A DNA stretch of 64,000 nucleotides from Bacillota bacterium. Its GTDB lineage: Bacteria; Bacillota; Clostridia; Acetivibrionales; DTU013. The DNA is taken from assembly GCA_023411715.1 (NCBI GenBank), contig JAEYOM010000004.1:20351-84350 (forward strand). Direction: 5' to 3'. Positions within the stretch are counted from its first letter, which is position 1, and every line of letters begins with the position of its first letter. Shown piece by piece: positions 1-64,000 of this stretch. Made by a program: the position numbers and the translations under genes. The notes under the pieces were generated by a model. The model saw only the letters and a program-made list of their open reading frames with translations, did no database searches and was not told the DNA's origin.

Positions 1-557
1 ATGGTGATCTTTTCTTCAGTTCCGGCCAGTGTAACGTACATATCGCTCTTTTCTCTCTGAGCGGTATTAGGGTTTATTATGACTTCTCCGTCGATAAGTC
101 CGAGTACGACTCCGCCGATTGGACCGTTGAACGGTATGTCTGAAATGCTCAATGCAACGGATGCGCCTATCATTGCCGCTATCTCGGGTGAATTGTCCTG
201 ATCTACCGACATAACCGTATTGACAACTGTTACATCATTTCTCAGATCCTTCGGAAAAAGCGGACGTATCGGCCTGTCTATTACTCTCGACGTCAGAATT
301 GCCTTTTCAGAGGGTTTTCCTTCCCTTTTTATGAAGCCTCCGGGTATTTTGCCTACGGCATAGAGCCTTTCTTCATAGTCAACGCTGAGCGGGAAAAAGT
401 CTATCCCTTCCCTTGGCGCGGTCGAAGCGGTGGCTGTGGACAGGATCACCGTATCCCCATATCTTACGAGCGCAGCTCCGTTAGCCAGCTGAGCCAATTT
501 GCCGGTCTCTATCGTAAGAGTCCTACCGGCCAGTTCCATTGTGAATTTTTTTTGCAT
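1..557 (-). CDS. pnp: Polynucleotide phosphorylase, N-terminal part (gene runs off the left edge)
   Basis: Own translation of the minus strand from ATG at 557: [42 protein letters not shown]...[30 protein letters not shown], matching the first RNase-PH domain of PNPase. AAGGAGG RBS upstream. Lies downstream of rpsO, as is usual. Confidence 0.9.
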
Positions 558-744
558 AAAATGCCTCCTTTTTTACTGCAATGCGCAAAGGGAGGCAGAT
601 TACAGAAAACGGACACCAGAAACCGTATGCGGGTGATCCGAAAATAAGTTTCTTGCGGGTTCTGGTCTCTGTTCTCTGTTTGCCGCGACTTCTTTACGCT
701 GCAGTATATATGTTTTTTTCTTTTAATAGTATTGCACCGTTATG

Positions 745-776
745 TAAAAATAATGAGCGGGATATCCCGCCCATCA
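745..776 (-). terminator. Hairpin plus U-run after rpsO
   Basis: Minus strand reads AAUGAUGGGCGGGAUAUCCCGCUCAUUAUUUUU immediately after the rpsO stop: a GC-rich stem followed by a U-run. Confidence 0.6.
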
Positions 777-1040
777 TTATTTCCTCAAATTGAGTTTTTC
801 AACGATTGCACGATACCTTTCGATATCCTTTTCCTGCAGATAGTTCAACATGCCTCTTCTCTGACCAACCATCTTGAGAAGTCCCCTTCTGGAATGATGG
901 TCTTTTTTGTGATCCTTGAGGTGATCATTGAGGTGATTGATCCTCTCTGTGAGGATAGCTACCTGTACTTCAGGCGATCCTGTATCACCGTCGTGCAGTT
1001 TGTACTTCTCGATGATTTCCGTTTTTTGTTCCTTTAACAT
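777..1040 (-). CDS. rpsO: 30S ribosomal protein S15
   Basis: 87 aa, [62 protein letters not shown], typical of S15. GGAGG RBS. Confidence 0.95.
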
Positions 1041-1317
1041 CGTATTGCCTCCTTTAATTTATAACGCCATGAGCCAGGTAATTGGTCGGAGCGTCCAGTA
1101 ACCGGGCAGATGGTTAAATGTTGCACTGAAATATTTTAACATATCATTTCCATAATGTAAATGATTTATTTGCAGACTTTTAATATGCCTGGTTTATGGC
1201 TGGTTTATGAATATGCAAACGTTATCGCAGCGGTTTCCGACTCATAATAATTTATTTGAACAAATTTATGTTAACAAGAATATTATATACAAAAAGTGTT
1301 TACAAGGAGGGAGCCTG

Positions 1318-1578
1318 ATGAAACCCAACGAGATAATGCCGGCCGCACTTGAAAACATCCCCGGATCTAAAGTCGCAGCCGCTGAAACTATCGATATGTG
1401 CAAAATGCAGTTCTATAACCCCATGCCGATCGTCGGAGCCAAGCTGACTTTTGCCTATGTTCCCTTTCAGTGTCTTTGCTGTCTCTATCCGCCAGAAGTC
1501 GGCCTGAGGCAGGGCACTATTTTCCCGGAACTCGACAGGCCTTACGGTGCTGATCCGGTTTATACGGTTGACGGATGA
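1318..1578 (+). CDS. cotJA: Spore coat-associated protein CotJA
   Basis: Start moved to ATG 1318, behind AAGGAGGGAG. Carries the FAYVPFQ...LYPPEVGLRQGTIFPELDRPY motif. Followed by cotJB and cotJC. Confidence 0.8.
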   Translation: MKPNEIMPAALENIPGSKVAAAETIDMCKMQFYNPMPIVGAKLTFAYVPFQCLCCLYPPEVGLRQGTIFPELDRPYGADPVYTVDG

Positions 1579-1626
1579 ACACGCGTATACCAATTCCATG
1601 CAGGTATGAATAAGGGAGGTGTTTAT

Positions 1627-1875
1627 ATGAACGAAGCACGGGATAGGATGCTCAAAGAGGTAATGGCTTTGGATTTTATGATTATAGAGCTGAATCTCTA
1701 TCTTGATACGCACCCGTATGATCAGAGAGCGGTCATGGTCTTCACCGATACCGCCCGGAGAGCTAAGATGGCCAGAGAAAACTTTGAACGCATGTACGGT
1801 CCTCTGACGGTAAGCGCCAGCAATTCCTTCCCCTGGCCCTGGATCGAGAACCCCTGGCCGTGGGATGTACAATAA
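1627..1875 (+). CDS. cotJB: Spore coat protein CotJB
   Basis: MNEARDRMLKEVMALDFMIIELNLYLDTHPYDQRAV... with a CotJB-type helical hairpin. RBS GGGAGG. Sits in the cotJ operon. Confidence 0.85.
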   Translation: MNEARDRMLKEVMALDFMIIELNLYLDTHPYDQRAVMVFTDTARRAKMARENFERMYGPLTVSASNSFPWPWIENPWPWDVQ

Positions 1876-1927
1876 GATATGCTTTCTATTTTTTCGTTAA
1901 TATTTCTGAATGAAGGAGGTCGTGTAA

Positions 1928-2779
1928 ATGTGGGTCTATGATAAAAAGCTGGAATATCCCGTTAAAATAAAAAATAGCAACCCAAGGCTTGCAAAATATG
2001 TTATAACACAATACGGCGGACCCGACGGCGAGCTTGCCGCATCGCTCAGATACCTGAGCCAGCGGTTCAGCATGCCCTTAGAAGTAGCCAAGGCTACGCT
2101 CAACGATATCGGTACGGAAGAAATGGCTCATCTCGAGATCGTCGGCGCCATTGTGCATCAGCTTACGAAAGGCGTTCCGCCTAAAGTACTTGAGAAGGAA
2201 GGTCTAGGAGGCTATTTTGCCGACCATGACCGTGCAGTGTATCCCGTAAATGCATCAGGCTCGCCTTTTACCGCAGCCTATATAGCATCGAAGGGCGATC
2301 CCGTGGCCGACCTGGTCGAAGACCTTGCCGCTGAACAAAAAGCGCGTGCTACGTATGAAAACCTTATAAACATGATGGACGATCCTGACGTGATAGATCC
2401 GCTTCGCTTCCTGAGAGAGCGTGAAGTAGTACATTTTCAGCGTTTCGGTGAAGTATTGCGTATCGTGCAGGAAAAACTCAATGAGAAGCCGTATTTCGTC
2501 AAGAAGCCCGAATTAATGAATGTGAGCCCGGCAGCTGCAAATATAAGTCCAGCGACTAATGTAAGCCCGGTATCCAATGTAAGCCCGGCAGCTGTAAGCC
2601 CGATCTCGAACGTAAGCCCGATCTCAAACGTAAGTCCCGCGACTAACGTAAGCCCTGTCTCAAACGTCGGCCCGGCAGCTGTAAGTCCGATCTCGAACGT
2701 AAGCCCGGTTTCGAATGTAAGTCCCGCGACTATGAAAAAACCATCTTTCGTGAGTCCGGAAGCGACGGGTAAAAAATAA
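1928..2779 (+). CDS. cotJC: Spore coat protein CotJC (manganese-catalase/ferritin-like fold) with a repetitive C-terminal extension
   Basis: N-terminal ~190 aa (YPVKIKNSNPRLAKYVITQYGGPDGELAASLRYLSQRF...EEMAHLEIVG...EREVVHFQRFGE) is CotJC-like. Residues ~198-268 are NVSP-type repeats. Confidence 0.85.
   Translation: MWVYDKKLEYPVKIKNSNPRLAKYVITQYGGPDGELAASLRYLSQRFSMPLEVAKATLNDIGTEEMAHLEIVGAIVHQLTKGVPPKVLEKEGLGGYFADHDRAVYPVNASGSPFTAAYIASKGDPVADLVEDLAAEQKARATYENLINMMDDPDVIDPLRFLREREVVHFQRFGEVLRIVQEKLNEKPYFVKKPELMNVSPAAANISPATNVSPVSNVSPAAVSPISNVSPISNVSPATNVSPVSNVGPAAVSPISNVSPVSNVSPATMKKPSFVSPEATGKK
2519..2731. repeat. In-frame tandem 18-nt-class repeats encoding (N-V/I-S-P-x-x)n in the cotJC tail
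   Basis: DNA repeats aatgtaagcccggtatcc / aacgtaagcccgatctcg and similar. Peptide: NVSPAAANISPATNVSPVSNVSPAAVSPISNVSPISNVSPATNVSPVSNVGPAAVSPISNVSPVSNVSPAT. Confidence 0.9.
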
Positions 2780-2789
2780 TTTTCCGTTT

Positions 2790-2817
2790 GTCAGGTGGGG
2801 TAACGTCTCCACCTGAC
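2790..2817 (+). terminator. Perfect 9-bp hairpin after cotJC (no clear U-run)
   Basis: GTCAGGTGG-ggtaacgtct-CCACCTGAC, 11 nt after the cotJC stop. Confidence 0.4.
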
Positions 2818-2968
2818 TGACCGTCATACCCTGCCAAAACGTATATATCGCAAATTGTATTTCAACAAGATTTCCTTCCAGCTGCTGTAAAACTTGATAC
2901 TGAACAAATGTTCGTATATAATACAACTAAAAAAGTATACAAATAATAAACGGCGGAAAGGGTTCGGT

Positions 2969-4315
2969 ATGGACGGTATTCAGATTACAAAAGTCCAAGC
3001 CCGCAGATTCATGCTGAAATATCACGGGCTTTACGGCAAAAGGCTTCCCAGGGGCAAAAAAGGCATCCTCGAATACGTGCGAAGAGTCGGATGCATACAG
3101 TACGATCCTCTCAATATCGTGGGCCATAACCAGGAACTGGTGCTCCAGTCCAGGATAGACGGCTTCAAACCTGCCATGCTTCAGGAACTCCTATATAATG
3201 ACCGATTGCTGCTGGACGGCTGGGACAAGGTCATGTCGATCTATCTCACCTCAGACTGGCCGTACTTCAGCCGTTACAGGGCATCACAGCTCGAATGGCT
3301 CGGCAGTCCCGACAAGCCCGTTGTCCCCTACCTTCCGCTTATCAGAAACGAGCTTCGGCAGCGTGGCCCTCTTTCCTCCATCGACCTGGAATATGATCAG
3401 GCGGTACGGTGGCCGTGGGGACCTACGCGCGTTTCCAGAGCGGCATTGGAAAGCATGTGGTTCTGGGGTGAACTCATTATACATCACAAGGTCAATACGA
3501 GGAAATATTATGATTTTGCTTCCGGGTACCTGGCGGGAGATTTGCTGAGCACACCCGACCCGAATGAAACCTTTGAACAGTACAGAGACTGGCGCATATG
3601 CCGGAGGATAGGCGGTACGGGATTTTTATGGGACAGGCCCGGCGATGCCTGGCTGGAGATACCCGAAACAAAGACGCCCGAGCGCAGGGAAAGCATTCAA
3701 AGGCTTACGGCCGCCGACAAGCTTTCGGAGATAAACGTGGAAGGAATAAAGGCGCCGCTTTATATGAGGACCTGCGATATGCCGGTATTGGAAGAGATTC
3801 TGAGCGAACAGTCCGGTGCTCAGGCCTCTTCTGCGAAGCTTTCGGCATCTTCCGCGAAGCTTTCGGCATCTTCCGCGAAAGACGACGCGGCTTCTGATAC
3901 AGGCAGCTTCCGCAGTGCTTCGCGTACACCATCCCCGCGCGCCCATATCCTCGCCCCGCTCGACAACCTGCTGTGGGATCGCAGGCTTGTAAAGGAGATA
4001 TTTGATTTCGACTACCGGTGGGAGGTCTACAAACCACAGTCTGAACGCAATTACGGCTATTATGTCCTGCCGGTCCTGTACGGCGACCGGTTTATCGCCA
4101 GGTTTGAACCCGGGTTTGATAAAAAGTCCAAGGCGCTGATGATAAAAAATTGGTGGTGGGAAGCCGGCGTCAAGCCTACCAAACCGATGCAGCGCGGACT
4201 TGCAAAGTGTTTCAGGCTTTTTGCGGAATATCTCGGGACGGACAATATCGGGATGCCCCGGGACGGCTCAGGTAATACTGATGACAGTATAACCTGCTGG
4301 CTCGATGGAATATGA
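2969..4315 (+). CDS. YcaQ/AlkZ-like winged-helix protein (DUF1006-type putative crosslink-repair DNA glycosylase)
   Basis: MDGIQITKVQARRFMLKYHGLYG...GILEYVRRVGCIQYDPLNIVGHNQELVLQSR and a C-terminal YGYYVLPVLYGDRFIARFE motif typical of the family. Start chosen at ATG 2969. Confidence 0.6.
   Translation: MDGIQITKVQARRFMLKYHGLYGKRLPRGKKGILEYVRRVGCIQYDPLNIVGHNQELVLQSRIDGFKPAMLQELLYNDRLLLDGWDKVMSIYLTSDWPYFSRYRASQLEWLGSPDKPVVPYLPLIRNELRQRGPLSSIDLEYDQAVRWPWGPTRVSRAALESMWFWGELIIHHKVNTRKYYDFASGYLAGDLLSTPDPNETFEQYRDWRICRRIGGTGFLWDRPGDAWLEIPETKTPERRESIQRLTAADKLSEINVEGIKAPLYMRTCDMPVLEEILSEQSGAQASSAKLSASSAKLSASSAKDDAASDTGSFRSASRTPSPRAHILAPLDNLLWDRRLVKEIFDFDYRWEVYKPQSERNYGYYVLPVLYGDRFIARFEPGFDKKSKALMIKNWWWEAGVKPTKPMQRGLAKCFRLFAEYLGTDNIGMPRDGSGNTDDSITCWLDGI
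3827..3880. repeat. 21-nt in-frame tandem repeat (2.5 copies) inside the YcaQ-like gene
   Basis: tcttcYgcgaagctttcggca repeated, encoding SSAKLSASSAKLSASSAK. Confidence 0.9.
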
Positions 4316-4326
4316 CTGGTTATGTG

Positions 4327-4420
4327 CATATTCCCGGGTTTAAGATGTATAGCCGGGTTTAAAACGTATAGCTGGGTTTAATGTGTATAGCCGTGTCTAA
4401 GCCATATAGCCGGTTTCCCG
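4327..4420. repeat. 19-bp intergenic tandem repeat, about 5 degenerate copies
   Basis: gtatagccgggtttaaaac-like units starting at 4347, 4366, 4385 and 4404, plus a diverged first copy. Lies between convergent genes. Confidence 0.85.
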
Positions 4421-4444
4421 TAATCATCACCCGAAAGTATATGA

Positions 4445-6778
4445 TTAAGGAGTTATCGCCCTGCCGTATTCATCGCCGAACCCGCTCTGGACCGACTCCT
4501 TGCCAAAGTATTTCATAAGCTGCTTTAAATCGGGGTCCTTAACTTTATTATAATATAGACTGTACTGATCCTCCTTCTCCTCGCTGGTCTTGAAACGTTT
4601 TTGCAGCACAAGCAGTCCATTGTACATCAGCGCGAGGTCGTCCTCCCTGCCCTTAAGCAGCTTTGCCGCTTCATCAGGCTTTTCGGTGTTGATCAGATTG
4701 AAAAATTCACTATAGTCTGACGTATCCATTTCCAGGTATTTTTTGATCAGCGGTTTGTAATCCGCGTAGAATGACCCATTATACCTGTAATTTTCGGTAA
4801 GCTGGGGCAAAAGCTCCAGCCTGTTCTGCAGTATATAGAGTATAATCAGGTCTCCCGCGCCTCCGCCCGTCCTTTCGTAAAACCGCTCATAATATTCGGT
4901 GGCTTTTTCGAATTTGCCCATATAACCGTAGTTGCGGCCTATCTGAGGCAGATCATAAGGATTGCTGCTCTTCATAAGCAGTTCAAGGCCTTTCTGCAAT
5001 TCGCCCGAATCGATATAAAGCGATCCGAGCACCGAAAGCAGCTCTTCGTTATCGGGTATTTCACTGATCAACCTCTCAAAATAGCCTTTTGCTTTTTCGG
5101 CGTCCTTGTACTTTAACGAAGACGTTTTACTGTCATATTCCCAGCCATTGTAATAAAGCTTGGCCAATACCTTCAAAGCGTGCAGACTCCCGACTCCTTC
5201 GGCCAGATCTCTTTCATACAGGCTGATCGCCTTGTCGTATTTTTTATCCAGCAATGCAAGATCAGCCTCGTTGAATTCGTCGCCGGCGACAGGCAGTATT
5301 TCCCTATGCCTGCTGGGGTATATGCCGTCGCTGCCGTACATGGTGTTGCCGTTATGGTCGTAGAAGGTTACATAATAGGCGTAATCGCCCGTATGATAAA
5401 ACGGCTCGAAGAGATAATACGGGTCGATACCGTCTGTACCGAAGGAAGCGCCCGTATTCATGCCCCTTTTACGCTCACTGGCAGTATCAAGTATATATTC
5501 TCCGGTTTTTATACTTTCCGAATAAAACATATTGTTGGCCATTATCCGCATGTCTTCAATATCACGCAGTTCTCCCGCGTAAATCGTATAATGATCCGCG
5601 TCTTCCGGCATGTTTACGCTGAAACGGAATTTTCCGCCCCCGATATCCTGCACGCTGACCATCCCGACCGTATCAAGAAATGCTATATCCTTTTTGATTG
5701 CAGTATTTCCTGTGAACTTCAAATTGTTGTCCCCTCCCATGTCGAGAGCCTTTCCCTGGACACGCTGCCAGTCGGCGCCTATAGCGATCACATAAATACC
5801 GTCGGGGATGTTCGTAAACCTGAATTTACCTTCCCTGTCCGTTACTGCAGTGCAGCGCACTCCGTCGCCTTGGCCGAACGTACTGCTCCAACCATTTCTT
5901 GTGGCTTCGTCTTTAAGGAAAATCGTTATATAAGGCGCCGGGCTGCCCTCTATACTGACGCAGCCGCTCAAAACATTATTGTTTTTTTCAGCCGTTTCAA
6001 CACTTCTCAGGTATTTAAAGCCCGACAGTTCGCTATTTATCTGCAGCAAGGGCTTTACAAGCGTTTCGCTGGGCTTTTGCGAAGTAAAAAACAAATTGGG
6101 TATTGCCGCCATCTCTTTATCGAAGCTATCCTTATCTTCCTTCATGTAGCAATAATATGCGTATAACGCGTGCCTGACCGTGGAATAACGGTCCTGCACG
6201 TTGAGATGTTCCTGCAGCACAGCCGCTCCCCTGTCCATCTCTCCGAGCCCCATATACATCGCCGCGAGGTGAAGTTTCCTTAGCGATTCAAGCTTGCCGT
6301 CCCTTATATAGTCAAGCTGTTCAAGCAGCTTGATGGCTTTTTCCCCGTAACCCGAAAAATAATTGGCCAGGGCGACATATATCGTGTATTCCGCCAGCGC
6401 ATCACTTTTCATGGCATGTCCGGCGATATCCCTGTATTGCGCATTGATCCTGTCTGCGCTTTCGGCCCCGATGTAGGAGCAGTTGAACGCAGTGAAACTT
6501 TCGGTGAAAAATAGTTTACTGAAATAGCCGAAGTTTTTATTTTCTACAAGAAGCTCGAGTTTCCTTTGCGCAGCCGAAACAGCGGCATTTGAAGCCGGAG
6601 CGCCCTCTGCGGCCCTGTCGTAATAAACGTCTGCCGCCGCGCCGTTTCCGGCCAACTCGCTGATCCTTCCCAGTAAGTAAAACATACGTCCCTGAAAAAG
6701 CAATAGAGCCGCGATCAAAACGAGCGCAGGCAGAATGATCAAAAGCAGGTGCTTAACCTTAATTCTTATATATCCCAT
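4445..6778 (-). CDS. Membrane-anchored TPR-repeat protein with a central carboxypeptidase-regulatory-like (Ig-like) domain
   Basis: 777 aa. N-terminal TM segment (LLLIILPALVLIAALLLF). Sequence EGKFRFTNIPDGIYVIAIG is typical of CarboxypepD_reg folds. TPR-like helical repeats lie on both sides. Last gene of the sigma/anti-sigma operon. Confidence 0.6.
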   Translation of the reverse strand: MGYIRIKVKHLLLIILPALVLIAALLLFQGRMFYLLGRISELAGNGAAADVYYDRAAEGAPASNAAVSAAQRKLELLVENKNFGYFSKLFFTESFTAFNCSYIGAESADRINAQYRDIAGHAMKSDALAEYTIYVALANYFSGYGEKAIKLLEQLDYIRDGKLESLRKLHLAAMYMGLGEMDRGAAVLQEHLNVQDRYSTVRHALYAYYCYMKEDKDSFDKEMAAIPNLFFTSQKPSETLVKPLLQINSELSGFKYLRSVETAEKNNNVLSGCVSIEGSPAPYITIFLKDEATRNGWSSTFGQGDGVRCTAVTDREGKFRFTNIPDGIYVIAIGADWQRVQGKALDMGGDNNLKFTGNTAIKKDIAFLDTVGMVSVQDIGGGKFRFSVNMPEDADHYTIYAGELRDIEDMRIMANNMFYSESIKTGEYILDTASERKRGMNTGASFGTDGIDPYYLFEPFYHTGDYAYYVTFYDHNGNTMYGSDGIYPSRHREILPVAGDEFNEADLALLDKKYDKAISLYERDLAEGVGSLHALKVLAKLYYNGWEYDSKTSSLKYKDAEKAKGYFERLISEIPDNEELLSVLGSLYIDSGELQKGLELLMKSSNPYDLPQIGRNYGYMGKFEKATEYYERFYERTGGGAGDLIILYILQNRLELLPQLTENYRYNGSFYADYKPLIKKYLEMDTSDYSEFFNLINTEKPDEAAKLLKGREDDLALMYNGLLVLQKRFKTSEEKEDQYSLYYNKVKDPDLKQLMKYFGKESVQSGFGDEYGRAITP

Positions 6779-7274
6779 CAGTCTGCCCTCCCTGATTACT
6801 ATCCACTACCGCTATGCTGCTATTTCTGATATCCTCGGCCGAAACGCGCGTAATGCCGATACAGGCATAGACTATGCCCGATACGGTGATCAGCAGCGCA
6901 ACTACCAGGGGTTTAACAGGGATCCGCAGTTCCATGTTCATGAAGAACTGAAACCTTTCCCTCCATGCCTTCGCCCCGGACGCTCTCCGGTCCGATGTGG
7001 CGGGGTTGCTGCGTAATACGGCCCTGCTACGTGATGTGGCCCTGCCGTTTCCATCGGCGCTTCCATAATCGGCTGCGCCCCCGTAAAGTGCGGCCCTGTC
7101 GCGTATTGCCATCCTGTTGTGTGATGCGACCCTGCCGTTTATGTCGGCGTTCTCGTGCGAAGCGGCCTTTCTATGCTCGGCGACCCGTTCGAGCACGCTG
7201 TTCCTGCTTTTATCCGAAAACACGATGTTTTTCAGTTCCGAATCAAGCTTATCCCTGAAATTCATATCACCCAT
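6759..7274 (-). CDS. Putative membrane anti-sigma factor
   Basis: 171 aa. Its start overlaps the ECF sigma stop by 8 nt. Single TM near the C-terminus (PLVVALLITVSGIVYACIGI). Contains an internal Gly/Arg/Ala repeat. Confidence 0.5.
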   Translation of the reverse strand: MGDMNFRDKLDSELKNIVFSDKSRNSVLERVAEHRKAASHENADINGRVASHNRMAIRDRAALYGGAADYGSADGNGRATSRSRAVLRSNPATSDRRASGAKAWRERFQFFMNMELRIPVKPLVVALLITVSGIVYACIGITRVSAEDIRNSSIAVVDSNQGGQTDGIYKN

Positions 7275-7821
7275 TGCAAAAATCCTCCCGCAGGATATCC
7301 CTGAGCCTGTCGCGTCCTCTTTTAAGCCTGCTTTTTACAGAGCCCTCCGGTATTCCGAGGGCTTCCGATATCTCCCTGACCGAGAGATCGTTATAATAAT
7401 GCAGCAGCAATACCTCCCTGCTGCCCTGAGCCAGCTTCATCAGCGCTTCGGTCAAGCTGAGGCGGTCATGCAGCGAACCGATGACGGCCTCTGCGTTGTC
7501 GGCAGCAAGCCCAGGCTCAAATACCGGTGTCGGTATGTTATGCCTGTACCATGCTTTTCTGCGGCTTTGCCTGCATTCGTTGACGAGAATCCTGCAAAGA
7601 TAGGTTTTTATTCCGGCCTCGCCGCGGTAACCGGCATATCCGGCGTAAAACTTGAAAAATGTTTCCTGTACGGCGTCCTCTGCAAGCTTCAAATCCTTCA
7701 GCATCAATGCGGCGACACGTAAAAGCATGTTGGAATAGGCGTCCATCAAGGCTGCCAAATCATTCTCCGTCAAAGTATATTCAATTCCCGGTCGATCTGT
7801 TTTTTCGGGTAGTTCCATCAT
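7267..7821 (-). CDS. ECF-type RNA polymerase sigma-70 factor
   Basis: Region 2 (AEDAVQETFFKFY...YLCRILVNECRQ) and region 4 HTH (LSVREISEALGIPEGSVKSRLKRGRDRL). Confidence 0.85.
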   Translation of the reverse strand: MMELPEKTDRPGIEYTLTENDLAALMDAYSNMLLRVAALMLKDLKLAEDAVQETFFKFYAGYAGYRGEAGIKTYLCRILVNECRQSRRKAWYRHNIPTPVFEPGLAADNAEAVIGSLHDRLSLTEALMKLAQGSREVLLLHYYNDLSVREISEALGIPEGSVKSRLKRGRDRLRDILREDFCNG

Positions 7822-8012
7822 GACCTCCGCATATATATAGATGCGGTATATCTGGAAATGGTTGCATTAAGACAGGATTTTTTTAAATGATTGAATGCGC
7901 TGCTGATTCCGAGCAGCAAAATCCCTATTCAGCTGCTCGCGCTGCCATTGATTTCTTGCAGCAAAATCATTGTTCAGCTGCTTTCGCTGCTATTGATTCC
8001 GCTGCCAAAAAC

Positions 8013-8873
8013 TCAGCTGCTCGCGCTGCCGTAGCGCCTCATGCCTCTCCTCCAGAAGAATACGCACAGGAAGCCGAACACTGCGCCTACCCCCAGAGAC
8101 AGAAGCCAGTAGCGACCGTCCAGCACATCCGCCAGGAATTGCGCGGGAATCGTCGCCATAAGCCCGTACGGCAGCAAAACATAAAAAATAAGCTTCCAGG
8201 CGCCTTTGAAAACGATGCCCGGTATCCTGAACGAAAAGTTCACGAGCTCACCTTCTATTTCGCAGAAAGCGTCTATCCTCACGAAACGGAACGCCAGCGT
8301 ACGTATTATTACCATCAGATCGTACATCAAAAAGTACATGACCAGCAGCAAAAAAACATACCCGGCTACAGCCCCGGCGGTTACGGTTATCCCGAGCATC
8401 CCGACTCCATACGCGACCATCATGATGCCCGGCACAATGAGTACGAGCGAGCCCGGGTCGATATTTTCAAAAGATACGTAAAAGAGCGTACCCACAGGTC
8501 TCACTATATATTGGTCAAGCGTTCCGGTCCTGATTTTCTCCGGTATCGTCAGCACGCCGAAAAAGTAGGTCGCCATGTACGAAGCGTCAAGGATGGTGAA
8601 TGTCCCGATAAATACTATCATCTGATATACATTCCAGCCGTTGAGCGTGCCGACATTGAGGAATATGGCCGAGAACATCGCGATCTGGAGCACGAACAGG
8701 CTCTGATCCGTAATGAAGGCCATCCAGAAATTGAAGCTGTACATCATGCTTTTATTGAGCCTGACCTTCATAAATACGTAGAGAAGCCTGGCATACTTCT
8801 TCATACGGCCCATATATCTCGCGGCATTTTCCGCAAATCTTCCGCTGAAACGCGCATCTGCTTTATTGTTCAT
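8013..8873 (-). CDS. ABC-2 type transporter permease
   Basis: 286 aa, multi-TM. Translationally coupled (4-nt overlap) to the upstream permease and the ATPase. Confidence 0.7.
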   Translation of the reverse strand: MNNKADARFSGRFAENAARYMGRMKKYARLLYVFMKVRLNKSMMYSFNFWMAFITDQSLFVLQIAMFSAIFLNVGTLNGWNVYQMIVFIGTFTILDASYMATYFFGVLTIPEKIRTGTLDQYIVRPVGTLFYVSFENIDPGSLVLIVPGIMMVAYGVGMLGITVTAGAVAGYVFLLLVMYFLMYDLMVIIRTLAFRFVRIDAFCEIEGELVNFSFRIPGIVFKGAWKLIFYVLLPYGLMATIPAQFLADVLDGRYWLLSLGVGAVFGFLCVFFWRRGMRRYGSASS

Positions 8874-9664
8874 ATTCCCACACCCTCAAACCTTCTGACG
8901 GATTTTTTATAATACAGAACTGAAATCACGATCATGACCGCATTCCAGAAAAGCATCAGCGCCGCAGCAGCGAGCGGATTTCCTTCACTCTGCCCGATCA
9001 GCAGGGACGCTGGATAATATACCGTATAATAGAACGGCAGCAGGCTGAAGGCCTTCGTCACTGCGGTCGGGAATATGCTCAGCGGAACGAGCGCGCCTGA
9101 AATGAATTCAATAAGGTTGCCTTTCAGAATGTTCAGGCCATCTATGTTTACAAACCTGAAACAGAGGATCGACAGGAAATAATTGAACATTATCATGAAA
9201 TTCATGCCCAGCAGGAATATCAGCGCCGCCAGGCACCAGTCCACAACGCCGGGCGATATCCTGAACTGCCCGGAAAAAATCAACGCCCACGCGGCCGTAG
9301 CAATAAAGTTGACACCGAACACATAGACGGCCCTGGAGTAGCTGCAGGACAAGAAATACAGCACGGGCTTCATCGGCCTTACGATGTATTTTCCGAACTG
9401 TCCGCTCCTGATCTCACTGCAGAACTGCCCGTTCAGGTTGTTCGACTGGTCGAGCCGGCCGAGGAAGGATGCAATTATGTAATATGTAATCATTGCAGCG
9501 AAATCATAACCTCCCACCTGTTCTTTGCTGCTGAAGATCACGCGCCACATCAGCCAGGCCAGGAGTATCTTGCATATGGAGAACGCCGCGCCGGCGAACA
9601 CATCATAATTGTAAGCCATCATTGATTTCCAGGTTATCCTGGCTATTTCCGCGTACTTTTTCAT
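8870..9664 (-). CDS. ABC-2 type transporter permease
   Basis: 264 aa, multi-TM. 4-nt overlaps on both sides. Confidence 0.7.
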   Translation of the reverse strand: MKKYAEIARITWKSMMAYNYDVFAGAAFSICKILLAWLMWRVIFSSKEQVGGYDFAAMITYYIIASFLGRLDQSNNLNGQFCSEIRSGQFGKYIVRPMKPVLYFLSCSYSRAVYVFGVNFIATAAWALIFSGQFRISPGVVDWCLAALIFLLGMNFMIMFNYFLSILCFRFVNIDGLNILKGNLIEFISGALVPLSIFPTAVTKAFSLLPFYYTVYYPASLLIGQSEGNPLAAAALMLFWNAVMIVISVLYYKKSVRRFEGVGI

Positions 9665-10641
9665 GATGCGGCACCGATCCCGTATATCTTTTCGATAACA
9701 TCGCCGATATCCTCATCTTCAAGCTTCAGATCGTCTACATCGCAGTTGTTGAATATAGCGTTGAGCACAGGTTTGACCTGCTCCCGCCCGACTTTGAAGC
9801 ACCACTTGTAAGGGGACCTCTCTATCCACTGGGCCTCAAAATCCGGTTCGAGCCCGGCTTCGTTTTCGAACGTCACGCTGACCGTCTTATACTCGTTAAA
9901 CCTGTCGAGCAGGGCGTCAAAAGCTCCATCGAATATCTTCAGACCATGGTTCACAACCATGACCCTGCTGCATACGTGCCTTATATCCTCCATATAATGG
10001 CTTGTCAGAAGTACTGTTACCTTTTTTTCAATATTGATCTGCCGAAGCAGCTGTCTGATCTGTTTTTGTGCTATCGCATCGAGGCCTATCGTTGGCTCAT
10101 CCAGAAAGAGTACTCCCGGATCATGCAGCAGCGACAATATGAGCTCCATCTTCATACGTTCGCCGAGCGAAAGCTGTCTCACCTGGGTTTTAAGCAGGTT
10201 TGCGACGCCAAACATTTCCGAGTACCGGGCAACATTCTTTCTGAACCTGTCTTCGGGCATTTCATAAATCTCCCTGTCGAGCAGGAACGAATCTATAGCC
10301 GGCAGATCCCACCAGAGCTGGCTTTTCTGCCCCATGACCACTGCGATGCTTTTTTTGAAGGCATCGGAAGGCCTGGACGGATCAAAGCCCGATACTGCAG
10401 CCTTTCCGGAAGTGGGTTGGATAATGCCCGAAAGCATTTTGACAAGAGTCGTCTTTCCTGCCCCGTTAGGCCCGATCAGCCCTATCATTTCGCCCTTCTC
10501 GGCGTCGAACGAAAATTCGGAGACCGCAGTCTTCTCTATCACCTGCTTGTGAAAAAGCGCCTTGAACGTACCCTTCAGGCCTTCTTCCTTCTCCGCGCTC
10601 CTGTATACCCTGGTAAGCTTCTCAGCTTTCAATGCCTGCAT
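9661..10641 (-). CDS. ABC transporter ATP-binding protein
   Basis: Walker A GPNGAGKTT, signature LSLGERMK, Walker B LLFLDEPTIGLD. Confidence 0.9.
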   Translation of the reverse strand: MQALKAEKLTRVYRSAEKEEGLKGTFKALFHKQVIEKTAVSEFSFDAEKGEMIGLIGPNGAGKTTLVKMLSGIIQPTSGKAAVSGFDPSRPSDAFKKSIAVVMGQKSQLWWDLPAIDSFLLDREIYEMPEDRFRKNVARYSEMFGVANLLKTQVRQLSLGERMKMELILSLLHDPGVLFLDEPTIGLDAIAQKQIRQLLRQINIEKKVTVLLTSHYMEDIRHVCSRVMVVNHGLKIFDGAFDALLDRFNEYKTVSVTFENEAGLEPDFEAQWIERSPYKWCFKVGREQVKPVLNAIFNNCDVDDLKLEDEDIGDVIEKIYGIGAAS

Positions 10642-10818
10642 AACCGCACCTCCAAAAAAAATTATATGCTGCGCGCCATCCGATCGGCAAGTTAATTATC
10701 AGCTATAAAAAAAATCTCCAGCGCATTGAGCGTCTGGATTTTTGAACAATACTTCGCCGGGATTACTACATCGGCATATAATCTACTTTTAGCTGCGGTT
10801 AATGAAAGTACCCTGAAG

Positions 10819-12784
10819 TTATATTCCTAAATCATCAAGAATAGATGCGGCCTTTTCCTTTAGATCCAACTCTTTAATTAATTCCAACGCTTCTGTTTTA
10901 TTCGCTCCAGCATATACTAAAAAGCAAAAGTCTCTTTCCTCATGCTTAACCGCAAACGAAAAGGCATCAAAAACTTCATAATCGTTTTCCTTATAAAAAG
11001 TAATTCCGGGAGCTTCAGGCAGTTCCACCTCATGAGTATTATTGACACCAAATGACGTTTTCCCCGTATCGTAAATATGAATAGACATATTGCGTGAATC
11101 ATTACCGTAATCCAAATAAATTACGCCTGCTTTTTTTATGGAATAATCATACTTAAAGGGTATCCCTGTCTTGTAATTCATAAATTCCGGTTCGATTTCT
11201 GGCATACCGCTGCTAATGATTAATGGCATACCGCTGCTAGTATAGTACGAACCTACTGTATTTACCAAGGTTTTCAGGGAATTTTAAAGAAGGATAGTAT
11301 TTTTCTATTTCCTCCATACTGCTTAATGGCCGGCTCCCCCATACTATGCTACGTTCGCCGTCCATATCGAATATACATGCCTCATCATAATCGAGAGCTT
11401 GTCTGGTTTTTTCCGTAAGCTCCTGAAGCTTCTTGCGATATTCGGGAGATGCCTTATCTTGAACTGCTGCTTCAAATATTTTACCGTCAAGCATATCAAT
11501 AAATTCTGCCGTTACCCTGCTGAGCGTTTCGATCGCCTCTAAATTCAACGCATCTGCCGTATCTTGAACCGTATGAGTTATCGGAATTAAAGCTTCGCAG
11601 GAAAGGTCTATTGCCGCGATACCTTTATTTTGAAATATGATATGATCGCTTGCACCCTCATCTGAGAATGATATCTCGAATCCACCGGACGTAAGGTGTG
11701 AAGCGAAAGCGTCCGCCAGGCTTTTGGACGCCTCGTTAGTATTTAATGTATACTTTGTCGGATTATTTTTACTGCCTGCCATGTCGAAATTTATATTATA
11801 GAAATCTGTATATTTGCCTGTCAGCTCGGATATGGCTGCTTTACTGCCCTGCATCCCGCTCTCTTCGCCGTTGAACGCGTAAAAAACTATGTCTGTCGGC
11901 GGCTGACGGTTTCCATAATGCTTCTTCATGTCTTGAGCAAGCTTTATGAGTAATGCTGTTCAGGAAGCATTGTCGGCAGCTCCGCGGAAGACCGTATCGT
12001 CCCACCAGCCTATATGGTCGAAATGGGTGCTTAGTATGACGGCCTTTGAAGGGTCCTTTCCCTTTAGCACCCCCGCGACATTATTTACGGAGGATGAAAC
12101 CGTCGAATAGTCACAGTCGATTGATACCGATGCAACAGATTCTATTTCCGATAGAAGCCTTTTCATAAAATCAGCGCTCAAATTGAATGTTGGTACAATA
12201 CCTTGGTCCTCCTCAATTCTTGCGGATGCTTTCCCGCTAATAATGAACAAGGCGGCCGGTTCTGTTTCCCGTGCGTCTGAAATCTTACCGCTGTCAGGCT
12301 CAAGCAATATCGTACCGGAAATATTTTCAGCATTGTAATCTGTCGTAATACCGGCGTTTATTGTGAAATCCGATAAGCCGACCGTTGGGAAAAAATCGCG
12401 TCCGGGGTCAAGCTTACATAGCTCTCCATTTTTATACAGAACAGATATGTCGATTTTCTGCTTGTCCGGCATATAGGTCATCTGTGTATAGGGAATGCAG
12501 TAATTCTCTCCAAGAAGCGGTTCCAATCCGGCTGCGTGAAATTGTTCAGCAATGAACATTTCCGTTTTTTTGCTTCCCTCAGTTCCCGTCAATCGCCCCT
12601 TAGCCTCATCCGAGGTTAAAAATGCGACTACTTCTGCGGTGCCTGCCATGTTGTTCTGCTTGAATGAACAACCGGACAAAGCACATACTAAAATAACAAT
12701 AACGACTATCATTCGTTTCTTCATGGATATATACACTCCTTGGCTGTGATGCCTCAAGAGGCCCAAAACTTGAGGCATCCGCAT
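10819..12784 (-). pseudogene. M28-family lipoprotein aminopeptidase, disrupted by an in-frame TGA (11960-11962) and a probable frameshift near 11240-11270
   Basis: Three ORFs (11960..12784, 11237..11929, 10819..11268) form one gene. Lipobox LVCALSGCS. Minus-strand read-through gives ...HFDHIGWWDDTVFRGAADNAS-TGA-TALLIKLAQDMKKHYG...DIVFYAFNGEESGMQGS, so the stop replaces the conserved Gly of the M28 DNASG motif. The 11237 ORF and the 10819 ORF join as FPENL/VNTVGSYY with a 1-nt shift. Confidence 0.75.
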
Positions 12785-12813
12785 TAAAATGGTATCGTTG
12801 AGTCAGTCCTTGC

Positions 12814-13137
12814 TTAACGCATGCATACCCACTCTAACGTATCGGTGGAAGTAATATCAGCTCTGCCGCACCTTGTACATTTCAACCCTGATATAACCAT
12901 ATATTCGTATAGGTAATCAAGCTTTGTAGTATCACCATGGATACAAACCCGGGTAGTCCCTGTAAATAGGTGTGTAGTCTCCTCATAATAGGGTAACATA
13001 CGACCTCCGCATGAGCAGTCAACATAGCGCGGGACAACTCCCGACTGTGAATTTGAAGCAGATGCATATACGGAAGTAAAAGAAAGGCAAAGCATTACAA
13101 CAACAAGAATTGAAACAATAAATTTAATTTTTCTCAT
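12814..13137 (-). CDS. Small secreted Cys-rich protein, unknown function
   Basis: 107 aa. Signal peptide MRKIKFIVSILVVVMLCLSFTSVYASA. CxC...CxH...CxxC pattern. RBS AAAGGAGA. Confidence 0.55.
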   Translation of the reverse strand: MRKIKFIVSILVVVMLCLSFTSVYASASNSQSGVVPRYVDCSCGGRMLPYYEETTHLFTGTTRVCIHGDTTKLDYLYEYMVISGLKCTRCGRADITSTDTLEWVCMR

Positions 13138-13355
13138 AGATGGTCTCCTTTCAAAAGTAGGAAATTTTTTGGAAAACCAAATATCCCAGTATTAGGGGCC
13201 TTTGTAATATATATGTATGAAAAACACTATTTAGGGACAGCAAAAACTAATAGTAGAAATAATTTATATTATAACTTTATTCGCTTTTCATACCAGTCCA
13301 CACATGTAGCGCGATCACAAAAAATCAGTATCATTCCGGATCTTTTTTGTAAGCT

Positions 13356-13824
13356 TTACTTTTGCTCTCTGGTAACACGTTTCTTGCAGGCTTCAACTGA
13401 TATGCCTTGTTCTTGGGCCGCTTCCTTCATCGAATACTTGTCCAGCAAGATTATTTTAATCAAATGAAAGTCCTCAGCGCTTATCAAACCTTCATATAAT
13501 ATTTCCGGATTGTACTCTTCCATTACAGATCCAAATAGATCTTCCCTACATTCTACAGAACAAAAAATATTCTTATAAACCAGGGCTCTGCTTCGCTTAA
13601 TATTACGAATAACGTTTTTTAAGACATTCATAATCCATCCTTCCGGATTGGGACTGATCCTAAGTTCATTTGACTTTATACAAGCAATTCTAAAAGTATC
13701 CTGGACTGCCTCCTCAGCTAATGAATGGCTGACAAGCGCCTTGGGAATAATTAGTGAGCTGATTATGCATTTTACTATATAGCTGTTCAATAAATATGTT
13801 CTGCCTATTTTTTCTCGTATACAT
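13356..13824 (-). pseudogene. ECF sigma factor with a frameshift in region 2
   Basis: Own translation from ATG 13824 (RBS GGAGG) gives MYTRKNRQNIFIEQLYSKMHNQLTNYSQGACQPFIS-stop. The track ORF (13356..13790) continues in another frame with ...KALVSHSLAEEAVQDTFRIAC...region-4 HTH (YSMKEAAQEQGISVEACKKRV). The frames switch near 13740-13750. Confidence 0.7.
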
Positions 13825-13971
13825 GCAGTACCTCCAGCAGCAATACAATTATATCACTTACCTACATATCATAGGTAAAATAATAAATATTAGGATGCAG
13901 GAGACAGCTATATTAAGGGTCCTTCAAATTTCTGTTGTGCATTGCGTATAAAAAATAGAAAATAGAGTATA

Positions 13972-14000
13972 TTGACCATAGAACATATGTTCGGTATAAT
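13972..14000 (+). promoter_or_regulatory. Sigma-A promoter with an embedded LexA (Cheo) box upstream of the Y-family polymerase
   Basis: TTGACC-17 nt-TATAAT. The spacer carries AGAACATATGTTCG (13980-13993), compared with the Gram-positive LexA consensus CGAAC-N4-GTTCG. Confidence 0.75.
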
Positions 14001-14070
14001 AAAACTGTACGCTTAATGTTTCAGCAATTTTCAGCATTAGAAAAAGGTTCGTGTCGACAAGGGTGATCGG

Positions 14071-15309
14071 ATGAGCAGAGTGATTTTGCATAGTGATCTC
14101 AATAACTTCTACGCCAGCGTGGAATGCCTGTACAATCCGGAGATACGCGACCGGCCCGTCGCTGTTTGCGGCTCGCAGTCGACACGTCACGGCATCGTGC
14201 TTGCCAAGAACGGGCTCGCAAAAAAATTCGGAGTTGCGGCCGGGGACGCAGTCTGGGAGGCCAGGTCGAAATGCCCGGGGCTCGTGGTGGTAAGGCCGAA
14301 TTACATGCAGTACCTCAAATTTTCCATGATGGTTCGTAAAATTTACGAAAACTATACGAACCTGATCGAGGCCTTCGGCATCGATGAAAACTGGCTCGAC
14401 GTAACGGAAAGCACACGTTTGTATGGCTCCGGCAAGCAGATCGCAGACGAGCTCCGCAAAAGGATAGAGTTCGAACTGGGCATCACCGCTTCCGTGGGCG
14501 TCAGCTTTAATAAAGTCTTCGCGAAGCTTGGTTCTGATATGAAAAAGCCCGATGCGACCACGGTGATAAGCGAGGAAGACTACCGTGAGAAGGTATGGGG
14601 ACTGCCTGTCGGCGATATGATTTACGTAGGCCCGTCCACCCGAAGGAAGCTTACGGACATCGGCATCTCAACGATAGGTGAGCTGGCCGGCGCGCCCCCG
14701 AGGTTCCTGGAACAGCATTTCGGGCAGTGGGGCCGGACGCTCTGGATATTTGCGAACGGTTACGACGATTCCCCGGTGACCCGGCTCGATTTCCAGCCGA
14801 ATATCAAGGGCGTAGGCAATTCGCTCACCACCCCTCACGACCTCCGCGACGACAATGATGTCAAGATACTCACGTACGTATTGGCGGACAGCGTTGCGGA
14901 AAGGCTCCGGAGGCATCATCTCAAAGGCAGGACCGTGCAGATATACATCCGTTCGTCGGATCTTTCCTTTATCGAGCGGCAGGGACAGCTTTCGCACTAC
15001 ACCTGCGTTTCTTCGGAGATAGCTGAGAAGGCGCTCGAGATATTCGGCCAGTCCTGGGACTGGTCCAAAACGATCCGGACGCTCGGCGTCAGGGTTACAA
15101 ATGTGGTAACGGCAGACAGGTGCGGACAGGTATCTTTTTTTGACGATGAAAAACGGCTGCGCCGGGAGCAGCTCGAGAGCAGCATCGATAATATACGGAC
15201 CCGTTTCGGGCATTATTCGGTACAGCGGGCGGTACTGCTGAAAAGTAACGGGCTCAACGCAAATCCGGTGGAGGAAAATGTTATACATCCCGTGTCCTTT
15301 TTCCGGTGA
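14071..15309 (+). CDS. dinB: Y-family DNA polymerase (DinB/Pol IV-like)
   Basis: MSRVILHSDLNNFYASVECLYNPEIRDRPVAVCG...IDENWLDVT...SVGVSFNKVFAKLGSDMKKPD, the canonical ImpB/MucB/SamB motifs. Confidence 0.9.
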   Translation: MSRVILHSDLNNFYASVECLYNPEIRDRPVAVCGSQSTRHGIVLAKNGLAKKFGVAAGDAVWEARSKCPGLVVVRPNYMQYLKFSMMVRKIYENYTNLIEAFGIDENWLDVTESTRLYGSGKQIADELRKRIEFELGITASVGVSFNKVFAKLGSDMKKPDATTVISEEDYREKVWGLPVGDMIYVGPSTRRKLTDIGISTIGELAGAPPRFLEQHFGQWGRTLWIFANGYDDSPVTRLDFQPNIKGVGNSLTTPHDLRDDNDVKILTYVLADSVAERLRRHHLKGRTVQIYIRSSDLSFIERQGQLSHYTCVSSEIAEKALEIFGQSWDWSKTIRTLGVRVTNVVTADRCGQVSFFDDEKRLRREQLESSIDNIRTRFGHYSVQRAVLLKSNGLNANPVEENVIHPVSFFR

Positions 15310-15315
15310 TATGGG

Positions 15316-15428
15316 GCGTACCGGCGGCAGGCTGTGTCGCGAGTGTGCCATACCGGCGGCAGGCTGTGTCGCGAGTGCGCCGTACCGGCGGCAGGCTGTG
15401 TCGCGAGTGCGCCGTACCGGCGGCTTTT
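15316..15428. repeat. 32-bp GC-rich tandem repeat, 3.3 copies, starting 7 nt after the dinB stop
   Basis: The core ccggcggcaggctgtgtcgcgagtgcgccgta recurs with starts at 15321, 15353, 15385 and 15417 (last copy partial), then ttttt. Confidence 0.95.
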
Positions 15429-15494
15429 TGACCAACGTGCACCGCACCGTTTATGCGCATCCTGCGAAGGTGGTTTGGTTCGGAGGGTAGATAT

Positions 15495-15731
15495 ATGGCT
15501 AAGGTTTTTGTTGAAGTGATCGCGAAGTTTACAAAGGATGGCAGCAAGGTCCCTCTTATCGTCAAGTGGGAGGACGGCAGAAGTTTCGATATAGACAGGG
15601 TGACCGACATCAGGCGCGCAGCGTCCCTGAAGGCGGGCGGCCAAGGTATGCGGTACAGGTGCAGGATAAACGGAAAGGAAACCTACCTCTGGCTCGAGGA
15701 CGACAAGTGGTTTGTCGACAGCAAGGCGTGA
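15495..15731 (+). CDS. Small conserved-looking protein of unknown function, downstream of dinB
   Basis: Start moved to ATG 15495, behind GGAGGG. 78 aa: MAKVFVEVIAKFTKDGSKVPLIVKWEDGRSFDIDRVTDIRRAASLKAGGQGMRYRCRINGKETYLWLEDDKWFVDSKA. Confidence 0.6.
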   Translation: MAKVFVEVIAKFTKDGSKVPLIVKWEDGRSFDIDRVTDIRRAASLKAGGQGMRYRCRINGKETYLWLEDDKWFVDSKA

Positions 15732-15800
15732 GGCGTAAGTATCACGCCATTACGCACATTATACGTATAGTTTCAGTATCAATATTATGACGTGCTTATG

Positions 15801-18200
15801 TTATGACGTCCTCTCCAAGCTGATCTCATATGAATCGAGCTCGAGTTCACCTGCCTGCAGTGGTTTGCTGAAATAGTAGCCCTGCGCGGTGTCGCAGCCT
15901 TCCTTTAGCAGAAACTCCAGCTGTGTCGCATTTTCTACCCCTTCTGCCGTAACGCTCAGGTTCATATTATGGGCGAGCGATATCAGTGCCCTTGTGATTT
16001 TCGTCTGGTTTGAACTGCTGTTGAAGCCGTGGATGAAGGTCTTGTCGATCTTAAGGTTGCTGATTGGCAGGACCTTTAGATAATTAAGCGAGGAATATCC
16101 TTTTCCGAAATCGTCCAGGGAAATACCGATGCCCATATCCTTTAGCTGTCCGAGTATGTCGACGGTATGTTCGAGGTCGTGCATAGCCAGGCCTTCGGTG
16201 ACCTCAAGTTCGAGCCACTCGGCCTTTATACGGGTCTCCTCTATTATCTTCCTGACCGAGCTTACCAGATCGGTCTGCTGAAATTGCCTTGCAGACAGGT
16301 TCACTGAAACTCTGAGATTCTCATAGCCTTGCTCATGCCATTTGAAGAGCTGCCTGCAAGCAGTTCTCAGGACCCATTCGCCTATTTTGCCGATCAGCCC
16401 TATTTCCTCGGCAATATGTATGAATGAATCAGGCATGACCCATCCTATAGCAGGATTCGCCCACCTTATGAGGGCTTCTACGCAGGTCACCCTGCCGGTC
16501 GCCAGCTCTATCATGGGCTGGTAGTATACCACGAATTCATCTTTCTCCGCAGCGCGTCTCAGGTTGTTTTCTATCTCCATTCGTTCCATTATTCGAATAT
16601 TGAGTTCCTGTGTATATATCTGGAAATTGTTCTTGCCCGATTCCTTTGCGCGGTACATTGCCGTGTCCGCATTCTTCATCAGCTCCTGCAGGTCCGAACC
16701 GTCGTCGGGGTATACGGATATACCTATGCTCGCCGTGACGTAAAACTCCCGTTCATCCAGTATCCATGGGTTTTTGAAAATATCGAGCATCCTTGCTGCC
16801 AGATGGCAAACTTCCTCCATGTTCTTGATATTGGCCTGCAGCATTATGAACTCGTCCCCGCCGAGACGCGCCAGCGTATCGCTTCTTCTTAGAGTACACC
16901 TCAGCTGTTCTCCGACCTTCCGGAGCAGTTGATCGCCAAATGAATGTCCTATTGTATCATTAATGGTTTTGAAATTGTCGAGATCCAGAAAGAAAACAGC
17001 CAATCTTCTTTGCTTCCTTTGAGCCGTCGCAGCCGCAACGATGAAACGATCCATCAGCAGCGTCCTGTTCGGGAGCCCCGTCATTGCATCATAATATGCC
17101 AGTTGATGTATTTTTTCATCGGTAAGGCGCTGTTCGGTTATGTCCGTTATAGAACCTGCTATCCTGACAGGGATGTCGCTTTCGTCCCATATTGCCATAC
17201 CCCTGGTCCGAACCCACTTTACTTCGTTTTCAGGTGTGTTTATCCTGTACTCGATCTGAAAATGCTTCTTCTGCGGCTCGGTCACGTATTTGTTCAAACT
17301 TCTGATAAACCTGTCCTGGTCTTCTTTTGCGATTACACTGAACCACTTCTCGATAGTCATGCACTCCTGGCTGTCATCCAAGCCCATGATCATCCTGCTC
17401 TGCTTTGACATGAACAATCTGCCGTCTTTGCCGTCCCAGTCCCATATACCGTCATTGACTCCCTCGACTGCCAGCCTGTAGCGCTCTTCACTGCGCCGCA
17501 GTTCATTTTCATGCATATTCAGGTCGTCATACTGTATTTTACGTTCGATCTCCTTATGTATAAGTTCCTCATGCACCGCCTCCAATTCCTGATAACTCTC
17601 TGTCAGCTTAAGTTCCGTATTCTTCCTGTCCGTTATGCCGACACCCATGGCCATTACGTTTGCGGGCTTATTCTCAGGACCCATTATAACGTCTATATTC
17701 CAAAGTACATTGATCTTTCCGCCATTAGCGCAGATAATACAATTTTCCATATTCTGCACGCTGTTCCCCCTGGCGAGGCTATCGCATATCCTTTTGCCAA
17801 GGTCGGTATCTTCGGAGAAAGCCGGTATCTCATCGAGTCTTTTGCCTTTGACGTCTTTCCCGCTGTAACCTGTGATCTCCTGCGCAAATTTATTGAATAA
17901 TATTATCGATCCTGTTGAATCGCAAACGATTATAATGGTTTTGGCATTCTCTATTATACCTCTGGCCAGGGCTTGTTCCTGTGTGTATTCGCTGCCGGTC
18001 TTTCTGAAATATAAATAAATCCTGACAATAAACAGGATCAGTAAAAGCGCGAATGCTGCAATAAGAACTGTTGTATTTACCCGGTCTACCAGTTCCGATC
18101 GTTCTCTATTAACTGTTTCAGCTGCTGCCGGCATATTTTGCGCAAAAAACAGGAAGAGTATAAAAGCCGGAAACAAGGCTATTTTTAGCCAAGATCTCAT
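15801..18200 (-). CDS. Membrane PAS/PAC-GGDEF-EAL signalling protein (c-di-GMP turnover)
   Basis: 799 aa. N-terminal TM segments, PAS regions, GGDEF (LARLGGDEFIML), EAL (VEALIRW...DDFGKGYSSL). Confidence 0.9.
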   Translation of the reverse strand: MRSWLKIALFPAFILFLFFAQNMPAAAETVNRERSELVDRVNTTVLIAAFALLLILFIVRIYLYFRKTGSEYTQEQALARGIIENAKTIIIVCDSTGSIILFNKFAQEITGYSGKDVKGKRLDEIPAFSEDTDLGKRICDSLARGNSVQNMENCIICANGGKINVLWNIDVIMGPENKPANVMAMGVGITDRKNTELKLTESYQELEAVHEELIHKEIERKIQYDDLNMHENELRRSEERYRLAVEGVNDGIWDWDGKDGRLFMSKQSRMIMGLDDSQECMTIEKWFSVIAKEDQDRFIRSLNKYVTEPQKKHFQIEYRINTPENEVKWVRTRGMAIWDESDIPVRIAGSITDITEQRLTDEKIHQLAYYDAMTGLPNRTLLMDRFIVAAATAQRKQRRLAVFFLDLDNFKTINDTIGHSFGDQLLRKVGEQLRCTLRRSDTLARLGGDEFIMLQANIKNMEEVCHLAARMLDIFKNPWILDEREFYVTASIGISVYPDDGSDLQELMKNADTAMYRAKESGKNNFQIYTQELNIRIMERMEIENNLRRAAEKDEFVVYYQPMIELATGRVTCVEALIRWANPAIGWVMPDSFIHIAEEIGLIGKIGEWVLRTACRQLFKWHEQGYENLRVSVNLSARQFQQTDLVSSVRKIIEETRIKAEWLELEVTEGLAMHDLEHTVDILGQLKDMGIGISLDDFGKGYSSLNYLKVLPISNLKIDKTFIHGFNSSSNQTKITRALISLAHNMNLSVTAEGVENATQLEFLLKEGCDTAQGYYFSKPLQAGELELDSYEISLERTS

Positions 18201-18341
18201 TATGCCCCCTGATTTAAGTCAGCATCCAATACTACAGCGGGTTCGCTGCAATACTATTCACACTGCATAAAATTCTTACTTATGATTATATATTTAATTT
18301 GAAACGAATTTCAACATATTTGTCGAATCTTGCATAAAGAA

Positions 18342-18998
18342 TCAATCCGGCAACTGTCTCTTATATTCGTCATTCGAAACCTGGTCCATATCGTCAACTA
18401 TGCCCTGTTTGTCGGTTTCGTTGTTATAATAATCCTGATAGTCATGATAACCTCCCAGATCCTGCGGGCTGTCCGAACTCCCATATTTCATCAGGTCGTT
18501 GAGCTGATCCATGCCTTCGTATTCATCATCCTCTTGCTTGTTCAGATATTTGCGCCCGAAAGGCGCGTCAATTACCTTTTCCTCGTTAGGCCGGTCTTTG
18601 TTGGACCTGCTACCGGCTTCACGCAGCGGTGAGCTTTCCAATTGCTCTGCGCAATCTACGCATAATTTCGCATAGGGCACAACCTCGAGCCTCTCCTCGG
18701 GGATATCTTTCCCGCAATGTGCGCAGATACCGTAAGTTCCGTTATCTACCCTGACGATGGCGTCCTTTATATCCTGCAGTATATTTTCCTCATGCACCTT
18801 CAGCGCAGTGTTCATCTCTGTCAAAAAAAGCTCGGAGCCCAGATCCGCCGGGTGATTATCATAATTTGACAACTCGGATGGAGAGTAAATATCCTGTTCG
18901 CCCTCGTTGTTTTCCTTCATTACTCCTATTGTGCGGTCGATCTCGCCGAGCCTTTTATTGAGCAGATCCCTGAAATGTTGCAGTTCCCTTTTATCCAT
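18342..18998 (-). CDS. TraR/DksA-family zinc-finger protein (YteA-like)
   Basis: N-terminal coiled coil and C4 finger CAHCGKDIPEERLEVVPYAKLCVDC. Confidence 0.75.
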   Translation of the reverse strand: MDKRELQHFRDLLNKRLGEIDRTIGVMKENNEGEQDIYSPSELSNYDNHPADLGSELFLTEMNTALKVHEENILQDIKDAIVRVDNGTYGICAHCGKDIPEERLEVVPYAKLCVDCAEQLESSPLREAGSRSNKDRPNEEKVIDAPFGRKYLNKQEDDEYEGMDQLNDLMKYGSSDSPQDLGGYHDYQDYYNNETDKQGIVDDMDQVSNDEYKRQLPD

Positions 18999-19001
18999 TA
19001 C

Positions 19002-19307
19002 TTACCTCCCCGGATTGTTTAGATTATTGTTGACAATGTTCACTATCTCGCTAATAAATTCGCCTATTACCGGCAAGTCCCATTTCATGATATACCGCAG
19101 GAGATAAATGATAAGCGCGGCCAGCAGCGTAAAGCCGATGGAAGCGCCGAATCCTCTCGCAAGTCCTGCCAAAAAATTTGAAAACAGCATTTTTCGCGGA
19201 TGTTCAAGGTATTCCACGTATTCCTTGATCTTTGTTTTCTCCATATTGAAAGAAATCCGGTCCAGTTTCTTGTTAAGTAGCCTGTACATGGTTTTGCTGT
19301 CGAACAC
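19002..19307 (-). CDS. Small membrane protein (DUF5665-like)
   Basis: 101 aa. HPRKMLFSNFLAGLARGFGASIGFTLLAALIIYLL hydrophobic core. 3-nt spacing to the YteA-like gene. Confidence 0.55.
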   Translation of the reverse strand: MFDSKTMYRLLNKKLDRISFNMEKTKIKEYVEYLEHPRKMLFSNFLAGLARGFGASIGFTLLAALIIYLLRYIMKWDLPVIGEFISEIVNIVNNNLNNPGR

Positions 19308-19333
19308 AAATACCCCCGCCTTCTCTCATGCGG

Positions 19334-19576
19334 CTAAACGTCGGTTCCGTCAAGTTCCTTTTTTGTAATTACGTGCCTGAGATTGTGAATATCCTTCTGA
19401 AGCGTCCCCGTTATATCCACCAGGCTGAACCTGATACGCTCGAGCAGCTCGTGATCGTCCCGCAGCGCGTCATACGGGTAATCCCCGACCGTATTCAGCT
19501 CGACATCGTTCAATAGATCTCCCGCTATTTTGTAAATCGTCTCAAGATCGCTGTGCAATTCAGTTTCAACAAACAT
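19334..19576 (-). CDS. Hypothetical small acidic protein
   Basis: Start moved to ATG 19576, behind GGAGGG (MFVETELHSDLETIYKIAGDLLND...). Confidence 0.45.
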   Translation of the reverse strand: MFVETELHSDLETIYKIAGDLLNDVELNTVGDYPYDALRDDHELLERIRFSLVDITGTLQKDIHNLRHVITKKELDGTDV

Positions 19577-19760
19577 GTGACCCTCCGTTTGCGGCAAATA
19601 TCATATATATAGAATTTCAAATAAGCCGTATTTTTATTATACAAAAGTAAAAAAGAGCATGGTCGTCCGTTTATGCCGGAAAACCGCGCTCTTTAATAAA
19701 AATTTCAAATCATTCGGATTATACTTGAAAATGCAGCAAGTAACCGGATCACAGCCTGTC

Positions 19761-20855
19761 TCAAACAGCCTGATCCTCCTGTCCGAGTTCTACCAGGACC
19801 TGCTTTATCAGTTCGGCATCTTCCACGTAGCAGCTGATAACTTCCCCGATCTCCCTGGGCAGGATGAAATATAGCCTTCCGTCCCGGACTTTCTTGTCGA
19901 GGTACATCATGTCCAGTATACTGTCGGCGTCCATACCGTTCGTTTTTACGGGCAGGCCCGCTTTCTTCAGCGTACCTTCCACCCTGGCCACAGCTTTGAC
20001 GCTCACCATGCCGAGCTTGTGAGCGAGCCTGAACGCGCCTGCCATACCGATCGAAACACATTCCCCGTGCAGCAGCCTGAAGCCTGAAACACTCTCCACA
20101 GCATGCCCGATGGTGTGCCCGAAATTGAGCAGTGCCCTGATGCCTGCTTCGCGCTCGTCCTGCTCTATTACGCTCCCTTTGATCGAACAGTTCATCTTAG
20201 TGATGTACTGCAGCACATTCTCGTCAAAACCGTATATCTTTTCTATATTGTTATCGATGTAGTCATAAAACTCGGCATTCATTATCAGGCCGTGCTTGAT
20301 GACTTCAGCCAGTCCCGATTTCAATTCCCTTTCAGGCAGCGTCCGCAGCGTATTTACATTGATGAATACGAACCGCGGCTGGTAAAATGCCCCGATCATA
20401 TTCTTGCTGCCCTCAAAATCCACACCGGTCTTTCCGCCGATACTGCTGTCGGCTTGCGCCAGAAGGCTCGTCGGGATCTGTATGAACGGGATGCCTCTCA
20501 GGTAGGTTGCTGCTGCAAAGCCCGTAATGTCCCCCGTGACACCGCCGCCCAACGCTACGAGCGTCGAATTCCTGTCGAGTTTCAACGAGATGAGCTTCCT
20601 GTAAATATCGCTGACCGTATCAAGATTCTTGTTCTTCTCTCCCGCAGGAATCGTATGGCAGGAGACTTCCTTTGCGTACAGCGACAATTCATCCACGCAG
20701 GCCTGACAGTAATGCTTTTCGACATTACTGTCCGAAATGACCACGAATCTTCCGCCAAGCCTTGCGCTGCTGCATGCTTTATCCATGCCTGAAAAATCCG
20801 GTGCTATATAGATCGGATAACCCCTGTCACCGAGGTTGACATTCATTTTTACCAT
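19761..20855 (-). CDS. aroB: 3-dehydroquinate synthase
   Basis: 364 aa. LVALGGGVTGDITGFAAATYLRGIPFIQIPTSLLAQADSSIGGKTG and metal-binding His motifs. Confidence 0.9.
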   Translation of the reverse strand: MVKMNVNLGDRGYPIYIAPDFSGMDKACSSARLGGRFVVISDSNVEKHYCQACVDELSLYAKEVSCHTIPAGEKNKNLDTVSDIYRKLISLKLDRNSTLVALGGGVTGDITGFAAATYLRGIPFIQIPTSLLAQADSSIGGKTGVDFEGSKNMIGAFYQPRFVFINVNTLRTLPERELKSGLAEVIKHGLIMNAEFYDYIDNNIEKIYGFDENVLQYITKMNCSIKGSVIEQDEREAGIRALLNFGHTIGHAVESVSGFRLLHGECVSIGMAGAFRLAHKLGMVSVKAVARVEGTLKKAGLPVKTNGMDADSILDMMYLDKKVRDGRLYFILPREIGEVISCYVEDAELIKQVLVELGQEDQAV

Positions 20856-20868
20856 ACTACAACCTTCC

Positions 20869-23800
20869 TTACACCTTTTCTACTGTAAACGTTACAGCTT
20901 CCCCGTTTATATTCCATTCCTTACTGTAGCCTTCGCCGCCCGAAGGCCTGAGCTCGTCTCCGAGGACTTCGTCGCTTATAACTGCCATGTTGCGCTCAAA
21001 TATGGCGTTGATCCTTTCATTGTCACCGTAATATACCCTGATATGGTCCTGCACCTCGAAGCCTGCTTCCTTCCTCATGGTCTGGAGCTTGCTTATGATC
21101 TCGCGGACAAACCCTTCCTCTATCAGTTCGGGAGTCAGGTTGGTATCGAGCACTACGGCAACATCCCTGTCGCTTTCGGATACGAAGCCTTCCTTCTGCG
21201 CTGTGTCGACAAGCACATCCGACAGTTCGAGGACAATTTCGGCGCCTTCAAGCTCAAAGCTTACGCTGCCGTCCTTGTTGAAACGTGACATGAATTCATT
21301 TCCGTCCACCCCGGAAAGGTATTCGCCGATCTTCGGCACAAGCTTGCCGTATTTCGGACCGAGCGTCCTCAGCTGCGGTTTGAATTTATACGTCGTAAAG
21401 CCCGACGCGTCGTCCGTGAATACTATCTGCTTGACGTTTAGTTCGTCGGCGACCAGTTCGCGATACATCTGCGGCAGTTCGCCCTCCGCCTTCACGTAAA
21501 TCTTTCCGATAGGCTGGCGGTTTTTGATATTCGCGGTATTTCTGCAGGCACGGCCCAGAACTACGTATTTAAGCACTTTATCCATATTTTCTTCAAGATC
21601 GGCGTCGATATATTCTTTCCTTACCACCGGGAAATCGCACAGATGAACGCTTTCAGGCGCATTAGCGTCAACGCTGCCGACGAGGTTCAGATATATCTCC
21701 TCTGTGATGAACGGGACGAACGGCGCAGCTGTCTTAGAAAGCTCGACAAGTACTGTGTAAAGCGTCATATATGCATTTATCTTGTCCTGGCACATCTCCT
21801 TCTGCCAGAAACGCTCCCTGCACCTTCTGACATACCAGTTGCTCAGTTCGTCTACGAATTCCTGTATATCCCTGCCGGACTCGGTTATCCTGTAATTTTC
21901 AAGGTTTTTATCCACGTTTCCGATCAGTGTGTAAAGCCTTGAAAGGATCCACTTATCCATTACGGATAGCTTATCTTTTTCCAGTTTATAATCGAGCGGG
22001 TTAAAACCGTCGATATTCGCATACAGCACATAGAAAGCATAGGTGTTCCACAAGGTGCCCATGAACTTCCTCTGGCTTTCGCTCACAGCTTCTTCATAGA
22101 ATCTGCTAGGCAGCCACGGTGCGCTGCCGGTATAGAAATACCAGCGGACGGCGTCCGAACCCTGCTTGTTGAGAACTGTCCACGGATCGACTACATTGCC
22201 CTTGTGCTTGCTCATTTTCTGACCGTCTTTGTCATTTACATGGCCAAGCACTATACAGTTTTTGAAGGCCGGCTCGTCGAACAACAGCGAAGAAATTGCC
22301 AGCAACGTGTAGAACCAGCCTCTTGTCTGGTCTATAGCCTCGCTTATGAAATCCGCCGGATAGCGTTTTTCAAAAATATCCTTGTTCTCGAAGGGATAGT
22401 GCCACTGTGCAAAAGGCATAGAACCCGAGTCGAACCAGCAGTCTATGACTTCGGATACCCTCTTCATATCGCCCGAGCATTTCGGACATCTGAGCTTCAA
22501 GTTGTCAATAAACGGCTTATGCAGTTCTATATCGTCGGGCACGTTTTCACCGAGCTCTTTAAGTTCGGCAATGCTTCCTACAAGATGCCTGTGTCCGCAT
22601 TTGCACTCCCAGATCGGCAGAGGCGTGCCCCAGTATCTTGAACGGCTGAGACCCCAATCCACGACATTCTCGAGGAAATTACCCATACGGCCTTCCTTTA
22701 TATTATCAGGCATCCAATTTATACTGTTGTTATTCTTCAACAACCTGTCACGGATCGCGGTCATTTTGATGAACCAGGTGTCGCGTGCGTAATAGAGCAG
22801 CGGCGTGTCGCATCTCCAGCAGAACGGATATGAATGCTCGTAAGCCAGCGTCTTGTATAAAAGGCCCCTTGAGTCGAGGTCCTTTATGATATCCGGATCG
22901 ACATCCTTTACGAACCTGCCCTTCCATGGTTTTACTTCCTCTATGAATTCGCCCTGCTCGTTAACCATCTGCACAAAAGGCAGGTCATTATCCTTTCCGA
23001 CTCTTGAGTCATCCTCACCGAACGCGGGCGCGATATGAACTATACCGGAGCCGTCGGACAGAGTGACATAATTGTCGCAGACTACGTACCAGGCTTTTTT
23101 ATCCGGCCTGGCGAAGTCGAATAACGGCTCATATTCCATACCGCGCAGTTCCGTTCCCCGATAGCTGCCGACAACGCTGTATTCGCTCTTCAAAACGGCC
23201 GGAGCAAGCGCTTCCGCCAGAATATATGTCTCATCGCCGCATTTTGCACGTACGTATGTTTCATCGGGATTTACGCACAATGCAACGTTGGAAGGCAATG
23301 TCCACGGAGTGGTCGTCCATGCCATCAGGTAAACTCCCTGTTCGCCTTTTACTTTGAACTTAACAAATACCGAGGTCTCAGTTACATCCTTGTAGCCCTG
23401 CGCGACTTCGTGGCTTGACAGCGAGGTGCCGCAGCGCGGACAGTACGGAACTATCTTGTGCCCCTTGTAAAGCAGCCCTTTGTCCCATATCTGCTTCAAT
23501 GCCCACCATTCAGATTCGATATAGGTATTGTTGTATGTGATATAGGGATCCTCCATATCGGCCCAGAAACCGACACGGTCGCTGATCTCCTCCCACTCGT
23601 GCTTGTATTTCCATACGCTTTCCTTGCACTTCTGGATAAAAGGCTCCACGCCGTATTCTTCGATCTGCGGCTTGCCGTTTATACCGAGCAGCTTCTCAAC
23701 TTCAAGCTCAACAGGCAGTCCGTGCGTATCCCAGCCTGCTTTTCTCAGGACATTATAGCCCTTCATCGTCTTGTAGCGCGGGATTATATCCTTCATTGCC

Positions 23801-23985
23801 CTGGTGAGGACATGGCCTATATGCGGTTTTCCGTTGGCTGTCGGCGGACCGTCGTAGAAGGTGAACGCGTCGCGGCCTTCCCTGAATTTAAGACTCTTTT
23901 CAAAAATTTTATTGTCTTTCCAGTACTTCAGCACTTCCTGCTCACGTTCAACAAATTTCAGATCTGTCGATACTTTTTTGTACAT
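20869..23985 (-). CDS. ileS: Isoleucine--tRNA ligase (type 2, long form)
   Basis: HIGH motif (PHIGH) and KMSKS motif (KMSKH). Start moved to MYKKVSTDLKF at 23985, behind AGGAGG. Confidence 0.95.
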   Translation of the reverse strand: MYKKVSTDLKFVEREQEVLKYWKDNKIFEKSLKFREGRDAFTFYDGPPTANGKPHIGHVLTRAMKDIIPRYKTMKGYNVLRKAGWDTHGLPVELEVEKLLGINGKPQIEEYGVEPFIQKCKESVWKYKHEWEEISDRVGFWADMEDPYITYNNTYIESEWWALKQIWDKGLLYKGHKIVPYCPRCGTSLSSHEVAQGYKDVTETSVFVKFKVKGEQGVYLMAWTTTPWTLPSNVALCVNPDETYVRAKCGDETYILAEALAPAVLKSEYSVVGSYRGTELRGMEYEPLFDFARPDKKAWYVVCDNYVTLSDGSGIVHIAPAFGEDDSRVGKDNDLPFVQMVNEQGEFIEEVKPWKGRFVKDVDPDIIKDLDSRGLLYKTLAYEHSYPFCWRCDTPLLYYARDTWFIKMTAIRDRLLKNNNSINWMPDNIKEGRMGNFLENVVDWGLSRSRYWGTPLPIWECKCGHRHLVGSIAELKELGENVPDDIELHKPFIDNLKLRCPKCSGDMKRVSEVIDCWFDSGSMPFAQWHYPFENKDIFEKRYPADFISEAIDQTRGWFYTLLAISSLLFDEPAFKNCIVLGHVNDKDGQKMSKHKGNVVDPWTVLNKQGSDAVRWYFYTGSAPWLPSRFYEEAVSESQRKFMGTLWNTYAFYVLYANIDGFNPLDYKLEKDKLSVMDKWILSRLYTLIGNVDKNLENYRITESGRDIQEFVDELSNWYVRRCRERFWQKEMCQDKINAYMTLYTVLVELSKTAAPFVPFITEEIYLNLVGSVDANAPESVHLCDFPVVRKEYIDADLEENMDKVLKYVVLGRACRNTANIKNRQPIGKIYVKAEGELPQMYRELVADELNVKQIVFTDDASGFTTYKFKPQLRTLGPKYGKLVPKIGEYLSGVDGNEFMSRFNKDGSVSFELEGAEIVLELSDVLVDTAQKEGFVSESDRDVAVVLDTNLTPELIEEGFVREIISKLQTMRKEAGFEVQDHIRVYYGDNERINAIFERNMAVISDEVLGDELRPSGGEGYSKEWNINGEAVTFTVEKV

Positions 23986-24104
23986 AACTTCCTCCTGTAT
24001 TATAGATCCCGGGTTATACGACCCGCCCAATAATTTTCCTGTTGCGCAAATCCATTACACCCTTGATAAATGAAACTAAAGAACCGTCCCTTTGTTTCAT
24101 GTAA

Positions 24105-24385
24105 ACTAAAAAACCCCTCGATCCCAGATAAAGGGACGAGAGGATATGACTCACGCGTTACCACCCAAATTACCGCTGTAATTACAGTCTTCGACTGTTA
24201 TTCACGGCAGTCTCTTGATCATACCTTTAACGGAGTGACCCGGCTTATCGTACTTGCGCTTTCACGCTTTCAGCAAGCGGCTCCCGGAGGATTTTCAGGA
24301 AACTCTTCCGCAGCCTCGCACCGGCCGGCTGCTCTCTGTTGGATTAGCGATCCTTACTCGTTCCGATCATAGCAATAAAATATTA
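24105..24385 (-). promoter_or_regulatory. T-box riboswitch leader of ileS
   Basis: The minus strand carries AACAGAGAGCAGCC (stem I AGAGA element), the T-box sequence AAUUUGGGUGGUAACGCGUGA (24151-24170), and the terminator CCUCUCGUCCCUUUAUCUGGGAUCGAGGGGUUUUUU. I could not assign the specifier codon with confidence. Confidence 0.85.
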
Positions 24386-24392
24386 AAAATCA

Positions 24393-24422
24393 TTATACAT
24401 CACGGACTTGTTTCCTGTCAAC
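24393..24422 (-). promoter_or_regulatory. Sigma-A promoter for the ileS T-box leader
   Basis: Minus strand TTGACA-18 nt-TATAAT (ttgacaggaaacaagtccgtgatgtataat). Confidence 0.7.
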
Positions 24423-24424
24423 AA

Positions 24425-24477
24425 AGTCCTGCCGTGGTATTCAAGACCTACAGTCCTGCCGTGGTATTCAAGCCGTG
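24425..24477. repeat. 27-bp direct repeat (2 copies) abutting the ileS -35 box
   Basis: agtcctgccgtggtattcaag occurs at 24425 and again at 24452. Confidence 0.9.
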
Positions 24478-24495
24478 TAAAACGATCAGGCAGCC

Positions 24496-24960
24496 TCAAG
24501 CGCTCCTGTCATCATCCTCAAAAATCTGCTTGAGCGTTTCCATCTGCGACATCAATAGCATTTCGCATTTTGACTTGAATATATGCAGCTTCTTCTTGGA
24601 ATCCTCATATTCGAATTTTATTTTTACAACTTCCTGGTTGGCGTCGTTGATAAGCTTCTGTGCTCTGACCTCGGCGTCATGGACGATATTTTCAGCTTTC
24701 TCGTATGCGTTCTTCTTTATGTCCTCTCCGGTTTGCTGCGCAACGAGTAGTGTGTTCTGAAGCGACTCCTCGATGGTCTTGTAATGCTGCAGCCCTTCGT
24801 TCAGCAGTGCGAGCTTGTCCTTCAGTTCCACGTTCTCGCGTATGTATGCGCTGTAGTCTTCAATGACTTTGTCGAGGACATCGTTTACCATATCCTCGTT
24901 GTAGCCCCCGATAGCTTTTTTAAAGGTCAGGTTCTGCAGATCATTCGGTGTATAATTCAT
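24496..24960 (-). CDS. divIVA: Cell-division/septum-site protein DivIVA
   Basis: MNYTPNDLQNLTFKKAIGGYNEDMVNDVLDKVIEDY, the canonical DivIVA N-terminus plus a coiled coil. Confidence 0.9.
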   Translation of the reverse strand: MNYTPNDLQNLTFKKAIGGYNEDMVNDVLDKVIEDYSAYIRENVELKDKLALLNEGLQHYKTIEESLQNTLLVAQQTGEDIKKNAYEKAENIVHDAEVRAQKLINDANQEVVKIKFEYEDSKKKLHIFKSKCEMLLMSQMETLKQIFEDDDRSA

Positions 24961-24975
24961 CGATCGGTCACCTCT

Positions 24976-25773
24976 TCAGACTAATTTTTTTATACAAACT
25001 GTTATTCTGGCCTTTTTCGTCAAGCCTCCGACCTTTTCAAGGACGGCTCTTCCCTTTCCCCGTAAACTTACTGTATCGCCTTCATGCACCACTTTGTCCG
25101 GGCTCAGGGAGACTTCCCAGTTCAGCTGCACCTTGCCGGCTTTTATGCAATCAGCCGCGAGGCTTCTGGATATACCGAATGCGGGGGCACACAGGCTGTC
25201 CAGCCTGAGTGTCGAAAGCGTAGCTTTTATTTCCCTGGTTTTTGCTTCCGGGACATTAAGATCCGAAATTTCGGTTGTTTTAAGGCTGATGCCCGTATTG
25301 CCGATTTTATCGAGATTTCCTGCTATATATCCGGCAATATCGCTCAGCACAATGATACTGCATTTATCTTCTCTGACAAGGATATCACCTGTGACTTCCC
25401 GTTTTATCCCCAAACTCATCAGAGCGCCGAGGTAATCCCTGTGTGTCAGACTGTTCCTTGCGAGCGGAGTTATTTCGATGACCTTGAGGATACTTCCCTG
25501 GAATTCGTATAAATCCTCTTCATCGGAAAATTCCGGTCTGAATACGGCAATAGCCCTTTCAGCGCCCGGGTATCCGCCGAAAAAGGAATATTCGCGGACA
25601 TTGAGCGAGGGCAGGAGCTTTTCCGCCAGATTTATCTGATGAGGGTCGAGAAAATCGGAATGTGAAAAACCCCGCGTCTTTCCGGAAAATTCGGATTTAT
25701 CGAGCAGCCTTGCGATGGCAAGTCTGTCTTCGGCTTTACCTATCGACCTTAAAACTCCGTCTTTGTTTTGCAT
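24976..25773 (-). CDS. ylmH: YlmH-like RNA-binding (S4 domain) division-cluster protein
   Basis: 265 aa. Position between sepF and divIVA. C-terminal S4-like LRLDSLCAPAFGISRSLAADCIKAGKVQLN. Confidence 0.8.
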   Translation of the reverse strand: MQNKDGVLRSIGKAEDRLAIARLLDKSEFSGKTRGFSHSDFLDPHQINLAEKLLPSLNVREYSFFGGYPGAERAIAVFRPEFSDEEDLYEFQGSILKVIEITPLARNSLTHRDYLGALMSLGIKREVTGDILVREDKCSIIVLSDIAGYIAGNLDKIGNTGISLKTTEISDLNVPEAKTREIKATLSTLRLDSLCAPAFGISRSLAADCIKAGKVQLNWEVSLSPDKVVHEGDTVSLRGKGRAVLEKVGGLTKKARITVCIKKLV

Positions 25774-25785
25774 ATGAAGCGATGC

Positions 25786-26247
25786 CTAATATTTCATCCA
25801 GGGAAAATTACCCTTGCCTTTTATTTCGTTATCCAATTCGCCCATTATGTCGACATTATTAGGAGCAATAAGGAAGATGCCTGTAGATACCTTCTGAATC
25901 TCGCCGTCCAGACCGTAGACCGATCCGCTCAGGAAATCCACAACTCTCTGGGCTGTCTCCTTGTTCAGATTTTCAAGATTGACAACTACTGGTTTTTTGC
26001 TCTTGAGATGATCGCAGACTTCGCGGGCGTCATCGAATGTCTCAGGCTGCATTATGACAACCTTGAACTGATTATTGGAATGAATATTTACAACTTTATT
26101 TTGTTGGGACTTCTTTGTAAAGGACTGCAAATAACCGGGAGTTGAATCGGATTCTTCTCTTTCTTCTTCCTGTACATCTTCCGCTTCTTCCTCTTCCTCA
26201 GATTCCCACCCAACGAGATTCAACATCTTGTTCAGCAGTTTAGCCAT
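25786..26247 (-). CDS. sepF: Cell division protein SepF
   Basis: Start moved to MAKLLNKMLNLVGW (26247, RBS GGAGGG). C-terminal FDDAREVCDHLKSKKPVVVNLENL...DFLSGSVYGLDG is SepF-typical. Confidence 0.9.
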   Translation of the reverse strand: MAKLLNKMLNLVGWESEEEEEAEDVQEEEREESDSTPGYLQSFTKKSQQNKVVNIHSNNQFKVVIMQPETFDDAREVCDHLKSKKPVVVNLENLNKETAQRVVDFLSGSVYGLDGEIQKVSTGIFLIAPNNVDIMGELDNEIKGKGNFPWMKY

Positions 26248-26287
26248 TAGTAGATCCCTCCGTTTTTCGTTCGTAAATATATATGGG

Positions 26288-27004
26288 TCATACGCGTTTT
26301 CCAAAAAGAGCGGTACCTATCCTGACCATGTTGGCGCCTTCCTCTATCGCGATCTCAAAATCATTGCTCATGCCCATGGAAAGGTAATCCATATTTATAT
26401 TATCAATATTTTCCTTACCGATGTCAATAAGCAATTTTCTAAGGTTTGCAAACACCCACCTGATATTTTCAGGGTTTTCAGCCATCGGCGCTATCGTCAT
26501 CAAGCCTCTTATCCTAATGTTTTCCAGTTTACTTGCCGCTTTGACAAAGTCGAGCGTCTCTTCGGGCTTTATTCCGAACTTTGATTCCTCTCCAGCGACG
26601 TTTACCTGAACTAGTACATCTATGCGCCTGCCTGCTTTTTGCGCTCTTTTCTGTATTTCATGCGCCAGTTCCAGGCTGTCGAGTGAATGGATCATGCTCA
26701 CCCTGTCTGCTATATATTTGACCTTGTTGGTCTGAAGATGGCCTATAAGGTGCCAATTGCATTCTATGTCCAATATATCGGTTTTGTCGCACAATTCCTG
26801 AACTCTATTTTCGCCGAAATCCATGATCCCTGCGTCAAAAGCTGCTTTGACCTTGTCCGCCGTTACCGTTTTACTGACGGCTATTAACTTTATTTCCCCA
26901 GGATCCCTGCCGGATCTGGCGGCGGCTTCCCGTATACGGGCCAGGATCTTTTCATAATTTTCTTTTAAATTCTTTTGATCCTCTGCGTAATTATTACCGG
27001 TCAT
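26288..27004 (-). CDS. ylmE: YggS/YlmE-family pyridoxal-phosphate homeostasis protein
   Basis: LIAVSKTV...HLIGHLQTNKVKY...LSMGMSNDFEIAIEEGANMVRIGTALFG. Confidence 0.9.
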   Translation of the reverse strand: MTGNNYAEDQKNLKENYEKILARIREAAARSGRDPGEIKLIAVSKTVTADKVKAAFDAGIMDFGENRVQELCDKTDILDIECNWHLIGHLQTNKVKYIADRVSMIHSLDSLELAHEIQKRAQKAGRRIDVLVQVNVAGEESKFGIKPEETLDFVKAASKLENIRIRGLMTIAPMAENPENIRWVFANLRKLLIDIGKENIDNINMDYLSMGMSNDFEIAIEEGANMVRIGTALFGKRV

Positions 27005-28326
27005 TGCTCTATTATATCTCCTTCAGCAATATTATCGGGATTCACTATATAAGTATCGTAAAGACTCACCGTCTTATTTACTTCACCGTCGGGCGTACTG
27101 ATAATAGCGTACTCGTCATCCCTGCAAAGTATATTGACAGTCCTGTTGGCAGCTACGTTATATCTGATCAGCATGATCCTGGCCTTGGTACCGTCTGCGG
27201 ATATATCCCGCAGGCATTTCACCGGAACCTTCAGTCCTTCTTCCGTTTTACTAATGAAGTCAACGCTGACGATCCTTTGGGAAGAAAGCGTATCGACTCC
27301 CTTGTTTATCCTGACGACTACCACTTTCCGGCCATCCCCGCCGTTATTGATATTGTTTACGGTGGCGGTCGTTTCTATGTCAGTTCCGTTAATCCTCAGA
27401 TAGATGCTGCCGCCTGCCTTGAAGGCCTTAGCCCGATCTGCCGGTATTGCAGCGGCAAGATAAAGGTCGGTGCCTTTGATTACCTTGGCTGCTGGCAGGC
27501 CTGCCTTTACAGTTCCGTTTCCGGCCATGATCCCGGAATATTTGCCGGATATGCTGTCAAGCTCCCCGGGAGTGAGCTTTTTAAGCACTGCCGGCGTCAA
27601 TTGCTTTTCAAATCCGTCGATAGCGTATGAGACAACTCCTGAAGTATCCGATTTTATCTCGACGGTATTCCTGTTTATCCTGCCCTGTATGTCATCCTTT
27701 TCTTTCTGCAGGGAAATAATGTAGCTGTCCGTGGAGTTTGCACCAACGATCTCTGCTTTTTTCTCCACTATATTTACGATTTCGTTCCTGTATTTTCCCA
27801 TATCCGAGAAACTTCTTGAATTACACGCAACTATCAGATCCCGGACTTCGATGCCTATTTCATCATCAAGCTTCGCAAGGTCGCCGGAGAAAAAGTCGGT
27901 TTTTTCGGCCTTTTCCATCTTTGCCTTCACGATCTTTGAGTTTATATCTTCAATATCCTTGTGCAGCTTGTCGGAGGTATCGTTCATTACCAGCGCAATC
28001 CGCGAAAACGCCGACGTTCTTTCGCCCTCGCCGATCTCGGCGATATATCTTCCTGCGATCTTTGAAGGCTGCAGCAGCTTTTCATCCCTGATTATAATGG
28101 CGCTGCTTTGTACGTAATCCTCTATAATGCCGTTCCGGATCACGTCGCTGGTTATATGCCTGCTGGAAAGCCAGTTCATGAGCGAAGGTATATAAAGCAG
28201 TACGAAGAGGAAAAACAGAAGGCCCCCAAGCGTGGCGCGCTTGATATAGCGCGGTTTTTTCTCCTCTTCGGTTTTGTCGGCAGTTTTATCTCTTTCCATT
28301 TTGTCTTTCGCTAATTTGTACCTCAT
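27001..28326 (-). CDS. Membrane-anchored protein with an HlyD/barrel-sandwich-like region (function uncertain)
   Basis: 441 aa. One N-terminal TM (LGGLLFFLFVLLYIPSL). Coiled-coil middle and beta-rich C-terminus. 4-nt overlap with ylmE. Confidence 0.5.
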   Translation of the reverse strand: MRYKLAKDKMERDKTADKTEEEKKPRYIKRATLGGLLFFLFVLLYIPSLMNWLSSRHITSDVIRNGIIEDYVQSSAIIIRDEKLLQPSKIAGRYIAEIGEGERTSAFSRIALVMNDTSDKLHKDIEDINSKIVKAKMEKAEKTDFFSGDLAKLDDEIGIEVRDLIVACNSRSFSDMGKYRNEIVNIVEKKAEIVGANSTDSYIISLQKEKDDIQGRINRNTVEIKSDTSGVVSYAIDGFEKQLTPAVLKKLTPGELDSISGKYSGIMAGNGTVKAGLPAAKVIKGTDLYLAAAIPADRAKAFKAGGSIYLRINGTDIETTATVNNINNGGDGRKVVVVRINKGVDTLSSQRIVSVDFISKTEEGLKVPVKCLRDISADGTKARIMLIRYNVAANRTVNILCRDDEYAIISTPDGEVNKTVSLYDTYIVNPDNIAEGDIIEQ

Positions 28327-28330
28327 TTTA

Positions 28331-29623
28331 TCAAAACCTTATCAGTTTTCTTTCCTTCATATACTTAAGTGCGATCATGATACCCAGCTTTACGTGTTCA
28401 TATACCAGGCCGCCCTGCATATAAGCCGTGTATGGCGGTTTCAGCGGAGCGTCCGCGCTCAGTTCAATGGAAGAACCCTGTATAAAAGCGCCCGCCGCCA
28501 TGATAACAGGACTGTCATACCCCGGCATGTCCCAAGGCTCAGGCGTTACGAAGGCGTCTACCGGAGAACCCTTCTGTATGCCCTGGCAGAATGCGATCAT
28601 ACTCTCAGGGTTATTGAACCTGATTGCCTGGATTATATCGCTCCTTTGCTGCTCCGGCTGCGGTGAGGACTCGAATCCCAGACTTTGCATGACAGCCGAG
28701 CAGAAAACGGCTCCTTTCAGGCTCTCCGCAACAACATGCGGCGCCAGGAACAAGCCCTGGAACAACAATCTATTGTTTCCGAGCGTTGCGCCCACCTTTC
28801 TGCCAAGTCCGGGCGTCGTCAGCCTATAAGCCGCATTCTGGACATACTTCTTTTTTCCGACGATATAGCCTCCCGTCGGCGCCAGGCCGCCTCCCGGATT
28901 TTTTATCAGCGAGCCCGCGATTATATCCGCACCCGCCTCTATGGGTTCAGCCGTCTCGACGAATTCGCCGTAACAGTTATCCACCATGACAATCGTCTTA
29001 CTGTTTAATTCTCTTATTACATCGATAACCCTTTTAATTTCCCCTATATTTATCGCCGGTCTCCAGCTGTAGCCACGTGAACGCTGTATCAGCACCATCG
29101 CAGTTTTTGCATTAACGGCTGCCCTGACAGCGTTCAAATCTACCGTACCCTCCGCTGTAAGCTCCACCTGCCTGTATGAAATGCCGAAATCTCTCAGTGA
29201 ACCTGCTCCCTCGCCCCGTAAGCCTATTACTTCTTCAAGTGTGTCATACGGCTTGCCTGTGACCGAAAGCAGCTCGTCTCCCGGCCTGAGGTTTCCGTAA
29301 AGGCATACCGCGAGTGCCTGCGTACCGGCAACTATCTGATGTCTCACCAAAGCATCCTCTGCCTTGAACACCGATGCATAAACGGCATCCAGCACTTCCC
29401 TGCCCCTGTCGTCATAACCGTAACCCGTGGTGCCGCCGAAGTGGGAATCGCTGAGATTGTGTTCCTGCATTGCCGCAATGACTTTGTACTGGTTTATTTC
29501 CCTTACGGCTTCTATATCCCTGAAAGCATCCCTGACATTATTTTCGGCTGTTTCTACTGCTTTGATAATGGCTTCATCTATACCGAACGTATTTTTTAAA
29601 TAATTCTGGTATTCAATATGCAT
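28331..29623 (-). CDS. ynbB: YnbB-type PLP-dependent enzyme (methionine gamma-lyase family, 'aluminium resistance' protein)
   Basis: Start moved to MHIEYQNYLK (29623). HFGGTTGYGYDDRGREVLD...GADIIAGSLIKNPGGGLAPTGGYIVG is typical of the family. Confidence 0.8.
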   Translation of the reverse strand: MHIEYQNYLKNTFGIDEAIIKAVETAENNVRDAFRDIEAVREINQYKVIAAMQEHNLSDSHFGGTTGYGYDDRGREVLDAVYASVFKAEDALVRHQIVAGTQALAVCLYGNLRPGDELLSVTGKPYDTLEEVIGLRGEGAGSLRDFGISYRQVELTAEGTVDLNAVRAAVNAKTAMVLIQRSRGYSWRPAINIGEIKRVIDVIRELNSKTIVMVDNCYGEFVETAEPIEAGADIIAGSLIKNPGGGLAPTGGYIVGKKKYVQNAAYRLTTPGLGRKVGATLGNNRLLFQGLFLAPHVVAESLKGAVFCSAVMQSLGFESSPQPEQQRSDIIQAIRFNNPESMIAFCQGIQKGSPVDAFVTPEPWDMPGYDSPVIMAAGAFIQGSSIELSADAPLKPPYTAYMQGGLVYEHVKLGIMIALKYMKERKLIRF

Positions 29624-29866
29624 ATTCCCGATCCCCTTATGTCGATTGACCGCAGATTTAGCCCGCGTATAATTTCCCAAACGTACCATTTCATTTTATC
29701 CCACTCGGGCAAGCATTTCAAGGAGCTTAAGTAATCTGACCTCCTTAGTGCAGACATTACGGTTATCCATTCTGTGCCATCCGACTTTTCGTATTTCGGG
29801 CTTGCGCCCCTCACGCCCTTGCAATATCCGACCCTCTGCTGTAACATTTAGATACAATATTAAGCA

Positions 29867-30793
29867 ATGGTGGAGAAAATGAGGCTATATCTGACAGTAT
29901 CCCGCGATGATGACAATAAAGAAGCAAAGCATCTGCTCAAGGGAAATTTGCATATCTCTGAGAACCTGATAAAAAAGCTCAAATATTCAGGTAAAATACT
30001 GCTTAATTCCGTGCCTGTGCATGTCAATGCAAGAGTTCATGAGGGCGATCTTCTGGAAGCTTTTATAGAAGCCGATGAATGGAATGAGGATATAGTCCCG
30101 GAACCGCTGGACCTCGATATACTGTTTGAGGATGACAATCTTATTGCGATAAACAAGCCTCCGGACACTGTAGTCCATCCTACCTCGCTCCACCAATCCG
30201 GCACTGTTGCCAACGGGCTCGTGCACCATCTGATGTGCAAGGGCGTCAGAACGCTGGTTCGTCCGGTCAGCAGGCTGGACCGTGATACGTCCGGAATCAT
30301 AATATTTGCGCTCAATCCATACATACAGGAAAACCTGGTCCGGCAGATGCATGAAAAATCATATATCAAGGAATATGTAGGCCTTGTGCACGGTACGATG
30401 AAGGACGCGGCCGGCACGATAGACCTTCCTATCGAAAGGCTTCCCGGCAGTTTAATGCTGCGCCGCGTTTCACCGGACGGTGCGCCTTCCGTCACTCATT
30501 ACGAGGTAATCGAACAGTTTCAGGACGCCGCTTATCTGAAGTTCAGGCTGGAAACCGGCAGGACGCATCAGATACGCGTCCATTGCCAGGCGACCGGCCA
30601 CCCGCTTGTCGGCGACACACTGTATGATCTACCGGCCTTTAACGGCAGACTTGAAGGCCTGATGGGCAGGCAGGCGCTCCATGCGTACAGGACTGTTTTT
30701 ATCCACCCTTATACCAAAAAAGAAATGGAGCTTAAAGCTCCTGTTCCCGCCGATATACTGCACGCGTTGGAAATATTGAGAAATATAAGGTAA
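29867..30793 (+). CDS. RluA-family 23S rRNA pseudouridine synthase (RluD-like, with S4 domain)
   Basis: AINKPPDTVVHP...VSRLDRDTSGIIIFA...GRTHQIRVHC catalytic motifs. Confidence 0.85.
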   Translation: MVEKMRLYLTVSRDDDNKEAKHLLKGNLHISENLIKKLKYSGKILLNSVPVHVNARVHEGDLLEAFIEADEWNEDIVPEPLDLDILFEDDNLIAINKPPDTVVHPTSLHQSGTVANGLVHHLMCKGVRTLVRPVSRLDRDTSGIIIFALNPYIQENLVRQMHEKSYIKEYVGLVHGTMKDAAGTIDLPIERLPGSLMLRRVSPDGAPSVTHYEVIEQFQDAAYLKFRLETGRTHQIRVHCQATGHPLVGDTLYDLPAFNGRLEGLMGRQALHAYRTVFIHPYTKKEMELKAPVPADILHALEILRNIR

Positions 30794-30857
30794 AATTTTA
30801 CTGATTATTCCATTTGTGGTACTATATATCATAGTGAGTTACCAGGGGGGTACCAGA

Positions 30858-31448
30858 ATGGAAGTTCTGAAAGAGAGATACACGATTACCGAGTTAAGCG
30901 AAATGCTTCAGCTAACCGACCATGCCTTGAGGTTTTATGAAAAGGAATTTGAATTGACAGTTCCGAAGGACGAACGCGGAAGGCGCTATTATACTGCCGA
31001 TCTTGCAAATATGATGTACAAGATAAAAGTCATGAGGTCCGAAGGTCTGGAAATAAAGGCCATTAGAAAGATCCTGCAGGATGAATCGGCCTTTGTTATA
31101 CCTCAGGCTGCACCGGACGCCAGTCCTTCCGCTCTCACAGTTCCGGATAATAAGGAATATGAAGCTATCCAGTTGATTTTCAACGAAATAGGAAAACAGC
31201 TTACAAAAGAGCTTTCATTTGAAATCGATTCCGCCAGGGAGCACCTGAGCAGGGAGATATCCAAAAGCAAGCTCGAGCTGGGGGCATGTATGGAAAACGG
31301 CATGCGTAGGCTCGAAAACAAAATGGAGAAGCATTATCAAGAAGTTGACAAAGCCCTGGGCGATTGGAGAAACAAGAAAGGCAGGCATTCCCCGAGAGCA
31401 TTTTTCGCGAGACTGTTCAGGCGCAAATATAGTCAGTTAAATCATTAA
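30858..31448 (+). CDS. MerR-family transcriptional regulator
   Basis: Start moved to MEVLKERYTITELSEMLQLTDHALRFYEKEF (30858), a MerR-type HTH. Confidence 0.75.
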   Translation: MEVLKERYTITELSEMLQLTDHALRFYEKEFELTVPKDERGRRYYTADLANMMYKIKVMRSEGLEIKAIRKILQDESAFVIPQAAPDASPSALTVPDNKEYEAIQLIFNEIGKQLTKELSFEIDSAREHLSREISKSKLELGACMENGMRRLENKMEKHYQEVDKALGDWRNKKGRHSPRAFFARLFRRKYSQLNH

Positions 31449-31632
31449 ACACCCCTTAGTTTAACGCTTATTCTACATATGCCGAATTGGGAAGCTGTTT
31501 TACAGGGCTTTGCAGATGGTAGTTTTCCCAATGCCATTAGGGCCGCAAATAAACAAGAAATACACCAATTAGCTGACCAAAAGCGGTGCCCTACAATATA
31601 TCATTATTGTCAACAGCGGAGTCAAGGCCGGG

Positions 31633-32214
31633 CTAGTTTTTAAACTTCCAAAAGTAAATGATTCTCGGTCCCTTGCTAAATTCAGAACCAGTTCTTGATA
31701 TTTCGATTATTTTCTCTGGTTTTACATTTAAAGTCCAGTCTTCGATGAGCTCTCTATCAATATCTCTATGTGCTCTATGACTTTGTTTTTCTTCTCCGCC
31801 GTCCCAATGATAAGGAAAACTTAAAATCGCCATTTTTGATATTCGCATTACTTCCCTAAATGCCCTACTTTGCTTATTGTCAAGGTGTTCCCACACTTGT
31901 AATGCAATAAACAAATCATATTGCTTGTCCATGATAGGCCAAGGTTTTATTGTAGCATCAAAAGAAAGTACTTTCCCGTAAATTTCTTGAGGTCTACCAA
32001 AAGAGTCTTCTTCGGGGTTCATTATTACATCAGAATTTTTAACTATAGGTAATAATCCAGGCCCTAGTTCCAATACAGTTCTTATCTTTTCGTGCTGGAT
32101 TATTTTTATTACCTCTTTGAAATATTCCCATCTACCAATGTAATAATTACCCCTTGGGCCATTTAATAACTCCTTGTAATCTTCAAATGTCATGATATCA
32201 ATATCAGTATTCAA
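31633..32214 (-). CDS. Putative class I SAM-dependent methyltransferase
   Basis: 193 aa. VLELGPG motif I and DLFIALQVWEHL acidic-loop motif. AT-rich relative to the flanks. Confidence 0.5.
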   Translation of the reverse strand: MNTDIDIMTFEDYKELLNGPRGNYYIGRWEYFKEVIKIIQHEKIRTVLELGPGLLPIVKNSDVIMNPEEDSFGRPQEIYGKVLSFDATIKPWPIMDKQYDLFIALQVWEHLDNKQSRAFREVMRISKMAILSFPYHWDGGEEKQSHRAHRDIDRELIEDWTLNVKPEKIIEISRTGSEFSKGPRIIYFWKFKN

Positions 32215-32356
32215 AGCAAACCCTCCTCTTTATTTTAATTCCGTCGGCGGAGCCCAGGCGCTTATAATGGGCTGCATTTCATATAACATCTCAGTAGTCG
32301 CAACGCCGATGAACTGGACCCCCGGAGCCCTTCTCCCTGGCAGTGCTCGTCACCAC

Positions 32357-32480
32357 GGATGCATGGGCGAGCAGCAGGCTTTGCCTGCGACCAGCCCGGA
32401 TGCATGGGCGAGCAGCAGGCTTTGCCTGCGACCAGCCCGGTTGTATGGGCGAGCTGCAGGCTACTTTATTCCTGTAGTCT
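32357..32480. repeat. REP-A hairpin element, 3 tandem copies (41-nt period)
   Basis: ggatgcatgggcgagcagcaggctttgcctgcgaccagccc at 32357 and 32398 (identical). A diverged third copy from 32439 overlaps the stop of the 32466 ORF. Confidence 0.95.
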
Positions 32481-32729
32481 TCTGGTACATCTGGGGCAAA
32501 CAATTAAATCTTTTGATTTAACTTTCGGATTAAACACAAGCTTACATTCAGGACACCTGTATTGCCTTACAAAACTAACACCTATAGTTAAGATAATGAT
32601 ACCCAAGATAAAACTTAACCAATTTCTGTATACTAAAACTACAACACATGCAATTAATATGACCCAACTACCAATATTTCTATATTTTATTGCTTTTTTA
32701 AATAATAAAATTCGCTCAGCATCATTCAT
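32466..32729 (-). CDS. Small 2-TM protein with a C-terminal zinc ribbon
   Basis: 87 aa. Two hydrophobic helices, then CPECKLVFNPKVKSKDLIVCPRC. Confidence 0.5.
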   Translation of the reverse strand: MNDAERILLFKKAIKYRNIGSWVILIACVVVLVYRNWLSFILGIIILTIGVSFVRQYRCPECKLVFNPKVKSKDLIVCPRCTRRLQE

Positions 32730-32849
32730 ATATACCTTTTCGATTCTTTTTAACTAAGCTATTTTATTCGACCGGCGGCCGGAACCAACGCATCCTCAAA
32801 TTAATTCCTGCTTAATACTTTAAGAATGAAACATTTCAAAAAATATATT

Positions 32850-33635
32850 TCATCTATTGCATTCCAGATACTTCTTTACCAATGGTATTACCTCTTTAGG
32901 ATTTTCCCATAAAGGAAACCCGCCTGCATCTGGGATAACTTTCCTATCAACGAATTTTAATGATTCTTCTAGCATGTCAGCAATTTGTCTAAATTCATCA
33001 AGATCATATATCCCATTATAGATTAATACGGACTGAGTAATGTATTTGAGTTGAGAGTAAACCTCCGGTGCAGGTTTTGGTGTTAATTCACATAACCAGG
33101 GCCTTCCAGTGAAATCATTCACTAATTCCTTCTGTCCTTTTGCATCAGTTTCTTCTTTATGGGTTTGCATATAAGAATACCAGTCTGCATTCTCAAGCCA
33201 ATCGTTAATTGCTTTTTGAACACCTTCTGCTTTTGCAATGTTTTTTGCTCTTGTAATAAGTTCGTTTGTCCTTTTCATTTTAATATCTGGAATTACCGCA
33301 CCTTCTAAGATTAACAATCCGATTAACTCTGGACGTTTAACTGCTATTGCTAATCCTACACCAGTTCCAGTATGCGTTGCCCAATAATATGTGTTTTTAA
33401 TCTGCTCTCTATCTAAAACTTCAATAACATCCTCAGTATATTCAAAACTTCCATACGGTCCACTAATCCCAGCAGAAGTACCATGTCCTCTCAAATCAAT
33501 AAGTAGAAGATTAAAATCATCTGCAAATTCAGTTATAGCATAATTAAAGTAATTACTGTTTTGAGTGAAACCATGTACCAATGTTAACCATGGCTTATTT
33601 TCATTTTCAGTTGAAACTATTTTGTATTTTATCAT
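32850..33635 (-). CDS. Alpha/beta-fold hydrolase
   Basis: Start moved to MIKYKIVSTENENKPWLTLVHGF (33635, RBS AAAGGGGA). Nucleophile elbow ATHTGTG (G-x-S/H-x-G-like). HG oxyanion motif. Confidence 0.7.
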   Translation of the reverse strand: MIKYKIVSTENENKPWLTLVHGFTQNSNYFNYAITEFADDFNLLLIDLRGHGTSAGISGPYGSFEYTEDVIEVLDREQIKNTYYWATHTGTGVGLAIAVKRPELIGLLILEGAVIPDIKMKRTNELITRAKNIAKAEGVQKAINDWLENADWYSYMQTHKEETDAKGQKELVNDFTGRPWLCELTPKPAPEVYSQLKYITQSVLIYNGIYDLDEFRQIADMLEESLKFVDRKVIPDAGGFPLWENPKEVIPLVKKYLECNR

Positions 33636-33680
33636 TCTTCTGTCCCCTTTAAATACTACAAAAACTTTCCCAAAAATAAG

Positions 33681-33700
33681 CGCCTGGATGGCGCATGTTT
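33681..33700 (-). terminator. Small GC hairpin plus U-run inside the hydrolase 5' leader
   Basis: Minus strand GCGCC-AUCCA-GGCGC-UUAUUUUU, 45-65 nt upstream of the hydrolase start. Confidence 0.45.
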
Positions 33701-33731
33701 TTGCGACCAATTTCACTTAACTCTTAGGATC

Positions 33732-33803
33732 GCATATGAAGTTGAGCCAAAACATTGCCAAGAATCAGTCGATTGAACTGACACCTGGCTCAATTTCATA
33801 TGC
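33732..33803. repeat. 18-bp inverted repeat enclosing ~35 nt
   Basis: gcatatgaagttgagccaa ... tggctcaatttcatatgc (one mismatch). Inner hairpin cagtcgattgaactg. Confidence 0.85.
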
Positions 33804-34020
33804 AATTCAGTTGAACGAATCCCTTGATACTTTCTATGGGGATTCAATATATCCAATACTTCTGTGGATTAATGTTTAAATTACCTGACTTATCCTATTT
33901 TATTACACTTTATTCCTTTTAGCAATTAAGCTTTATCTTTATTAAGGTCACAAGGTAGCTTAAGAAAGACAAAAATCTGCCATATCTTGATTTCACCACT
34001 AAAAAAGGGCACACGAATCC

Positions 34021-34155
34021 CTATGCATGTCCTCCAAAACGGGATGTCCAGCATTTTTCTATGGCATCCATTGCCTTTAAATGATGCAGTGGCAATCGAT
34101 GATTTTTTCTGTATTCCTCTCCATATTCACGGAAAATATCTGCCACTTCACTCAT
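34021..34155 (-). mobile_element. Remnant of an IS91-family transposase (N-terminal zinc-binding domain only, truncated)
   Basis: Own translation: MSEVADIFREYGEEYRKNHRLPLHHLKAMDAIEKCWTSRFGGHA-stop. This matches the start of IS91/IS801 transposases (...KAMxAIxxCRTxxLGGH...) and ends before the Cys pairs. Confidence 0.7.
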
Positions 34156-34427
34156 TGCCACATGCCATGACACTTTCCAACGGGCTTGATAGCTTCACTG
34201 AGTCCTGTTGGGCTATGTGTAGGTATACCGTTATATATTATGGTAAACCATTCGTCAAGAATACAAATTGACAGACTGCTAATTGATGGGCAACATACTC
34301 GATATTGGTATCTTATATAATCATATCCCATTGCTGATATTATAAAAAATACCACCCAATCAATTTCGGATGGTATTTTCATATACGGCTTTTTTATTGT
34401 AATTTCTACTAACTTCACTTTAAAATC

Positions 34428-35231
34428 TCAGCTGACCTTCATCTCCAGGCGCAGCTTGTCTGCGACCATTGCTATGAATTCGGAATTGGTGGGCTTGCCC
34501 TTGCCGATGCTGACAGTGTAGCCGAATAATGAATCTATAGCATCTATCTGGCCTCTGCTCCAGGCAACTTCTATCGCATGCCTTATCGCTCTTTCAACAC
34601 GGCTCGGAGTAGTGTTGTATTCACGTGCGATCGACGGGTAAAGCTGTTTGGTAATGGAGTTGATGATATCGAGATCCTTGACTACCATCATGATTGCATC
34701 GCGCAGATACTGGTAACCTTTAATATGTGCGGGGACACCTATCTCATGCATTATGTTCGTGACTTCAACCTCGAGATTCCTCTGAACGGGAACGTGGTAC
34801 GAGGATTTTGTCTCCATCATATGTTCGGATCTGATAACGGAATTGTGGTTGGAATCCTTCAGTTGCCTTATACGAGAAACAAGTACGTCCATGTCGAACG
34901 GTTTTACTATATAATACTCTGCTCCGAGTGCAAGAGCCCTTTGCGTGATTTTATCCTGTCCGACAGCTGAAAGTACTATGAACAGCGGACGCTTCTTAAG
35001 CTGAACGGCTCTCAGTTTCTCCAATACTCCCAATCCGTCAAGATGCGGCATTATAATATCTAGTATGGCAATATCCGGCATCCTTTCGGTGATCAGGTCG
35101 CAAGCTTCATTACCGTCCTTCGCCATACCGACGACTTCAATATCGCCCTGACTGTTAAGGTATTCGCAAAGAATATCACTAAATTCTTTATTGTCATCTG
35201 CTATGACAATTTGTATTTTTCTTTCCAGCAA
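34428..35231 (-). CDS. spo0A: Sporulation master regulator Spo0A
   Basis: Receiver domain ([10 protein letters not shown]...[14 protein letters not shown]) and Spo0A-specific C-terminal DNA-binding domain ([21 protein letters not shown]...[18 protein letters not shown]...[13 protein letters not shown]). TTG start. Confidence 0.95.
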
Positions 35232-35375
35232 TCAAATTCCCCCTCCAAATTCATTCATGACAGCTTCATATGATGTCACCATTTTATTTTAGTTTGGAAT
35301 TTTTATCAAGTATTATTTTATCTATAATTCCATATATTGATTGCTTATTAGTTATTTTTTATGCTTTTATATGAA

Positions 35376-35400
35376 GAAAAGGCTTATTATAAGCCTTTTC
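35376..35400. terminator. Perfect 11-bp hairpin (putative bidirectional terminator) between spoIVB and spo0A
   Basis: GAAAAGGCTTA-tta-TAAGCCTTTTC. Confidence 0.5.
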
Positions 35401-35484
35401 ACTTTTTACATCAATCTGTGATTTTTGTATTATATGTCTGTAATTACATTTGATAATTTCCTTGTTTCACCAGTTTATTTCCTA

Positions 35485-35601
35485 CTAAACATCCTATATG
35501 GATGTTTTAGCGGAAATCCGCGCCTTATGGCGCTAAACATCCTCTTTGAATGTTTTAGCGGAAATCCGCGCCTTAGGGCGCTAAACATCCTATATGGATG
35601 T
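35485..35601. repeat. 48-bp tandem repeat (2.4 copies) of alternating hairpins, overlapping the spoIVB stop
   Basis: ctaaacatcc starts at 35485, 35533 and 35581. Unit: ctaaacatcctatatggatgttttagcggaaatccgcgccttatggcg. Hairpins: aaacatcc/ggatgttt and gcgcc/ggcgc. Confidence 0.95.
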
Positions 35602-36876
35602 ATTTTTCAGCATGGTTTCAATAAATATCCCATAACCTCTTGTCGGGTCGTTTACAAGGACATGCGTCACGGCTCCGATGATCTTTCCATTTTGTATGAT
35701 AGGGCTGCCCGACATCCCCTGTACTATCCCCCCTGTCGTACTGAGCAGACGCTGGTCCGTTACCTTTATGATCATGCCTTTTGAACCATTGAGGTTCTGC
35801 CTGGAAACCTTCTGGATCATGATATCGTATTCTTCAATCTTTTTGCCGTCAATATTTGATAGGATAGTTGCAGGACCTTCTGTGATCTCCGCCCTGACAC
35901 CTACAGGATAGAGCTTCCCCGGTATTCTCGCAACAGAACCCCGGTTGATCTTGCCATAAATGCCGATATTGCTGTTTGTTTGTATAACGCCAAGCTTTGT
36001 GCCTTCCGAAAATATGCCTTTCAGTTCACCCGGATCGCCCTGCGTTCCTTTTTTTATACCCAAAATGCTCGACTCCATTATTTCGCCCGATTCCACCGAC
36101 ATAAGCGTGCCTGTGTCTATATCGGTGATTCCGTGCCCGAGCGCACCGAACCTTCCGGTGTTCATATCGTAATAAGTAAGCGTGCCTATACCGGCCGTAC
36201 TGTCCCTTACCCAAAGTCCGATGTGATATTTATTATCATCCGAAGACATTACCGGCGAAACCATTGCGTCAACAGTATCATTACCTGAGCTGTAACAAAT
36301 TTTCAACGGCTGCCCGTCACTCTGCTCAATAATATCTATCAATTCTTCGACACTTGCGATAAGCTTGTCATTGACTGAAACGATTTTATAACCGGGCCTT
36401 ATTCCGCTGTTTCTTACAGGGATTATCTTCTGGCCGTTGTTTACGACGTCGGAAATACCTATTACGAGTATGCCGTCTAGCTTTATCTTGACGCCTATGG
36501 TATTACCGCACGCTACGACCTGTTTGTTCGATACTATATCGACATTTATCGTCTTTACCGGCAGAACACCGAAAAAGCGCAAATTAAGCTTTACACTGCC
36601 TCCTCTGTCCGAACTGATGGATACAGGTTCAGAAATACCGATTGGATTATTTGAAGATTCGAGGTTTTCGCCATTAATTTCAATAATGCCTTCCGTATCG
36701 GCTTTTATGCTGATAGGGAAAATACTGTCTATATTATAGGTATATTCTTCCCCTTCTATCAGTATCATCTCGCCCGGTACGGTTAGCTGGACCTTTATAT
36801 AAGATACTGCTATCGCAGTAAGGGCTGAAATTGCCAAAACAACCAGTGCTTTCCTCAAAAATGTCAGTTTCCTCAT
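35590..36876 (-). CDS. spoIVB: SpoIVB serine peptidase (S55)
   Basis: 428 aa. PDZ region, GIGTLTYYD...GRFGALGH and GMSGSPIIQNGKIIGAVTHV catalytic motifs. Confidence 0.95.
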   Translation of the reverse strand: MRKLTFLRKALVVLAISALTAIAVSYIKVQLTVPGEMILIEGEEYTYNIDSIFPISIKADTEGIIEINGENLESSNNPIGISEPVSISSDRGGSVKLNLRFFGVLPVKTINVDIVSNKQVVACGNTIGVKIKLDGILVIGISDVVNNGQKIIPVRNSGIRPGYKIVSVNDKLIASVEELIDIIEQSDGQPLKICYSSGNDTVDAMVSPVMSSDDNKYHIGLWVRDSTAGIGTLTYYDMNTGRFGALGHGITDIDTGTLMSVESGEIMESSILGIKKGTQGDPGELKGIFSEGTKLGVIQTNSNIGIYGKINRGSVARIPGKLYPVGVRAEITEGPATILSNIDGKKIEEYDIMIQKVSRQNLNGSKGMIIKVTDQRLLSTTGGIVQGMSGSPIIQNGKIIGAVTHVLVNDPTRGYGIFIETMLKNTSI

Positions 36877-36959
36877 TGTTCAACCTCCTGCAAGTAAGTT
36901 AACCTTTTACAAAATCATTTATTCAAACAAATAAATGAACAGGAGGTAAAAATGAATAG

Positions 36960-36989
36960 AAGAAAGAAAATCCGGCGATTAGCCGGATT
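36960..36989 (-). terminator. recN terminator
   Basis: Minus strand AAUCCGGC-UAAUC-GCCGGAUU followed by UUCUUUCUU. Confidence 0.7.
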
Positions 36990-37011
36990 AATCTGTCATT
37001 ATCTTTGTATT

Positions 37012-38730
37012 TCAAGCTTTATTTATATTTTTTGCACTATTTATCATCTCTTCTGCATATTTCAGAGATGTTGATGATGATTCTGAACCGCCTATCAGTC
37101 TCGCTATCTCCTTTATCTTTTTGCTCTTGTCCAGCAACTCCACAGTCGTCCTTGTATCGTTCTCTCCCGATATTTTTTCAATCAGGTAATGACTGCCCGC
37201 CATACATGCGATTTGAGCAAGATGCGTTACACAGATCACCTGATGCCCCTTTGAAATGTACAAAAGCTTTTCGCCAACCTTTTGTCCGGCTTTACCGCTT
37301 ATTCCGATATCGATCTCATCGAAGATCATTGTAGGTATTTTATCTACTTCGGCCAGTATCGTCTTGATCGCCAGCATGATCCTTGACATTTCACCGCCTG
37401 ATGCTATCTTTGCAAGGGGCTTCAATGGCTCGCCGGCATTAGCTGAGATAAGGAATTCCACCCTGTTGAGGCCGTTTTGCGTATATTTCCTCCAGCCATG
37501 GGCTCCGGCTGCATCATCAAATTGTATTTCCGCCTTGAATCTGGCTCTTTTCATCTCAAGATCGTCAAGCTGCCGGCCTATTCTTTCCTCAAGCAGTGAT
37601 GCAGCTTTCTTCCGCTCATCGTCCAATCTCAGCGACATTTCATAAAGCTGCCTGTCCAGTTCCGCCTGCCTGTTTCTCAAAAGATTGGCGGTTTCTTCAC
37701 TCTTTTCCATCTCGCTCAGTTGTTCCTGAGCCGCATCACAGAATTGCTGGACTTCCTCTATGGAAGAGCCGTACTTCCTCTTCAGTCTGTACAGAAGATC
37801 AAGCCGTTCCTCAATTTCTTCGAGCTGGGCCGGATCATATTCCGTGTTTTCAATGTTTTTCCTTATATCTGCAGTCAGGTCATCCAACTGATATATGATA
37901 TCCTGGAGGCGTTTGCGCAATTCTTCAAATTCATCCTCGAGCCTCGAGACAGATCCCAGTTGTGTAAGCGCCTCATTCATATTATCGGCTGCCGGTCTCC
38001 TTCCGGATTCCCCGGATGAAAGCAGCCCATACGCCACGGAAAGCGCCTCTGATATTTTTTCCGAATTCGCCAGGAGTGTTTTTTGTTTGTTCAGCTCTTC
38101 CTCCTCGCCCGGTTTCAACTTGGCCTTTTTTATCTCATCAATCTGGAATTTGAGAAGATCCATCTTTCTTTCGCGTTCGCCGGGATCCCCCGACAGAGCC
38201 TTCAGCTTTGCCCTGACTTCCCTGTACTGTTCCAGAAGCGTCGTATATTCGCGTCTTATCGATTGGATAGTGTCGCCTCCGAATGAATCCAGCAGATCGA
38301 TGTGGCTTTCCACTCTGAGCAGCGACTGGTTGTCATGCTGCCCGTGCAGGTCGATCAGGCGCTCGCCCAGCGACTTCAGCAAAGATGCCGCCACAAGCCT
38401 TCCGTTGACCCTGCATGTATTTCTGCCCGATTGGGTGAGTTCCCTGGAAAGTATCAAAGTACCGTCTTCTTCAGGATCAATGCCCATTTCGCCGAGAATA
38501 TCTCCGACCTTGTTTGCGTCCGACTGGAAAACAGCTTCAACGACAGCCTTGTCAGAGCCCGTCCTTATGATATCCTTTGAGACCCTGTCACCGAGGACTG
38601 CATTGATGGAATCGATAATTATTGATTTTCCGGCTCCTGTCTCACCGGTAAGTATGTTAAGACCGGAGCCAAGTTCAATATTGACCTCATCTATTAGAGC
38701 GATATCCCGAATGTTCAGCTGTAAAAGCAT
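37012..38730 (-). CDS. recN: DNA repair protein RecN
   Basis: 572 aa. Walker A GETGAGKS, long coiled coil, C-terminal signature SGGEMSRIMLA and Walker B MIFDEID. Confidence 0.95.
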   Translation of the reverse strand: MLLQLNIRDIALIDEVNIELGSGLNILTGETGAGKSIIIDSINAVLGDRVSKDIIRTGSDKAVVEAVFQSDANKVGDILGEMGIDPEEDGTLILSRELTQSGRNTCRVNGRLVAASLLKSLGERLIDLHGQHDNQSLLRVESHIDLLDSFGGDTIQSIRREYTTLLEQYREVRAKLKALSGDPGERERKMDLLKFQIDEIKKAKLKPGEEEELNKQKTLLANSEKISEALSVAYGLLSSGESGRRPAADNMNEALTQLGSVSRLEDEFEELRKRLQDIIYQLDDLTADIRKNIENTEYDPAQLEEIEERLDLLYRLKRKYGSSIEEVQQFCDAAQEQLSEMEKSEETANLLRNRQAELDRQLYEMSLRLDDERKKAASLLEERIGRQLDDLEMKRARFKAEIQFDDAAGAHGWRKYTQNGLNRVEFLISANAGEPLKPLAKIASGGEMSRIMLAIKTILAEVDKIPTMIFDEIDIGISGKAGQKVGEKLLYISKGHQVICVTHLAQIACMAGSHYLIEKISGENDTRTTVELLDKSKKIKEIARLIGGSESSSTSLKYAEEMINSAKNINKA

Positions 38731-38762
38731 ATGACCCCCCGAGACCCAATACTTGAAATAGC

Positions 38763-39212
38763 TTATTTGATCATTTTGCTGAGCTTGTTTACAAGTTCCT
38801 CCGCAATTTTTTCAGCCCTGCAGACTATCATGATCGTATCGTCGCCAGCTATCGTCCCGACTATCTCGGTCCATTTCAGCGTATCTACGGCTGACGCAGA
38901 CGCTTGAGCCATACCGGGCAGCGTTTTAACGATCACGATATTATTTGCGTAATCGCAGCTTACGAAAGATTCGGTAAAAATGGTGAGAAGCTTGTTGGTA
39001 ATGGAAGTTTCACTGTGCGATATCGGAGCATATTTGTAATGCTCGTCGTCGACCATTACCTTTATAAGCCTCAGTTCCTTTATATCTCTGGAGACAGTGG
39101 CCTGTGTAACATCCATACCGTTCTCCTTGAGTTTTTCCGCAAGCTCTTCCTGTGTCTCTATCTGATATCTCTCGATCAACTCAAGTATTTTCGCGTGTCT
39201 GCTGTATTTCAT
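38763..39212 (-). CDS. argR: Arginine repressor
   Basis: MKYSRHAKILELIERYQIETQEELAEKLKENGMDVTQATVSRDIKEL...GTIAGDDTIMIV. Confidence 0.95.
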   Translation of the reverse strand: MKYSRHAKILELIERYQIETQEELAEKLKENGMDVTQATVSRDIKELRLIKVMVDDEHYKYAPISHSETSITNKLLTIFTESFVSCDYANNIVIVKTLPGMAQASASAVDTLKWTEIVGTIAGDDTIMIVCRAEKIAEELVNKLSKMIK

Positions 39213-40083
39213 CTCTTTTCAGACTCTCTCCTCTATAATATATTTTGGTTCTGAGTACATTAAAGAAATTCCTGGATTTCATTTTTATAAGTTTTATCGA
39301 ATACGGCGACCTTTTGACTTCGATCCTGTCGCCTCCCCTTACCTCATGATCGTCCTGTCCGTCGCATGTGACCATTGCCGTATGCTGGTAGTCTTCACCG
39401 ATCATGGCGCCTATCACACTGTCCGGTTTGGTTACGAAAGACCTGGAATAAAGGATATGAGGACATATCGGCGTGATGAGCATCAAATCCGTATCCGGCT
39501 CTACAATTGGACCGCCGGCGGACAGCGAGTAGGCTGTCGAACCAGTGGGACTTGAAATGATAAGTCCGTCGCCCGGGAACGAATCGACAAAAACATCATT
39601 TATATACGCTTTGACATGTAAAATCCGTGAGACCGCTCCTCTGGCAATAACAACGTCGTTTAGCGCAAAATCCCTTTCCGGTTCTCCGTCCTGGCGGTAT
39701 ATCACGGTATCGAGCATCATTCTTTTCTCGACTTCGTACATGCCGGAAAAAAGCTGGTCTACAGCCCGGTCAATATCTTTTCTGTCCACTTCCGTTAAAA
39801 ATCCAAGGTTGCCAAGATTTATACCAAGTATCGGTATGTCTTTCGAGTAAAGCCTTCTGGCGGCCTTCAGGAAGGTACCGTCCCCTCCCAGGCAGACAAT
39901 GATCTCACTGTTGTTTATCAAGCTGTCCTCTTCACCACATGGCATACCGACGCCGCATTTTTCCGAAAGAGCATCGGACATCATGGCGCTGCCGCCTTTT
40001 TTGATTATACTTTCGGCGAGCTGCCGGGTATATGTAAATTCCGTATCACGATCAGCGTTTGTAATGATACCGATCTTTTTCAT
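39181..40083 (-). CDS. nadK: NAD kinase
   Basis: GGDGTFL motif. NLGNLGFLTE. Start chosen at MKKIGIITN (40083). The 3' end overlaps the argR start by 32 nt. Confidence 0.9.
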   Translation of the reverse strand: MKKIGIITNADRDTEFTYTRQLAESIIKKGGSAMMSDALSEKCGVGMPCGEEDSLINNSEIIVCLGGDGTFLKAARRLYSKDIPILGINLGNLGFLTEVDRKDIDRAVDQLFSGMYEVEKRMMLDTVIYRQDGEPERDFALNDVVIARGAVSRILHVKAYINDVFVDSFPGDGLIISSPTGSTAYSLSAGGPIVEPDTDLMLITPICPHILYSRSFVTKPDSVIGAMIGEDYQHTAMVTCDGQDDHEVRGGDRIEVKRSPYSIKLIKMKSRNFFNVLRTKIYYRGESLKRDEIQQTRENT

Positions 40084-40159
40084 CCACACCTCAGCTTAAA
40101 GCATGCTTTTTATTTTCTTTTACATTATATCGTATAATAATACAGAAGACAAATTCGAT

Positions 40160-40969
40160 TTAGAGTTCCACGTGCGATTGCTTAACTGTATTGTCGATTT
40201 CAGGCAATATTTCCCCAATGTCCCTGGTTCCGGCTCCAAACGACAGGTAGCACAGATATTCTATGTTACCCTCAGGCCCTTTAATCGGCGAGTATGTTAT
40301 GCCTTTTACTCCAAAACCAACCCCTATGGCAAAAGATACGATCTCTTCCACGACCTGGCGATGGATTGCAATGTCCCTGACCACGCCATGCTTGCCCACC
40401 TTGTCCCTGCCTGCTTCAAACTGCGGCTTTATCAGACAGAGCACCTCTCCGGCAGCCTGATTCAATAGTTGTTTTACTGCCGGCAGGACTATTTTCAAAG
40501 AAATGAAAGAAACATCTATGGAGGCAAAATCGACAGCCATGCCGATATCCTCCGGTTTTACATAACGGATGTTGGTCCTTTCCAGATTCAGTACGCGTTC
40601 GTCGTTCCTGAGCTGCCAGGCCAGCTGTCCATAGCCTACATCTATTGCAACGACCTTTTCTGCCCCGTTCTGGAGCATGCAGTCGGTAAACCCGCCTGTG
40701 GAGGCCCCGACATCCATCGTTTTTTTGCCTTTGAGATCTATCCCGAAGAAATTGATAGCCTTGTCCAGTTTCAAGCCGCCCCTGCTTACGAAAGGGTTCG
40801 GATTCTTCCTGATCTCTATTTCGGAATCCGCATGATAAATGCTCCCCGGTTTGTCCGCGCGCTCGCCGTTTACATAGATCAAGCCGGCCATGATAGAGGT
40901 CTTCGCTCTCTCCCGGCTTTCGAACAAACCTTTTTGTACAAGCAGCACGTCAAGCCTTTCTTTTTCCAA
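40160..40969 (-). CDS. tlyA: TlyA-family rRNA 2'-O-methyltransferase (S4 + FtsJ domains)
   Basis: RLDVLLVQKGLFESRERAKTSIMAGLIYVNG...DVGASTGGFTDCMLQNGA...LIKPQFE. TTG start. Confidence 0.9.
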   Translation of the reverse strand: MEKERLDVLLVQKGLFESRERAKTSIMAGLIYVNGERADKPGSIYHADSEIEIRKNPNPFVSRGGLKLDKAINFFGIDLKGKKTMDVGASTGGFTDCMLQNGAEKVVAIDVGYGQLAWQLRNDERVLNLERTNIRYVKPEDIGMAVDFASIDVSFISLKIVLPAVKQLLNQAAGEVLCLIKPQFEAGRDKVGKHGVVRDIAIHRQVVEEIVSFAIGVGFGVKGITYSPIKGPEGNIEYLCYLSFGAGTRDIGEILPEIDNTVKQSHVEL

Positions 40970-41100
40970 GGTATTACCTCCAGATAGAACTTTTAGCTTT
41001 TAGCTTTTAACTCAAAATTTAACACTTGTGACTCTATACTCAATATTATCGCTTAACATTATTAAAATAATGATATTTACTATGACCTTTACGTACTAAT

Positions 41101-41334
41101 ACCTGCTGCGCCGGTTGATTAATATTGCATGAGTTTCGTGACCTGGAGCATATTGATGAGGCATTGCCCAAGGAAAATATCTGTTTGAGCGAAGCATTCA
41201 CATCTATGCTTCGCATTTTGTTTCATCTGTAACTATTTGCGGAGCAAATAGTATTGTTAAATTTTCCAACAGAGCCGAATCTATATGCTCCGGGAACGTA
41301 AACTCCGCAATAGGAATCAACCGGCGCAGCAGGT
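41101..41334. repeat. 234-bp long-hairpin (MITE-like or invertible) element: ~52-bp imperfect terminal inverted repeats around a 129-nt core
   Basis: Left arm 41101-41153 (acctgctgcgccggttgatt aatattgcatgagtttcgtgacctggagcatat). Right arm 41283-41334 is its reverse complement, with the outer 20 nt perfect and about 85 percent identity overall. The core holds two perfect hairpins: gcgaagcat/atgcttcgc (41188-41213) and ctatttgc/gcaaatag (41233-41251). Confidence 0.9.
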
Positions 41335-41386
41335 TATGACTGAGTTCATCTAGTGAGAGTCAAACCGGCGCAAGCAGGTTATGACT
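41319..41386. repeat. 23/24-nt direct repeat duplicating the 3' end of dxs
   Basis: aaccggcgcagcaggttatgact (41319-41341) and aaccggcgcaagcaggttatgact (41363-41386). The second copy contains the dxs stop codon (41379-41381). Confidence 0.9.
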
Positions 41387-43265
41387 TATTTTTTATCAGT
41401 TTTATTATGCTGCGGCTTATCGACTCGGCATCGAGCCCGTATTTTTCAAAAATCCTGTTCCGTGGTCCGTGCGTTATCGGAGCGTCAGGGAAACCGAATA
41501 TACCTGTTTTTACCCTGTAACCGTTCCTGTTCAGAAGCTCCAGCACGGCGCTCCCAAAGCCGCCCGTTATACAGTTGTCCTCGAGCGTTGCGACCGCATG
41601 CGTTTTTGCGGCGCTTTCCAGTATCAGCCTTGCGTCGAGCGGCTTTACAAACCTGGCGTCGATCACGTCGGCATGTATGCTTTTTTCTGTGAGCAATTCC
41701 GATACGCGCAGCGCTGTTTCCACCATTTTTCCGACTGCCAGTATAGTGACGTCTTCGCCGTTTTGCAGCTTCAGGCCTTTTCCACACTGTATAGGGGATA
41801 TCGGCACCATTCGTACTTTTCCGGTGCCTCTGGGGTAACGTATCGCTATCGGTCCGTCATGCGCTGTAACCGCATAATCCAGCATGCGCTCAAACTCGAG
41901 ATAATCGCTGGGAGCGGCAATCGTCATATTGGGTATGTGTTCGAGATACGACAGATCGTAAATACCCTGGTGCGTCTCTCCGTCTTCACCTATCAGGCCT
42001 GCCCTGTCAATGGCAAAAACGACATGCAGATCCTGAAGCGCGACATCGTGTATTATCTGATCATACGAACGCTGAAGAAAAGTTGAATAAATTGCCACCA
42101 CAGGCTTGATACCCGCTTTTGCAAGACCGGCGGCAAACGTTACCGCATGCTGCTCCGCAATACCCACGTCAAAGAAACGTTCCGGATATTTTTTTGCAAA
42201 TTCCTCAAGTCCCGTACCAAGGGGCATTGCAGCAGTTATTGCGACGAGTCTGGGCTCGTTGGCCGCAAGATTGACCATTTTTTCGCCAAATATATCGGAA
42301 TAGGACGGCCCGTTATTGATCTTAACCTCGCCGGTCTCAATTTCAAACGGATTTATGCCGTGAAATTGCTGTGGCTTGTTTTCAGCAAACTTGTATCCCT
42401 TGCCCTTTTGGGTCAATACATGTATCAAAACGGGGCCTTTAAGTTTCTTAGCCCTTGAAAGCACATTTGTAAGTTCTTCTACGTCATGTCCGTCGATCGG
42501 CCCCAGATATTTCAGACCCAGTTCTTCGAATAACATTCCGGGAATCAGCATGTATTTTATAGATCCCTTTGCCCTGTTCAATGCGCGTGCGGCGCTGTCG
42601 CCTATGGCAGGCAGCCTCTTCAGCAGGGAATCAAAATCTTCCTTCGCTTTGGAATAGATCGGCTGTGTCCTTATTTTACTCAGGTAACGTGAAAAGCCGC
42701 CTACATTCTTGCTTATGGACATGCCGTTATCGTTAAGGATGATTATCATGTTGTTGCGTGAACGCCCTGCGTCATTGAGCGCTTCGAATGCCATACCGCC
42801 CGTCATCGCACCGTCGCCCATGACTGCGACTACGGAATAATTAACTCCCAGAATATCGCGCGCCTTGGCAAATCCGAGCGCGGCGGATATGGATGTGCTG
42901 CTGTGACCCGTATTGAAGCAGTCGCTATCGCTTTCACAGCTTTTCGGAAACCCGGAGAGGCCATCAATCTGACGAAGCGTGTCAAACCGGTCCCTTCGGC
43001 CTGTTATTATCTTATGCACGTAGGATTGGTGACCGACGTCCCATACTATCTTATCCCTCGGGGTGCTGAATACCCTGTGCAGCGCCAGGGTAAGCTCGAC
43101 TACGCCAAGATTTGACGCCAGATGCCCTCCCGTTTCGGAAACCTTTTCTATCAGGAACTGCCTGATCTCATCGGCAAGTATCTTCATTTGTACTAAATTC
43201 AGCTTTTTAATATCGTCCGAATTATTTATCCGATAAAGTATGCTTTCTTCACTTTTTTCTATCAT
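41379..43265 (-). CDS. dxs: 1-deoxy-D-xylulose-5-phosphate synthase
   Basis: 628 aa. GHSSTSISAALG, TPP motif GDGAMTGGMAFEALN, transketolase-like C-terminus. Confidence 0.95.
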   Translation of the reverse strand: MIEKSEESILYRINNSDDIKKLNLVQMKILADEIRQFLIEKVSETGGHLASNLGVVELTLALHRVFSTPRDKIVWDVGHQSYVHKIITGRRDRFDTLRQIDGLSGFPKSCESDSDCFNTGHSSTSISAALGFAKARDILGVNYSVVAVMGDGAMTGGMAFEALNDAGRSRNNMIIILNDNGMSISKNVGGFSRYLSKIRTQPIYSKAKEDFDSLLKRLPAIGDSAARALNRAKGSIKYMLIPGMLFEELGLKYLGPIDGHDVEELTNVLSRAKKLKGPVLIHVLTQKGKGYKFAENKPQQFHGINPFEIETGEVKINNGPSYSDIFGEKMVNLAANEPRLVAITAAMPLGTGLEEFAKKYPERFFDVGIAEQHAVTFAAGLAKAGIKPVVAIYSTFLQRSYDQIIHDVALQDLHVVFAIDRAGLIGEDGETHQGIYDLSYLEHIPNMTIAAPSDYLEFERMLDYAVTAHDGPIAIRYPRGTGKVRMVPISPIQCGKGLKLQNGEDVTILAVGKMVETALRVSELLTEKSIHADVIDARFVKPLDARLILESAAKTHAVATLEDNCITGGFGSAVLELLNRNGYRVKTGIFGFPDAPITHGPRNRIFEKYGLDAESISRSIIKLIKNKS

Positions 43266-43890
43266 TTTTAGTTTTCCTTTTTTTTGTGAAAAACAATATT
43301 TTGTCCAAAACGAAGCTGATTACCACACTCACCTTATATATTATGTAATTGCTATTGCGCAGCGCAATCGTTTTTCCGAGGGCCTTTCCACCAACTGTCA
43401 TCGCAGTTATCAATCCCGTTATCACAAGCTCCGCGATAGTAATCGTTTCCTGTTCGCCGATGATTCTTATAATAATGTAGGCGCCCGCAGCGCCGCTTAT
43501 AATGCCGCATATATCGCCAACGACGTCGTTGCATACATTTGATACCTTATCAGCATTCCTTATAAGCCTTATAGACTGTTTCGCACCGTAAAGCTTCCGG
43601 GATGCCATGGCATGGAACGGAGCCTCCTCAGCCGCCGTAACAGCCGTCCCTATGGTATCGAACATGATATTTATCAAAATTATAAATAATATTACCAAAA
43701 AAGCTGTAAGTATATCCGATTCTTTCAGAATATTGGATGATGCGATATTAAGTATTGCAGATATAAAAAAGGACGAAAAGGTAACAGCCAGTATCCAGAT
43801 TATATCATTCTTTTTAGCAGCACCCACAGCGGTTTTTTCTCTGAACTTTACTTTCTTTTCTTCGGCGGGATGCTTGAAATTATCGTCCAC
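43249..43890 (-). CDS. oapA: Small 4-TM membrane protein, proposed OLE-associated protein OapA
   Basis: Start chosen at GTG 43890, 9 nt after GGAGG (the track ORF begins at TTG 43914). Four hydrophobic segments. DVVGD (DxxxD) motif. 17-nt overlap with the dxs start. Sits directly downstream of the large RNA. Confidence 0.65.
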   Translation of the reverse strand: MDDNFKHPAEEKKVKFREKTAVGAAKKNDIIWILAVTFSSFFISAILNIASSNILKESDILTAFLVILFIILINIMFDTIGTAVTAAEEAPFHAMASRKLYGAKQSIRLIRNADKVSNVCNDVVGDICGIISGAAGAYIIIRIIGEQETITIAELVITGLITAMTVGGKALGKTIALRNSNYIIYKVSVVISFVLDKILFFTKKRKTKNDRKK

Positions 43891-43956
43891 CGACTTAAAC
43901 CTCCATATCAGCAATAAAGGACGTATCCTGAATCAGGATGCATCCCAGATGATTAA

Positions 43957-44593
43957 GTAAAAACCAGGTGGCAATATATTGAGTAAATTTTGCGGCTTAG
44001 GTCAGGCAGGATTTCCCCCGGAAATACCGATTTGTCGCCAAACCGGCGGTTTCCCTTTAAATTTCCGGCCGCAGCGTTACCGCTGTCGGGGCCTGATTAC
44101 CACTTAGTCCACACTGCAATCCCCAATATATTTCATTTGGAACAGCCTAGGGGTTTTCCCCGGCAGTCTGTCCGTTTCCTAGCCTCTTTTGCAAATAGGG
44201 TTTCAAATAGCGATAATGCGCTCATACCGGCCAGTAATCCTGCATCTGATCCATTATCCACCGTATTCACTCAAGGCAGGCTACGCTGTCCACAGCATCA
44301 AATGATACCGCATAACAGGTTCAATCCCTGATCGTAGTTGATACCAAGCTTCAAAATCCCTTTTTGAATATTCAAAGCCTCTTTCTTCCACAAGTCAGGG
44401 TCTCCACGGTAAAGGGGTCAACGCCTGCATGCCATTGCAGATCGCCCCTGAACCTTAACTCCCAGCACCAGCCCACCACTGGGCGTAGCAAGCCGACACA
44501 AGGAACTTCATCGATATGCCCTTTAACGGATTTTTAGGCCCGTCCTGAGAAACGTCAGTACTGACTAGAATACTGCGCCACCTTGTTTTTTGA
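43957..44593 (-). ncRNA. ole: Large structured ncRNA, proposed OLE (ornate, large, extremophilic) RNA
   Basis: About 640 nt with no credible ORF inside a packed operon. Own promoter. 5' AAGGUGGC pairs with 3' GCCACCUGG, followed by a U-run. A GNRA-capped helix (ACAGCG-GUAA-CGCUGC) exists only on the minus strand. The context ispA-RNA-oapA-dxs-tlyA is diagnostic. No covariance-model search was possible here. Confidence 0.7.
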
Positions 44594-44599
44594 ATTCTT

Positions 44600-44630
44600 A
44601 TTATAGCATATTTCTTGTGACCAATAAAGA
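44600..44630 (-). promoter_or_regulatory. Extended -10 promoter for the large ncRNA
   Basis: Minus strand TTTATT-17 nt-(TGC)TATAAT. TGCTATAAT corresponds to 44600-44608. Confidence 0.5.
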
Positions 44631-44750
44631 ATAACTATCATTCCTTTTAAGTTTCAATGCTGCCGAAACGATAAGTTACGACTCGTTATCGACCATATGC
44701 TTATTTATAATGCATTTACATTGTCCGCGCGCATTATTTGAACTCATTCA

Positions 44751-45641
44751 TCAATGATCGCGGTCCCTTACGAATCCAGCCAGATCCCTGAGAAAACCTG
44801 CTTTATCGTCGAAACTCTCCAAAGCGCCGAGCGCGGTATCTATTGTTTTATCAAGCATAGCCCGGGCATTTTCGAGACCATATAGCGTGACGTATGTAGA
44901 TTTGCCCGATCCAGCGTCGCTTCCGGCCGCTTTGCCCATCTTTCCGGGATCGCCTTTCACATCCATGATATCGTCCTTGATCTGGAAAGCGAGCCCAATA
45001 TTCTCCGCATAGCTGCCAAGCTTTTCGATATCTTTTTCAGAAGCGCCGCACAAAACAGCGCTTGCTATTACCGGAGCTTTTATAAGCGCGCCGGTCTTGC
45101 ACCTATGCATGAATTCCAATGTAACTGTTTCGATCTTCTTTCCTTCCGATTCCATGTCGACGACCTGTCCGCGAATCATGCCGTCCGCGCCTGCCGCCCC
45201 GGCAACGATTTGCATCGCTCTCAGCCTGGCGTCCATATTCCTGCCGTCTGAAATCGACGCTGCAAGCATCAGTTCATATGCGCTGTTCAGGAGCGCATCC
45301 CCCGCTAATATGGCCATTGCTTCTCCAAATACCTTGTGATTCGTCGGTACGCCTCTTCTGTAGTCGTCGTTGTCCATTGCGGGAAGATCGTCATGTATCA
45401 GGGAATAAGTATGTATCATCTCGATCGCGCACGCATACGGAAGTATTTCGTTCTTATTGCCGTCCAGCATTTCGCATACGGCAAGCGCCAGGACCGGCCT
45501 CAGCCTTTTTCCGCCGGCCATCAGGCTGTATTTCATCGCATTGTAAATGTTCGAGCCGGGGCCTTCCTTGATCGAAAGATAATCGTCAAGAGCATTGTTT
45601 ACAAGCTGTGTCCATTTGTCCAACCGAGCGTTGAAGTCCAT
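44751..45641 (-). CDS. ispA: Farnesyl-diphosphate synthase (polyprenyl synthetase)
   Basis: First Asp-rich motif LIHDDLPAMDNDDYRRG and second motif FQIKDDIMD. Confidence 0.95.
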   Translation of the reverse strand: MDFNARLDKWTQLVNNALDDYLSIKEGPGSNIYNAMKYSLMAGGKRLRPVLALAVCEMLDGNKNEILPYACAIEMIHTYSLIHDDLPAMDNDDYRRGVPTNHKVFGEAMAILAGDALLNSAYELMLAASISDGRNMDARLRAMQIVAGAAGADGMIRGQVVDMESEGKKIETVTLEFMHRCKTGALIKAPVIASAVLCGASEKDIEKLGSYAENIGLAFQIKDDIMDVKGDPGKMGKAAGSDAGSGKSTYVTLYGLENARAMLDKTIDTALGALESFDDKAGFLRDLAGFVRDRDH

Positions 45642-45648
45642 AAATCCA

Positions 45649-45882
45649 TCACTGTCCTAAAGCGGGCATCTCCTTTTCCAATATTCCGTTTTCGCCTTCT
45701 ATCAGTATAGTAATACTGCGCTCCGCCTCATCAAGCTTTTTGTTGCAGAACTTCGTAAGTTCGACACCCCTCTGGAAACAGTTTATCGAATCCTCGAGGG
45801 TAAGCTCGCCTTTTTCAAGCTTTTTAACTATCTCTTCGAGCTCCGCTATAGCCTGTTCGAAACTTGCACCTTTTTCACTCAT
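45649..45882 (-). CDS. xseB: Exodeoxyribonuclease VII small subunit
   Basis: Start moved to MSEKGASFEQAIAELEEIVKKLEKGELTLEDSINCFQRGVEL (45882). Confidence 0.9.
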   Translation of the reverse strand: MSEKGASFEQAIAELEEIVKKLEKGELTLEDSINCFQRGVELTKFCNKKLDEAERSITILIEGENGILEKEMPALGQ

Positions 45883-45924
45883 ATTTTTATCCCCCTCCGG
45901 GTTTCCCAGCATATCTTCAATTTT

Positions 45925-46060
45925 TAGGCATCGTTAACATATGACTTCCGCTGATCTTTTCCGGAAAACTTCACTAACCAGGCTGCATGGGCGAGTAGCA
46001 TGCGCAGTATGCGACCAGCCCGCTCCATTTTCCGTTAAAGAAGCGGAAGTAATATTTTAG
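45925..46060. repeat. REP-B hairpin element, copy 1, carrying a nested REP-A insertion (45980-46021)
   Basis: taggcatcgttaa...acttccgct...cggaaaa cttcactaacc [42-nt insert] gctccattttccg...agcggaagtaatatttta. Collinear with copy 2 (60416-60510) except for the insert. Confidence 0.9.
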
Positions 46061-47346
46061 TCGAGTCTTATTTGCACGCCTGGCCCCTTATCGATATCTC
46101 CCGGATCGCCCACTCCGCCTGAATCTCTGCCATACGGCTTTTCGCTTATTTCCTCTATTCGGCAGCTCAGAGTGCCATCCGTGACATAAACCCTGAGGCT
46201 GTCGCCGATATTTACGGAATGAATGGATTTCACCAGAGTATCGTCTTTTTCGGCACGTATTATACCATAGCCCCTTGCCAGTGAATTCAGAGGGCTCAGG
46301 GAATCCAACCTTGCCGCCAGCAGCGAGAGCCTGTTCCTGTACTGTATGCTCAATACTGAGAGCGCCTTATGCAGGTAACGTTTCTGAACGTCGAGCAGCA
46401 TGCGCTCCTGGTATATCTTGTTGTAGGGCTGTCTGAACGCGACGCTTTCTCCAAGCCTCTTCAAAGTGAGCCTTTCCATTGAGGTCTTTTTAACAATTGC
46501 ATTACGCAGGCGCATTTTAAGGCTATCCAGCCTGTTCTCGACCACTGATCTTTCCGGCATAACCAGTTCTGCCGCGGCCGAAGGGGTTGATGCCCTGACA
46601 TCGGCCACAAAATCGGATATTGTGAAATCCGTTTCATGCCCGACAGCCGAAATCACCGGTATGCGGGATTGATATATGCTCCTTGCGACAACTTCCTCGT
46701 TGAAGGCCCAGAGCTCCTCAAGTGATCCTCCGCCCCTCGCAACGATGATGACGTCGACATTGTCAAGTTCGTTGAGCCGGCGCACCGCCCCGGCTATCTG
46801 CCCCGAGGCCGCCTCACCCTGCACCTGTACGGGATATACCTTTATATTTACATTGTAGAATCTTCTGCTGAGGATGTTGATTATATCGCGTACAACGGCG
46901 CCCGTTGAAGATGTGACAACTCCGATCGAACCCGGCAAATAAGGGAGCTTCCTTTTTCTCGCTTCATCAAAAAGCCCTTCTGCCGAAAGTTTTTGCTTAA
47001 GCTTCTCGAAAGCTACATATAGCGCGCCGACACCGTCAGGCTGTATCTCTTCAGCATATAGCTGATATTGCCCATCGCGTTCAAATACGGAAATATACCC
47101 GCGTACCAGTACTTTCATTCCGTCCTCGGGTTCGAACACTACAGAGGCCGCATGCGATCGGAACATTACGCATTTTAGAACGGATTTTTCATCTTTGATG
47201 GTAAAATAGAAATGACCTGAATAGTGGCTTTTAAAATTGGATATCTCACCCTTCACCCAGATGCCTGAGAGTATGATATCCCTTGAAATCAGGTCTTTGA
47301 TATATTTATTCAACTCCGAGACCGTCAAAACGTTATTTGTTGGCAT
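46057..47346 (-). CDS. xseA: Exodeoxyribonuclease VII large subunit
   Basis: 429 aa. OB-fold N-terminus (VSELNKYIKDLISRD...WVKGEISNFKSHYSGHFYFTIKDE) and GRGGGS-like ARGGGSLEELWAFN. Confidence 0.95.
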   Translation of the reverse strand: MPTNNVLTVSELNKYIKDLISRDIILSGIWVKGEISNFKSHYSGHFYFTIKDEKSVLKCVMFRSHAASVVFEPEDGMKVLVRGYISVFERDGQYQLYAEEIQPDGVGALYVAFEKLKQKLSAEGLFDEARKRKLPYLPGSIGVVTSSTGAVVRDIINILSRRFYNVNIKVYPVQVQGEAASGQIAGAVRRLNELDNVDVIIVARGGGSLEELWAFNEEVVARSIYQSRIPVISAVGHETDFTISDFVADVRASTPSAAAELVMPERSVVENRLDSLKMRLRNAIVKKTSMERLTLKRLGESVAFRQPYNKIYQERMLLDVQKRYLHKALSVLSIQYRNRLSLLAARLDSLSPLNSLARGYGIIRAEKDDTLVKSIHSVNIGDSLRVYVTDGTLSCRIEEISEKPYGRDSGGVGDPGDIDKGPGVQIRLD

Positions 47347-47351
47347 AATGT

Positions 47352-47780
47352 TCAGATGCCGCCTGACTGCTCGCCGGCAGGAGCATTTTTATCGGATATG
47401 TTGCTGAGTATCCCGTTTACAAACGAGCCCGCATCCTCACTACTGTACTTCTTGGCAAGTTCAACCGCTTCGTTTACAGAGACGCTGTAAGGAATGTCTT
47501 CCCTGAAGGCAATTTCATATATGCTGAGCCTCATTATCGACAGGTCGATCCTTGATATCCTGCTTATCTTCCAGCCCTTGGAATGGGCTTCTATCATGTT
47601 GTTTATATAATCAAAATGGCTGTATACGCCATCGACCACATCGTTTATGTAAGTCCTGTCCTTTTCGGAGATCGTATTTTCCTCGAAGAACAAATTCTTC
47701 TGAGATTCCCTGTCGTCTTTCTGGAATTCCATCTGGTACAGGAGCTTCATCGCCAATTCCCTGGAGACTCTTCGTCCCAT
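47352..47780 (-). CDS. nusB: Transcription antitermination factor NusB
   Basis: MGRRVSRELAMKLLYQMEF...VNEAVELAKKYSSEDAGSFVNGIL. Confidence 0.95.
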   Translation of the reverse strand: MGRRVSRELAMKLLYQMEFQKDDRESQKNLFFEENTISEKDRTYINDVVDGVYSHFDYINNMIEAHSKGWKISRISRIDLSIMRLSIYEIAFREDIPYSVSVNEAVELAKKYSSEDAGSFVNGILSNISDKNAPAGEQSGGI

Positions 47781-47808
47781 GTGTTATCCTCCCGATTCTT
47801 ACCTTCCG

Positions 47809-48048
47809 CTACCTGTATGTGCCCGGCGGCAATACCCTGTCAAGAAGGTTCTTTATATAGTCCTTGTCGTCATGTATTCTTTTCCCAATATAATAACCTA
47901 CCCCGGTCAATAATGCAATAAAAAGGACTCTCCAAAATCCGAGTATCAGTATTAAAACAGCGGTCAAAAAGCCGATCGCCGCTCCATTGATCGCGCCACG
48001 GTTTGAATTGTAGAATTCCAGGATTTTTTCAAGGCTCATTATTGACAC
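47809..48048 (-). CDS. Small membrane protein (DUF2273-like) of the asp23 cluster
   Basis: 79 aa, two TM helices. Sits downstream of the amaP-like gene. Confidence 0.6.
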   Translation of the reverse strand: MSIMSLEKILEFYNSNRGAINGAAIGFLTAVLILILGFWRVLFIALLTGVGYYIGKRIHDDKDYIKNLLDRVLPPGTYR

Positions 48049-48051
48049 CTC

Positions 48052-48612
48052 CTATTCGACTCTTGCTTTAAATGTGACGCCTGTGTATATACTGTCCACG
48101 ATCACTTTTACGTTCTTGACCTCTATCCCGGAAGCTTCCTCTACAGATTTTTTGACCCTGTTCTGTACCTCTTCCGAAATCACCGGGATACTGAGATCGG
48201 GCATTACTACTATCCGGACCTCTATTTCCACGCCGTCGTCGGCTTTCCTGACGAGCGTCTTCGATTCCCTGACCCCGTTGGATCTCTTTGAGGCGTTGAT
48301 CGCGACATTTTCAATAGAGTTCAGCGATATCCTGATTTCCCCGATATTAGTTTGTTTACTTACAGCTTTTTTATCCTTGTTGCTTCTGACGCCTGAAAGC
48401 AGGAACATTATGCTCATTGCGAAGAAGATCAATCCGATTGTGAATATGATAACTCTCAGTGTTGTCCCGATATCTGACGAGATAGCACTTGTTACCAGGC
48501 CCGTAATGTCGTCGAACGCCTTTGGGACAAACGCTATGTACATCACGAACACGGACAGCACCGCAAGACAAAAAGCATACACAGCCAGCAAAACTCTAAA
48601 AAAGATATTCAT
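48052..48612 (-). CDS. amaP: Alkaline-shock-response membrane anchor protein (AmaP-like)
   Basis: 186 aa. Two N-terminal TM helices and a C-terminal Asp23-like beta region. Adjacent to asp23. Confidence 0.6.
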   Translation of the reverse strand: MNIFFRVLLAVYAFCLAVLSVFVMYIAFVPKAFDDITGLVTSAISSDIGTTLRVIIFTIGLIFFAMSIMFLLSGVRSNKDKKAVSKQTNIGEIRISLNSIENVAINASKRSNGVRESKTLVRKADDGVEIEVRIVVMPDLSIPVISEEVQNRVKKSVEEASGIEVKNVKVIVDSIYTGVTFKARVE

Positions 48613-48692
48613 GCCATACCACCTCTCCGGTCACCATTTTCCTTGGTTTATCCTACGCTTTTTGATGGATATCTTAATTATATTGTATTTAC

Positions 48693-48721
48693 CAAAAAAA
48701 ATAAACCCTTCCGGGTTTATT
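48693..48721 (-). terminator. Strong intrinsic terminator after asp23
   Basis: Minus strand AUAAACCC-GGAA-GGGUUUAU followed by UUUUUUUU. Confidence 0.8.
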
Positions 48722-48734
48722 AATAAATACGTAT

Positions 48735-49139
48735 TTACTTAATTTTTGTCTGTTCCTCAGGCAGTTCCTTCTTATGATCTCTTTCAATATTGACGCCCTG
48801 TATATGTATATTGACCTCTACTACGTTAAGGCCGGTCATTTCTTCGACAGCATGCTTCACTTTTTCCTGGATGCTCCACGCAACATCAGGTATGCGGTAG
48901 CCGTAATCCACTATAATGTAGAGGTCTATCGCCGCTTCCTTTTCTCCGACTTCAACCTTGACGCCTTTGGAAAGGTTTTTTCTGCCAAGTGCTTCAGCTA
49001 TCCCGCCTGCAATTCCGCCGCTCATGCCTGTGACTCCGGGGACCTCCATCGCCGCAATGCCAGCTATGATTGCAACAACCTCGTCGGTTATTTTTATGGC
49101 GCCTATCTCATTGACCACACTTTGAACGTCTTCTTCCAT
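48735..49139 (-). CDS. Asp23/Gls24-family envelope stress protein
   Basis: Start chosen at MEEDVQS (49139, GGAGG 5 nt upstream). KITDEVVAIIAGIAAMEVPGVTGMSG is family-typical. Confidence 0.85.
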   Translation of the reverse strand: MEEDVQSVVNEIGAIKITDEVVAIIAGIAAMEVPGVTGMSGGIAGGIAEALGRKNLSKGVKVEVGEKEAAIDLYIIVDYGYRIPDVAWSIQEKVKHAVEEMTGLNVVEVNIHIQGVNIERDHKKELPEEQTKIK

Positions 49140-49204
49140 GGCTACCTCCATTGGTACATCTTGCAATACAATCATTATAGCACTTCCTCCGCGTCAAGTA
49201 AATG

Positions 49205-49792
49205 TCAGAACAGCGTCTTTATATGAATATCTCCGACATCTACGTCGCCCTGCCTCGTAACGATATCGGTGATCTGGGCGGTCTGTGAAGAAGTCAGGCT
49301 CGGGGTCTTGATAACGATATCAACGCTGCCGTTGTCGGCGAACAGGACGAATGTTTCGTCAAACCCCATCTTGTTGATCAGAGCCTCGATCCTCATTTCC
49401 TTATCAGAGTTCTCAGTCAGCGTGATGATTTTAGCCTGTGCTTCCGCTTTCATCTCATCACTGGAATTGATATCGTCCGCTATAGCCTTGAGAGATTCGC
49501 TGTTTTCGCTTCTGCTCTGTTCCTTATCCATTTTGGCCTGCACAAAGTAATCATTAGCCATTTTTGAAGCGGTTACATTAAGCTGGGTATTCTCATTTTC
49601 AGCTACATCCTGTCCTGTTCCATCCAGACCTTCGTTGGCGATCTCATTATCTACATAAACCGCCTCACCCAGAGTACCGTCGGTATTGGTCGATGTGCTT
49701 CCCTGTCTGTAGCTGTACTGCAGGTAGCCAGCTACCACTATCATGAGAACCAATGCTAAAATGACTATCTGCTTCCTTTTAAAAACCATCAT
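49205..49792 (-). CDS. spoIIIAH: Stage III sporulation protein AH
   Basis: Start moved to MMVFKRKQIVILALVLMIVVAGYL (49792). C-terminal YscJ/FliF-like region EMRIEALINKMGFDETFVLF. Last gene of the spoIIIA operon. Confidence 0.85.
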   Translation of the reverse strand: MMVFKRKQIVILALVLMIVVAGYLQYSYRQGSTSTNTDGTLGEAVYVDNEIANEGLDGTGQDVAENENTQLNVTASKMANDYFVQAKMDKEQSRSENSESLKAIADDINSSDEMKAEAQAKIITLTENSDKEMRIEALINKMGFDETFVLFADNGSVDIVIKTPSLTSSQTAQITDIVTRQGDVDVGDIHIKTLF

Positions 49793-49902
49793 GACTCTGC
49801 CCCCTTTATAAAACTGCGAACAAGTTTTTTCGTTTTTTGTCCCATTCAATAATTAATATATTCAGGTCGTACAGCGTTTATATCTTTTTTTTGGAAAACC
49901 CT

Positions 49903-50511
49903 TTACTTTTTCCTCTGAACGACTTCGACCCTGTGAGCCGGTATATCAAGCACCACCCTGACGGCGCTGACGATATGTTCCCTGACCGTAACGCTGTCCG
50001 CTCCTTCCGCCACTACCAGGACGCCTTTTACCTCAGGACTCAGCTTTTTGAGGATGACCGGAGTCTTCCCCCCCGTCGGTGAATCCTCGTAAACGAGTGT
50101 ATTCTCACTTTCGTCCTCCGTTATATTCCTGGTACCGCCTTCGCTGTCCTTTTCATCCGTCCTGCTGGTCTTTTTGCTGGTGTCATAGGCAGGTACATTC
50201 TCTCCTGCTGCTGAATATGTGATCATGACATCCACCCTGCCGACTCCCTGTATCTGGGAAAGTAATGTCCTGAGCCTTGTTTCCGTGGCATCGCCGCCCG
50301 AAGTGTTCTGTTTCATCACTTGTTCCTGTTCGGAAGTCTTTTGAGGCTCCTGCTTGGTATCCTGCGTCTTTGCGCCAAACAAAGCCGAGCCTGCAATGAT
50401 CAGGATAATTCCGATAATTATGACAATGGCGGTATTCTCGATCAATTTTTTCTTATCCTGGCCCTGTATGAATTCCTTCACTCTTTTTATAACACTTTTG
50501 AAAATTTCCAC
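49903..50511 (-). CDS. spoIIIAG: Stage III sporulation protein AG
   Basis: 202 aa. TM, then LRTLLSQIQGVGRVDVMITY...PEVKGVLVVAEGADS. Confidence 0.85.
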   Translation of the reverse strand: MEIFKSVIKRVKEFIQGQDKKKLIENTAIVIIIGIILIIAGSALFGAKTQDTKQEPQKTSEQEQVMKQNTSGGDATETRLRTLLSQIQGVGRVDVMITYSAAGENVPAYDTSKKTSRTDEKDSEGGTRNITEDESENTLVYEDSPTGGKTPVILKKLSPEVKGVLVVAEGADSVTVREHIVSAVRVVLDIPAHRVEVVQRKK

Positions 50512-50521
50512 AGTCCCACCT

Positions 50522-51223
50522 CTATACCTGCGAAATTACTATGTTTTGCTTGTCTATGCCAAAGACCCGGCTTATTCGGTCCTCAAGCAGGCCTCTCAGC
50601 TTTGGGTCGCATTTTCCGGCAGCCTGTCCATTTGACGCCGTAGAACCGATTTTCACCGTTTGAACTTTTTCAACAGGAGCTATATCATTTCCTAACCCAC
50701 CCTCTTTCGTACCGGCCGGTCCATCACTTCCTTTGTTCAAGGTTCCCGAAGTGTCCGCGGCATCAAGTCCGCCGCGGTATTTGGTATTGTCTGCAGCAAT
50801 GCTGATGTATGCCCTTTTGATTTCTCCGAAAGCTGCCGACTGGTAGTCTTCATTTATGATGACGTCAGCTTTTGCATCCTTTACGCCGTCGATCTCCTCG
50901 GCGTTCTGCTCGAGCTGGTCTATTATGTTTTTACGGTATACCCCGACGATCTGCTTCAATTGCGCCTGTTCAAGGTTTTTGCCTTCCTTTTGTATCTGTG
51001 CTTTTTCAAGCAGGCTGCTGTTCTTTGTCTGGCTCGCAGTAAAGTCGAATTTCTTCCCGGTCAGACCCGTCAGTGGATTTATGATCACAATGACAAGTAT
51101 CGTTCCGGTAACAAGGTTTATGTATTTTTTCATTTTACCGCCGGGAAGCAGCATTTCTACAATGACAATGAACAGGACCAGCGTTACGATATTTACAACC
51201 CACTGCCTAATAAAATCGAGCAT
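50522..51223 (-). CDS. spoIIIAF: Stage III sporulation protein AF
   Basis: MLDFIRQWVVNIVTLVLFIVIVEMLLPGGKMKKYINLVTG is SpoIIIAF-typical. Confidence 0.85.
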   Translation of the reverse strand: MLDFIRQWVVNIVTLVLFIVIVEMLLPGGKMKKYINLVTGTILVIVIINPLTGLTGKKFDFTASQTKNSSLLEKAQIQKEGKNLEQAQLKQIVGVYRKNIIDQLEQNAEEIDGVKDAKADVIINEDYQSAAFGEIKRAYISIAADNTKYRGGLDAADTSGTLNKGSDGPAGTKEGGLGNDIAPVEKVQTVKIGSTASNGQAAGKCDPKLRGLLEDRISRVFGIDKQNIVISQV

Positions 51224-51235
51224 TGCACATTTCTC

Positions 51236-52555
51236 CTATCTGAGCATCGCGCTTGTATTCCCGGCGCTTACAAGCGCAGTCACTGATATCATGAACATGA
51301 ACGCCACAGCTGCGGTCAATGAAAATATATAAAGCATAGAACCCGCCACATCGTTGATACAGGTCGTTATCCTGCTTTCCGATATCGGTTCGAGCAGCGC
51401 GCTCGCAGCCTTATACAGCGCTACCAGCGCAATGATCTTGATCAACGGGACTATGCATATGAGAAGGATGCCCACCATTGCCGCCACACCGGCCGCGTTT
51501 TTGATCAACAGCGTACAGGCGATAACGGTATCGGCCGCATCCGAAAGTGTTTTCCCGATTACCGGTATGAACGTGCTAATGGCGAACTTGGTCGCTTTCG
51601 TCGTTGCTCCGTCTATTACGGCGCCCAATGTGCCCTGGAGCGTTACGATTATGATAAAAGCTGTGAGTATGATTCCCAGCATCCATTGAACTACAGTCTT
51701 AATAAGGCTTGCGAGTCTGGTGAGCTGAATCTTCTCTGAAATGTTGTTTACTATGTTTATTATTGTAGTCAGAAATATCAGGGGCACGAAAAGGTTCTTT
51801 ATAAGCGTTGCCGTGACCTCCACCACCATGAGGAGCACAGGATGCAGTATACCCCCGGCGGTTATGTTGCCGCCCGAGATTAGCAGGGCCATCAGCACGG
51901 GTATGGTCGCATACATGAAGCCTACCATCCGGTCTATGATCGAAGTACCCATTTTCACGACGGTACCGAAGCTGACAAGCAGTATCGTGACAATAACGAT
52001 ATAGCATACATAGAACGCGATGCGGCTCACATTCTCATTCATAAAATTCGCCTGCAGGTTTTTTAACAGCGAACATATGACTATAAGTATCGCAAGCTTT
52101 AATATGATGCCTAGGTTTTGATACAGTTCTTTAAAGAATAATTCCAGTATGTTGCCGGCTATTCCCTTGATATCGAAACTAAGCTTGCCCTCCGTAATAT
52201 TCTTTATAAGTTCGTCGGGGTCGAAGCCGTCAAGGACGTCAAGATCCTTGCTGTCGGTATATTTTGAGATCACATCCCCGATATCTCCGGTACCGCTCGA
52301 CGAAAGCTGCTGCTTGATCATATCGGATGTAATATCCGAGCCTTCCACTGTACTGTCGTTCCCAATGCCATTTTCAACAGTTGTCCCAATGTCATCGGCC
52401 GAAGTATCACCGACAGTTACATCGATTTTATCGGCCGCATCGGCTCCGGTATTACCCTCTGCCTCAGCAAAGCAGCACTCGGGCAGGATGCCGGACAACA
52501 ATAGGAGGATCAGAAATTGCATTATTACTATTTTAATTTTTCTTCTGCGGATCAT
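51236..52555 (-). CDS. spoIIIAE: Stage III sporulation protein AE
   Basis: Start moved to MIRRRKIKIVIMQ (52555, GGAGG upstream). Signal/TM followed by a polytopic permease-like body. Confidence 0.85.
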   Translation of the reverse strand: MIRRRKIKIVIMQFLILLLLSGILPECCFAEAEGNTGADAADKIDVTVGDTSADDIGTTVENGIGNDSTVEGSDITSDMIKQQLSSSGTGDIGDVISKYTDSKDLDVLDGFDPDELIKNITEGKLSFDIKGIAGNILELFFKELYQNLGIILKLAILIVICSLLKNLQANFMNENVSRIAFYVCYIVIVTILLVSFGTVVKMGTSIIDRMVGFMYATIPVLMALLISGGNITAGGILHPVLLMVVEVTATLIKNLFVPLIFLTTIINIVNNISEKIQLTRLASLIKTVVQWMLGIILTAFIIIVTLQGTLGAVIDGATTKATKFAISTFIPVIGKTLSDAADTVIACTLLIKNAAGVAAMVGILLICIVPLIKIIALVALYKAASALLEPISESRITTCINDVAGSMLYIFSLTAAVAFMFMISVTALVSAGNTSAMLR

Positions 52556-52649
52556 CGGTATTGAACCTCCATATCCTCCGTGTTTTTTCTGCCCAAAACC
52601 ATTCCCGGCAGTCAATTGTTTCAGAATTTCGGCGTGATCTTCAATGGTA

Positions 52650-53039
52650 TCACTGCGGCATGACCTTCAATACCAGGTCTAGCAGGGATGTAATGATCGG
52701 AACTGCCATTACAACTATGATCACTTTTCCTGCCAGTTCAATTTTTGATGCGATGGCGCTTTCCCCCGCGTCATTGCATATCTCCGCCCCAAACTCCGCT
52801 ATGTAGGCTATACCTGTTATCTTCAATACTGTGGAAAAATAGACGGGTTTGATGTCGGCACGGTCGCCATAGCTCTGCAGGAGTTCGACAACCGACGAAA
52901 GCTTCGACGCCAGCAGGAGGAATATCACTACGCCTGTTACTATGCTGACCTGTACCGCCATTTCAGGTTTCTGTTTTTGCAGGATCAATATTATGACGGT
53001 CGACACAAGCCCGATCCCAATGATTTGTACTATCTGCAT
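52650..53039 (-). CDS. spoIIIAD: Stage III sporulation protein AD
   Basis: Start chosen at MQIVQIIGIGLVSTVIILIL (53039). Small polytopic protein. Confidence 0.85.
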   Translation of the reverse strand: MQIVQIIGIGLVSTVIILILQKQKPEMAVQVSIVTGVVIFLLLASKLSSVVELLQSYGDRADIKPVYFSTVLKITGIAYIAEFGAEICNDAGESAIASKIELAGKVIIVVMAVPIITSLLDLVLKVMPQ

Positions 53040-53062
53040 TACAGCCTCACTCCCGGGCTTTA

Positions 53063-53260
53063 TCATTCAAGTTTGAATATGGTTTTCACTGTATCGAAAA
53101 GAACCGCTATCTCTTTTACTACCATAAGCAGGACGACAATAAGGCCTGCAAGAGTCGTCATCATAGCCTGTTCCTCTCTTCCCGAACGTATGAGCAGCTG
53201 ATTTAGCACTGCTACGAGAATACCTATTGCAGCGATCCTGAAAATCAAATCCACACCCAT
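53063..53260 (-). CDS. spoIIIAC: Stage III sporulation protein AC
   Basis: 65 aa: MGVDLIFRIAAIGILVAVLNQLLIRSGREEQAMMTTLAGLIVVL. Confidence 0.85.
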   Translation of the reverse strand: MGVDLIFRIAAIGILVAVLNQLLIRSGREEQAMMTTLAGLIVVLLMVVKEIAVLFDTVKTIFKLE

Positions 53261-53296
53261 AGAATGGTCAACCCCTTTTAAAGTAATTGCGTTCCG

Positions 53297-53374
53297 GTGT
53301 TTTGTAACACTCCATTTCTATTTGCATTTAGAGTGTTACAAAGACACTTTACCGACAATTGACCCTGTCAATTG
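53297..53374 (-). promoter_or_regulatory. Two strong hairpins in the spoIIIAB-spoIIIAC gap (function unknown)
   Basis: gtgttttgtaacactc (53297-53312) pairs with gagtgttacaaagacac (53331-53347), and caattgac (53356-53363) pairs with gtcaattg (53367-53374). Confidence 0.5.
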
Positions 53375-53444
53375 CGGTTACCTGATTATTGCGGTCTGCA
53401 TACCCGCGTTTTTTTCTGTTACAGTCCACTAATTGCTCACCCTT

Positions 53445-53972
53445 TTACAGCAGGACTATCACTACGGCGATCCCGCCAAGTACGCCGAGGCTTTTATACA
53501 TCGTTTCATTTTTATTTCTGCTCTCTTCAGCCTTTTTCTCCTGCATCCGGAGCGCTTCCATCGCAAGCCTGATGTTTTTGATCTGGCCGTCAAGATCTGT
53601 ACTGCCAAGCATCTTGCCGAATTCCACGAGTACTTGCTCGTCTTCCCTGTCGAGCGCCGTCCGGCGTATACATTGTCTAACAGCCTGTTCCCAGGCATTT
53701 TTCGCACTTTGAGCACCATTGTCCCTGAGTATCTCCGCCGCCCTGCCGAATATCAATCCTGTCTCGCTGTTTCCAACCCTGCTTACCCTTTCAAAAGCTT
53801 CGATCAGCACATCCGACAGATAACTTATCTGGTTCTCAAACATCTGAAGCAGCGTTTGCAGCTCCCTCAACTGCTGAGGCCTCCTGCTGCAGTCCCTTGA
53901 GAGTATGAAACCCAGGAAACTGCATGAAAGAATTACAATAAGGCTGCCAACTATTTTAAAAAGCATTTGCAC
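53445..53972 (-). CDS. spoIIIAB: Stage III sporulation protein AB
   Basis: 175 aa. N-terminal TM, then LRELQTLLQMFENQISY... Confidence 0.85.
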   Translation of the reverse strand: MQMLFKIVGSLIVILSCSFLGFILSRDCSRRPQQLRELQTLLQMFENQISYLSDVLIEAFERVSRVGNSETGLIFGRAAEILRDNGAQSAKNAWEQAVRQCIRRTALDREDEQVLVEFGKMLGSTDLDGQIKNIRLAMEALRMQEKKAEESRNKNETMYKSLGVLGGIAVVIVLL

Positions 53973-54978
53973 CAGCTCCTGTTATTGGTTTCATCGTGCT
54001 GCCATCGACCACCTCGACAAGTGTTCCCGGACCGTTTCTGTTCCCCAGGACTACATACCTTTCAAACACCTTCTCTTCGATGAGTTTCAGGACCTCCCGG
54101 CGGCTTTTCAATTCCGAGATATTGTATCCGTGCGCCGATGTAACGATCCTTACACCGGCGTTCAGAACACATTGGACCGCCTCCCTGTCGCCGTCGTTTC
54201 CTATCTCGTCCGTTACGATCACTGCGGGCGACATTGACCGGATCATCATTGGCATGCCTATATTTTTCGGACATCCGTCCAGCACGTCTGTCCTTATACC
54301 GACGTCGTTCTGCGGGATACCCTTCATGCATGCCGCGAGCTCCGATCTTTCATCTATGATGCCGACCTTCACGCCTTTAAAGCCGTATTCGGATGCACCG
54401 TTGCTCAGAGTCTTTGCTATGTCCCTGAGTATCGTCGTTTTTCCGCATTGCGGGGGCGATATTATCAAAGTGTTGTATATATCCGAACTGTTCCTGAAAA
54501 GATACGCGAGCAGTTTGGAAGAACAGCCTGGTATCTGGTTTGACAGCCTTATGTTAAGGCCTGATATATCCTTGATGTTCCGGACTGCGCCGCCTTCCAG
54601 TATCACTCTGCCCGACAGGCCGACGCGGTGTCCTCCCTTTATCGTTATATAGCCATTCCTGATCTCATCCTGGTATGCGTATATGGAGTTCTCACTCATC
54701 ATTTCCAGGGACTGCCTGATATCTTCCTGCGAAACGAGGAAACTTCCCGAAGGTTTGGACGATAACAGTCCGTCGGCGCCGATGAACCATTCCTTGTAAT
54801 AATTTTGAAGTATCAGAGGTTTGTCCGCCCTGAGGCGTATTTCTTCCAGCGGCTCCAGGCCGTATATAAGCGCGCCCTCTATCGCGGAAGCCACTCTCTT
54901 TGAAATTACCGGCAGGATATATTTTTTGAGACTGCTTGCACTGCTGTTGTTCTGGTTGTTTTCAGCACTGTTCTTCAT
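53956..54978 (-). CDS. spoIIIAA: Stage III sporulation protein AA (secretion-ATPase-like)
   Basis: 340 aa. Walker A SPPQCGKTT and Walker B VIVTDEIG. Confidence 0.9.
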   Translation of the reverse strand: MKNSAENNQNNSSASSLKKYILPVISKRVASAIEGALIYGLEPLEEIRLRADKPLILQNYYKEWFIGADGLLSSKPSGSFLVSQEDIRQSLEMMSENSIYAYQDEIRNGYITIKGGHRVGLSGRVILEGGAVRNIKDISGLNIRLSNQIPGCSSKLLAYLFRNSSDIYNTLIISPPQCGKTTILRDIAKTLSNGASEYGFKGVKVGIIDERSELAACMKGIPQNDVGIRTDVLDGCPKNIGMPMMIRSMSPAVIVTDEIGNDGDREAVQCVLNAGVRIVTSAHGYNISELKSRREVLKLIEEKVFERYVVLGNRNGPGTLVEVVDGSTMKPITGAGANAF

Positions 54979-55117
54979 CAGTTTTCTACCTTCTTTTTCG
55001 CCTCACAATTTACGTGTCCCCATTTTTACTTTGATGCCTTAACTATAATTATTTGGCTTTGTCCAAATTTATGACTGGCAAAAAAATTTCCTGATTTTAA
55101 AATTATTATAAAAAGTA

Positions 55118-55148
55118 TTGACCCTGACACAATGTCATAGTGTAACAT
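55118..55148 (+). promoter_or_regulatory. MerR-type promoter with a 19-bp spacer and palindromic operator
   Basis: TTGACC-19 nt-TAACAT. The region carries ACACAATGTCATAGTGT, a 17-nt palindrome with 7 of 8 arm pairs, spanning the spacer and the first nt of the -10 box. Confidence 0.6.
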
Positions 55149-55237
55149 GATGATAAAGATAGATAATATTTGAAAACTTCATAGCCGGCAGAGTAACATT
55201 CAGAATTAAAAAGCTCCCGGCAGGCCAGGAGGTATGG

Positions 55238-56398
55238 ATGAGAACAATAAAGCAAGTTTCGGATCTGACAGGTATCAGTGTACGCATGCTGCATTACTAT
55301 GACAACATTGGTTTATTAAAGCCTAGCGATGTCACAGACGCAGGTTACAGACTTTATAATGACAAAGCTCTTGAAACATTACAGCAAATACTATTTTACA
55401 AGGAGCTTGACATACCATTGAAAGAGGTTAGTGAACTCATGACCAATGCCTGCTTTGACAAAGCGCAGGTGCTGGAAAACCAAAAAAAGCTGTTGATACT
55501 GAAACGCAAAAGATTGACCGATTTGATAGAGCTTATAAATAGTACGCTAAAAGGAGAAAGCAAGATGAGTTTTAAGGAATTTGATATGAGTGAATATTTC
55601 AGTGCTCTGGAAGAATTAAAAATAGTACATAAGGATAGGATAATCAAAGCTTGCGGCAGTATGGAAAAATTTAATGAACTTATTGAAGGATGTAAATCCA
55701 AAGAAGTTGAAATCGCCAAAATGGCCGTGATGCAATATGGAAGTATTGAAAAATATATTACAGCCATGAAGAAGAATTTTGACAGTGATATTTTTACTAT
55801 CGCAGAACAATATGATATGTTTAAAAAAGATTGCCTGGAAGATAAACATCCTGAATTGAAAGAATTGTTTAAAAAGCTTGTCTCCGACCTAAGCAAAGAT
55901 ACTGCTTCAGAGGAAATTCAACAAATTGCTGAAAGAATAACCGATACGGCCAAAAGGGATTACGAGTTATTTAGAACAGATGTGGAAGGTTATCACTGGT
56001 ATAGTATGGTGCGAGGTTATCTGTTGATTCCCGAATGGATAACTGCGGTTGACGCGAAGTATGGCGCCGGCGCATCCAAATTCATTGGCGAAGCTCTGAA
56101 AAATAATCTGGGAGATAGGAAGCCCAAGATAGAAACATTATATGAAAAGCTTGTATCCGACTTAACTATAGATCCTTCTGTAAATGAAATTCAGGAGATC
56201 GTCAATGAAATAGTATATGAGACCCAAAAACAGCACGAAGCTTTAAAAATCGATGAGGGAGAAAATTATTGGGGCTATACGGCAGAGCTATATTTGTCAA
56301 ATTCTATCTGGATAAAGGCAACTGATAATAAATATGGTAATGGTGCGGCTGAATTTATTGGTAAAGCTTTAAAGTTTTATTCTGAAAAAAGTAAGTAA
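55238..56398 (+). CDS. MerR-family regulator with two TipAS-like C-terminal effector domains
   Basis: HTH MRTIKQVSDLTGISVRMLHYYDNIGLLKPS. The C-terminal halves are internally duplicated (ELFKKLVSDLSKD...KYGAGASKFIGEALK versus TLYEKLVSDLTID...KYGNGAAEFIGKALK). Confidence 0.75.
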   Translation: MRTIKQVSDLTGISVRMLHYYDNIGLLKPSDVTDAGYRLYNDKALETLQQILFYKELDIPLKEVSELMTNACFDKAQVLENQKKLLILKRKRLTDLIELINSTLKGESKMSFKEFDMSEYFSALEELKIVHKDRIIKACGSMEKFNELIEGCKSKEVEIAKMAVMQYGSIEKYITAMKKNFDSDIFTIAEQYDMFKKDCLEDKHPELKELFKKLVSDLSKDTASEEIQQIAERITDTAKRDYELFRTDVEGYHWYSMVRGYLLIPEWITAVDAKYGAGASKFIGEALKNNLGDRKPKIETLYEKLVSDLTIDPSVNEIQEIVNEIVYETQKQHEALKIDEGENYWGYTAELYLSNSIWIKATDNKYGNGAAEFIGKALKFYSEKSK

Positions 56399-56498
56399 CA
56401 AAATGCTCCCTCTATGTATAACGGTTATTGTTTCCGCTGTATGCCATAAAGGGAGCAAATTAATCTTTGAGCAGCTTTATAACAATGTAGAGACCGGC

Positions 56499-57095
56499 TT
56501 AATGGACAGTTCCGAACTTATTGAAGGGCCAGAACCTGAACACAGCTTTCCCTTCGATCTGTGAGCGGTCGATCAGCCCGAAGGTCCTGCTGTCCTTGCT
56601 GACCTCCCTGTTGTCGCCCAAGACCAAGTATTTGCCCACAGGTACATTTATGGGGAAGATGACTTCCCTGGGGTATGTAAGTCCTTTTACATATGGCTCA
56701 TCAAGCCTTTCACCGTTCCTGTAAACGCTTCCGTCGCGGATATCTATCTCATCGCCAGGTATTCCGATAACTCTCTTTACAAGGCGCACATTCGTCTTTT
56801 CCTCGACCGGCACGAAAACCTGGGATACGTCCTTCAGAAAGACTTTTACCCTATCTATGTAATTCATTGGATATTGGTCCTCAATAAAAACTATTATATC
56901 GCCCCTGGCAGGACTGCTGAACAAATATGTAATTTTTTCAATAAACAAGTGCTGGCCTTCCATCAGGGTATCCTGCATGGAAGTCTGTCTGACCTGTGTC
57001 GTCGCGAAAACTGTTGTATTGAGCAATGCGACCAGTATGAACGCAGCGGCAAACACAACGATCCATTCCCAGACTTCCCTTAAAAGTGTTTTCAT
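56499..57095 (-). CDS. lepB: Signal peptidase I (S26)
   Basis: Catalytic Ser box TSMQDTL, Lys box VKRVIGIPGD, and GDNREVSKDSR. Confidence 0.9.
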   Translation of the reverse strand: MKTLLREVWEWIVVFAAAFILVALLNTTVFATTQVRQTSMQDTLMEGQHLFIEKITYLFSSPARGDIIVFIEDQYPMNYIDRVKVFLKDVSQVFVPVEEKTNVRLVKRVIGIPGDEIDIRDGSVYRNGERLDEPYVKGLTYPREVIFPINVPVGKYLVLGDNREVSKDSRTFGLIDRSQIEGKAVFRFWPFNKFGTVH

Positions 57096-57234
57096 TTATG
57101 ATATTCACTCTTTTCCGCTAAGTAAAAATCTTCGGAGCATCAAGCACTTCAGATTTTTAAACAAGACTTCGCCATGTTTCATTAATAAAAAGGCAGGTCA
57201 CCTGTTTCCAAGGACCCGCCTTGATACTTTATGA

Positions 57235-57702
57235 TTATTTATCCGAATCGTCGCTGCTGTCTGCACATTCATTGCAGTCGCATGTCCATTCTATTTCTAT
57301 CTCCTTGTTGCAGTGAGGGCACAATACGGAATCCTTTTTCATGTATGCATCTTCAAGATTTACGGTTTCTCCGCAATGCGGGCAATCGAATTCGGCGTCT
57401 ATTTCTTCCTCTTCCTCGTCTTCTTCTTCATCATTGTCGTCCTCATCGCAGCATTCACCGTCACAGCATTCGTCTTCGTCATCGTAAATAAGGCTTTCGA
57501 TTTCGGACAGATCGTCATCTATCTCATCGATCTGTTCGGTGAGCTGTTCCTGAACTTCTTCAACGTCGTCTACAGCAAGCGCTACATCGTCCAGCACATC
57601 AATAATAGCTTTCAGCAGTTTGCCTTCGTTTGTGGCGTCGCTGATCTGCATCCCTTCAGCCAGCCCCTTCAGGTAGGACACTCTTTCCTTCAGATAATTC
57701 AT
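57235..57702 (-). CDS. Highly acidic zinc-ribbon protein (CD1247-N-domain-like), unknown function
   Basis: Start moved to MNYLKERVSYLKGLAEGM (57702, GGAGG). Poly-Asp/Glu linker. CPHCG...CPHC ribbon. Confidence 0.6.
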   Translation of the reverse strand: MNYLKERVSYLKGLAEGMQISDATNEGKLLKAIIDVLDDVALAVDDVEEVQEQLTEQIDEIDDDLSEIESLIYDDEDECCDGECCDEDDNDEEEDEEEEEIDAEFDCPHCGETVNLEDAYMKKDSVLCPHCNKEIEIEWTCDCNECADSSDDSDK

Positions 57703-57802
57703 AAAACCTCCGTTCCTTTGCAGTTTATGCAAAGTATGCTTATTTTCACACTTTTCAATACTATTCCCGCTGTTAAATCTGTTTATGCCCACGGGTCACA
57801 GT

Positions 57803-58360
57803 TTACGCTCTTTCAAGATATTCCCCGGTCCTGGTGTCTATCCTGATCCTATCACCCTGGTTCACAAAGAGCGGAACCTTGACTACAGCGCCTGTTTCAA
57901 GAGTCGCAGGCTTTGATGCGCCGGTGGCGGTATCACCCTTGAATCCGGGTTCGGTTTCAGTAATTTCCAGTTCGACGAATGTCGGAGGTTCGATACCGAA
58001 AACATTTCCCTTATAGGAAAGTATCTTTACGGTCATGTTTTCCTTGACGAACTTGAACGTATCACCGATGGTATCCTTACCTATCGGAAGCTGTTCGTAA
58101 GTCTCGGTATCCATGAAGTAGTAGAGGTCGCCGTCGTTGTAAAGGTACTGCATGTCCTTTCTTTCGATATGCGCCTGTTCCACTTTATCGGTCGGGTTGA
58201 ATGTTCTTTCAACCGTAGCACCGGTTATTATGTTTTTCATTTTCGTTCTTACAAAAGCAGCGCCCTTACCGGGCTTTACATGCTGAAACTCCACGACCTG
58301 AAATATCTGACCGTCCAGTTCGAACGTAACTCCGTTTCTGAAATCACCTGCTGTTATCAT
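57803..58360 (-). CDS. efp: Translation elongation factor P
   Basis: [43 protein letters not shown]. Confidence 0.95.
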
Positions 58361-58499
58361 CTGAATTCCCTCCACTTATATCAATCTGATTCTTTCGCTT
58401 ATTACCGCACGGATGCATGATCGGTTCCATTACAACGTTAGTAATATATCCTAGATAATATTAAATTAAAATAACATGTATTTCAAGAAAAATTTTCTT

Positions 58500-59579
58500 T
58501 TATAAAACAATCACTTCTTTGGTCGAAGCTGTCAATATACTGACATTATCAGCGCCGATGGCGACCATATCCTCGATCCTCACGCCGCCGAGGCCGGTCA
58601 CGTATATCCCGGGTTCAACGGTAACTATCATTCCTTCCTTCAGTACGAGATCTCCTCTCATTGAAAGCGTGGGATCCTCATGTATCTCCAGACCTACGCC
58701 ATGGCCCAGTCCATGTCCGAAATTGTCGCCGAAGCCCGCATCCGATATGAATTTCCTTACTACTGCATCCACTTCCCTGCCCGTCATACCGCTTCTAACC
58801 GTATCAAGTCCAAGCCGGTTCGCCTCAAGTACGATTTTGTATATCCTTGCAAGCTCAGGATCCGGCTTGCCCAGAAATACGGTCCTTGTCATATCCGAGC
58901 AGTAGCCCTTGTAAAGAGCTCCGAAATCTAATGTTATGATATCTCCGGCCTCGATTTTCTTTTCCGAAGCAACGCCGTGCGGCATCGAAGCCCTGAGGCC
59001 TGAAGCGATTATCGTGTCGAAGGACGGTCCGATGGCTCCCTCACGCCTCATTTCATGCTCCATTTCGGCAGCAAGTTCGATTTCGCTCACACCGGGCTTT
59101 ATATATTCGAGAATGTGTGAAAAAACATTGTCGGCTATTTTGACAGCCCGCCGTATAACATCTATCTCAGATTCATCCTTGACAATACGCAGTTCTTCAA
59201 GTACCCTGCCAAGAGGAAGAAACTCGGCAGCCTTCAGTTTTTCATGGTATTTGCTGTATTCGGCGTAGGTCACACGGCTGTCTTCGAAAGAAAGGCTCCT
59301 GATCCCGTCTTCTTCTATAAGGCGGTTCAGCTCGTCATATTGACCGCCCCTGTATTGAATGATCTCATAATCCGGCGCCTGGGACGCCGCCTGCTCGACA
59401 TATCTGAAATCCGTAAGCAGCGCCGCCCTGTTTTCGTCGATGAACAAAATTGCCGAAGTACCCGTAAATCCGGACATGTACATATAATTGACACGTTCAG
59501 TTATCATTACCCCATCGATATTGTTCTGTTTCATTTTCGCACGCAGTCCGGCAAGTCTGTTTTTAAATATATCCGGCAT
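58500..59579 (-). CDS. pepP: Xaa-Pro aminopeptidase (M24B)
   Basis: Start chosen at MPDIFKNRLAGLR (59579). Metal ligands in DFGALYKGYCSDMTRT and HGLGHGVGLEIHE. Confidence 0.9.
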   Translation of the reverse strand: MPDIFKNRLAGLRAKMKQNNIDGVMITERVNYMYMSGFTGTSAILFIDENRAALLTDFRYVEQAASQAPDYEIIQYRGGQYDELNRLIEEDGIRSLSFEDSRVTYAEYSKYHEKLKAAEFLPLGRVLEELRIVKDESEIDVIRRAVKIADNVFSHILEYIKPGVSEIELAAEMEHEMRREGAIGPSFDTIIASGLRASMPHGVASEKKIEAGDIITLDFGALYKGYCSDMTRTVFLGKPDPELARIYKIVLEANRLGLDTVRSGMTGREVDAVVRKFISDAGFGDNFGHGLGHGVGLEIHEDPTLSMRGDLVLKEGMIVTVEPGIYVTGLGGVRIEDMVAIGADNVSILTASTKEVIVL

Positions 59580-59632
59580 TTTCATTGCTCCTTTATATAT
59601 AAGATATTTTGTTAAAGCGTCTGAAATTCTTA

Positions 59633-60073
59633 TTACAGCAGGGACGCCGCCTTCAAAGCGATCATGTAACTGTCGGCTCCGAACCCGCAGATCTGCCCGA
59701 CGCATACAGGCGCGATCACCGACTTGCTTCTGAATTCCTCCCTGGCATGTATATTCGAAAGATGTATTTCTATGCATGGAATCTCGACAGCCTTTACGGC
59801 GTCGCGGATAGCTATGCTGTAATGCGTATAGGCGCCGGGGTTCATGATAATCACGTCATATTTGCCCCTGGCCTCATGCAATTTATCGATTATCTCACCT
59901 TCGTGGTTTGACTGGACAAAGTCGGCTTCCATCCCCAGTTTTTCCGCCTCTTTTGTTACAGCGGCGCCGATCTCCGCAAGGGTCACGCTTCCATAGATGT
60001 CCTTTTCCCTGACTCCGAGCAGGTTGAGATTAGGTCCGTTTATTACGATTATCCTTTTACTCATATTACTCAT
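59633..60073 (-). CDS. aroQ: Type II 3-dehydroquinate dehydratase
   Basis: [21 protein letters not shown]...[15 protein letters not shown]...[15 protein letters not shown]. Confidence 0.95.
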
Positions 60074-60108
60074 ATTTCCCCTTTGCTAAAGCCTTTATCC
60101 GCGCACTG

Positions 60109-60378
60109 TCAAGGATTGTGCCTGGGATTCCTCTTTACGAGGACGGCTGCCTTTGTGATTGCTGCAATAACGTCGACTTCGAACTGCTGCCTCAGCGTAT
60201 CAATCTTCGAGTACAGCTCGCCCTTTTCAGTTACTATGTACTTGGGCGGCAGATCATTGAGGGCTATTGCAGCGATATCGAGCAGGCACTTGTCGCAGGT
60301 GCACACATTGATGTCCGAAAGGATTTCCTTCATCTGGTTGAATACGATCTCTTCCATATAATTTTTGATTTGCGGCAT
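60109..60378 (-). CDS. comFB: ComFB-family late-competence-type small protein
   Basis: 89 aa. NVCTCDKCLLDIAAIALNDLPPKY is ComFB-typical. Confidence 0.75.
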   Translation of the reverse strand: MPQIKNYMEEIVFNQMKEILSDINVCTCDKCLLDIAAIALNDLPPKYIVTEKGELYSKIDTLRQQFEVDVIAAITKAAVLVKRNPRHNP

Positions 60379-60415
60379 ATGATTTCCCCCTTAAATAATT
60401 TATTTGCTCTATGCT

Positions 60416-60510
60416 TAGGCATCGTTAAAAAATAACATCCGCTAATCATTTACGGGGAACTACACTAACCGCTCCATTCCCCGTATAAGAAGCGGAAGTA
60501 ATTTTTTAGC
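60416..60510. repeat. REP-B hairpin element, copy 2 (no insert)
   Basis: taggcatcgttaa...acatccgct...tacgggga actacactaaccgctccat tccccgta...agcggaagtaatttttta. Hairpin with T-runs on both strands. Confidence 0.9.
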
Positions 60511-60542
60511 CGAGCCTTAACAGAAATTGTGACTCCGCCGGT

Positions 60543-61364
60543 TCAACCGCCCATGTAAATCAAAAACAGATCCCAACCCCACATGATAGTAATGAAGGCT
60601 CCGATAACGATAAACGGCCCGAATGCGATAGTGTCCTTTCTCTTCTTCAAACCCGAAACCATCATCAAAAGCGAGAGGACGCCCCCCAGCACGACTGAAA
60701 GCAAAAGTGCCTCCATGCATAGTCTCCAGCCGAGAAAGAGCCCTATCGGGGCCATAAGCTTGACATCTCCCATACCGAGAGCGTCATCGGACCTGTATAT
60801 CAGCGAACCGAGTATCGCCACCAGCAGCAGGAAGCCTGATCCCGGCAGTATTCCTGCCAAAGGGGTCCACCATTTTTCATCCCCGAATATTTCAACCTGG
60901 GGATAGAAGCAATTATATGCGAAAAATGCCATTCCGCCAATCAGGCCGGCTATGACAAGCCCGTTCGGAATGATCCTGTGTTCTAAGTCGATAAAGAACA
61001 CCGCGATCAGTATAGTCATCAGATATGCATAAGCAAAAAATGATACCGAAAACCCGAACTTGTAAAACAGGGCTGTGAGAATAGCCGCCGTTAGAAGCTC
61101 AACAAGCGGATACCTCGGTGAAATACGCTCTCCGCAATGTCTGCAGTGGCCTTTGAGAATAGCGTAGCTGAAAACCGGGACGAGGTCTCTTGCAGTCAGG
61201 CGCTTTCCGCATTTTGTACATGAAGATGGCGGCGCGATTATCGATTTACCCTGAGGGACCCTGTAAATAAGAACATTTGCAAAAGAGCCGACAAACAGGC
61301 CCAGAACAAATATTGCCGCAAAAGCAAACGCCATAACTCCTCCTGACCTTTCATTGAAAATCAA
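60543..61364 (-). CDS. Prepilin peptidase (A24 family; PilD/ComC-like)
   Basis: Zn-finger CTKCGKRL...CRHCGERI and catalytic Asp region LGMGDVKLMAPIG. True start may be MAFAFAAIF at 61334. Confidence 0.9.
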   Translation of the reverse strand: MIFNERSGGVMAFAFAAIFVLGLFVGSFANVLIYRVPQGKSIIAPPSSCTKCGKRLTARDLVPVFSYAILKGHCRHCGERISPRYPLVELLTAAILTALFYKFGFSVSFFAYAYLMTILIAVFFIDLEHRIIPNGLVIAGLIGGMAFFAYNCFYPQVEIFGDEKWWTPLAGILPGSGFLLLVAILGSLIYRSDDALGMGDVKLMAPIGLFLGWRLCMEALLLSVVLGGVLSLLMMVSGLKKRKDTIAFGPFIVIGAFITIMWGWDLFLIYMGG

Positions 61365-61419
61365 TAGACCTCATGGTTTATTGTCCTATGATTATTCTCT
61401 GCTTTTGTCAGAAAATCCT

Positions 61420-62319
61420 TTATTCGGCCAAATATTTTACAAATTCCGATGAAAGGTCCCGAAGCTTAACATCCGGGATATCTATCCCCATCCATATCTC
61501 AAAAGCCCTTACACCCTGATAAAGCAGCATTCCAGCTCCATTTGCAACCCTGCAGCCCGCTTTTTTCGCCTGCGTCAGGAGCTTTGTCTCCGCAGGGTTA
61601 TAAATAACATCATAAACTATCTGTTCCCTCCGGAACTTGAAATCCTCCTTCAGAGGACTATTGTCCACCCTGGGGTACATACCGGCGGATGTAGTGTTGA
61701 TGATCACATCACACTCCTCGAGCGCAACTGCAGCTTCTTTGGAATCCAAAGCCATAGATTCCGTTATCTTGCCGAAGCCTTTAGCCTCAAGCACACGGTT
61801 TACATTGAGTGAAAGCTCCAGCGCTCTTTCAGGCGTACGGTTTATGACGGTTATTTTTTCAGCGCCCACCGTTGCTATCTTTGCTGTCAGCGCCCGCGCA
61901 GTGCCGCCGGCCCCGAGTATGCAGACAAGCTTGCCCTCGAAGCCGCCGCCCGTCTGCTCGCTGAACGCGCGTAAAAAACCGTCCCCGTCGGTATTATAGC
62001 CGTATAGCTTATCGTCGGAGAGCCTTATAGTATTCGCCGCGCCCAGTAATAAGACTTCCTCGTCTATTTCATCAAGAAATCGCAGAACTTCTTCCTTATA
62101 TGGTATCGTGACATTGAAACCGGCAAACCCCAAAGCTTTAAGACCGGATACGGCATCTTCCAGCTTTCCGCCGGGGACCTTTATCGGGATGTATATCCCG
62201 TCGATCCCCATCATGGAAAAAAGGCTGTTCTGCAGTACCGGTGAAACAGTATGCTCTATTGGATTTCCAATCAGCCCGGTCAGTTTTGTCTTTCCGCCGA
62301 CTCTTGTATCAAGCTGCAT
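61420..62319 (-). CDS. aroE: Shikimate dehydrogenase
   Basis: GLIGNPIEHTVSPVLQN...FNVTIPYKE...NTDGDGF...ILGAGGTARA. Confidence 0.95.
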   Translation of the reverse strand: MQLDTRVGGKTKLTGLIGNPIEHTVSPVLQNSLFSMMGIDGIYIPIKVPGGKLEDAVSGLKALGFAGFNVTIPYKEEVLRFLDEIDEEVLLLGAANTIRLSDDKLYGYNTDGDGFLRAFSEQTGGGFEGKLVCILGAGGTARALTAKIATVGAEKITVINRTPERALELSLNVNRVLEAKGFGKITESMALDSKEAAVALEECDVIINTTSAGMYPRVDNSPLKEDFKFRREQIVYDVIYNPAETKLLTQAKKAGCRVANGAGMLLYQGVRAFEIWMGIDIPDVKLRDLSSEFVKYLAE

Positions 62320-62335
62320 TGAATGCCCCGCCTTT

Positions 62336-62854
62336 TCAATGAATATCTTTCTTTTTCGACCATTCCGAATACCGTATCAGTACCCTTTTCTCAAATATGC
62401 GTTTGAACCTTACAAGCTTGCTTTCCCGCTTGTCGATGGGACGGACAAGTATGGTGAACATGCCTGCGCGGTTCCCCCCGTAGACATCTGTAAATATTTG
62501 GTCTCCGACCACGGCTATGTTTTCGTTTCCGATACCCATTATCCTGCCTGCTTTCAAAAAAGCCTGCGTACCCGGCTTCATCGCCCTGTGCACCGCATTG
62601 AGCTGCAGTCTGTCGTTGAATCTGACCACTCTTTTCTTCGAAGCGTTTGATACTATGCAAAGCTTGAAACCCGCAGCCTTCATCTTACCTATCCATTCGG
62701 CCGCGTTCTCGTCGGCATCGGCAACATGGTTCGGTACCAGCGTGTTGTCGATATCGAGTATCAACCCGAGGATCCTGTTCTTCTTCAGCAGTTCGGCGGT
62801 TATATCCCGGATGCCGTTGATATAGAGATCCGGGAAAAGTATTTCGGACATCAT
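62336..62854 (-). CDS. yqeG: YqeG-family HAD-IIIA phosphatase
   Basis: LGLILDIDNTLVP...IVSNAS...VVGDQIFTDVYGGNRAGM. Confidence 0.85.
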   Translation of the reverse strand: MMSEILFPDLYINGIRDITAELLKKNRILGLILDIDNTLVPNHVADADENAAEWIGKMKAAGFKLCIVSNASKKRVVRFNDRLQLNAVHRAMKPGTQAFLKAGRIMGIGNENIAVVGDQIFTDVYGGNRAGMFTILVRPIDKRESKLVRFKRIFEKRVLIRYSEWSKKKDIH

Positions 62855-63034
62855 TGCCTCCCGGTTTATATAAATTATTAGCTTTTCATTTATGTACAGA
62901 TGATATCGCGCTTTCTGTTATAACGCATCAGTTCACAGAAAATTTTTCGGCAACAGATTTCGCCAAGGCGAAATGTTTCATTAAAGTAGTATTTCTGCAA
63001 AGCAGAAATCCATTGTAGAAAAATTTTCTTACTC

Positions 63035-63075
63035 AGGATGCATGGGCGAGCAGATGACATAATCATCGACCAGCC
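63035..63075. repeat. REP-A hairpin element, solitary copy
   Basis: aggatgcatgggcgagcag-atgacataatcat-cgaccagcc. The flanks are conserved and the central stem is fully substituted with compensating bases. Confidence 0.85.
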
Positions 63076-63230
63076 TCTGCTGCGTTTCAACGTCGCTACC
63101 TCGTTATAATAACAAAAATATACCCGGCAGGCAACGGGCGAATTTGCTTTAAAGTATGGATTTTTTATAAAAAAAGTTGCATAATTAAAAAAAACATTTA
63201 TAAGGGTAATACGTTAGGAGGTTGCCGATA

Positions 63231-64000
63231 GTGACACAGAAAATAAGCATACACAAAACCAGGAACCCGAAAACAAAGCCTGATCAGAAAAACCTTGGAT
63301 TCGGGCAGCATTTCACGGATCATATGTTCATTATGGACTACAGCAGGGAAAAAGGCTGGTATGATCCGCGCATAGTTCCCTACGGACCTTTGGAACTCGA
63401 CCCTGCTACAATGGTATTCCATTACGGCCAGGCCATCTTTGAAGGCTTGAAGGCCTACAGGACCGAAGACGGACGCATCAACCTCTTCAGACCCGAAATG
63501 AACATGAAAAGGGTCAATAATTCAAATGAAAGGATGTCTATTCCTCAATTTGACGAAGCATTCGGAGTTGAAGCGATCAAAACGCTGGTAAGCATAGACC
63601 GCGACTGGATCCCGACCGAACCGGGCACATCGCTATATATCCGTCCATTCATAATTGCTACGGACCCGTTCCTTGGCGTAAGATCTTCGGATACTTATAA
63701 ATTTTTAATAATACTTTCCCCGAGCGGCGCTTATTACCCATCCGGAATAAATCCCGTCAGGATCATGATAGAAAATGAATATGTACGTGCGGTAAGAGGC
63801 GGCACCGGCTTTGCCAAAACTCCGGCCAATTACGCAATAAGCCTCAAAGCACAGGAGCTCGCTCACGATAAAGGCTACGTACAGGTCCTCTGGCTCGACG
63901 GCGTCGAAAGGAAATATATTGAAGAAGTCGGTTCCATGAACGTATTCTTCAAGATCGGCGACGAAGTCGTGACGCCGGAGCTCAATGGAAGCATACTCCC
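63231..64000 (+). CDS. ilvE: Branched-chain amino-acid aminotransferase (5' part; runs off the right edge)
   Basis: Own translation from GTG 63231 (AGGAGG 7 nt upstream): VTQKISIHKTRNPKTKPDQKNLGFGQHFTDHMFIMDY...MVFHYGQAIFEGLKAYR...GTGFAKTPANYA. Not in the ORF track because it has no stop inside the window. Confidence 0.9.
   Translation, partial: MTQKISIHKTRNPKTKPDQKNLGFGQHFTDHMFIMDYSREKGWYDPRIVPYGPLELDPATMVFHYGQAIFEGLKAYRTEDGRINLFRPEMNMKRVNNSNERMSIPQFDEAFGVEAIKTLVSIDRDWIPTEPGTSLYIRPFIIATDPFLGVRSSDTYKFLIILSPSGAYYPSGINPVRIMIENEYVRAVRGGTGFAKTPANYAISLKAQELAHDKGYVQVLWLDGVERKYIEEVGSMNVFFKIGDEVVTPELNGSIL

What the first reader, a model, noticed from the sequence alone, without database searches (positions are those of the whole stretch)
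43249..44640. ORF-free ~640-nt structured RNA between ispA and a 4-TM protein: an OLE RNA / OapA locus invisible to ORF calling
43915-44750 is the largest coding-free gap in an otherwise tightly packed minus-strand block. Its only track ORF (43990..44331, + strand) is Pro/Arg-rich junk with no RBS. On the minus strand the gap has an extended -10 promoter (TGCTATAAT at 44600-44608). The RNA's 5' end (AAGGUGGC, ~44577-44584) pairs with its 3' end (GCCACCUGG, 43964-43972), and a U-run follows directly. Internal helices include ACAGCG-GUAA-CGCUGC, GGGG-AAAA-CCCC and GUCAGUACUGAC. The first has a GNRA loop only if the RNA is read on the minus strand. The order xseA-xseB-ispA-[RNA]-small membrane protein-dxs-tlyA-nadK-argR-recN is the published context of OLE RNA and its partner OapA in Bacillus halodurans and anaerobic Firmicutes. 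The downstream protein has four hydrophobic segments and a DVVGD (DxxxD) motif. It overlaps the dxs start by 17 nt, which suggests translational coupling. The class is known, but its biochemical role is still unresolved, and this copy sits in an operon with two further unexplained RNA-like elements (see the dxs-tlyA hairpin and REP-B findings).
Basis: partly seen in the sequence, partly recalled or inferred. Interest (0 to 1): 0.8.

Follow-up and report, generated by a model that had tools for sequence, protein, structure and literature searches.

The report
Ordinary OLE RNA and oapA locus

Summary
Confirmed. Rfam's OLE model (RF01071) matches window 43952-44597, minus strand, end to end: 532 bits against a threshold of 50, E = 2.7e-153.

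- **Structure.** 97.8% of cells are paired, and 67 pairs carry compensatory changes.
- **Not coding.** The gap shows no codon periodicity.
- **Partner protein.** The downstream 213-aa protein has the OapA hallmarks. It follows ole directly, as its relatives do in 32 of 33 loci. It has several hydrophobic segments, an invariant DxxxD motif and a weak CNNM-domain match with no cytoplasmic domains.
- **Context.** ispA-ole-oapA-dxs synteny, an extended -10 promoter ahead of ole, and the oapA/dxs overlap are all conserved in relatives.
- **Host.** An uncultured Clostridia lineage (relatives carry Hungateiclostridiaceae and Acetivibrionales labels).

One detail is wrong. GUCAGUACUGAC is not a local hairpin; it is one strand of a covarying long-range helix.

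OLE is intriguing as a class, because its biochemical function is unknown and it may span the membrane. This copy adds nothing new. Already known; low interest.

The parts
44600..44608 (-). Extended -10 promoter element TGCTATAAT for ole. It ends 17 nt before the GGUGG of helix P1.
   Evidence: Read. TGnTAnAAT is present upstream of OLE in 27 of 30 loci, usually 10-17 nt before P1. An own promoter with 5' ends near P1 is experimentally known for B. halodurans OLE (PMC3413148).
44624..44629 (-). Conserved CTTTAT box at the -35 position of the ole promoter. It is a poor match to TTGACA and its role is unknown.
   Evidence: Alignment. CTTTAT or CTTTTA is listed at this position in most relatives.
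43952..44597 (-). OLE RNA gene (ole), full length. The structured core runs from the P1 5' strand to the P1 3' strand, 43966-44583.
   Evidence: Rfam RF01071, 532.3 bits, E = 2.7e-153, model 1-616/616. Covariation.
44577..44583 (-). P1 5' strand (AGGUGGC). It pairs with 43966-43972.
   Evidence: RNAalifold helix 1. Three of its 7 pairs have compensatory changes, such as C-G to U-A and G-C to A-U.
43966..43972 (-). P1 3' strand (GCCACCU). A U-rich tail follows at 43959-43963.
   Evidence: The U-rich 3' tail is also in the Rfam consensus.
44565..44576 (-). P3/P3.1 5' strand (GCAGUAUUCUAG). It pairs with 44142-44150 (CUAGGCUGU). The literature proposes this helix as the membrane-spanning stem.
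   Evidence: RNAalifold helices 2-3, 100% paired, nearly invariant. Role from PMC12265935.
44548..44563 (-). 5' strand of a long-range helix that pairs with 44164-44179.
   Evidence: Helix 4: 14 pairs, 7 with changes on both sides, 97% paired.
44525..44544 (-). P4 hairpin with the A-rich loop CUAAAAAU, a dimerisation contact in the cryo-EM structures.
   Evidence: Identical to the Rfam consensus. Invariant in 29 sequences. Role from PMC12265935.
44459..44505 (-). P5/P5.1 hairpin with loop GCCCA (44480-44484), the kissing-loop partner of the P6.1 loop. The flanking GAUGAAG and GUGGAGA are the published k-turn (OapC site) nucleotides.
   Evidence: Invariant columns. Roles from PMC9723947 and PMC12286853.
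44408..44454 (-). P6/P6.1 hairpin. Its loop AAUGGCAU (core at 44430-44435) is complementary to the P5.1 loop.
44326..44400 (-). P7, a variable-length stem. It is extended here by a 38-nt insertion where the Rfam model has 7 positions.
   Evidence: insert. On its own it folds to -26.9 kcal/mol, z = -4.6. Its length differs widely among relatives.
44283..44320 (-). P8 hairpin.
   Evidence: helix 11: 15 pairs, 4 compensatory.
44182..44277 (-). P9 long arm. Its terminal loop carries the palindrome GGCC (44229-44232), the symmetric kissing-loop dimer contact.
   Evidence: GGCC is invariant in 29 sequences. Role from PMC12286853.
43973..44132 (-). 3' domain, closed by the helix 44122-44132 with 43973-43983. 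It includes the four-way junction P12.2/P13/P14/P15.
   Evidence: helices 18-28, many with compensatory changes.
44069..44089 (-). P13 hairpin with the GNRA tetraloop GUAA (44077-44080) and a single bulged A. This is the published OapB binding site.
   Evidence: Requirement for a GNRA loop plus a one-nucleotide bulge from PMC7936274. In this copy the bulge sits 5 bp from the loop, not 3 (my reading).
43918..43946 (-). 12-bp hairpin (one 1x1 mismatch) between ole and the oapA ribosome-binding site, followed by UUAUU. Candidate leaky terminator or 3'-end stabiliser.
   Evidence: A GC-rich hairpin at the same place in roughly half of the relatives. The consensus terminator scan did not flag it.
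43900..43904 (-). Ribosome-binding site GGAGG for oapA, 9 nt before the GTG start.
   Evidence: Conserved GGAGG-spacer-GTG in relatives.
43249..43890 (-). oapA, 213 aa with a GTG start. The mechanical ORF also opens at TTG 43914.
   Evidence: Gene callers on two public contigs give the same 213-aa product. CNNM 27.7 bits. DVVGD at 122-126 with D122, G125 and D126 invariant in 50 homologs. OLE lies directly upstream of its relatives in 32 of 33 loci.
43249..43265 (-). 17-nt overlap of the oapA 3' end with the dxs start codon.
   Evidence: An oapA/dxs overlap of 1-32 nt in 27 of 31 related loci.

Best explanation
Window 43952-44597 (minus strand) is a bona fide full-length ole gene for OLE RNA. 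Window 43249-43890 is oapA, which encodes its membrane-protein partner.

**Shown here**
- The RNA matches the OLE family model end to end.
- Its helices covary across 29 relatives.
- It keeps every sequence element that published structures assign a role. These are the A-rich P4 loop, the complementary P5.1 and P6.1 loops and the GGCC P9 loop (all RNA-RNA dimer contacts), the k-turn nucleotides (OapC site), and the P13 GNRA loop with a bulge (OapB site).
- It is not coding.
- A conserved extended -10 promoter sits just upstream of P1.
- oapA follows on the same strand and overlaps dxs.

**Inferred from work on Halalkalibacterium halodurans and Clostridium OLE RNAs**
- The RNA is made in high amounts from its own promoter, and also by read-through from xseA-xseB-ispA.
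- It is long-lived and folds into two domains joined by the P3 stem.
- It dimerises and is held at the cell membrane by OapA dimers, possibly with P3 crossing the bilayer.
- Together with OapB, OapC and bS21 it forms a ribonucleoprotein particle. That particle helps the cell cope with short-chain alcohols, cold, excess Mg2+ and poor carbon sources.

**My own inference**
- The hairpin at 43918-43946 lets only part of the transcription continue into oapA-dxs. This would give much RNA and little membrane protein.
- The oapA/dxs overlap couples translation of the two genes.

The biochemical activity of the particle is unknown for the whole class.
For: - **Family match.**: RF01071, 532.3 bits against a gathering score of 50, E = 2.7e-153, model 1-616/616.
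- **Neighbours.**: 32 of 33 loci that encode an OapA relative have a full or contig-truncated OLE hit directly upstream on the same strand. The 33rd lacks upstream DNA.
- **Structure.**: 185 consensus pairs, 97.8% of cells paired against 37-50% when partners are slid. 67 pairs change on both sides against 16-24 slid and 27.5 +/- 3.2 shuffled (0 of 500 shuffles reach the observed value). The P1 and P3 long-range helices were recovered without using the Rfam structure.
- **Not coding.**: no codon periodicity (p = 0.89).
- **Promoter.**: TGnTAnAAT upstream of OLE in 27 of 30 loci. PMC3413148 reports an own promoter, 5' ends near P1 and a half-life of about 3 h in B. halodurans.
- **OapA.**: weak CNNM match in 50 of 50 homologs, invariant DxxxD, 4-5 hydrophobic segments, basic N- and C-terminal tails. 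These fit the OapA description in PMC11332333 and PMC12265935.
- **Synteny.**: dxs follows oapA in 32 of 33 loci, ispA precedes ole in 27, and oapA and dxs overlap in 27 of 31.
Against: Nothing argues against the identification. The limits are these:
- No expression, localisation or binding data exist for this organism.
- The AlphaFold model of OapA was poor (pLDDT 54), so the CNNM-like fold was not confirmed structurally.
- The P13 bulge lies 5 bp from the tetraloop rather than the consensus 3 bp.
- No OapB- or OapC-like gene was seen among 10 small ORFs of the window. These genes are not expected to be linked to ole.
- The hairpin between ole and oapA was not flagged by the terminator scan. 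It is absent in several relatives, so the attenuation idea is weak.
Confidence: 0.96

Rival explanations
1. The structured region is only a cis-acting 5' leader (a riboswitch-like or attenuator element) that controls oapA-dxs expression. It is not a stand-alone functional RNA.
For: ole, oapA and dxs lie on one strand with short spacers. A terminator-like hairpin sits between ole and the oapA ribosome-binding site. oapA overlaps dxs. [quoted passage not shown]
Against: The sequence is a full-length member of a class shown to be a stable, abundant, trans-acting RNA that binds OapA, OapB and OapC (PMC3413148, PMC7936274, PMC9723947). About 630 nt with more than 25 helices is far beyond any known leader. 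The conserved loops are RNA-RNA dimer contacts, not expression-platform elements (PMC12286853).
Confidence: 0.02
2. It is a decaying or non-functional relic of an OLE gene.
For: P7 carries a 38-nt insertion relative to the model, and the P13 bulge is shifted.
Against: The bit score (532) is in the same range as relatives from isolate genomes (550-555 bits for Clostridium sp. KNHs214 and Haloimpatiens). All conserved blocks are intact and 97.8% of consensus-pair cells are paired. oapA is intact and conserved. P7 length varies throughout the family (PMC11332333 describes natural variants that lack P7 and P8).
Confidence: 0.01
3. The gap encodes a protein: the + strand ORF 43990-44331, or another frame.
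For: A 113-codon open frame exists on the + strand.
Against: It has a TTG start and Pro/Arg-rich, low-complexity content. There is no 3-nt periodicity of substitutions (p = 0.89). Open-frame length varies erratically among relatives, from 58 to 178 aa. The sequence is fully accounted for by the RNA structure.
Confidence: 0.005

Closest known systems
OLE (ornate, large, extremophilic) RNA, Rfam RF01071, full-length type (Puerta-Fernandez et al. 2006; Fernando & Breaker 2024, PMC11332333)
   Same: - End-to-end model match.
- All helices from P1 to P15 present, including P7 and P8.
- Conserved dimerisation loops, k-turn nucleotides and P13 GNRA loop.
- Own promoter just 5' of P1, and a U-rich 3' tail.
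- An anaerobic Bacillota host.
- oapA immediately downstream.
   Different: Only minor, family-typical variation. P7 is extended by about 30 nt. The P13 bulge lies 5 bp from the tetraloop rather than 3 bp. A clade-specific CTTTAT box sits at the -35 position.
OapA (OLE-associated protein A; BH2780 of H. halodurans as I recall)
   Same: - Small protein (213 aa) with several transmembrane segments.
- Invariant DxxxD motif (DVVGD).
- Basic termini.
- Weak similarity to the CNNM/DUF21 transmembrane domain, with no CBS or CorC domains.
- Encoded directly after ole.
   Different: Public records mislabel relatives as 'Mg2+ and Co2+ transporter CorB' or 'CBS domain containing-hemolysin-like protein'.
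MpfA/CorB (CNNM-family Mg2+ transporters)
   Same: The transmembrane domain is distantly related (PF01595, 27.7 bits).
   Different: OapA is less than half the length. It lacks the CBS-pair and CorC cytoplasmic domains, carries a DxxxD motif that CNNM domains lack, and is tied to an RNA partner. MpfA is anticorrelated with OLE across genomes (PMC11332333).

Membership tests
OLE RNA (RF01071) | Covariance-model score above the curated gathering score over the full model | tested here: met
   532.3 bits against 50; model 1-616/616; E = 2.7e-153.
OLE RNA (RF01071) | Ornate multi-helix secondary structure supported by covariation, including the long-range P1 and P3 helices | tested here: met
   185 pairs in 28 helices. 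97.8% paired against 37-50% slid. 67 pairs with compensatory changes against 16-24 slid. 0 of 500 shuffles reach the observed values.
OLE RNA (RF01071) | Highly conserved loop sequences used for RNA dimerisation (A-rich P4 loop, complementary P5.1/P6.1 loops, palindromic P9 loop) | tested here: met
   CUAAAAAU, GCCCA, AAUGGCAU and GGCC are all present, and invariant in the 29-sequence alignment. Roles from PMC12265935 and PMC12286853. Dimer formation itself was not tested.
OLE RNA (RF01071) | [quoted passage not shown] | tested here: met
   GUAA tetraloop at 44077-44080 and one bulged A in the 5' strand. The bulge is 5 bp from the loop here against 3 bp in the Rfam consensus. Criterion from PMC7936274.
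OLE RNA (RF01071) | K-turn-forming nucleotides at the base of P5 (OapC site) | tested here: inconclusive
   The flanking sequences AUCGAUGAAGUUCC and CCGUGGAGACC are invariant in all 29 sequences. Whether a k-turn forms cannot be tested from sequence. Criterion from PMC9723947 and PMC12286853.
OLE RNA (RF01071) | Non-coding | tested here: met
   No codon periodicity (p = 0.89) and no conserved open frame.
OLE RNA (RF01071) | oapA immediately downstream on the same strand | tested here: met
   77-nt spacer in the window. The same arrangement holds in 32 of 33 related loci.
OLE RNA (RF01071) | Host in Bacillota, typically anaerobic or extremophilic | tested here: met
   The closest public loci are MAGs labelled Clostridia, Bacillota, Hungateiclostridiaceae, Acetivibrionales and Oscillospiraceae. 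Sporulation genes flank the locus (SpoIIIAH and a SpoIVB-type peptidase).
OLE RNA (RF01071) | Abundant, stable transcript of about 600 nt that localises to the membrane | not testable with these tools
   Needs RNA-seq or a northern blot, plus localisation experiments.
OapA | Encoded directly after ole | tested here: met
OapA | Small membrane protein with about four transmembrane helices | tested here: inconclusive
   Hydropathy gives 4-5 hydrophobic segments: 28-52, 52-88, 122-146, 148-168 and 182-202. The AlphaFold model has long helices but a pLDDT of only 54, so topology is not resolved.
OapA | DxxxD motif | tested here: met
   D122-V-V-G-D126. D122, G125 and D126 are invariant in 50 homologs. 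Criterion from PMC11332333.
OapA | Weak CNNM (PF01595) similarity, scoring below true MpfA/CorB proteins and without cytoplasmic CBS or CorC domains | tested here: met
   27.7 bits against the cut-off of 28.4, covering residues 65-194. 50 of 50 homologs match weakly (best E = 2.7e-7). All are about 208-226 aa.
OapA | Absence of the conserved proline that characterises CNNM domains | not tested
   Needs an alignment to CNNM reference sequences, which was not made.
OapA | Binds OLE RNA cooperatively and brings it to the membrane | not testable with these tools
   Biochemical property (Block et al. 2011, as cited in PMC12265935).

The most novel reading that the evidence does not exclude
In this Clostridia clade ole, oapA and dxs may form one tightly coupled expression unit, built from three parts:
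- a conserved extended -10 promoter with a non-canonical CTTTAT upstream box;
- a leaky hairpin between ole and oapA;
- a conserved oapA/dxs overlap (27 of 31 loci).

If so, synthesis of the OLE particle would be mechanistically tied to the first step of isoprenoid (DXP pathway) synthesis. The particle could then sense or control the supply of membrane lipid carriers, rather than merely sharing a neighbourhood with these genes.
Probability: 0.1. Interest if true: 0.5.

Novelty: already known. Interest (0 to 1): 0.18.

Why it matters
OLE RNA is one of the largest and best-conserved bacterial non-coding RNAs whose biochemical function is still unknown. Recent cryo-EM work suggests that it may be an RNA that spans the membrane. 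This window does not change that picture. It adds one more standard full-length copy, from an uncultured Clostridia lineage, to a class of more than 2,800 catalogued genomes (PMC11332333).

Its practical value is annotation. The 0.84-kb 'empty' gap is explained, and the + strand ORF 43990-44331 should not be called as a gene. The 213-aa protein should be named OapA, not 'CorB' or 'hemolysin-like', as public records label its relatives.

The comparative by-products may be of modest use to specialists. These are the conserved ole promoter, the hairpin between ole and oapA, and the conserved oapA/dxs overlap.

Tried and rejected
1. **Structure of OapA.** I ran AlphaFold2 on a 50-sequence alignment to test for the CNNM-like fold. 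Mean pLDDT was 53.9 and pTM 0.31. That is too poor for a fold search, so none was run. The alignment was probably too shallow, at 63-96% identity.
2. **Solved structures.** Sequence and profile searches of the PDB with OapA found nothing, even at E <= 10. No solved relative is detectable by sequence.
3. **NCBIfam.** There is no model hit for OapA.
4. **Promoter and terminator scan of 43000-45000.** It did not report the TGCTATAAT promoter, which lacks a -35 match, or the hairpin between ole and oapA, which has an internal mismatch. Support for these two elements therefore rests on conservation in relatives, not on the scan.
5. **OapB (KOW/SBB) or OapC (L7Ae-type) genes.** I looked among 10 small ORFs of the window and found none. 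This was not exhaustive, and these genes are not expected to be linked to ole.
6. **Published gene order.** I tried to confirm the ispA/dxs context in the literature. The 2006 discovery paper is not held, and a full-text search for 'OLE RNA' with ispA and dxs returned nothing. I tested synteny directly on 33 loci instead.
Rejected, because covariation supports the long-range helix instead.
8. **Coding potential of the gap.** Considered and rejected.


Full report
**Observation.** I read the minus strand of 43100-44900 and listed ORFs for 38000-50000.
- TGCTATAAT at 44600-44608;
- AAGGUGGC at 44577-44584;
- GCCACCUGG at 43964-43972, followed by UUUUU;
- the ACAGCG-GUAA-CGCUGC and GGGG-AAAA-CCCC hairpins;
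- GUCAGUACUGAC.

The minus-strand gene order is xseA (46057-47346), xseB (45649-45912), ispA/FPP synthase (44751-45641), the gap, a small membrane protein (43249-43890), dxs (41379-43265), tlyA (40160-40969), nadK (39181-40089), argR (38763-39212) and recN (37012-38730). Pfam and NCBIfam matches confirm these assignments. The small protein overlaps the dxs start codon by 17 nt.

**Decisive test.** A scan of the whole window against Rfam 15 at gathering thresholds gave two hits. One is OLE (RF01071) at 43952-44597 on the minus strand. It scores 532.3 bits against a gathering score of 50, with E = 2.7e-153, covers model positions 1-616 of 616, and is not truncated. The other is an unrelated T-box leader at 24129-24379. 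The only large departure from the model is a 38-nt insertion where the model has 7 positions, in the variable stem P7. On its own that segment folds as an extended hairpin (-26.9 kcal/mol, z = -4.6).

**Source and relatives.** The window's Dxs protein is encoded identically on an ENA metagenome contig of 225,772 bp and on a Logan contig. Gene callers on both give the same 213-aa product for the small protein, with the GTG start at 43890.

A scan of one genome per species for relatives of that protein returned 33 loci at 45-95% identity. Nearly all are MAGs labelled Clostridia, Bacillota, Hungateiclostridiaceae, Acetivibrionales or Oscillospiraceae. Two are isolates: Clostridium sp. KNHs214 and Haloimpatiens lingqiaonensis.

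Rfam found OLE directly upstream on the same strand in 32 of the 33 loci; the last has no upstream DNA. A tblastn search with the window's proteins showed dxs after oapA in 32 of 33 loci and ispA before ole in 27. oapA and dxs overlap by 1-32 nt in 27 of 31 loci.

**Structure.** I aligned the window's OLE with 28 full-length relatives at 63-94% identity (A1). I let RNAalifold predict a consensus without giving it the Rfam structure. It returned 185 pairs in 28 helices.
- **P1:** It shows C-G to U-A and G-C to A-U compensations.
- **P3:** the long-range stem, 44565-44576 with 44142-44150.
- **An adjoining long-range helix:** 44548-44563 with 44164-44179.
- **Hairpins P4 to P9.**
- **The 3' domain,** with its four-way junction.

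Counting on this structure gave the following.

| Measure | Observed | Partners slid 1-3 columns | 500 shuffles |
|---|---|---|---|
| Cells forming standard pairs | 97.8% | 37-50% | 93.2% mean; 0 of 500 reach observed |
| Pairs changed on both sides | 67 | 16-24 | 27.5 +/- 3.2; 0 of 500 reach observed |

The structure was derived from this same alignment, which favours it somewhat. Even so, the margin is very large, and it agrees with the independent Rfam model.

GUCAGUACUGAC cannot be a hairpin, because its loop would be only 2 nt, and the palindrome is lost in most relatives. That segment is the 5' strand of the covarying long-range helix.

**Not coding.** Variability per position shows no 3-nt periodicity: 119, 116 and 114 variable columns in the three phases, p = 0.89. 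The longest stop-free stretch ranges erratically from 58 to 178 aa among relatives. The + strand ORF 43990-44331 is an artefact.

**Functional elements known from the literature.** All are intact.
- **Dimer contacts.** The cryo-EM structures use the A-rich P4 loop, the complementary P5.1 and P6.1 loops and the palindromic P9 loop (PMC12265935, PMC12286853). The window has CUAAAAAU (P4), GCCCA (44480-44484), AAUGGCAU (core 44430-44435) and GGCC (44229-44232). All are invariant in the alignment.
- **OapC site.** The nucleotides flanking P5 and P6 that form the OapC k-turn (PMC9723947, PMC12286853) are invariant.
- **OapB site.** This needs a GNRA tetraloop and a one-nucleotide bulge in P13 (PMC7936274). 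The window has GUAA (44077-44080) and one bulged A. The bulge is 5 bp from the loop rather than 3, and that position toggles among close relatives.

The RNA has P7 and P8, so it is the 'full-length' type and not variant 1 or 2 of PMC11332333.

**Expression signals.** TGnTAnAAT lies upstream of OLE in 27 of 30 loci, usually ending 10-17 nt before P1. A conserved CTTTAT box sits at the -35 position. This fits the experimentally shown own promoter of B. halodurans OLE, whose 5' ends map near the start of P1 (PMC3413148).

A 12-bp hairpin (43918-43946, followed by UUAUU) lies between the OLE 3' end and the oapA ribosome-binding site (GGAGG at 43900-43904). Roughly half of the relatives have a GC-rich hairpin at the same place. 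I infer, weakly, that this is a leaky terminator or a 3'-end stabiliser that keeps RNA output high and OapA output low. The consensus scan did not flag it, and several relatives lack it.

**The protein.**
- The 213-aa product has 4-5 hydrophobic segments, lysine- and arginine-rich termini, and a single DxxxD motif (DVVGD, residues 122-126).
- It matches PF01595 (CNNM) at 27.7 bits, just under the cut-off of 28.4. It has no CBS or CorC domain.
- A database search found 3,962 homologs. The 120 best listed are about 190-226 aa long. Where named at all, they are called 'CorB' or 'CBS domain containing-hemolysin-like protein'.
- In an alignment of 50 homologs, D122, G125 and D126 are invariant. All 50 match CNNM only weakly.
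- This is the published signature of OapA: the next-best cluster after MpfA on the CNNM model, with a distinctive DxxxD motif (PMC11332333).
- The AlphaFold model was too poor to use (pLDDT 54). No solved structure is detectable by sequence.

**Mechanism.**
- *Shown:* this is a complete ole-oapA module with conserved structure, conserved contact sites, a conserved promoter and conserved synteny.
- *Inferred from the H. halodurans and Clostridium work:* the RNA is abundant and stable, it dimerises, and OapA dimers hold it at the membrane, possibly with P3 crossing it. With OapB, OapC and bS21 it forms a particle that aids adaptation to alcohols, cold, Mg2+ and poor carbon sources (PMC3413148, PMC10898510, PMC12265935).
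- *Unknown:* the chemistry the particle performs is not known for any member.

**Verdict.** The class is well known: Rfam has a model, and 2,822 Bacillota genomes were catalogued in PMC11332333. This copy is typical, so novelty is 'already known' and interest is low.

Noticed in passing
window 41319-41386 and 41098-41120 (dxs-tlyA gap, 40970-41378); L001 7880-8039: A 46-nt tandem repeat (AGTCATAACCTGCTTGCGCCGGTTTGACATCACACTGGATGAACTC) begins in the last codons of dxs. The window has about 1.5 copies. The public contig L001, which is 99.9% identical, has 3.5 copies, 92 nt more. An inverted copy of the repeat core (AATCAACCGGCGCAGCAGGT) lies about 200 nt downstream, so a long hairpin is possible. 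No Rfam match at E <= 1.
   Followed up: partly
window 24129-24379, minus strand: A T-box leader (RF00230, 123.3 bits against a gathering score of 93), upstream of the long ORF 20869-24030.
   Followed up: no
window 44624-44629, and the same position in most related loci: A conserved CTTTAT box sits at the -35 position of the ole promoter. It does not resemble TTGACA, yet it is kept while the surrounding intergenic sequence diverges. It may be a regulator site.
   Followed up: partly
L035 3438-3927 (contig CAYJJQ010000005.1): A short OLE hit (490 nt, 244.7 bits) next to an OapA relative, in a MAG labelled Muribaculaceae (Bacteroidota). It may be a reduced OLE variant, and the label may reflect mis-binning or horizontal transfer, as PMC11332333 discusses for non-Bacillota hits.
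   Followed up: no
window 44069-44089 (P13): The single-nucleotide bulge of the OapB-binding hairpin lies 5 bp from the GNRA loop in the window and in L004. In L003, L027 and the Rfam consensus it lies 3 bp away. The position toggles among very close relatives.
   Followed up: partly
Public annotations of OapA relatives: Where OapA homologs are named at all, they are annotated as 'Mg2+ and Co2+ transporter CorB' or 'CBS domain containing-hemolysin-like protein', although they lack CBS and CorC domains. NCBIfam has no OapA model.
   Followed up: no

What the first reader, a model, noticed from the sequence alone, without database searches (positions are those of the whole stretch)
45925..46060. 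One repeat family caught inside another: REP-A inserted precisely into the loop of a REP-B hairpin
REP-B copy 2 (60416-60510) reads ...cactaacc|gctccatt... In copy 1 the same junction is split by exactly 42 nt (45980-46021), aggctgcatgggcgagtagcatgcgcagtatgcgaccagccc, which is a full REP-A unit. A filled site and an empty site in the same window is direct evidence that REP-A is, or was, mobile as a discrete 42-nt unit. It also suggests REP-A targets hairpin loops. Such small non-autonomous hairpin elements are poorly described in Clostridia.
Basis: seen in the sequence. Interest (0 to 1): 0.7.

Follow-up and report, generated by a model that had tools for sequence, protein, structure and literature searches.

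The report
Mobile mini-hairpin nested inside another repeat
A 42-base GC-rich hairpin element sits exactly in the tip of a 100-base hairpin transposon that had itself landed between two DNA-repair genes, and the small element belongs to a widespread family, not found in Rfam or the papers searched, that also sits in frame inside protein-coding genes.

Summary
Window 45980-46021 is a 42-nt REP-A unit that splits the apical loop of a REP-B hairpin (45927-46067) exactly where the second REP-B copy (60418-60516) reads cactaacc|gctccatt.

Related genomes give a three-step series at this locus:
- Four relatives have overlapping xseA/xseB and no repeat.
- A sister MAG has REP-B, flanked by a duplicated TAA, with an intact loop.
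- The window has REP-B plus REP-A.

REP-B is therefore a MITE with a 3-bp duplication.

REP-A is a separate family and far more widespread. A single capped scan returned more than 120 metagenome contigs. Its anatomy is (A)CC(C)|NGGN-TGCATGGGCGAGCAG-[covarying 4-7 bp stem, mostly GNA triloop]-CGACCAGCC(C). It makes no target duplication. It occurs alone, in head-to-tail arrays, and in frame inside genes: YyaL orthologues carry 0, 1 or 2 units at one site.

REP-A entered the same REP-B loop position at least three separate times. Hairpin-loop targeting in general is not supported.

No transposase was found. A single-strand (HUH/RAYT-like) mechanism is inferred, not shown. I file REP-A as a new member of the REP-like class of small mobile repeats, of moderate interest.

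The parts
45980..46021 (+). REP-A unit (42 nt) inserted in the REP-B apical loop: AGGC + TGCATGGGCGAGTAG + hairpin CATGCG-CAG-TATG(CG) + CGACCAGCCC
   Evidence: 62.9 bits, E 3.5e-12; absent from the orthologous site in L011
45927..45979 (+). REP-B copy 1, left arm (GGCATCGTTAA...CACTAACC)
   Evidence: D5; long hairpin, z -3.4 to -5.2
46022..46067 (+). REP-B copy 1, right arm (GCTCCATT...TTTTAGTCGAGTC). It carries the present xseA stop codon (46057-46059, minus strand).
   Evidence: (D7)
45924..45926 (+). TTA (TAA on the gene strand): one copy of the 3-bp target-site duplication made by REP-B
   Evidence: relatives without REP-B have a single TAA at this point
46068..46070 (+). TTA: second copy of the REP-B target-site duplication
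60418..60516 (+). REP-B copy 2, with an empty loop (junction 60470|60471). It lies between the prepilin peptidase and ComFB genes and is flanked by TTA at 60415-60417 and 60517-60519.
   Evidence: (z -7.1); the syntenic spacer in L005 lacks it
32356..32437 (+). Two head-to-tail REP-A units (period 41), hairpin CAGGC-TTT-GCCTG
   Evidence: (D1)
32438..32480 (+). Third, degenerate REP-A unit (GGTTGTATGGGCGAGCTG + a different hairpin; the 3' module is missing)
63035..63076 (+). Solitary REP-A unit (hairpin GATGA-CATAA-TCATC) in a divergent intergenic region
   Evidence: 57.8 bits
46057..47346 (-). xseA (exonuclease VII large subunit). Its last codons (..IRLD*) are read from REP-B. Relatives read on for about 14 more codons and overlap xseB.
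45649..45882 (-). xseB (exonuclease VII small subunit; start MSEKG...). The longer 87-aa ORF reaching 45912 includes the relic of the old xseA 3' end.

Best explanation
Two unrelated small non-coding mobile elements are nested at this site.

REP-B is a roughly 100-bp MITE. It has imperfect terminal inverted repeats, folds into one long hairpin, and duplicates a TAA target. It inserted into the 3' end of xseA, which cut off the last ~14 codons and separated xseA from xseB.

Later, in the window's lineage, a REP-A unit inserted into the single-stranded tip of that hairpin, directly after AACC. This unit is 42 nt. The family ranges from 40 to 44 nt depending on hairpin length.

REP-A is a REP-like element with fixed ends: 5'-NGGN-TGCATGGGCGAGCAG, then a hairpin kept by structure rather than sequence, then CGACCAGCC(C)-3'. 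It makes no target duplication and prefers to land 3' of (A)CC(C). Because its own 3' end is ...AGCC(C), new copies can land at the end of an old one, which would give head-to-tail arrays.

Shown here: discreteness of the unit, its ends, absence of a duplication, the target preference, recurrence in the REP-B loop, and spread into genes.

Inferred, not shown: REP-A moves as single-stranded DNA through a trans-acting HUH/Y1 enzyme of the IS200/IS605-RAYT type. On this reading the enzyme recognises the hairpin plus the conserved flanking bases, and the GGGC of the core pairs with the (A/G)CCC at both cleavage points. The REP-B loop would be hit repeatedly because it displays AACC in an exposed single-stranded loop.
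For: Discrete insertion. The orthologous spacer in L011 differs by exactly the 42 nt. L082 vs L124 differ by exactly one 44-nt unit after GCACCC. YyaL orthologues carry 0, 1 or 2 units at one codon position, and the 27-aa insert has no counterpart in PDB 7tkv.

Order of events. Four relatives (XseA 81-93% identical) have overlapping xseA/xseB with a single TAA where REP-B is flanked by TAA...TAA.

Independent family. More than 120 metagenome contigs gave 139 units, 128 of them unique, with 88 different hairpins. None lies beside a REP-B.

Hairpin under structural constraint. 95% of stem cells are paired, 5 of 5 variable pairs change on both sides, and 0 of 500 shuffles reach the observed score.

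Conserved bases outside the search pattern. CCC at -7..-5, GG at -3/-2 and CC at +1/+2.

No duplication. Of 28 units whose left dinucleotide is not CC, 0 repeat it at the 3' end and all 28 end in CC.

Recurrent hits in the REP-B loop. Filled copies fall in three REP-B sub-lineages, each next to empty copies: L004 is 98% identical to empty L012, L009/L010 are 91-94% identical to empty window copy 2, and window copy 1 is 91% identical to empty L011. The inserted units differ from one another.

Other points. The loops are mostly C-GNA-G triloops on the TGCATGG strand. I recall this motif, from memory and without checking it here, as an unusually stable DNA mini-hairpin. RAYT group 1 genes are reported in Clostridia (PMC5581495).
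Against: No transposase of any kind is enriched next to REP-A, and no IS200-like Y1 protein was detected in about 0.8 Mb of loci plus the window.

IS200/IS605 elements have a hairpin at each end, whereas REP-A has one.

In the window, the strand that carries the target 5' of the element is the leading-strand template at all three loci (+ strand GC skew -0.105). In metagenome loci this strand is antisense to co-directional neighbouring genes 16:5. An IS608-like lagging-template model predicts the opposite.

Stem mismatches show no strand asymmetry: 9 G-T against 11 A-C.

The outer GGGC/GCCC helix has no covariation support.

Invariance of the 15-nt core across metagenomes is partly imposed by the exact search pattern.

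At the xse locus itself, insertion versus precise excision rests on two taxa only. REP-B presence there is also incongruent with the flanking phylogeny.
Confidence: 0.75

Rival explanations
1. REP-A is not independently mobile here. It is an optional internal module of a composite, BOX-like element (arm - module(n) - arm), and its number (0, 1, 2) changes by slippage, unequal recombination or gene conversion between REP-B copies.
For: Pneumococcal BOX elements have exactly this layout, with boxB absent or repeated between boxA and boxC (PMC3049150). L015 has about two rearranged units in the loop. REP-A forms tandem arrays elsewhere. Within the relatives' loci, the only REP-A copies found are those in REP-B loops.
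Against: REP-A is far more widely distributed than REP-B. 139 units in 120 metagenome contigs have no REP-B nearby, and two of the three window loci are REP-B-free. Clean filled and empty pairs exist in non-REP-B contexts. The units in different REP-B copies carry different hairpins. Conversion can only copy a unit that is already in some loop, so a first entry is still required.
Confidence: 0.1
2. At the xse locus the filled state is ancestral, and the sister genome (and copy 2's lineage) lost the 42 nt by precise deletion or excision.
For: Only two taxa carry REP-B at this site, so one gain and one loss are equally parsimonious. The 'cc' shared by flank and insert could serve as a microhomology. 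HUH-type elements excise seamlessly (established for IS608, from my own knowledge).
Against: Seven full-length REP-B copies across five MAGs have the intact loop sequence CTAACC|GCTCC, so the family's founder was empty. A 2-nt microhomology deleting exactly one family-defined unit in several lineages is unlikely. Even if true, precise excision is still mobility of the same discrete unit.
Confidence: 0.08
3. The whole REP-B(+REP-A) hairpin is a functional structured RNA, such as an operon-internal processing or attenuation signal. On this view the 42 nt is a variable extension of its apical stem, not selfish DNA.
For: Both window copies lie inside co-directional operons in the same orientation, 35-50 nt upstream of the next start codon. 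The fold is strongly stable (z down to -7.1). The REP-B stems differ between copies while staying paired.
Against: No Rfam family matches even at E <= 10. The element is absent from the same operon junction in four relatives, where the genes overlap instead. It carries a target-site duplication. REP-A occurs in both orientations inside coding sequences of unrelated genes. A regulatory side-effect on xseB is possible but was not tested.
Confidence: 0.03
4. The 42-nt difference is an assembly or chimera artefact of a metagenome contig.
For: The source is a metagenome scaffold, and repeats are classic sites of mis-assembly.
Against: The identical filled sequence is present in three assemblies from two pipelines. 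The empty state comes from a different species-level genome, not from the same sample.
Confidence: 0.01

Closest known systems
REP / BIME elements and REPINs of Proteobacteria, with their RAYT (TnpA-REP, Y1 HUH) transposases
   Same: Both are short (about 35-45 nt) GC-rich imperfect palindromes with conserved bases beside the stem. Both are dispersed in many copies, occur singly or in clusters, encode no protein and have no known target duplication. Both are presumed to be moved in trans.
   Different: REP-A clusters are head-to-tail arrays rather than inverted doublets; only one inverted pair was seen (L022). Copies lie in frame inside genes. The same core sequence recurs in contigs with 28-66% GC (the top four, at 65-70%, are chance coding matches without a hairpin) rather than being species-specific. 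No GTAG motif and no flanking RAYT gene were found.
IS200/IS605 family and its protein-less derivatives (PATEs)
   Same: Insertion 3' of a short preferred sequence without duplication, fixed element ends, and dependence on a hairpin whose shape rather than sequence is kept.
   Different: REP-A has one hairpin instead of one at each end and is about 42 nt instead of more than 100 nt. Its strand orientation in the window is opposite to the IS608 rule. No TnpA was found.
Pneumococcal BOX elements (boxA-boxB(n)-boxC), and the mutual insertions of BOX, RUP and SPRITE
   Same: A long hairpin formed by two arms with 0, 1 or more copies of a ~45-nt module at its tip. [quoted passage not shown]
   Different: The inner module here is an autonomous family with a much wider distribution than the outer element. 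There is no sequence similarity. The outer element has a demonstrated 3-bp TAA duplication.
Rickettsia palindromic elements (RPE)
   Same: Palindromic selfish repeats that insert in frame into protein-coding genes and are translated (PMC10969869). Compare here.
   Different: RPEs are about 100-150 bp and confined to Rickettsia. REP-A is 40-44 bp, lies mostly between genes, and is found in Clostridia-type contigs.
TA/TNA-duplicating bacterial MITEs (Correia, ERIC, RUP), as comparators for REP-B
   Same: About 100 bp, terminal inverted repeats, a whole-length hairpin, a short A/T-rich duplication, location inside operons, and presence/absence between close genomes.
   Different: This is a new sequence family with no identified parent IS. 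Its apical loop sequence is conserved and serves as a landing site for REP-A.

Membership tests
REP / REPIN-RAYT system (for REP-A) | Short (20-45 nt) imperfect palindrome able to form a stem-loop | tested here: met
   40-44 nt units. The stem is 95% paired, with compensatory changes at 5 of 5 variable pairs.
REP / REPIN-RAYT system (for REP-A) | Many dispersed copies per genome, essentially extragenic | tested here: inconclusive
   3 loci (5 units) in 64 kb. The scan returned more than 120 metagenome contigs, but the genome-wide count is not obtainable here. A sizeable minority of copies are intragenic.
REP / REPIN-RAYT system (for REP-A) | A RAYT (Y1 HUH) gene in the genome, itself flanked by the repeats | tested here: inconclusive
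   None was found in the window or in about 0.8 Mb of fetched loci. The rest of the genome could not be searched.
REP / REPIN-RAYT system (for REP-A) | Replicating unit is an inverted doublet (REPIN) | tested here: not met
   Clusters are head-to-tail (window 32356-32437; L106, L114, L119, L122, L126). Single units appear and disappear on their own. Only one inverted pair was seen (L022).
IS200/IS605-type single-strand transposition (for REP-A) | No target-site duplication; element ends fixed | tested here: met
   0 of 28 informative units repeat the left dinucleotide; all end in CC. Three filled/empty pairs agree.
IS200/IS605-type single-strand transposition (for REP-A) | Insertion immediately 3' of a specific tetra- or pentanucleotide | tested here: inconclusive
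   C at -6 and -5 in about 85% of units and A at -8 in 52%. Exceptions exist, for example GTTC in the YyaL site.
IS200/IS605-type single-strand transposition (for REP-A) | Sub-terminal hairpins at both ends | tested here: not met
   One hairpin per unit.
IS200/IS605-type single-strand transposition (for REP-A) | Active strand on the lagging-strand template | tested here: not met
   The strand carrying the target 5' of the element is the leading-strand template at all 3 window loci. There is a 16:5 bias against gene sense in other loci. The sample is small and uses a proxy for replication direction.
MITE (for REP-B) | Target-site duplication shown by an empty site | tested here: met
   There is a single TAA in L136, L138 and L140, and TAA...TAA around REP-B in the window and L011. 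All other copies are also flanked by TTA.
MITE (for REP-B) | Terminal inverted repeats, small size, no coding capacity | tested here: met
   GGCATCGTTAAAA... / ...TTTTAGCCGAGCC, imperfect. 99-103 bp. Folds as one hairpin with z down to -7.1.
MITE (for REP-B) | A parent IS with matching ends in the same or related genomes | not tested
BOX-type modular repeat (for the REP-B + REP-A composite) | Inner module found essentially only between the two outer modules | tested here: not met
   REP-A is overwhelmingly found without REP-B.
Known structured RNA family (Rfam) | Match to a curated covariance model | tested here: not met
   No hit at gathering score in the window, apart from OLE and T-box elsewhere. 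There is nothing meaningful at E <= 10 on either REP-B locus.

The most novel reading that the evidence does not exclude
REP-A would be the substrate of a conserved, still unidentified single-strand DNA transposase (a RAYT-like domesticated enzyme or a new one). This enzyme would be shared by many Clostridia lineages and would be active now. It would cut at (A/G)CC(C) using the element's own GGGC as a guide and paste 40-44-nt units into exposed single-stranded DNA, including MITE loops and coding sequence. The natural 0/1/2-unit series found here would then make REP-type transposition, which to my knowledge has not been directly observed, reconstitutable with short oligonucleotides.
Probability: 0.3. 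Interest if true: 0.75.

Novelty: new member of a known kind. Interest (0 to 1): 0.55.

Why it matters
How REP-like repeats move remains poorly understood. As far as I know, their movement has been inferred but not directly observed.

This locus gives an unusually clean natural record. The same site is seen bare, then with a MITE, then with a MITE carrying a 42-nt rider. Independent filled and empty pairs fix the rider's ends, show that it makes no duplication, and reveal a preferred landing sequence.

The family is widespread in anaerobe metagenomes. It is GC-rich in AT-rich genomes (unit 64-70% GC, host loci median 42%) and adds 14-residue peptides to real proteins. It therefore matters for three practical reasons:
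- Gene annotation, because it causes spurious ORF extensions and insertions in conserved proteins.
- Metagenome assembly.
- Strain-level markers.

It also shows a concrete cost. The MITE removed the xseA C-terminus and broke the overlap between xseA and xseB.

Tried and rejected
- **2-bp target duplication for REP-A.** This fits the three filled/empty pairs, but the family-wide test rejects it: 0 of 28 informative units repeat the left dinucleotide.
- **General hairpin-loop targeting.** Reconstructed empty sites are not enriched for hairpin apexes compared with random junctions in the same contigs (26% vs 33% at >= 10 cross pairs, p = 0.19). Only a subset are clear apex cases (REP-B, L061/L101, L099, L088, L121).
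- **Strand-specific folding from G-T versus A-C mismatches.** No asymmetry was found, 9 against 11.
- **Outer helix GGGC/GCCC.** It is paired but invariant, so there is no covariation evidence.
- **Known RNA families.** None match.
- **Linked transposase.** Neighbour clustering gave only large housekeeping families: histidine kinases, ABC transporter parts and response regulators. A phmmer search with an IS200 TnpA probe found nothing.
- **Literature.** No paper in the library prints the REP-A core in either orientation. Keyword searches found only general REP, MITE, BOX and RPE work.
- **Plasmid and phage collections.** Only chance-level matches. The IMG/VR scan gave just 4 viral contigs, so phage carriage is rare.
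- **Clean empty site for REP-B copy 2.** The syntenic spacer in L005 lacks REP-B but is too diverged to align.
- **Covariance-model search for extra degenerate REP-A copies.** None were found in the window or in close relatives beyond those already known.

Full report
**1. The observation**

At 45925-46070 the + strand reads ttaggcatcgttaa...cttcactaacc | aggctgcatgggcgagtagcatgcgcagtatgcgaccagccc | gctccattttccgttaaagaagcggaagtaat...gtcgagtctta. At 60415-60519 the same element reads straight through cactaacc|gctccatt.

The repeat finder aligns the two halves separately, at 79% over 63 nt and 86% over 51 nt. It also places the 42 nt in a family with 32351-32473 and 63030-63070. The insert boundary can slide by 2 nt, because 'cc' ends both the flank and the insert.

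Both REP-B copies fold into one long hairpin, and the junction lies in the apical loop. The genes on either side are xseA and xseB for copy 1. For copy 2 they are a prepilin peptidase and ComFB. All are on the minus strand.

The filled sequence is identical in three assemblies from two pipelines, so it is not an assembly error.

**2. A real empty site, and what came first**

A scan of one genome per species with the REP-B right arm found 12 loci. Seven are in MAG OH_HBrB_109 (JAEXNT01), and others are in four further Clostridia MAGs.

One of these loci, L011, is the orthologous region. It is 87.6% identical to window 41309-49329 over 8 kb. Its xseA-xseB spacer holds REP-B with exactly the 42 nt missing and nothing else changed at the junction.

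I then fetched the same locus from four more relatives, whose XseA is 93, 91, 88 and 81% identical. In all four, xseA and xseB abut or overlap (by up to 8 nt) and there is no REP-B.

The alignment shows ...GTGCAG(G/A)|TAA|AAATAGAAGA... in the bare genomes. In L011 and the window it shows ...GTGCA(G/A)A|TAA|GGCTCGG...CGATGC(T/C)|TAA|AAAT.... REP-B is therefore a MITE that duplicated a TAA. It replaced the last ~14 codons of xseA with ..IRLD* and ended the gene overlap.

The three states (bare, REP-B, REP-B + REP-A) fix the order of events. REP-A could only enter after REP-B.

**3. What REP-A is**

These hold 139 units, 128 of them unique, with 88 different hairpins.

Bases that were not part of the search pattern are also conserved:
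- A at -8 in 52% of units.
- C at -7, -6 and -5 in 65%, 85% and 84%.
- GG at -3 and -2 in more than 94%.
- CC at +1 and +2 in more than 94%.

The stem varies freely but stays paired. 95% of stem cells form pairs, all five variable pairs show changes on both sides, 0 of 500 shuffles reach the observed score, and the signal collapses if the partners are slid by one column.

Loops are mostly three bases closed by C-G on the TGCATGG strand: GAA 22, GTA 10, AAA 8, ATA 6, GCA 5. A proposed outer helix, GGGC/GCCC, is paired but invariant and so remains untested.

Units occur in three arrangements:
- Alone.
- As head-to-tail arrays of period 41-44 (window 32356-32437; L106, L114, L119, L122, L126).
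- Rarely, as inverted pairs (L022).

The host contigs span 28-66% GC with a median of 42% (the four highest, at 65-70% GC, are soil coding-sequence matches with no hairpin and are not REP-A units), whereas the unit itself is 64-70% GC. No REP-B lies beside any of these metagenome units. Rfam has no matching family.

**4. Ends, target and duplication**

Three independent filled/empty pairs define the unit:
- Window vs L011: a 42-nt unit after AACC.
- L082 vs L124: a 44-nt unit after GCACCC.
- YyaL genes L149, L148 and L127: 0, 1 and 2 units after GTTC.

In each pair the last 2-3 bases of the insert equal the last bases of the left flank, which could mean a 2-bp duplication. The family-wide test rejects that. 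Among 28 unique units whose left dinucleotide is not CC, none repeats it at the 3' end and all 28 end in CC.

So the element has fixed ends (NGGN...CGACCAGCC(C)), makes no duplication, and prefers, but does not require, a CC-ending target. Because its own 3' end resembles that target, insertion at the end of a resident copy would give the observed head-to-tail arrays. That last step is inference.

**5. REP-A inside genes**

About a third of the units fall inside long open frames, although many of those frames are probably spurious. Several are real genes read through in frame.
- In a YyaL-type thioredoxin-domain protein, the 27 extra residues fall between residues 350|350 of PDB 7tkv.
- A MetRS carries about 10 extra residues relative to 1rqg.
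- Orthologues of the YyaL protein at 82-88% identity show ...GTDA|ERFMVLF (no unit)...GTDA|EPDADCLNCPPMHPD|RFMVLF (one unit), and ...GTDA|GLVADGVNCSPMHPGLVADCVNCSPMHPE|RFMVLF (two units).

The conserved modules contain no stop codon in any of the six frames, which can be read directly from the sequence.

**6. Does REP-A target hairpin loops?**

For the REP-B loop, yes. Among the 14 REP-B copies, filled ones occur in three sub-lineages of the backbone, each next to empty copies:
- L004 is 98% identical to empty L012.
- L009/L010 are 91-94% identical to empty window copy 2.
- Window copy 1 is 91% identical to its empty orthologue L011.

The inserted units differ in their hairpins. That makes at least three separate events at one loop position. 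L015 may be a fourth, with a rearranged double unit.

As a general rule, no. When the element is removed in silico, the junction is no more often the apex of a hairpin than random junctions in the same contigs. A handful of clear apex cases do exist (L061/L101, L099, L088, L121).

**7. Mechanism**

Shown here: a discrete unit with fixed ends, no duplication, a preferred 5' flank, a hairpin maintained for shape, and repeated gain or loss between close genomes.

Inferred: movement as single-stranded DNA by a trans-acting HUH/Y1 enzyme of the IS200/IS605-RAYT kind. The GGGC of the core is a possible guide for the (A/G)CCC found at both cut sites. The REP-B loop would be favoured because it exposes AACC.

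Evidence against, or missing:
- No transposase family is enriched beside REP-A, and no IS200-like protein was detected in the loci.
- REP-A has one hairpin, not two.
- In the window, the strand carrying the target 5' of the unit is the leading-strand template at all three loci. This strand is antisense to neighbouring co-directional genes 16:5 elsewhere. That is the opposite of the IS608 rule.

RAYT group 1 genes are reported in Clostridia (PMC5581495), so a candidate enzyme class is at least available.

**8. Comparison with known systems**

Nested small repeats are known in Firmicutes. [quoted passage not shown] In-frame palindromic insertions are known from Rickettsia (PMC10969869).

REP-A works like a REP element and is filed as a new family of that class. 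It fails two REPIN/RAYT criteria tested here, the inverted doublet and the flanking RAYT gene. It also fails two IS200/IS605 criteria, two hairpins and the strand rule. It should therefore not be called a member of either system.

No paper in the searchable library prints its core sequence.

**9. Open points**

REP-B at the xse junction is present in the window and L011 but absent from the nearest relative of each. The window is ~91% identical to L136, and L011 is ~91% identical to L138, while the window and L011 are only ~88% identical to each other. Yet the two REP-B copies share derived bases.

Two same-site gains, two precise losses, or a short recombination patch could each explain this. 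I could not decide between them. This does not affect the order REP-B first, REP-A second.

**10. Verdict**

The feature is an ordinary kind of thing, small selfish repeats, seen in an unusually informative configuration. It involves a widespread family for which I found no description.

Noticed in passing
window 43952-44597 (-) and 24129-24379 (-): An OLE RNA (532 bits, full length) lies about 1.3 kb downstream of the xseB-ispA genes. A T-box leader lies at about 24.2 kb. These are the only Rfam hits in the window.
   Followed up: no
window 62951-63014; L009 1168-1231; L010 7903-7966: A third small repeat ('REP-C', about 64 nt, two short hairpins) lies 20 nt upstream of the solitary REP-A at 63035-63076. 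The same element is inserted in the right arm of the REP-B copy of L009/L010, which also carries REP-A, so three families are nested in one hairpin.
   Followed up: partly
window 35485-35580; L012 6449-6502: A 48-nt tandem pair (92% identical) also matches a locus of MAG OH_HBrB_109 at 89-93%. This is probably a fourth shared repeat family.
   Followed up: no
window 46057-46075 and relatives L136, L138, L140, L142: The REP-B insertion replaced the last ~14 codons of xseA and destroyed the xseA/xseB overlap that all four REP-B-free relatives keep. The 87-aa 'long' XseB ORF (45649-45912) begins in the relic of the old xseA 3' end.
   Followed up: yes
window 41309-49329 vs L011, L136, L138: REP-B presence at the xse junction does not follow the flanking phylogeny. 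The window pairs with L136, and L011 pairs with L138, each at about 91-92% identity, yet only the window and L011 have REP-B.
   Followed up: partly
L007 ~6350-6410; L136/L137 argR-recN spacer (~19190-19250 on the + strand): These are internally deleted 'mini' REP-B copies (~60 nt, both ends kept). The one in L136 has no counterpart in the window, whose argR-recN spacer is only 33 nt.
   Followed up: partly
L061 ~236 and L101 ~926: REP-A sits at the apex of another long palindromic element that is unrelated to REP-B. The two copies carry hairpins that differ by compensatory changes (GGACGC-GTA-GCGTCC vs GGATGC-AAA-GCATCC). L101 has a further hairpin module inserted beside it.
   Followed up: partly
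L019, L022, L026, L067, L069, L072, L080, L107, L134 (fermentation-metagenome contigs): REP-A is embedded in a recurring larger composite (...gaaattgc-atg-gcaatttcaacacaccc | REP-A | ccatttcaacgaggcggg...), sometimes with partial or inverted REP-A fragments. This suggests BIME-like mosaics in those genomes.
   Followed up: no
L051, L093, L111, L113: Four high-GC soil contigs match the REP-A search pattern inside a conserved coding sequence, without a hairpin or the flanking CCC/GG/CC. These are chance or unrelated matches and should be excluded from the family.
   Followed up: partly
window 2538-2711, 3820-3899, 15312-15424: Other tandem repeats of period 87, 21 and 32 nt were listed by the repeat finder (D4, D2, D3). 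They are probably intragenic and unrelated to REP-A or REP-B.
   Followed up: no

What the first reader, a model, noticed from the sequence alone, without database searches (positions are those of the whole stretch)
60416..60510. REP-B: a conserved two-tier hairpin with compensatory changes, T-runs on both strands, placed just upstream of xseB and comFB
Both copies share the outer stem ACWTCCGCT/AGCGGAAGT and a conserved loop ACTWCACTAACCGCTCCAT. The inner stem differs with compensation: CGGAAAA/TTTTCCG in copy 1 versus TACGGGGA/TCCCCGTA in copy 2. Each is followed by a T-run on the + strand (AATTTTTTA) and on the - strand (TATTTTTT). It could therefore act as a bidirectional terminator between xseA|xseB and pilD|comFB. 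The conserved loop and the conserved TTAACGATGCCTAA box on its minus-strand 3' side are more than a terminator needs. Candidate roles are an sRNA, a protein-binding RNA, or the substrate hairpin for the REP-A insertion machinery.
Basis: seen in the sequence. Interest (0 to 1): 0.6.

Follow-up and report, generated by a model that had tools for sequence, protein, structure and literature searches.

The report
Small mobile hairpin repeat inside operons
The "REP-B" hairpin is a roughly 100-bp mobile palindromic repeat that inserts at TAA sites, often stop codons, between genes of uncultured Clostridia; it is a new family of an already familiar kind of element, not a new kind of regulator.

Summary
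The whole 105-bp stretch 60415-60519 is one long imperfect hairpin. The second copy lies at 45924-46070 and carries a 42-nt REP-A insertion in its apical loop.

I found 13 copies at 12 independent sites, in the window and five related genomes or metagenome contigs. Flanking sequences and neighbouring genes are unrelated between sites.

Three comparisons with close relatives show empty sites: pilD|comFB, xseA|xseB and deoC|deoD-like (PNP). Each empty site has one TAA. Each filled site has TAA on both sides of a 99-bp core. REP-B is therefore a non-autonomous mobile repeat.

- The hairpin is maintained: 97% of cells paired and five pairs with double changes.
- It folds better as minus-strand RNA in all 13 copies.
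- It lies in sense orientation at all eight sites between co-directional genes.
- The one orthologous pair evolves about three times slower than third codon positions.

A strong bidirectional terminator is unlikely, because most copies sit inside tight operons. Weak attenuation or RNA processing is possible but untested. The mobilising enzyme is unknown. There is no match in Rfam, plasmids or phages.

The parts
60415..60519 (-). REP-B copy 2: a 99-bp core (60418-60516) flanked by TAA on both sides, read on the minus strand (60517-60519 and 60415-60417). It lies between the pilD stop (60543) and the comFB start (60378).
   Evidence: Covariance-model hit of 119.9 bits, E=3.5e-31. Folds. The orthologous site is empty in L021, L024, L026 and L027.
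60491..60516 (-). 5' terminal arm on the minus strand (GGCTCGGCTAAAAAATTACTTCCGCT). It includes the A-run and the outer stem.
   Evidence: Pairs with 60418-60443 in the consensus structure.
60418..60443 (-). 3' terminal arm on the minus strand (AGCGGATGTTATTTTTTAACGATGCC).
   Evidence: Column pairs 6-102 and 17-91 in these arms show changes on both sides.
60452..60484 (-). Inner stem (60452-60459 with 60477-60484) enclosing the 17-nt apical loop at 60460-60476. On the minus strand the loop reads UGGAGCGGUUAGUGUAG.
   Evidence: Three of the 8 inner-stem pairs show changes on both sides. Alignment columns 45-55, the loop core, are invariant, and the later-found copy L003b has the same loop.
45924..46070 (-). 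REP-B copy 1, between xseA and xseB. TAA repeats are at 46068-46070 and 45924-45926. The xseA stop codon (46057-46059) lies inside the element.
   Evidence: Covariance-model hit of 94.1 bits. L011 carries the orthologous copy. The site is empty in L030, L031, L029 and L033, where xseA and xseB overlap by 8 nt.
45980..46021 (.). A 42-nt REP-A unit inserted in the apical loop of copy 1. The boundary is ambiguous by 2 nt (CC).
   Evidence: Absent from the orthologous copy in L011. Other REP-A units are at 32351-32473 and about 63030-63075.

Best explanation
REP-B is a non-autonomous mobile palindromic repeat, MITE-like in the broad sense. It has a 99-bp core and is found in a narrow group of uncultured, OLE-RNA-carrying Clostridia. 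The best named relatives of the flanking proteins are Acetivibrionales.

**Shown**
- It inserts at a TAA trinucleotide and ends up with TAA on both sides.
- The target is often the stop codon of the upstream gene, or lies a few bases from it. The element therefore lands between genes, closes all reading frames, and can supply the stop codon.
- At xseA it replaced a 17-residue tail with IRLD*.
- Its two halves pair along almost the whole length, giving about 38 base pairs, a 17-nt conserved loop, and A-run/U-run arms.

**Inferred**
- Inside operons it is co-transcribed in one orientation, the window's minus strand. There it forms a very stable RNA hairpin of -35 to -54 kcal/mol.
- Selection keeps that hairpin intact.
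- The hairpin most plausibly acts as passive RNA punctuation: a weak attenuator, a 3'-end barrier or an RNase III substrate. These effects have been reported for Correia, ERIC and BIME repeats.
- It is not a dedicated regulator or an efficient terminator.

**Unknown**
- The enzyme that moves it. Its terminal arms begin GGC.
- The repeat is always TAA, never TTA, in the element's frame. This points to an orientation-specific mechanism, either a single-strand Y1-type enzyme or asymmetric target capture. Selection for a stop codon is the alternative.
For: **Mobility**
- There are 13 copies at 12 independent sites, in the window, four MAGs and one JGI contig. Boundaries are sharp and flanks unrelated.
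- Three filled/empty comparisons were made. pilD|comFB has a 164-nt spacer against 54-62 nt in four relatives. xseA|xseB is covered. deoC|PNP is covered.
- Each empty site has one TAA; each filled site has TAA on both sides of the core.
- A degenerate half-copy remnant is present in L012.

**Structure**
- 96.9% of cells are paired.
- Five pairs have changes on both sides; only 2 of 500 shuffles reach this.
- Sliding the partners drops pairing to 40-58%.
- A later-found copy adds a third pair type (G-C) at column pair 6-102.

**Strand**
- On the minus-strand reading there are 14 G.U cells against 3 A.C cells.
- All 13 copies fold 0.7-13.8 kcal/mol better as minus-strand RNA.
- All 8 sites with co-directional neighbours on both sides have that strand in sense.

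**Constraint in place**
- The orthologous pair (window and L011) differs at 9 of 101 positions.
- Third codon positions of the flanking genes differ at 0.20-0.33, and a neighbouring spacer at 0.20.
- One of those differences is an A-U to G-C double change. The G.U intermediate is seen in paralogous copies.

**No specific function**
- Neighbours include exonuclease VII, prepilin peptidase/ComFB, DeoC/PNP, FliK, hydrogenase- or complex-I-like subunits, an M16 peptidase and an ABC ATPase.

**Precedents**
- Comparable effects of such repeats on transcripts are reviewed in PMC10969869 and PMC3049150.
Against: - No autonomous element or transposase with matching ends was found. Only about 350 kb of related DNA could be searched.
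- The repeat length is ambiguous between 1 and 3 bp. A non-duplicative mechanism, with the target on one side and the element's own TAA on the other, fits equally well.
- The 3' TAA is degraded in 5 of 12 sites.
- Nine copies were ascertained with a pattern that fixed parts of the loop and one arm. Invariance there is partly circular.
- Copies fall into 2-3 subfamilies, so covarying cells are not independent events.
- The G.U excess could reflect transcription- or replication-linked C-to-T bias rather than selection on RNA.
- Slow divergence of the orthologous pair rests on one pair. Gene conversion among copies could also produce it.
- No expression data exist.
Confidence: 0.75

Rival explanations
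1. REP-B is primarily an intrinsic, possibly bidirectional, transcription terminator module. The long hairpin followed by a U-run stops RNA polymerase on either strand.
For: - The architecture is A-run, stem, U-run.
- Minus-strand tails score -4.0 to -4.6 on a simple T-tail measure, within the top 1-2% of window 15-mers. A canonical local terminator scores -5.6.
- In the L008 genome REP-B lies where relatives carry a canonical terminator hairpin, and that hairpin is absent from L008.
- One copy (L007) lies at the 3' end of a gene in a convergent arrangement.
- SPRITE in pneumococci is a precedent for a terminator-like repeat (PMC3049150).
Against: - Eight of 8 sites with known co-directional neighbours lie inside tight gene pairs. 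These include xseA|xseB, which overlap in relatives, deoC|PNP with a 28-nt spacer in relatives, and adjacent hydrogenase- or complex-I-like subunits.
- The orientation found there is the one with the better U-tail. That is the opposite of what is expected if termination were strong and harmful.
- The xseA|xseB insertion has persisted across two lineages that are 87.6% identical.
- The consensus scan does not call the element, because the loop is 17 nt and the stem composite.
- Plus-strand tails are weak, at -2.3 to -3.4.
- SPRITE, by contrast, is enriched between convergent genes (PMC3049150).
Confidence: 0.15
2. REP-B is a specific structured RNA: a cis-regulatory leader, a protein-binding element or an sRNA. 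The conserved apical loop would be a recognition site, and mobility would be secondary.
For: - The loop core (UGGAGCGGUUAG) is invariant while the stems change by compensation. This includes the two copies found without any constraint on the loop, L020 and L003b.
- There are strand-specific G.U pairs.
- Evolution in place is slow.
- The element sits 13-50 nt upstream of start codons at most sites.
- The loop resembles the 3' outer arm (AGCGGUUAGU against AGCGGAAGU). An alternative pairing or a pseudoknot with the invariant 5' arm is therefore geometrically possible. This is read directly from the sequence and has not been tested.
Against: - Downstream genes share no functional theme.
- There is no promoter-like site in or next to the element.
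- There is no Rfam match even at E<=10.
- Some copies are in the opposite orientation or between divergent genes (L007, L009).
- Two copies tolerate 32-42-nt insertions in the supposedly critical loop.
- The loop and its proposed alternative partner never vary, so covariation cannot support that pairing.
Confidence: 0.1
3. The two window copies are a recent segmental duplication or a chance palindrome.
For: Before related genomes were examined, only two copies were visible in the 64-kb window.
Against: - Flanks share no similarity.
- Eleven further copies exist elsewhere.
- The two window copies belong to different subfamilies.
- Matches were 2 against 0.03 expected by chance.
Confidence: 0.01

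Closest known systems
RUP (repeat unit of pneumococcus) and BOX elements of Streptococcus pneumoniae
   Same: - It is a small repeat of a Firmicute; RUP is about 107 bp.
- It is tightly folded, with the terminal inverted repeats paired to each other.
- It shows a short target duplication and dispersed intergenic copies.
- Repeats insert into one another.
- Flanking genes share no functional theme (PMC3049150, PMC10969869).
   Different: - No sequence relationship was tested or is expected.
- RUP is proposed to be moved by IS630-Spn1; no candidate enzyme is known for REP-B.
- Pneumococcal repeats are over-represented between convergent genes, whereas REP-B sits mostly inside operons in one orientation.
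- REP-B has about 40% G+C, against 27.5% for RUP.
Correia elements (NEMIS) of Neisseria and ERIC of enterobacteria
   Same: - These are roughly 100-150-bp imperfect palindromes that are co-transcribed with genes.
- Their long RNA duplex is cut by RNase III (Correia), or alters mRNA stability in an orientation-dependent way (ERIC) (PMC10969869, PMC3049150).
   Different: - REP-B has no promoter-like site.
- No RNase data exist for REP-B.
- Its repeat is TAA in a fixed orientation.
- The host lineage is unrelated.
[quoted passage not shown]
   Same: It is a mobile-looking repeat whose RNA resembles an oversized intrinsic terminator and which lies close to the 3' ends of genes (PMC3049150).
   Different: - SPRITE is a less tightly folded 18-bp duplex followed by a long U-rich tract, and is enriched between convergent genes.
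- REP-B pairs end to end, its U-run is paired with an A-run, and it sits within operons.
REP/REPIN elements moved by RAYT, and IS200/IS605-derived small elements
   Same: - Both are hairpin-forming repeats whose structure is maintained by compensation.
- Insertion is orientation-specific next to a short asymmetric target with no inverted terminal target, which would explain TAA always being in the same orientation. This comparison rests on my own knowledge of these families and was not tested here.
   Different: - REP-B has no conserved GTAG foot.
- Neither arm has a separate short palindrome.
- No RAYT or TnpA gene was seen in the DNA held.

Membership tests
MITE (miniature inverted-repeat transposable element), broad sense | Small (<300 bp), non-coding | tested here: met
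   The core is 99 bp. All three frames close within about 55 nt in either orientation, as read from the alignment.
MITE (miniature inverted-repeat transposable element), broad sense | Terminal inverted repeats | tested here: met
   The terminal arms GGCTCGGCTAAAA and GGCATCGTTAAAA pair imperfectly. In practice the whole element is one palindrome.
MITE (miniature inverted-repeat transposable element), broad sense | Target-site duplication shown by comparing filled and empty sites | tested here: met
   Three sites show one TAA when empty and TAA on both sides when filled. The duplicated length is ambiguous (1-3 bp), and a non-duplicative mechanism is not excluded.
MITE (miniature inverted-repeat transposable element), broad sense | Multiple dispersed copies at non-homologous loci, with presence/absence polymorphism | tested here: met
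   There are 12 independent sites in 6 genomes or contigs. Orthologous sites are empty in relatives.
MITE (miniature inverted-repeat transposable element), broad sense | A cognate autonomous IS with matching ends | not testable with these tools
   The whole genomes of the host MAGs could not be scanned. End motifs occur only in REP-B copies, one remnant and chance matches in the DNA held.
Intrinsic (Rho-independent) terminator | Short G+C-rich stem with a 3-8-nt loop, directly followed by a U-tract | tested here: inconclusive
   The consensus scan does not call it, since the loop is 17 nt and the stem is composite. The minus-strand U-tail scores within the top 1-2%.
Intrinsic (Rho-independent) terminator | Located at the ends of transcription units | tested here: not met
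   Eight of 8 sites with known co-directional neighbours lie within tight gene pairs. Only L007 and L008 look like ends of transcription units.
REP/REPIN (RAYT-associated) | A 20-40-nt palindromic unit with a conserved GTAG foot, in inverted doublets, with REPs flanking a RAYT gene | tested here: not met
   There is no conserved GTAG; GTAG appears only in a variable loop position of three copies. The arms are not self-palindromic. RAYT linkage could not be tested.
Any Rfam RNA family | Covariance-model match | tested here: not met
   No hit at gathering thresholds in the window except OLE and T-box. At E<=10 the only match in the searched stretch 60300-60620 is a chance snoRNA match over 60323-60396, outside the element.

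The most novel reading that the evidence does not exclude
REP-B is a transposable RNA module that host operons retain under purifying selection. In this reading it is a mobile hairpin whose minus-strand transcript sets the relative expression or stability of adjacent cistrons. Its invariant apical loop would be a specific docking site for a protein, or would pair alternatively with the invariant 5' arm. The same exposed loop would serve as a landing pad for other small hairpin repeats such as REP-A.
Probability: 0.2. Interest if true: 0.55.

Novelty: new member of a known kind. Interest (0 to 1): 0.3.

Why it matters
It adds a well-delimited small mobile repeat to a poorly studied lineage of uncultured cellulolytic-type Clostridia. 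The case is unusually clean, with three filled/empty site pairs.

It shows how such an element can land on a stop codon, regenerate that stop, and even split two overlapping, translationally coupled genes (xseA/xseB) without being lost.

Three features hint that these repeats are not simply neutral once inside an operon: the fixed orientation inside operons, the strand-specific G.U pairs, and the slow divergence of the orthologous copy. This could be tested with metatranscriptomes.

For annotation, recognising REP-B avoids calling it a terminator, an sRNA or a riboswitch. It also explains the altered XseA C-terminus and the gene spacing.

Tried and rejected
- **Rfam.** Gathering thresholds found only OLE and T-box. 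At E<=10 there was only a chance snoRNA match next to the element.
- **tRNA-like origin of the loop.** ARAGORN found nothing.
- **Promoter inside the element.** No consensus site was found.
- **Plasmid, phage and viral-contig searches.** No match.
- **JGI metagenome scan using the arms only.** One true copy and six chance matches.
- **Search for IS ends or further copies.** End motifs and the covariance model turned up only known copies, one remnant and coding-sequence chance matches.
- **Replication-strand explanation of the orientation bias.** GC skew of 8-kb loci gave mixed signs and is dominated by local gene orientation, so the test was uninformative.
- **Mini-ORF in the loop (ATG GAG CGG TTA GTG ...).** Rejected: the stop position is not conserved and there is no ribosome-binding site.
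- **Riboswitch-like regulator.** Rejected because neighbouring genes share no theme.
- **Segmental duplication.** Rejected.

Full report
**Observation.** The outer stem is ACATCCGCT/AGCGGAAGT, the inner stem ACGGGGAA/TTCCCCGT, and the loop is the 17-nt CTACACTAACCGCTCCA. There are T-runs on both strands. The second copy is at 45924-46070. Its inner stem is CGGAAAA/TTTTCCG, so the two-pair compensation is real.

Four corrections are needed.
- The loop of copy 1 is interrupted by 42 nt of the REP-A repeat (45980-46021).
- Copy 1 has no clean T-runs.
- The similarity between the copies runs further than stated, over 60415-60519 and 45924-46070.
- The "TTAACGATGCCTAA box" is not an extra feature. 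It is the outermost arm of the palindrome and pairs with TTAGCCGAGCCTTA.

The whole element is therefore one roughly 105-nt imperfect hairpin. Its minimum free energy is -52 kcal/mol (z = -4.1) in minus-strand context and -40 kcal/mol (z = -5.9) on the plus strand. Both window copies lie between co-directional minus-strand genes. Copy 2 lies between a prepilin peptidase gene and comFB. Copy 1 lies between xseA and xseB, and the xseA stop codon sits inside the element.

**Where the window comes from.** The window matches a metagenome scaffold, LEMO22-1_SAMN17215444 scaffold_24. It carries an OLE RNA and a T-box. The closest named homologues of ComFB and XseB are from Acetivibrionales and other Clostridia MAGs.

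**More copies.** A pattern scan of one genome per species found nine true copies in four MAGs, JBDKVA01, JAEYOP01, JAFABI01 and JAEXNT01, plus two chance hits. A JGI metagenome scan that constrained only the arms found one further copy and six chance hits. A covariance model built from 12 copies recovered all of them at 94-126 bits. It also found one new, more divergent copy, L003b at 107 bits. It found nothing in roughly 190 kb from close relatives.

In total there are 13 copies at 12 independent sites, because L011 is the ortholog of window copy 1. Boundaries are sharp and flanks unrelated. There is no match in Rfam, plasmids, phages or viral contigs.

**It is an insertion.** Three sites can be compared with close relatives.
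1. *pilD|comFB.* The spacer is 164 nt in the window lineage and 54-62 nt in four relatives whose ComFB is 91-92% identical. L021 reads TTTCTTTAAAGCATAGAG. The window lineage reads TTTCTGT-TAA-[99-bp core]-TAA-GCATAGAG.
2. *xseA|xseB.* In relatives the two genes overlap by 8 nt. L030 reads CAGG-TAA-AGATAGAAGATATG. The window and L011 read CAGA/CAAA-TAA-[core]-TAA-AAAT(A/T)GAAGATATG. The insertion replaced the XseA tail VKIEDMMRNPEGDKNE* with IRLD* or IRLG*.
3. *deoC|PNP.* Relatives read GGATAT-TAA-AAAATAATC, where TAA is the deoC stop and the spacer is 28 nt. L010 reads GGATAC-TAA-[core]-TAA-TATAAAG.

In each case one TAA in the empty site corresponds to TAA on both sides of the core. The duplicated length cannot be fixed more precisely than 1-3 bp.

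Across sites, the 5' repeat on the minus-strand reading is TAA in 11 of 12, and it is never TTA. The 3' repeat is TAA in 7 of 12 and otherwise AAA, CAA or TAG. In five copies the 5' TAA is the stop codon of the upstream gene. A degenerate half-copy follows another stop codon in L012. A more distant relative, L008, lacks REP-B at pilD|comFB but has a copy at a different site.

**Structure and strand.** The consensus structure has 38 pairs and 96.9% of cells are paired. Five pairs show changes on both sides; 2 of 500 shuffles reach this. Sliding the partners by 1-3 columns gives only 40-58% pairing. The covarying pairs lie in the inner stem and also in the terminal arms: column pair 17-91 switches between U-A and A-U, and pair 6-102 shows C-G, U-A and, in L003b, G-C.

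Read as minus-strand RNA there are 14 G.U cells against 3 A.C cells. All 13 copies fold better in that orientation, by 0.7-13.8 kcal/mol. Alignment columns 45-55, the loop core, are invariant. Nine copies were ascertained with part of the loop fixed, but the two window copies, L020 and L003b were not, and all four share it.

Some caveats apply. The copies fall into two or three subfamilies, so cells are not independent events. Covariation of terminal arms is also what a symmetric DNA-binding enzyme would produce. A C-to-T bias on the coding or leading strand could mimic the G.U excess.

**Context.** At all eight sites where both neighbours are known and co-directional, the minus-strand reading is in sense. 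These are win1, win2, L003b, L008, L010, L012, L013 and L020, and the two-sided binomial p is 0.008. L003a is also in sense with its downstream gene. Three sites differ: L007 lies at the 3' end of a gene in a convergent arrangement, L009 lies between divergent genes, and L004 has unclear neighbours.

The neighbours have no common function, which argues against a pathway-specific regulator.

There are three candidate explanations for the orientation bias, and I could not separate them.
- Selection on the transcript.
- Insertion at TAA stop codons by an orientation-specific mechanism.
- Strand-specific single-strand insertion tied to replication. GC skew of 8-kb loci was uninformative on this point.

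**Constraint in place.** The orthologous copies in the window and L011 differ at 9 of 101 aligned positions. By comparison, third codon positions of the six flanking genes differ at 0.20-0.33, and a neighbouring spacer at 0.20. The OLE RNA differs at 0.043.

Two of the nine differences form an A-U to G-C compensatory change. The G.U intermediate is seen in three paralogous copies of the same genome as L011. This suggests purifying selection or homogenisation by gene conversion. It rests on a single ortholog pair.

**Terminator question.** The A-run/stem/U-run layout resembles a bidirectional terminator. Minus-strand tails score in the top 1-2% of window 15-mers on a simple T-tail measure, and plus-strand tails are weaker. 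In L008, REP-B occupies the position where five related loci carry a conserved canonical terminator hairpin, and L008 has no such hairpin.

Several points count against a strong terminator.
- The consensus scan does not call REP-B.
- Most copies sit within tight operons, where strong termination would silence downstream genes.
- The xseA|xseB copy has been kept in two lineages that are 87.6% identical.
- That copy has a degraded U-run in the window (-2.8) and a REP-A insertion in its loop.

I therefore rate strong termination as unlikely. Weak attenuation, 3'-end protection or RNase III processing remain plausible but untested. Comparable effects are documented for BIME, ERIC and Correia repeats (PMC3049150, PMC10969869).

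**Loop insertions.** Window copy 1 carries a 42-nt REP-A unit in the apical loop, and its ortholog L011 does not. L003a carries an unrelated 32-nt hairpin 8 nt away in the same loop, and the main stem still forms. Two of 13 copies therefore have insertions, both in the loop. This fits either a hot spot or the only tolerated position, and ascertainment favoured intact arms.

**Comparison with known kinds.** REP-B has the defining features of a small non-autonomous mobile repeat: small size, paired terminal arms, a short direct repeat at filled sites, dispersed copies, and presence/absence polymorphism. The cognate enzyme could not be sought.

In size, tight end-to-end folding and nesting of repeats, it is closest to pneumococcal RUP and BOX and to Correia and ERIC elements. 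It differs from SPRITE, which is terminator-like and enriched between convergent genes (PMC3049150). It lacks the GTAG foot and unit structure of REP/REPIN. The fixed orientation of an asymmetric TAA is unusual for a classical MITE with a TNA-type target, and it leaves a single-strand (Y1) mechanism open. That comparison rests on my own knowledge and was not tested here.

**Verdict.** REP-B is a new family of a known kind of element. It shows some signs of being more than neutral once inside operons.

**Confidence**

| Reading | Confidence |
|---|---|
| Mobile palindromic repeat | about 0.75 |
| Primarily a terminator | 0.15 |
| Specific structured regulatory RNA | 0.10 |

Interest is modest, at 0.3.

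Noticed in passing
window 32351-32473, 45980-46021, ~63030-63075: REP-A family of 41-42-nt units: three in tandem plus two singles. Each unit reads ..GGATGCATGGGCGAG-YAG-[variable hairpin with compensating changes]-CGACCAGCC. There is no Rfam match. Among the loci held it occurs only in the window lineage. Its right end CAGCCCG resembles the REP-B loop sequence CTAACCG at which it inserted, and tandem units regenerate that junction.
   Followed up: partly
window 43952-44597 (-) and 24129-24379 (-): A full-length OLE RNA (532 bits) lies downstream of xseB-ispA, and a T-box leader scores 123 bits. The OLE RNA differs at only 4.3% of positions from the JAEXNT01 ortholog.
   Followed up: no
L001 ~6017-6045; L021, L022, L026, L027 orthologous spacers; L008 754-860: Between the class IV aminotransferase gene and a Gate-domain membrane protein gene, five related loci share a canonical hairpin AAAAAGGAAGCA(T/A)AA(A/T)GCTTCCTTTTTTT. 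The L008 genome has REP-B at that place and no such hairpin.
   Followed up: partly
window 45882-45912 and 46057-46070: The 87-aa xseB ORF probably starts at the ATG at 45882, giving 77 aa with the ribosome-binding site GGAGGGGG, as in relatives of 74-79 aa. The former xseA tail-coding sequence survives as the untranslated xseB leader. XseA now ends IRLD*, encoded by REP-B.
   Followed up: yes
window 35485-35604: About 2.5 tandem copies of a 48-nt unit. Each contains the palindrome CTAAACATCC-TATA-TGGATGTTTTAG followed by CGGAAATCCGCGCCTTATGGCG.
   Followed up: no
L012 3362-3400: A degenerate left-half remnant of REP-B (TAAGGCATCGTTAATATACAACTCCAGCTGATT) lies directly after a stop codon TAA, in the opposite orientation to the full copy 1.3 kb away.
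   Followed up: partly
L003 4062-4166 and 7656-7792: Two REP-B copies in the same orientation bracket a single 1135-aa M16 peptidase gene with an SLH domain. The upstream copy carries a 32-nt extra hairpin in its loop.
   Followed up: partly
window 2538-2711, 3820-3899, 7000-7149, 7904-8030, 15312-15424: Several short tandem or near-tandem direct repeats with periods of 87, 21, 90, 45 and 32 nt were listed by the repeat finder. Their coding status was not examined.
   Followed up: no
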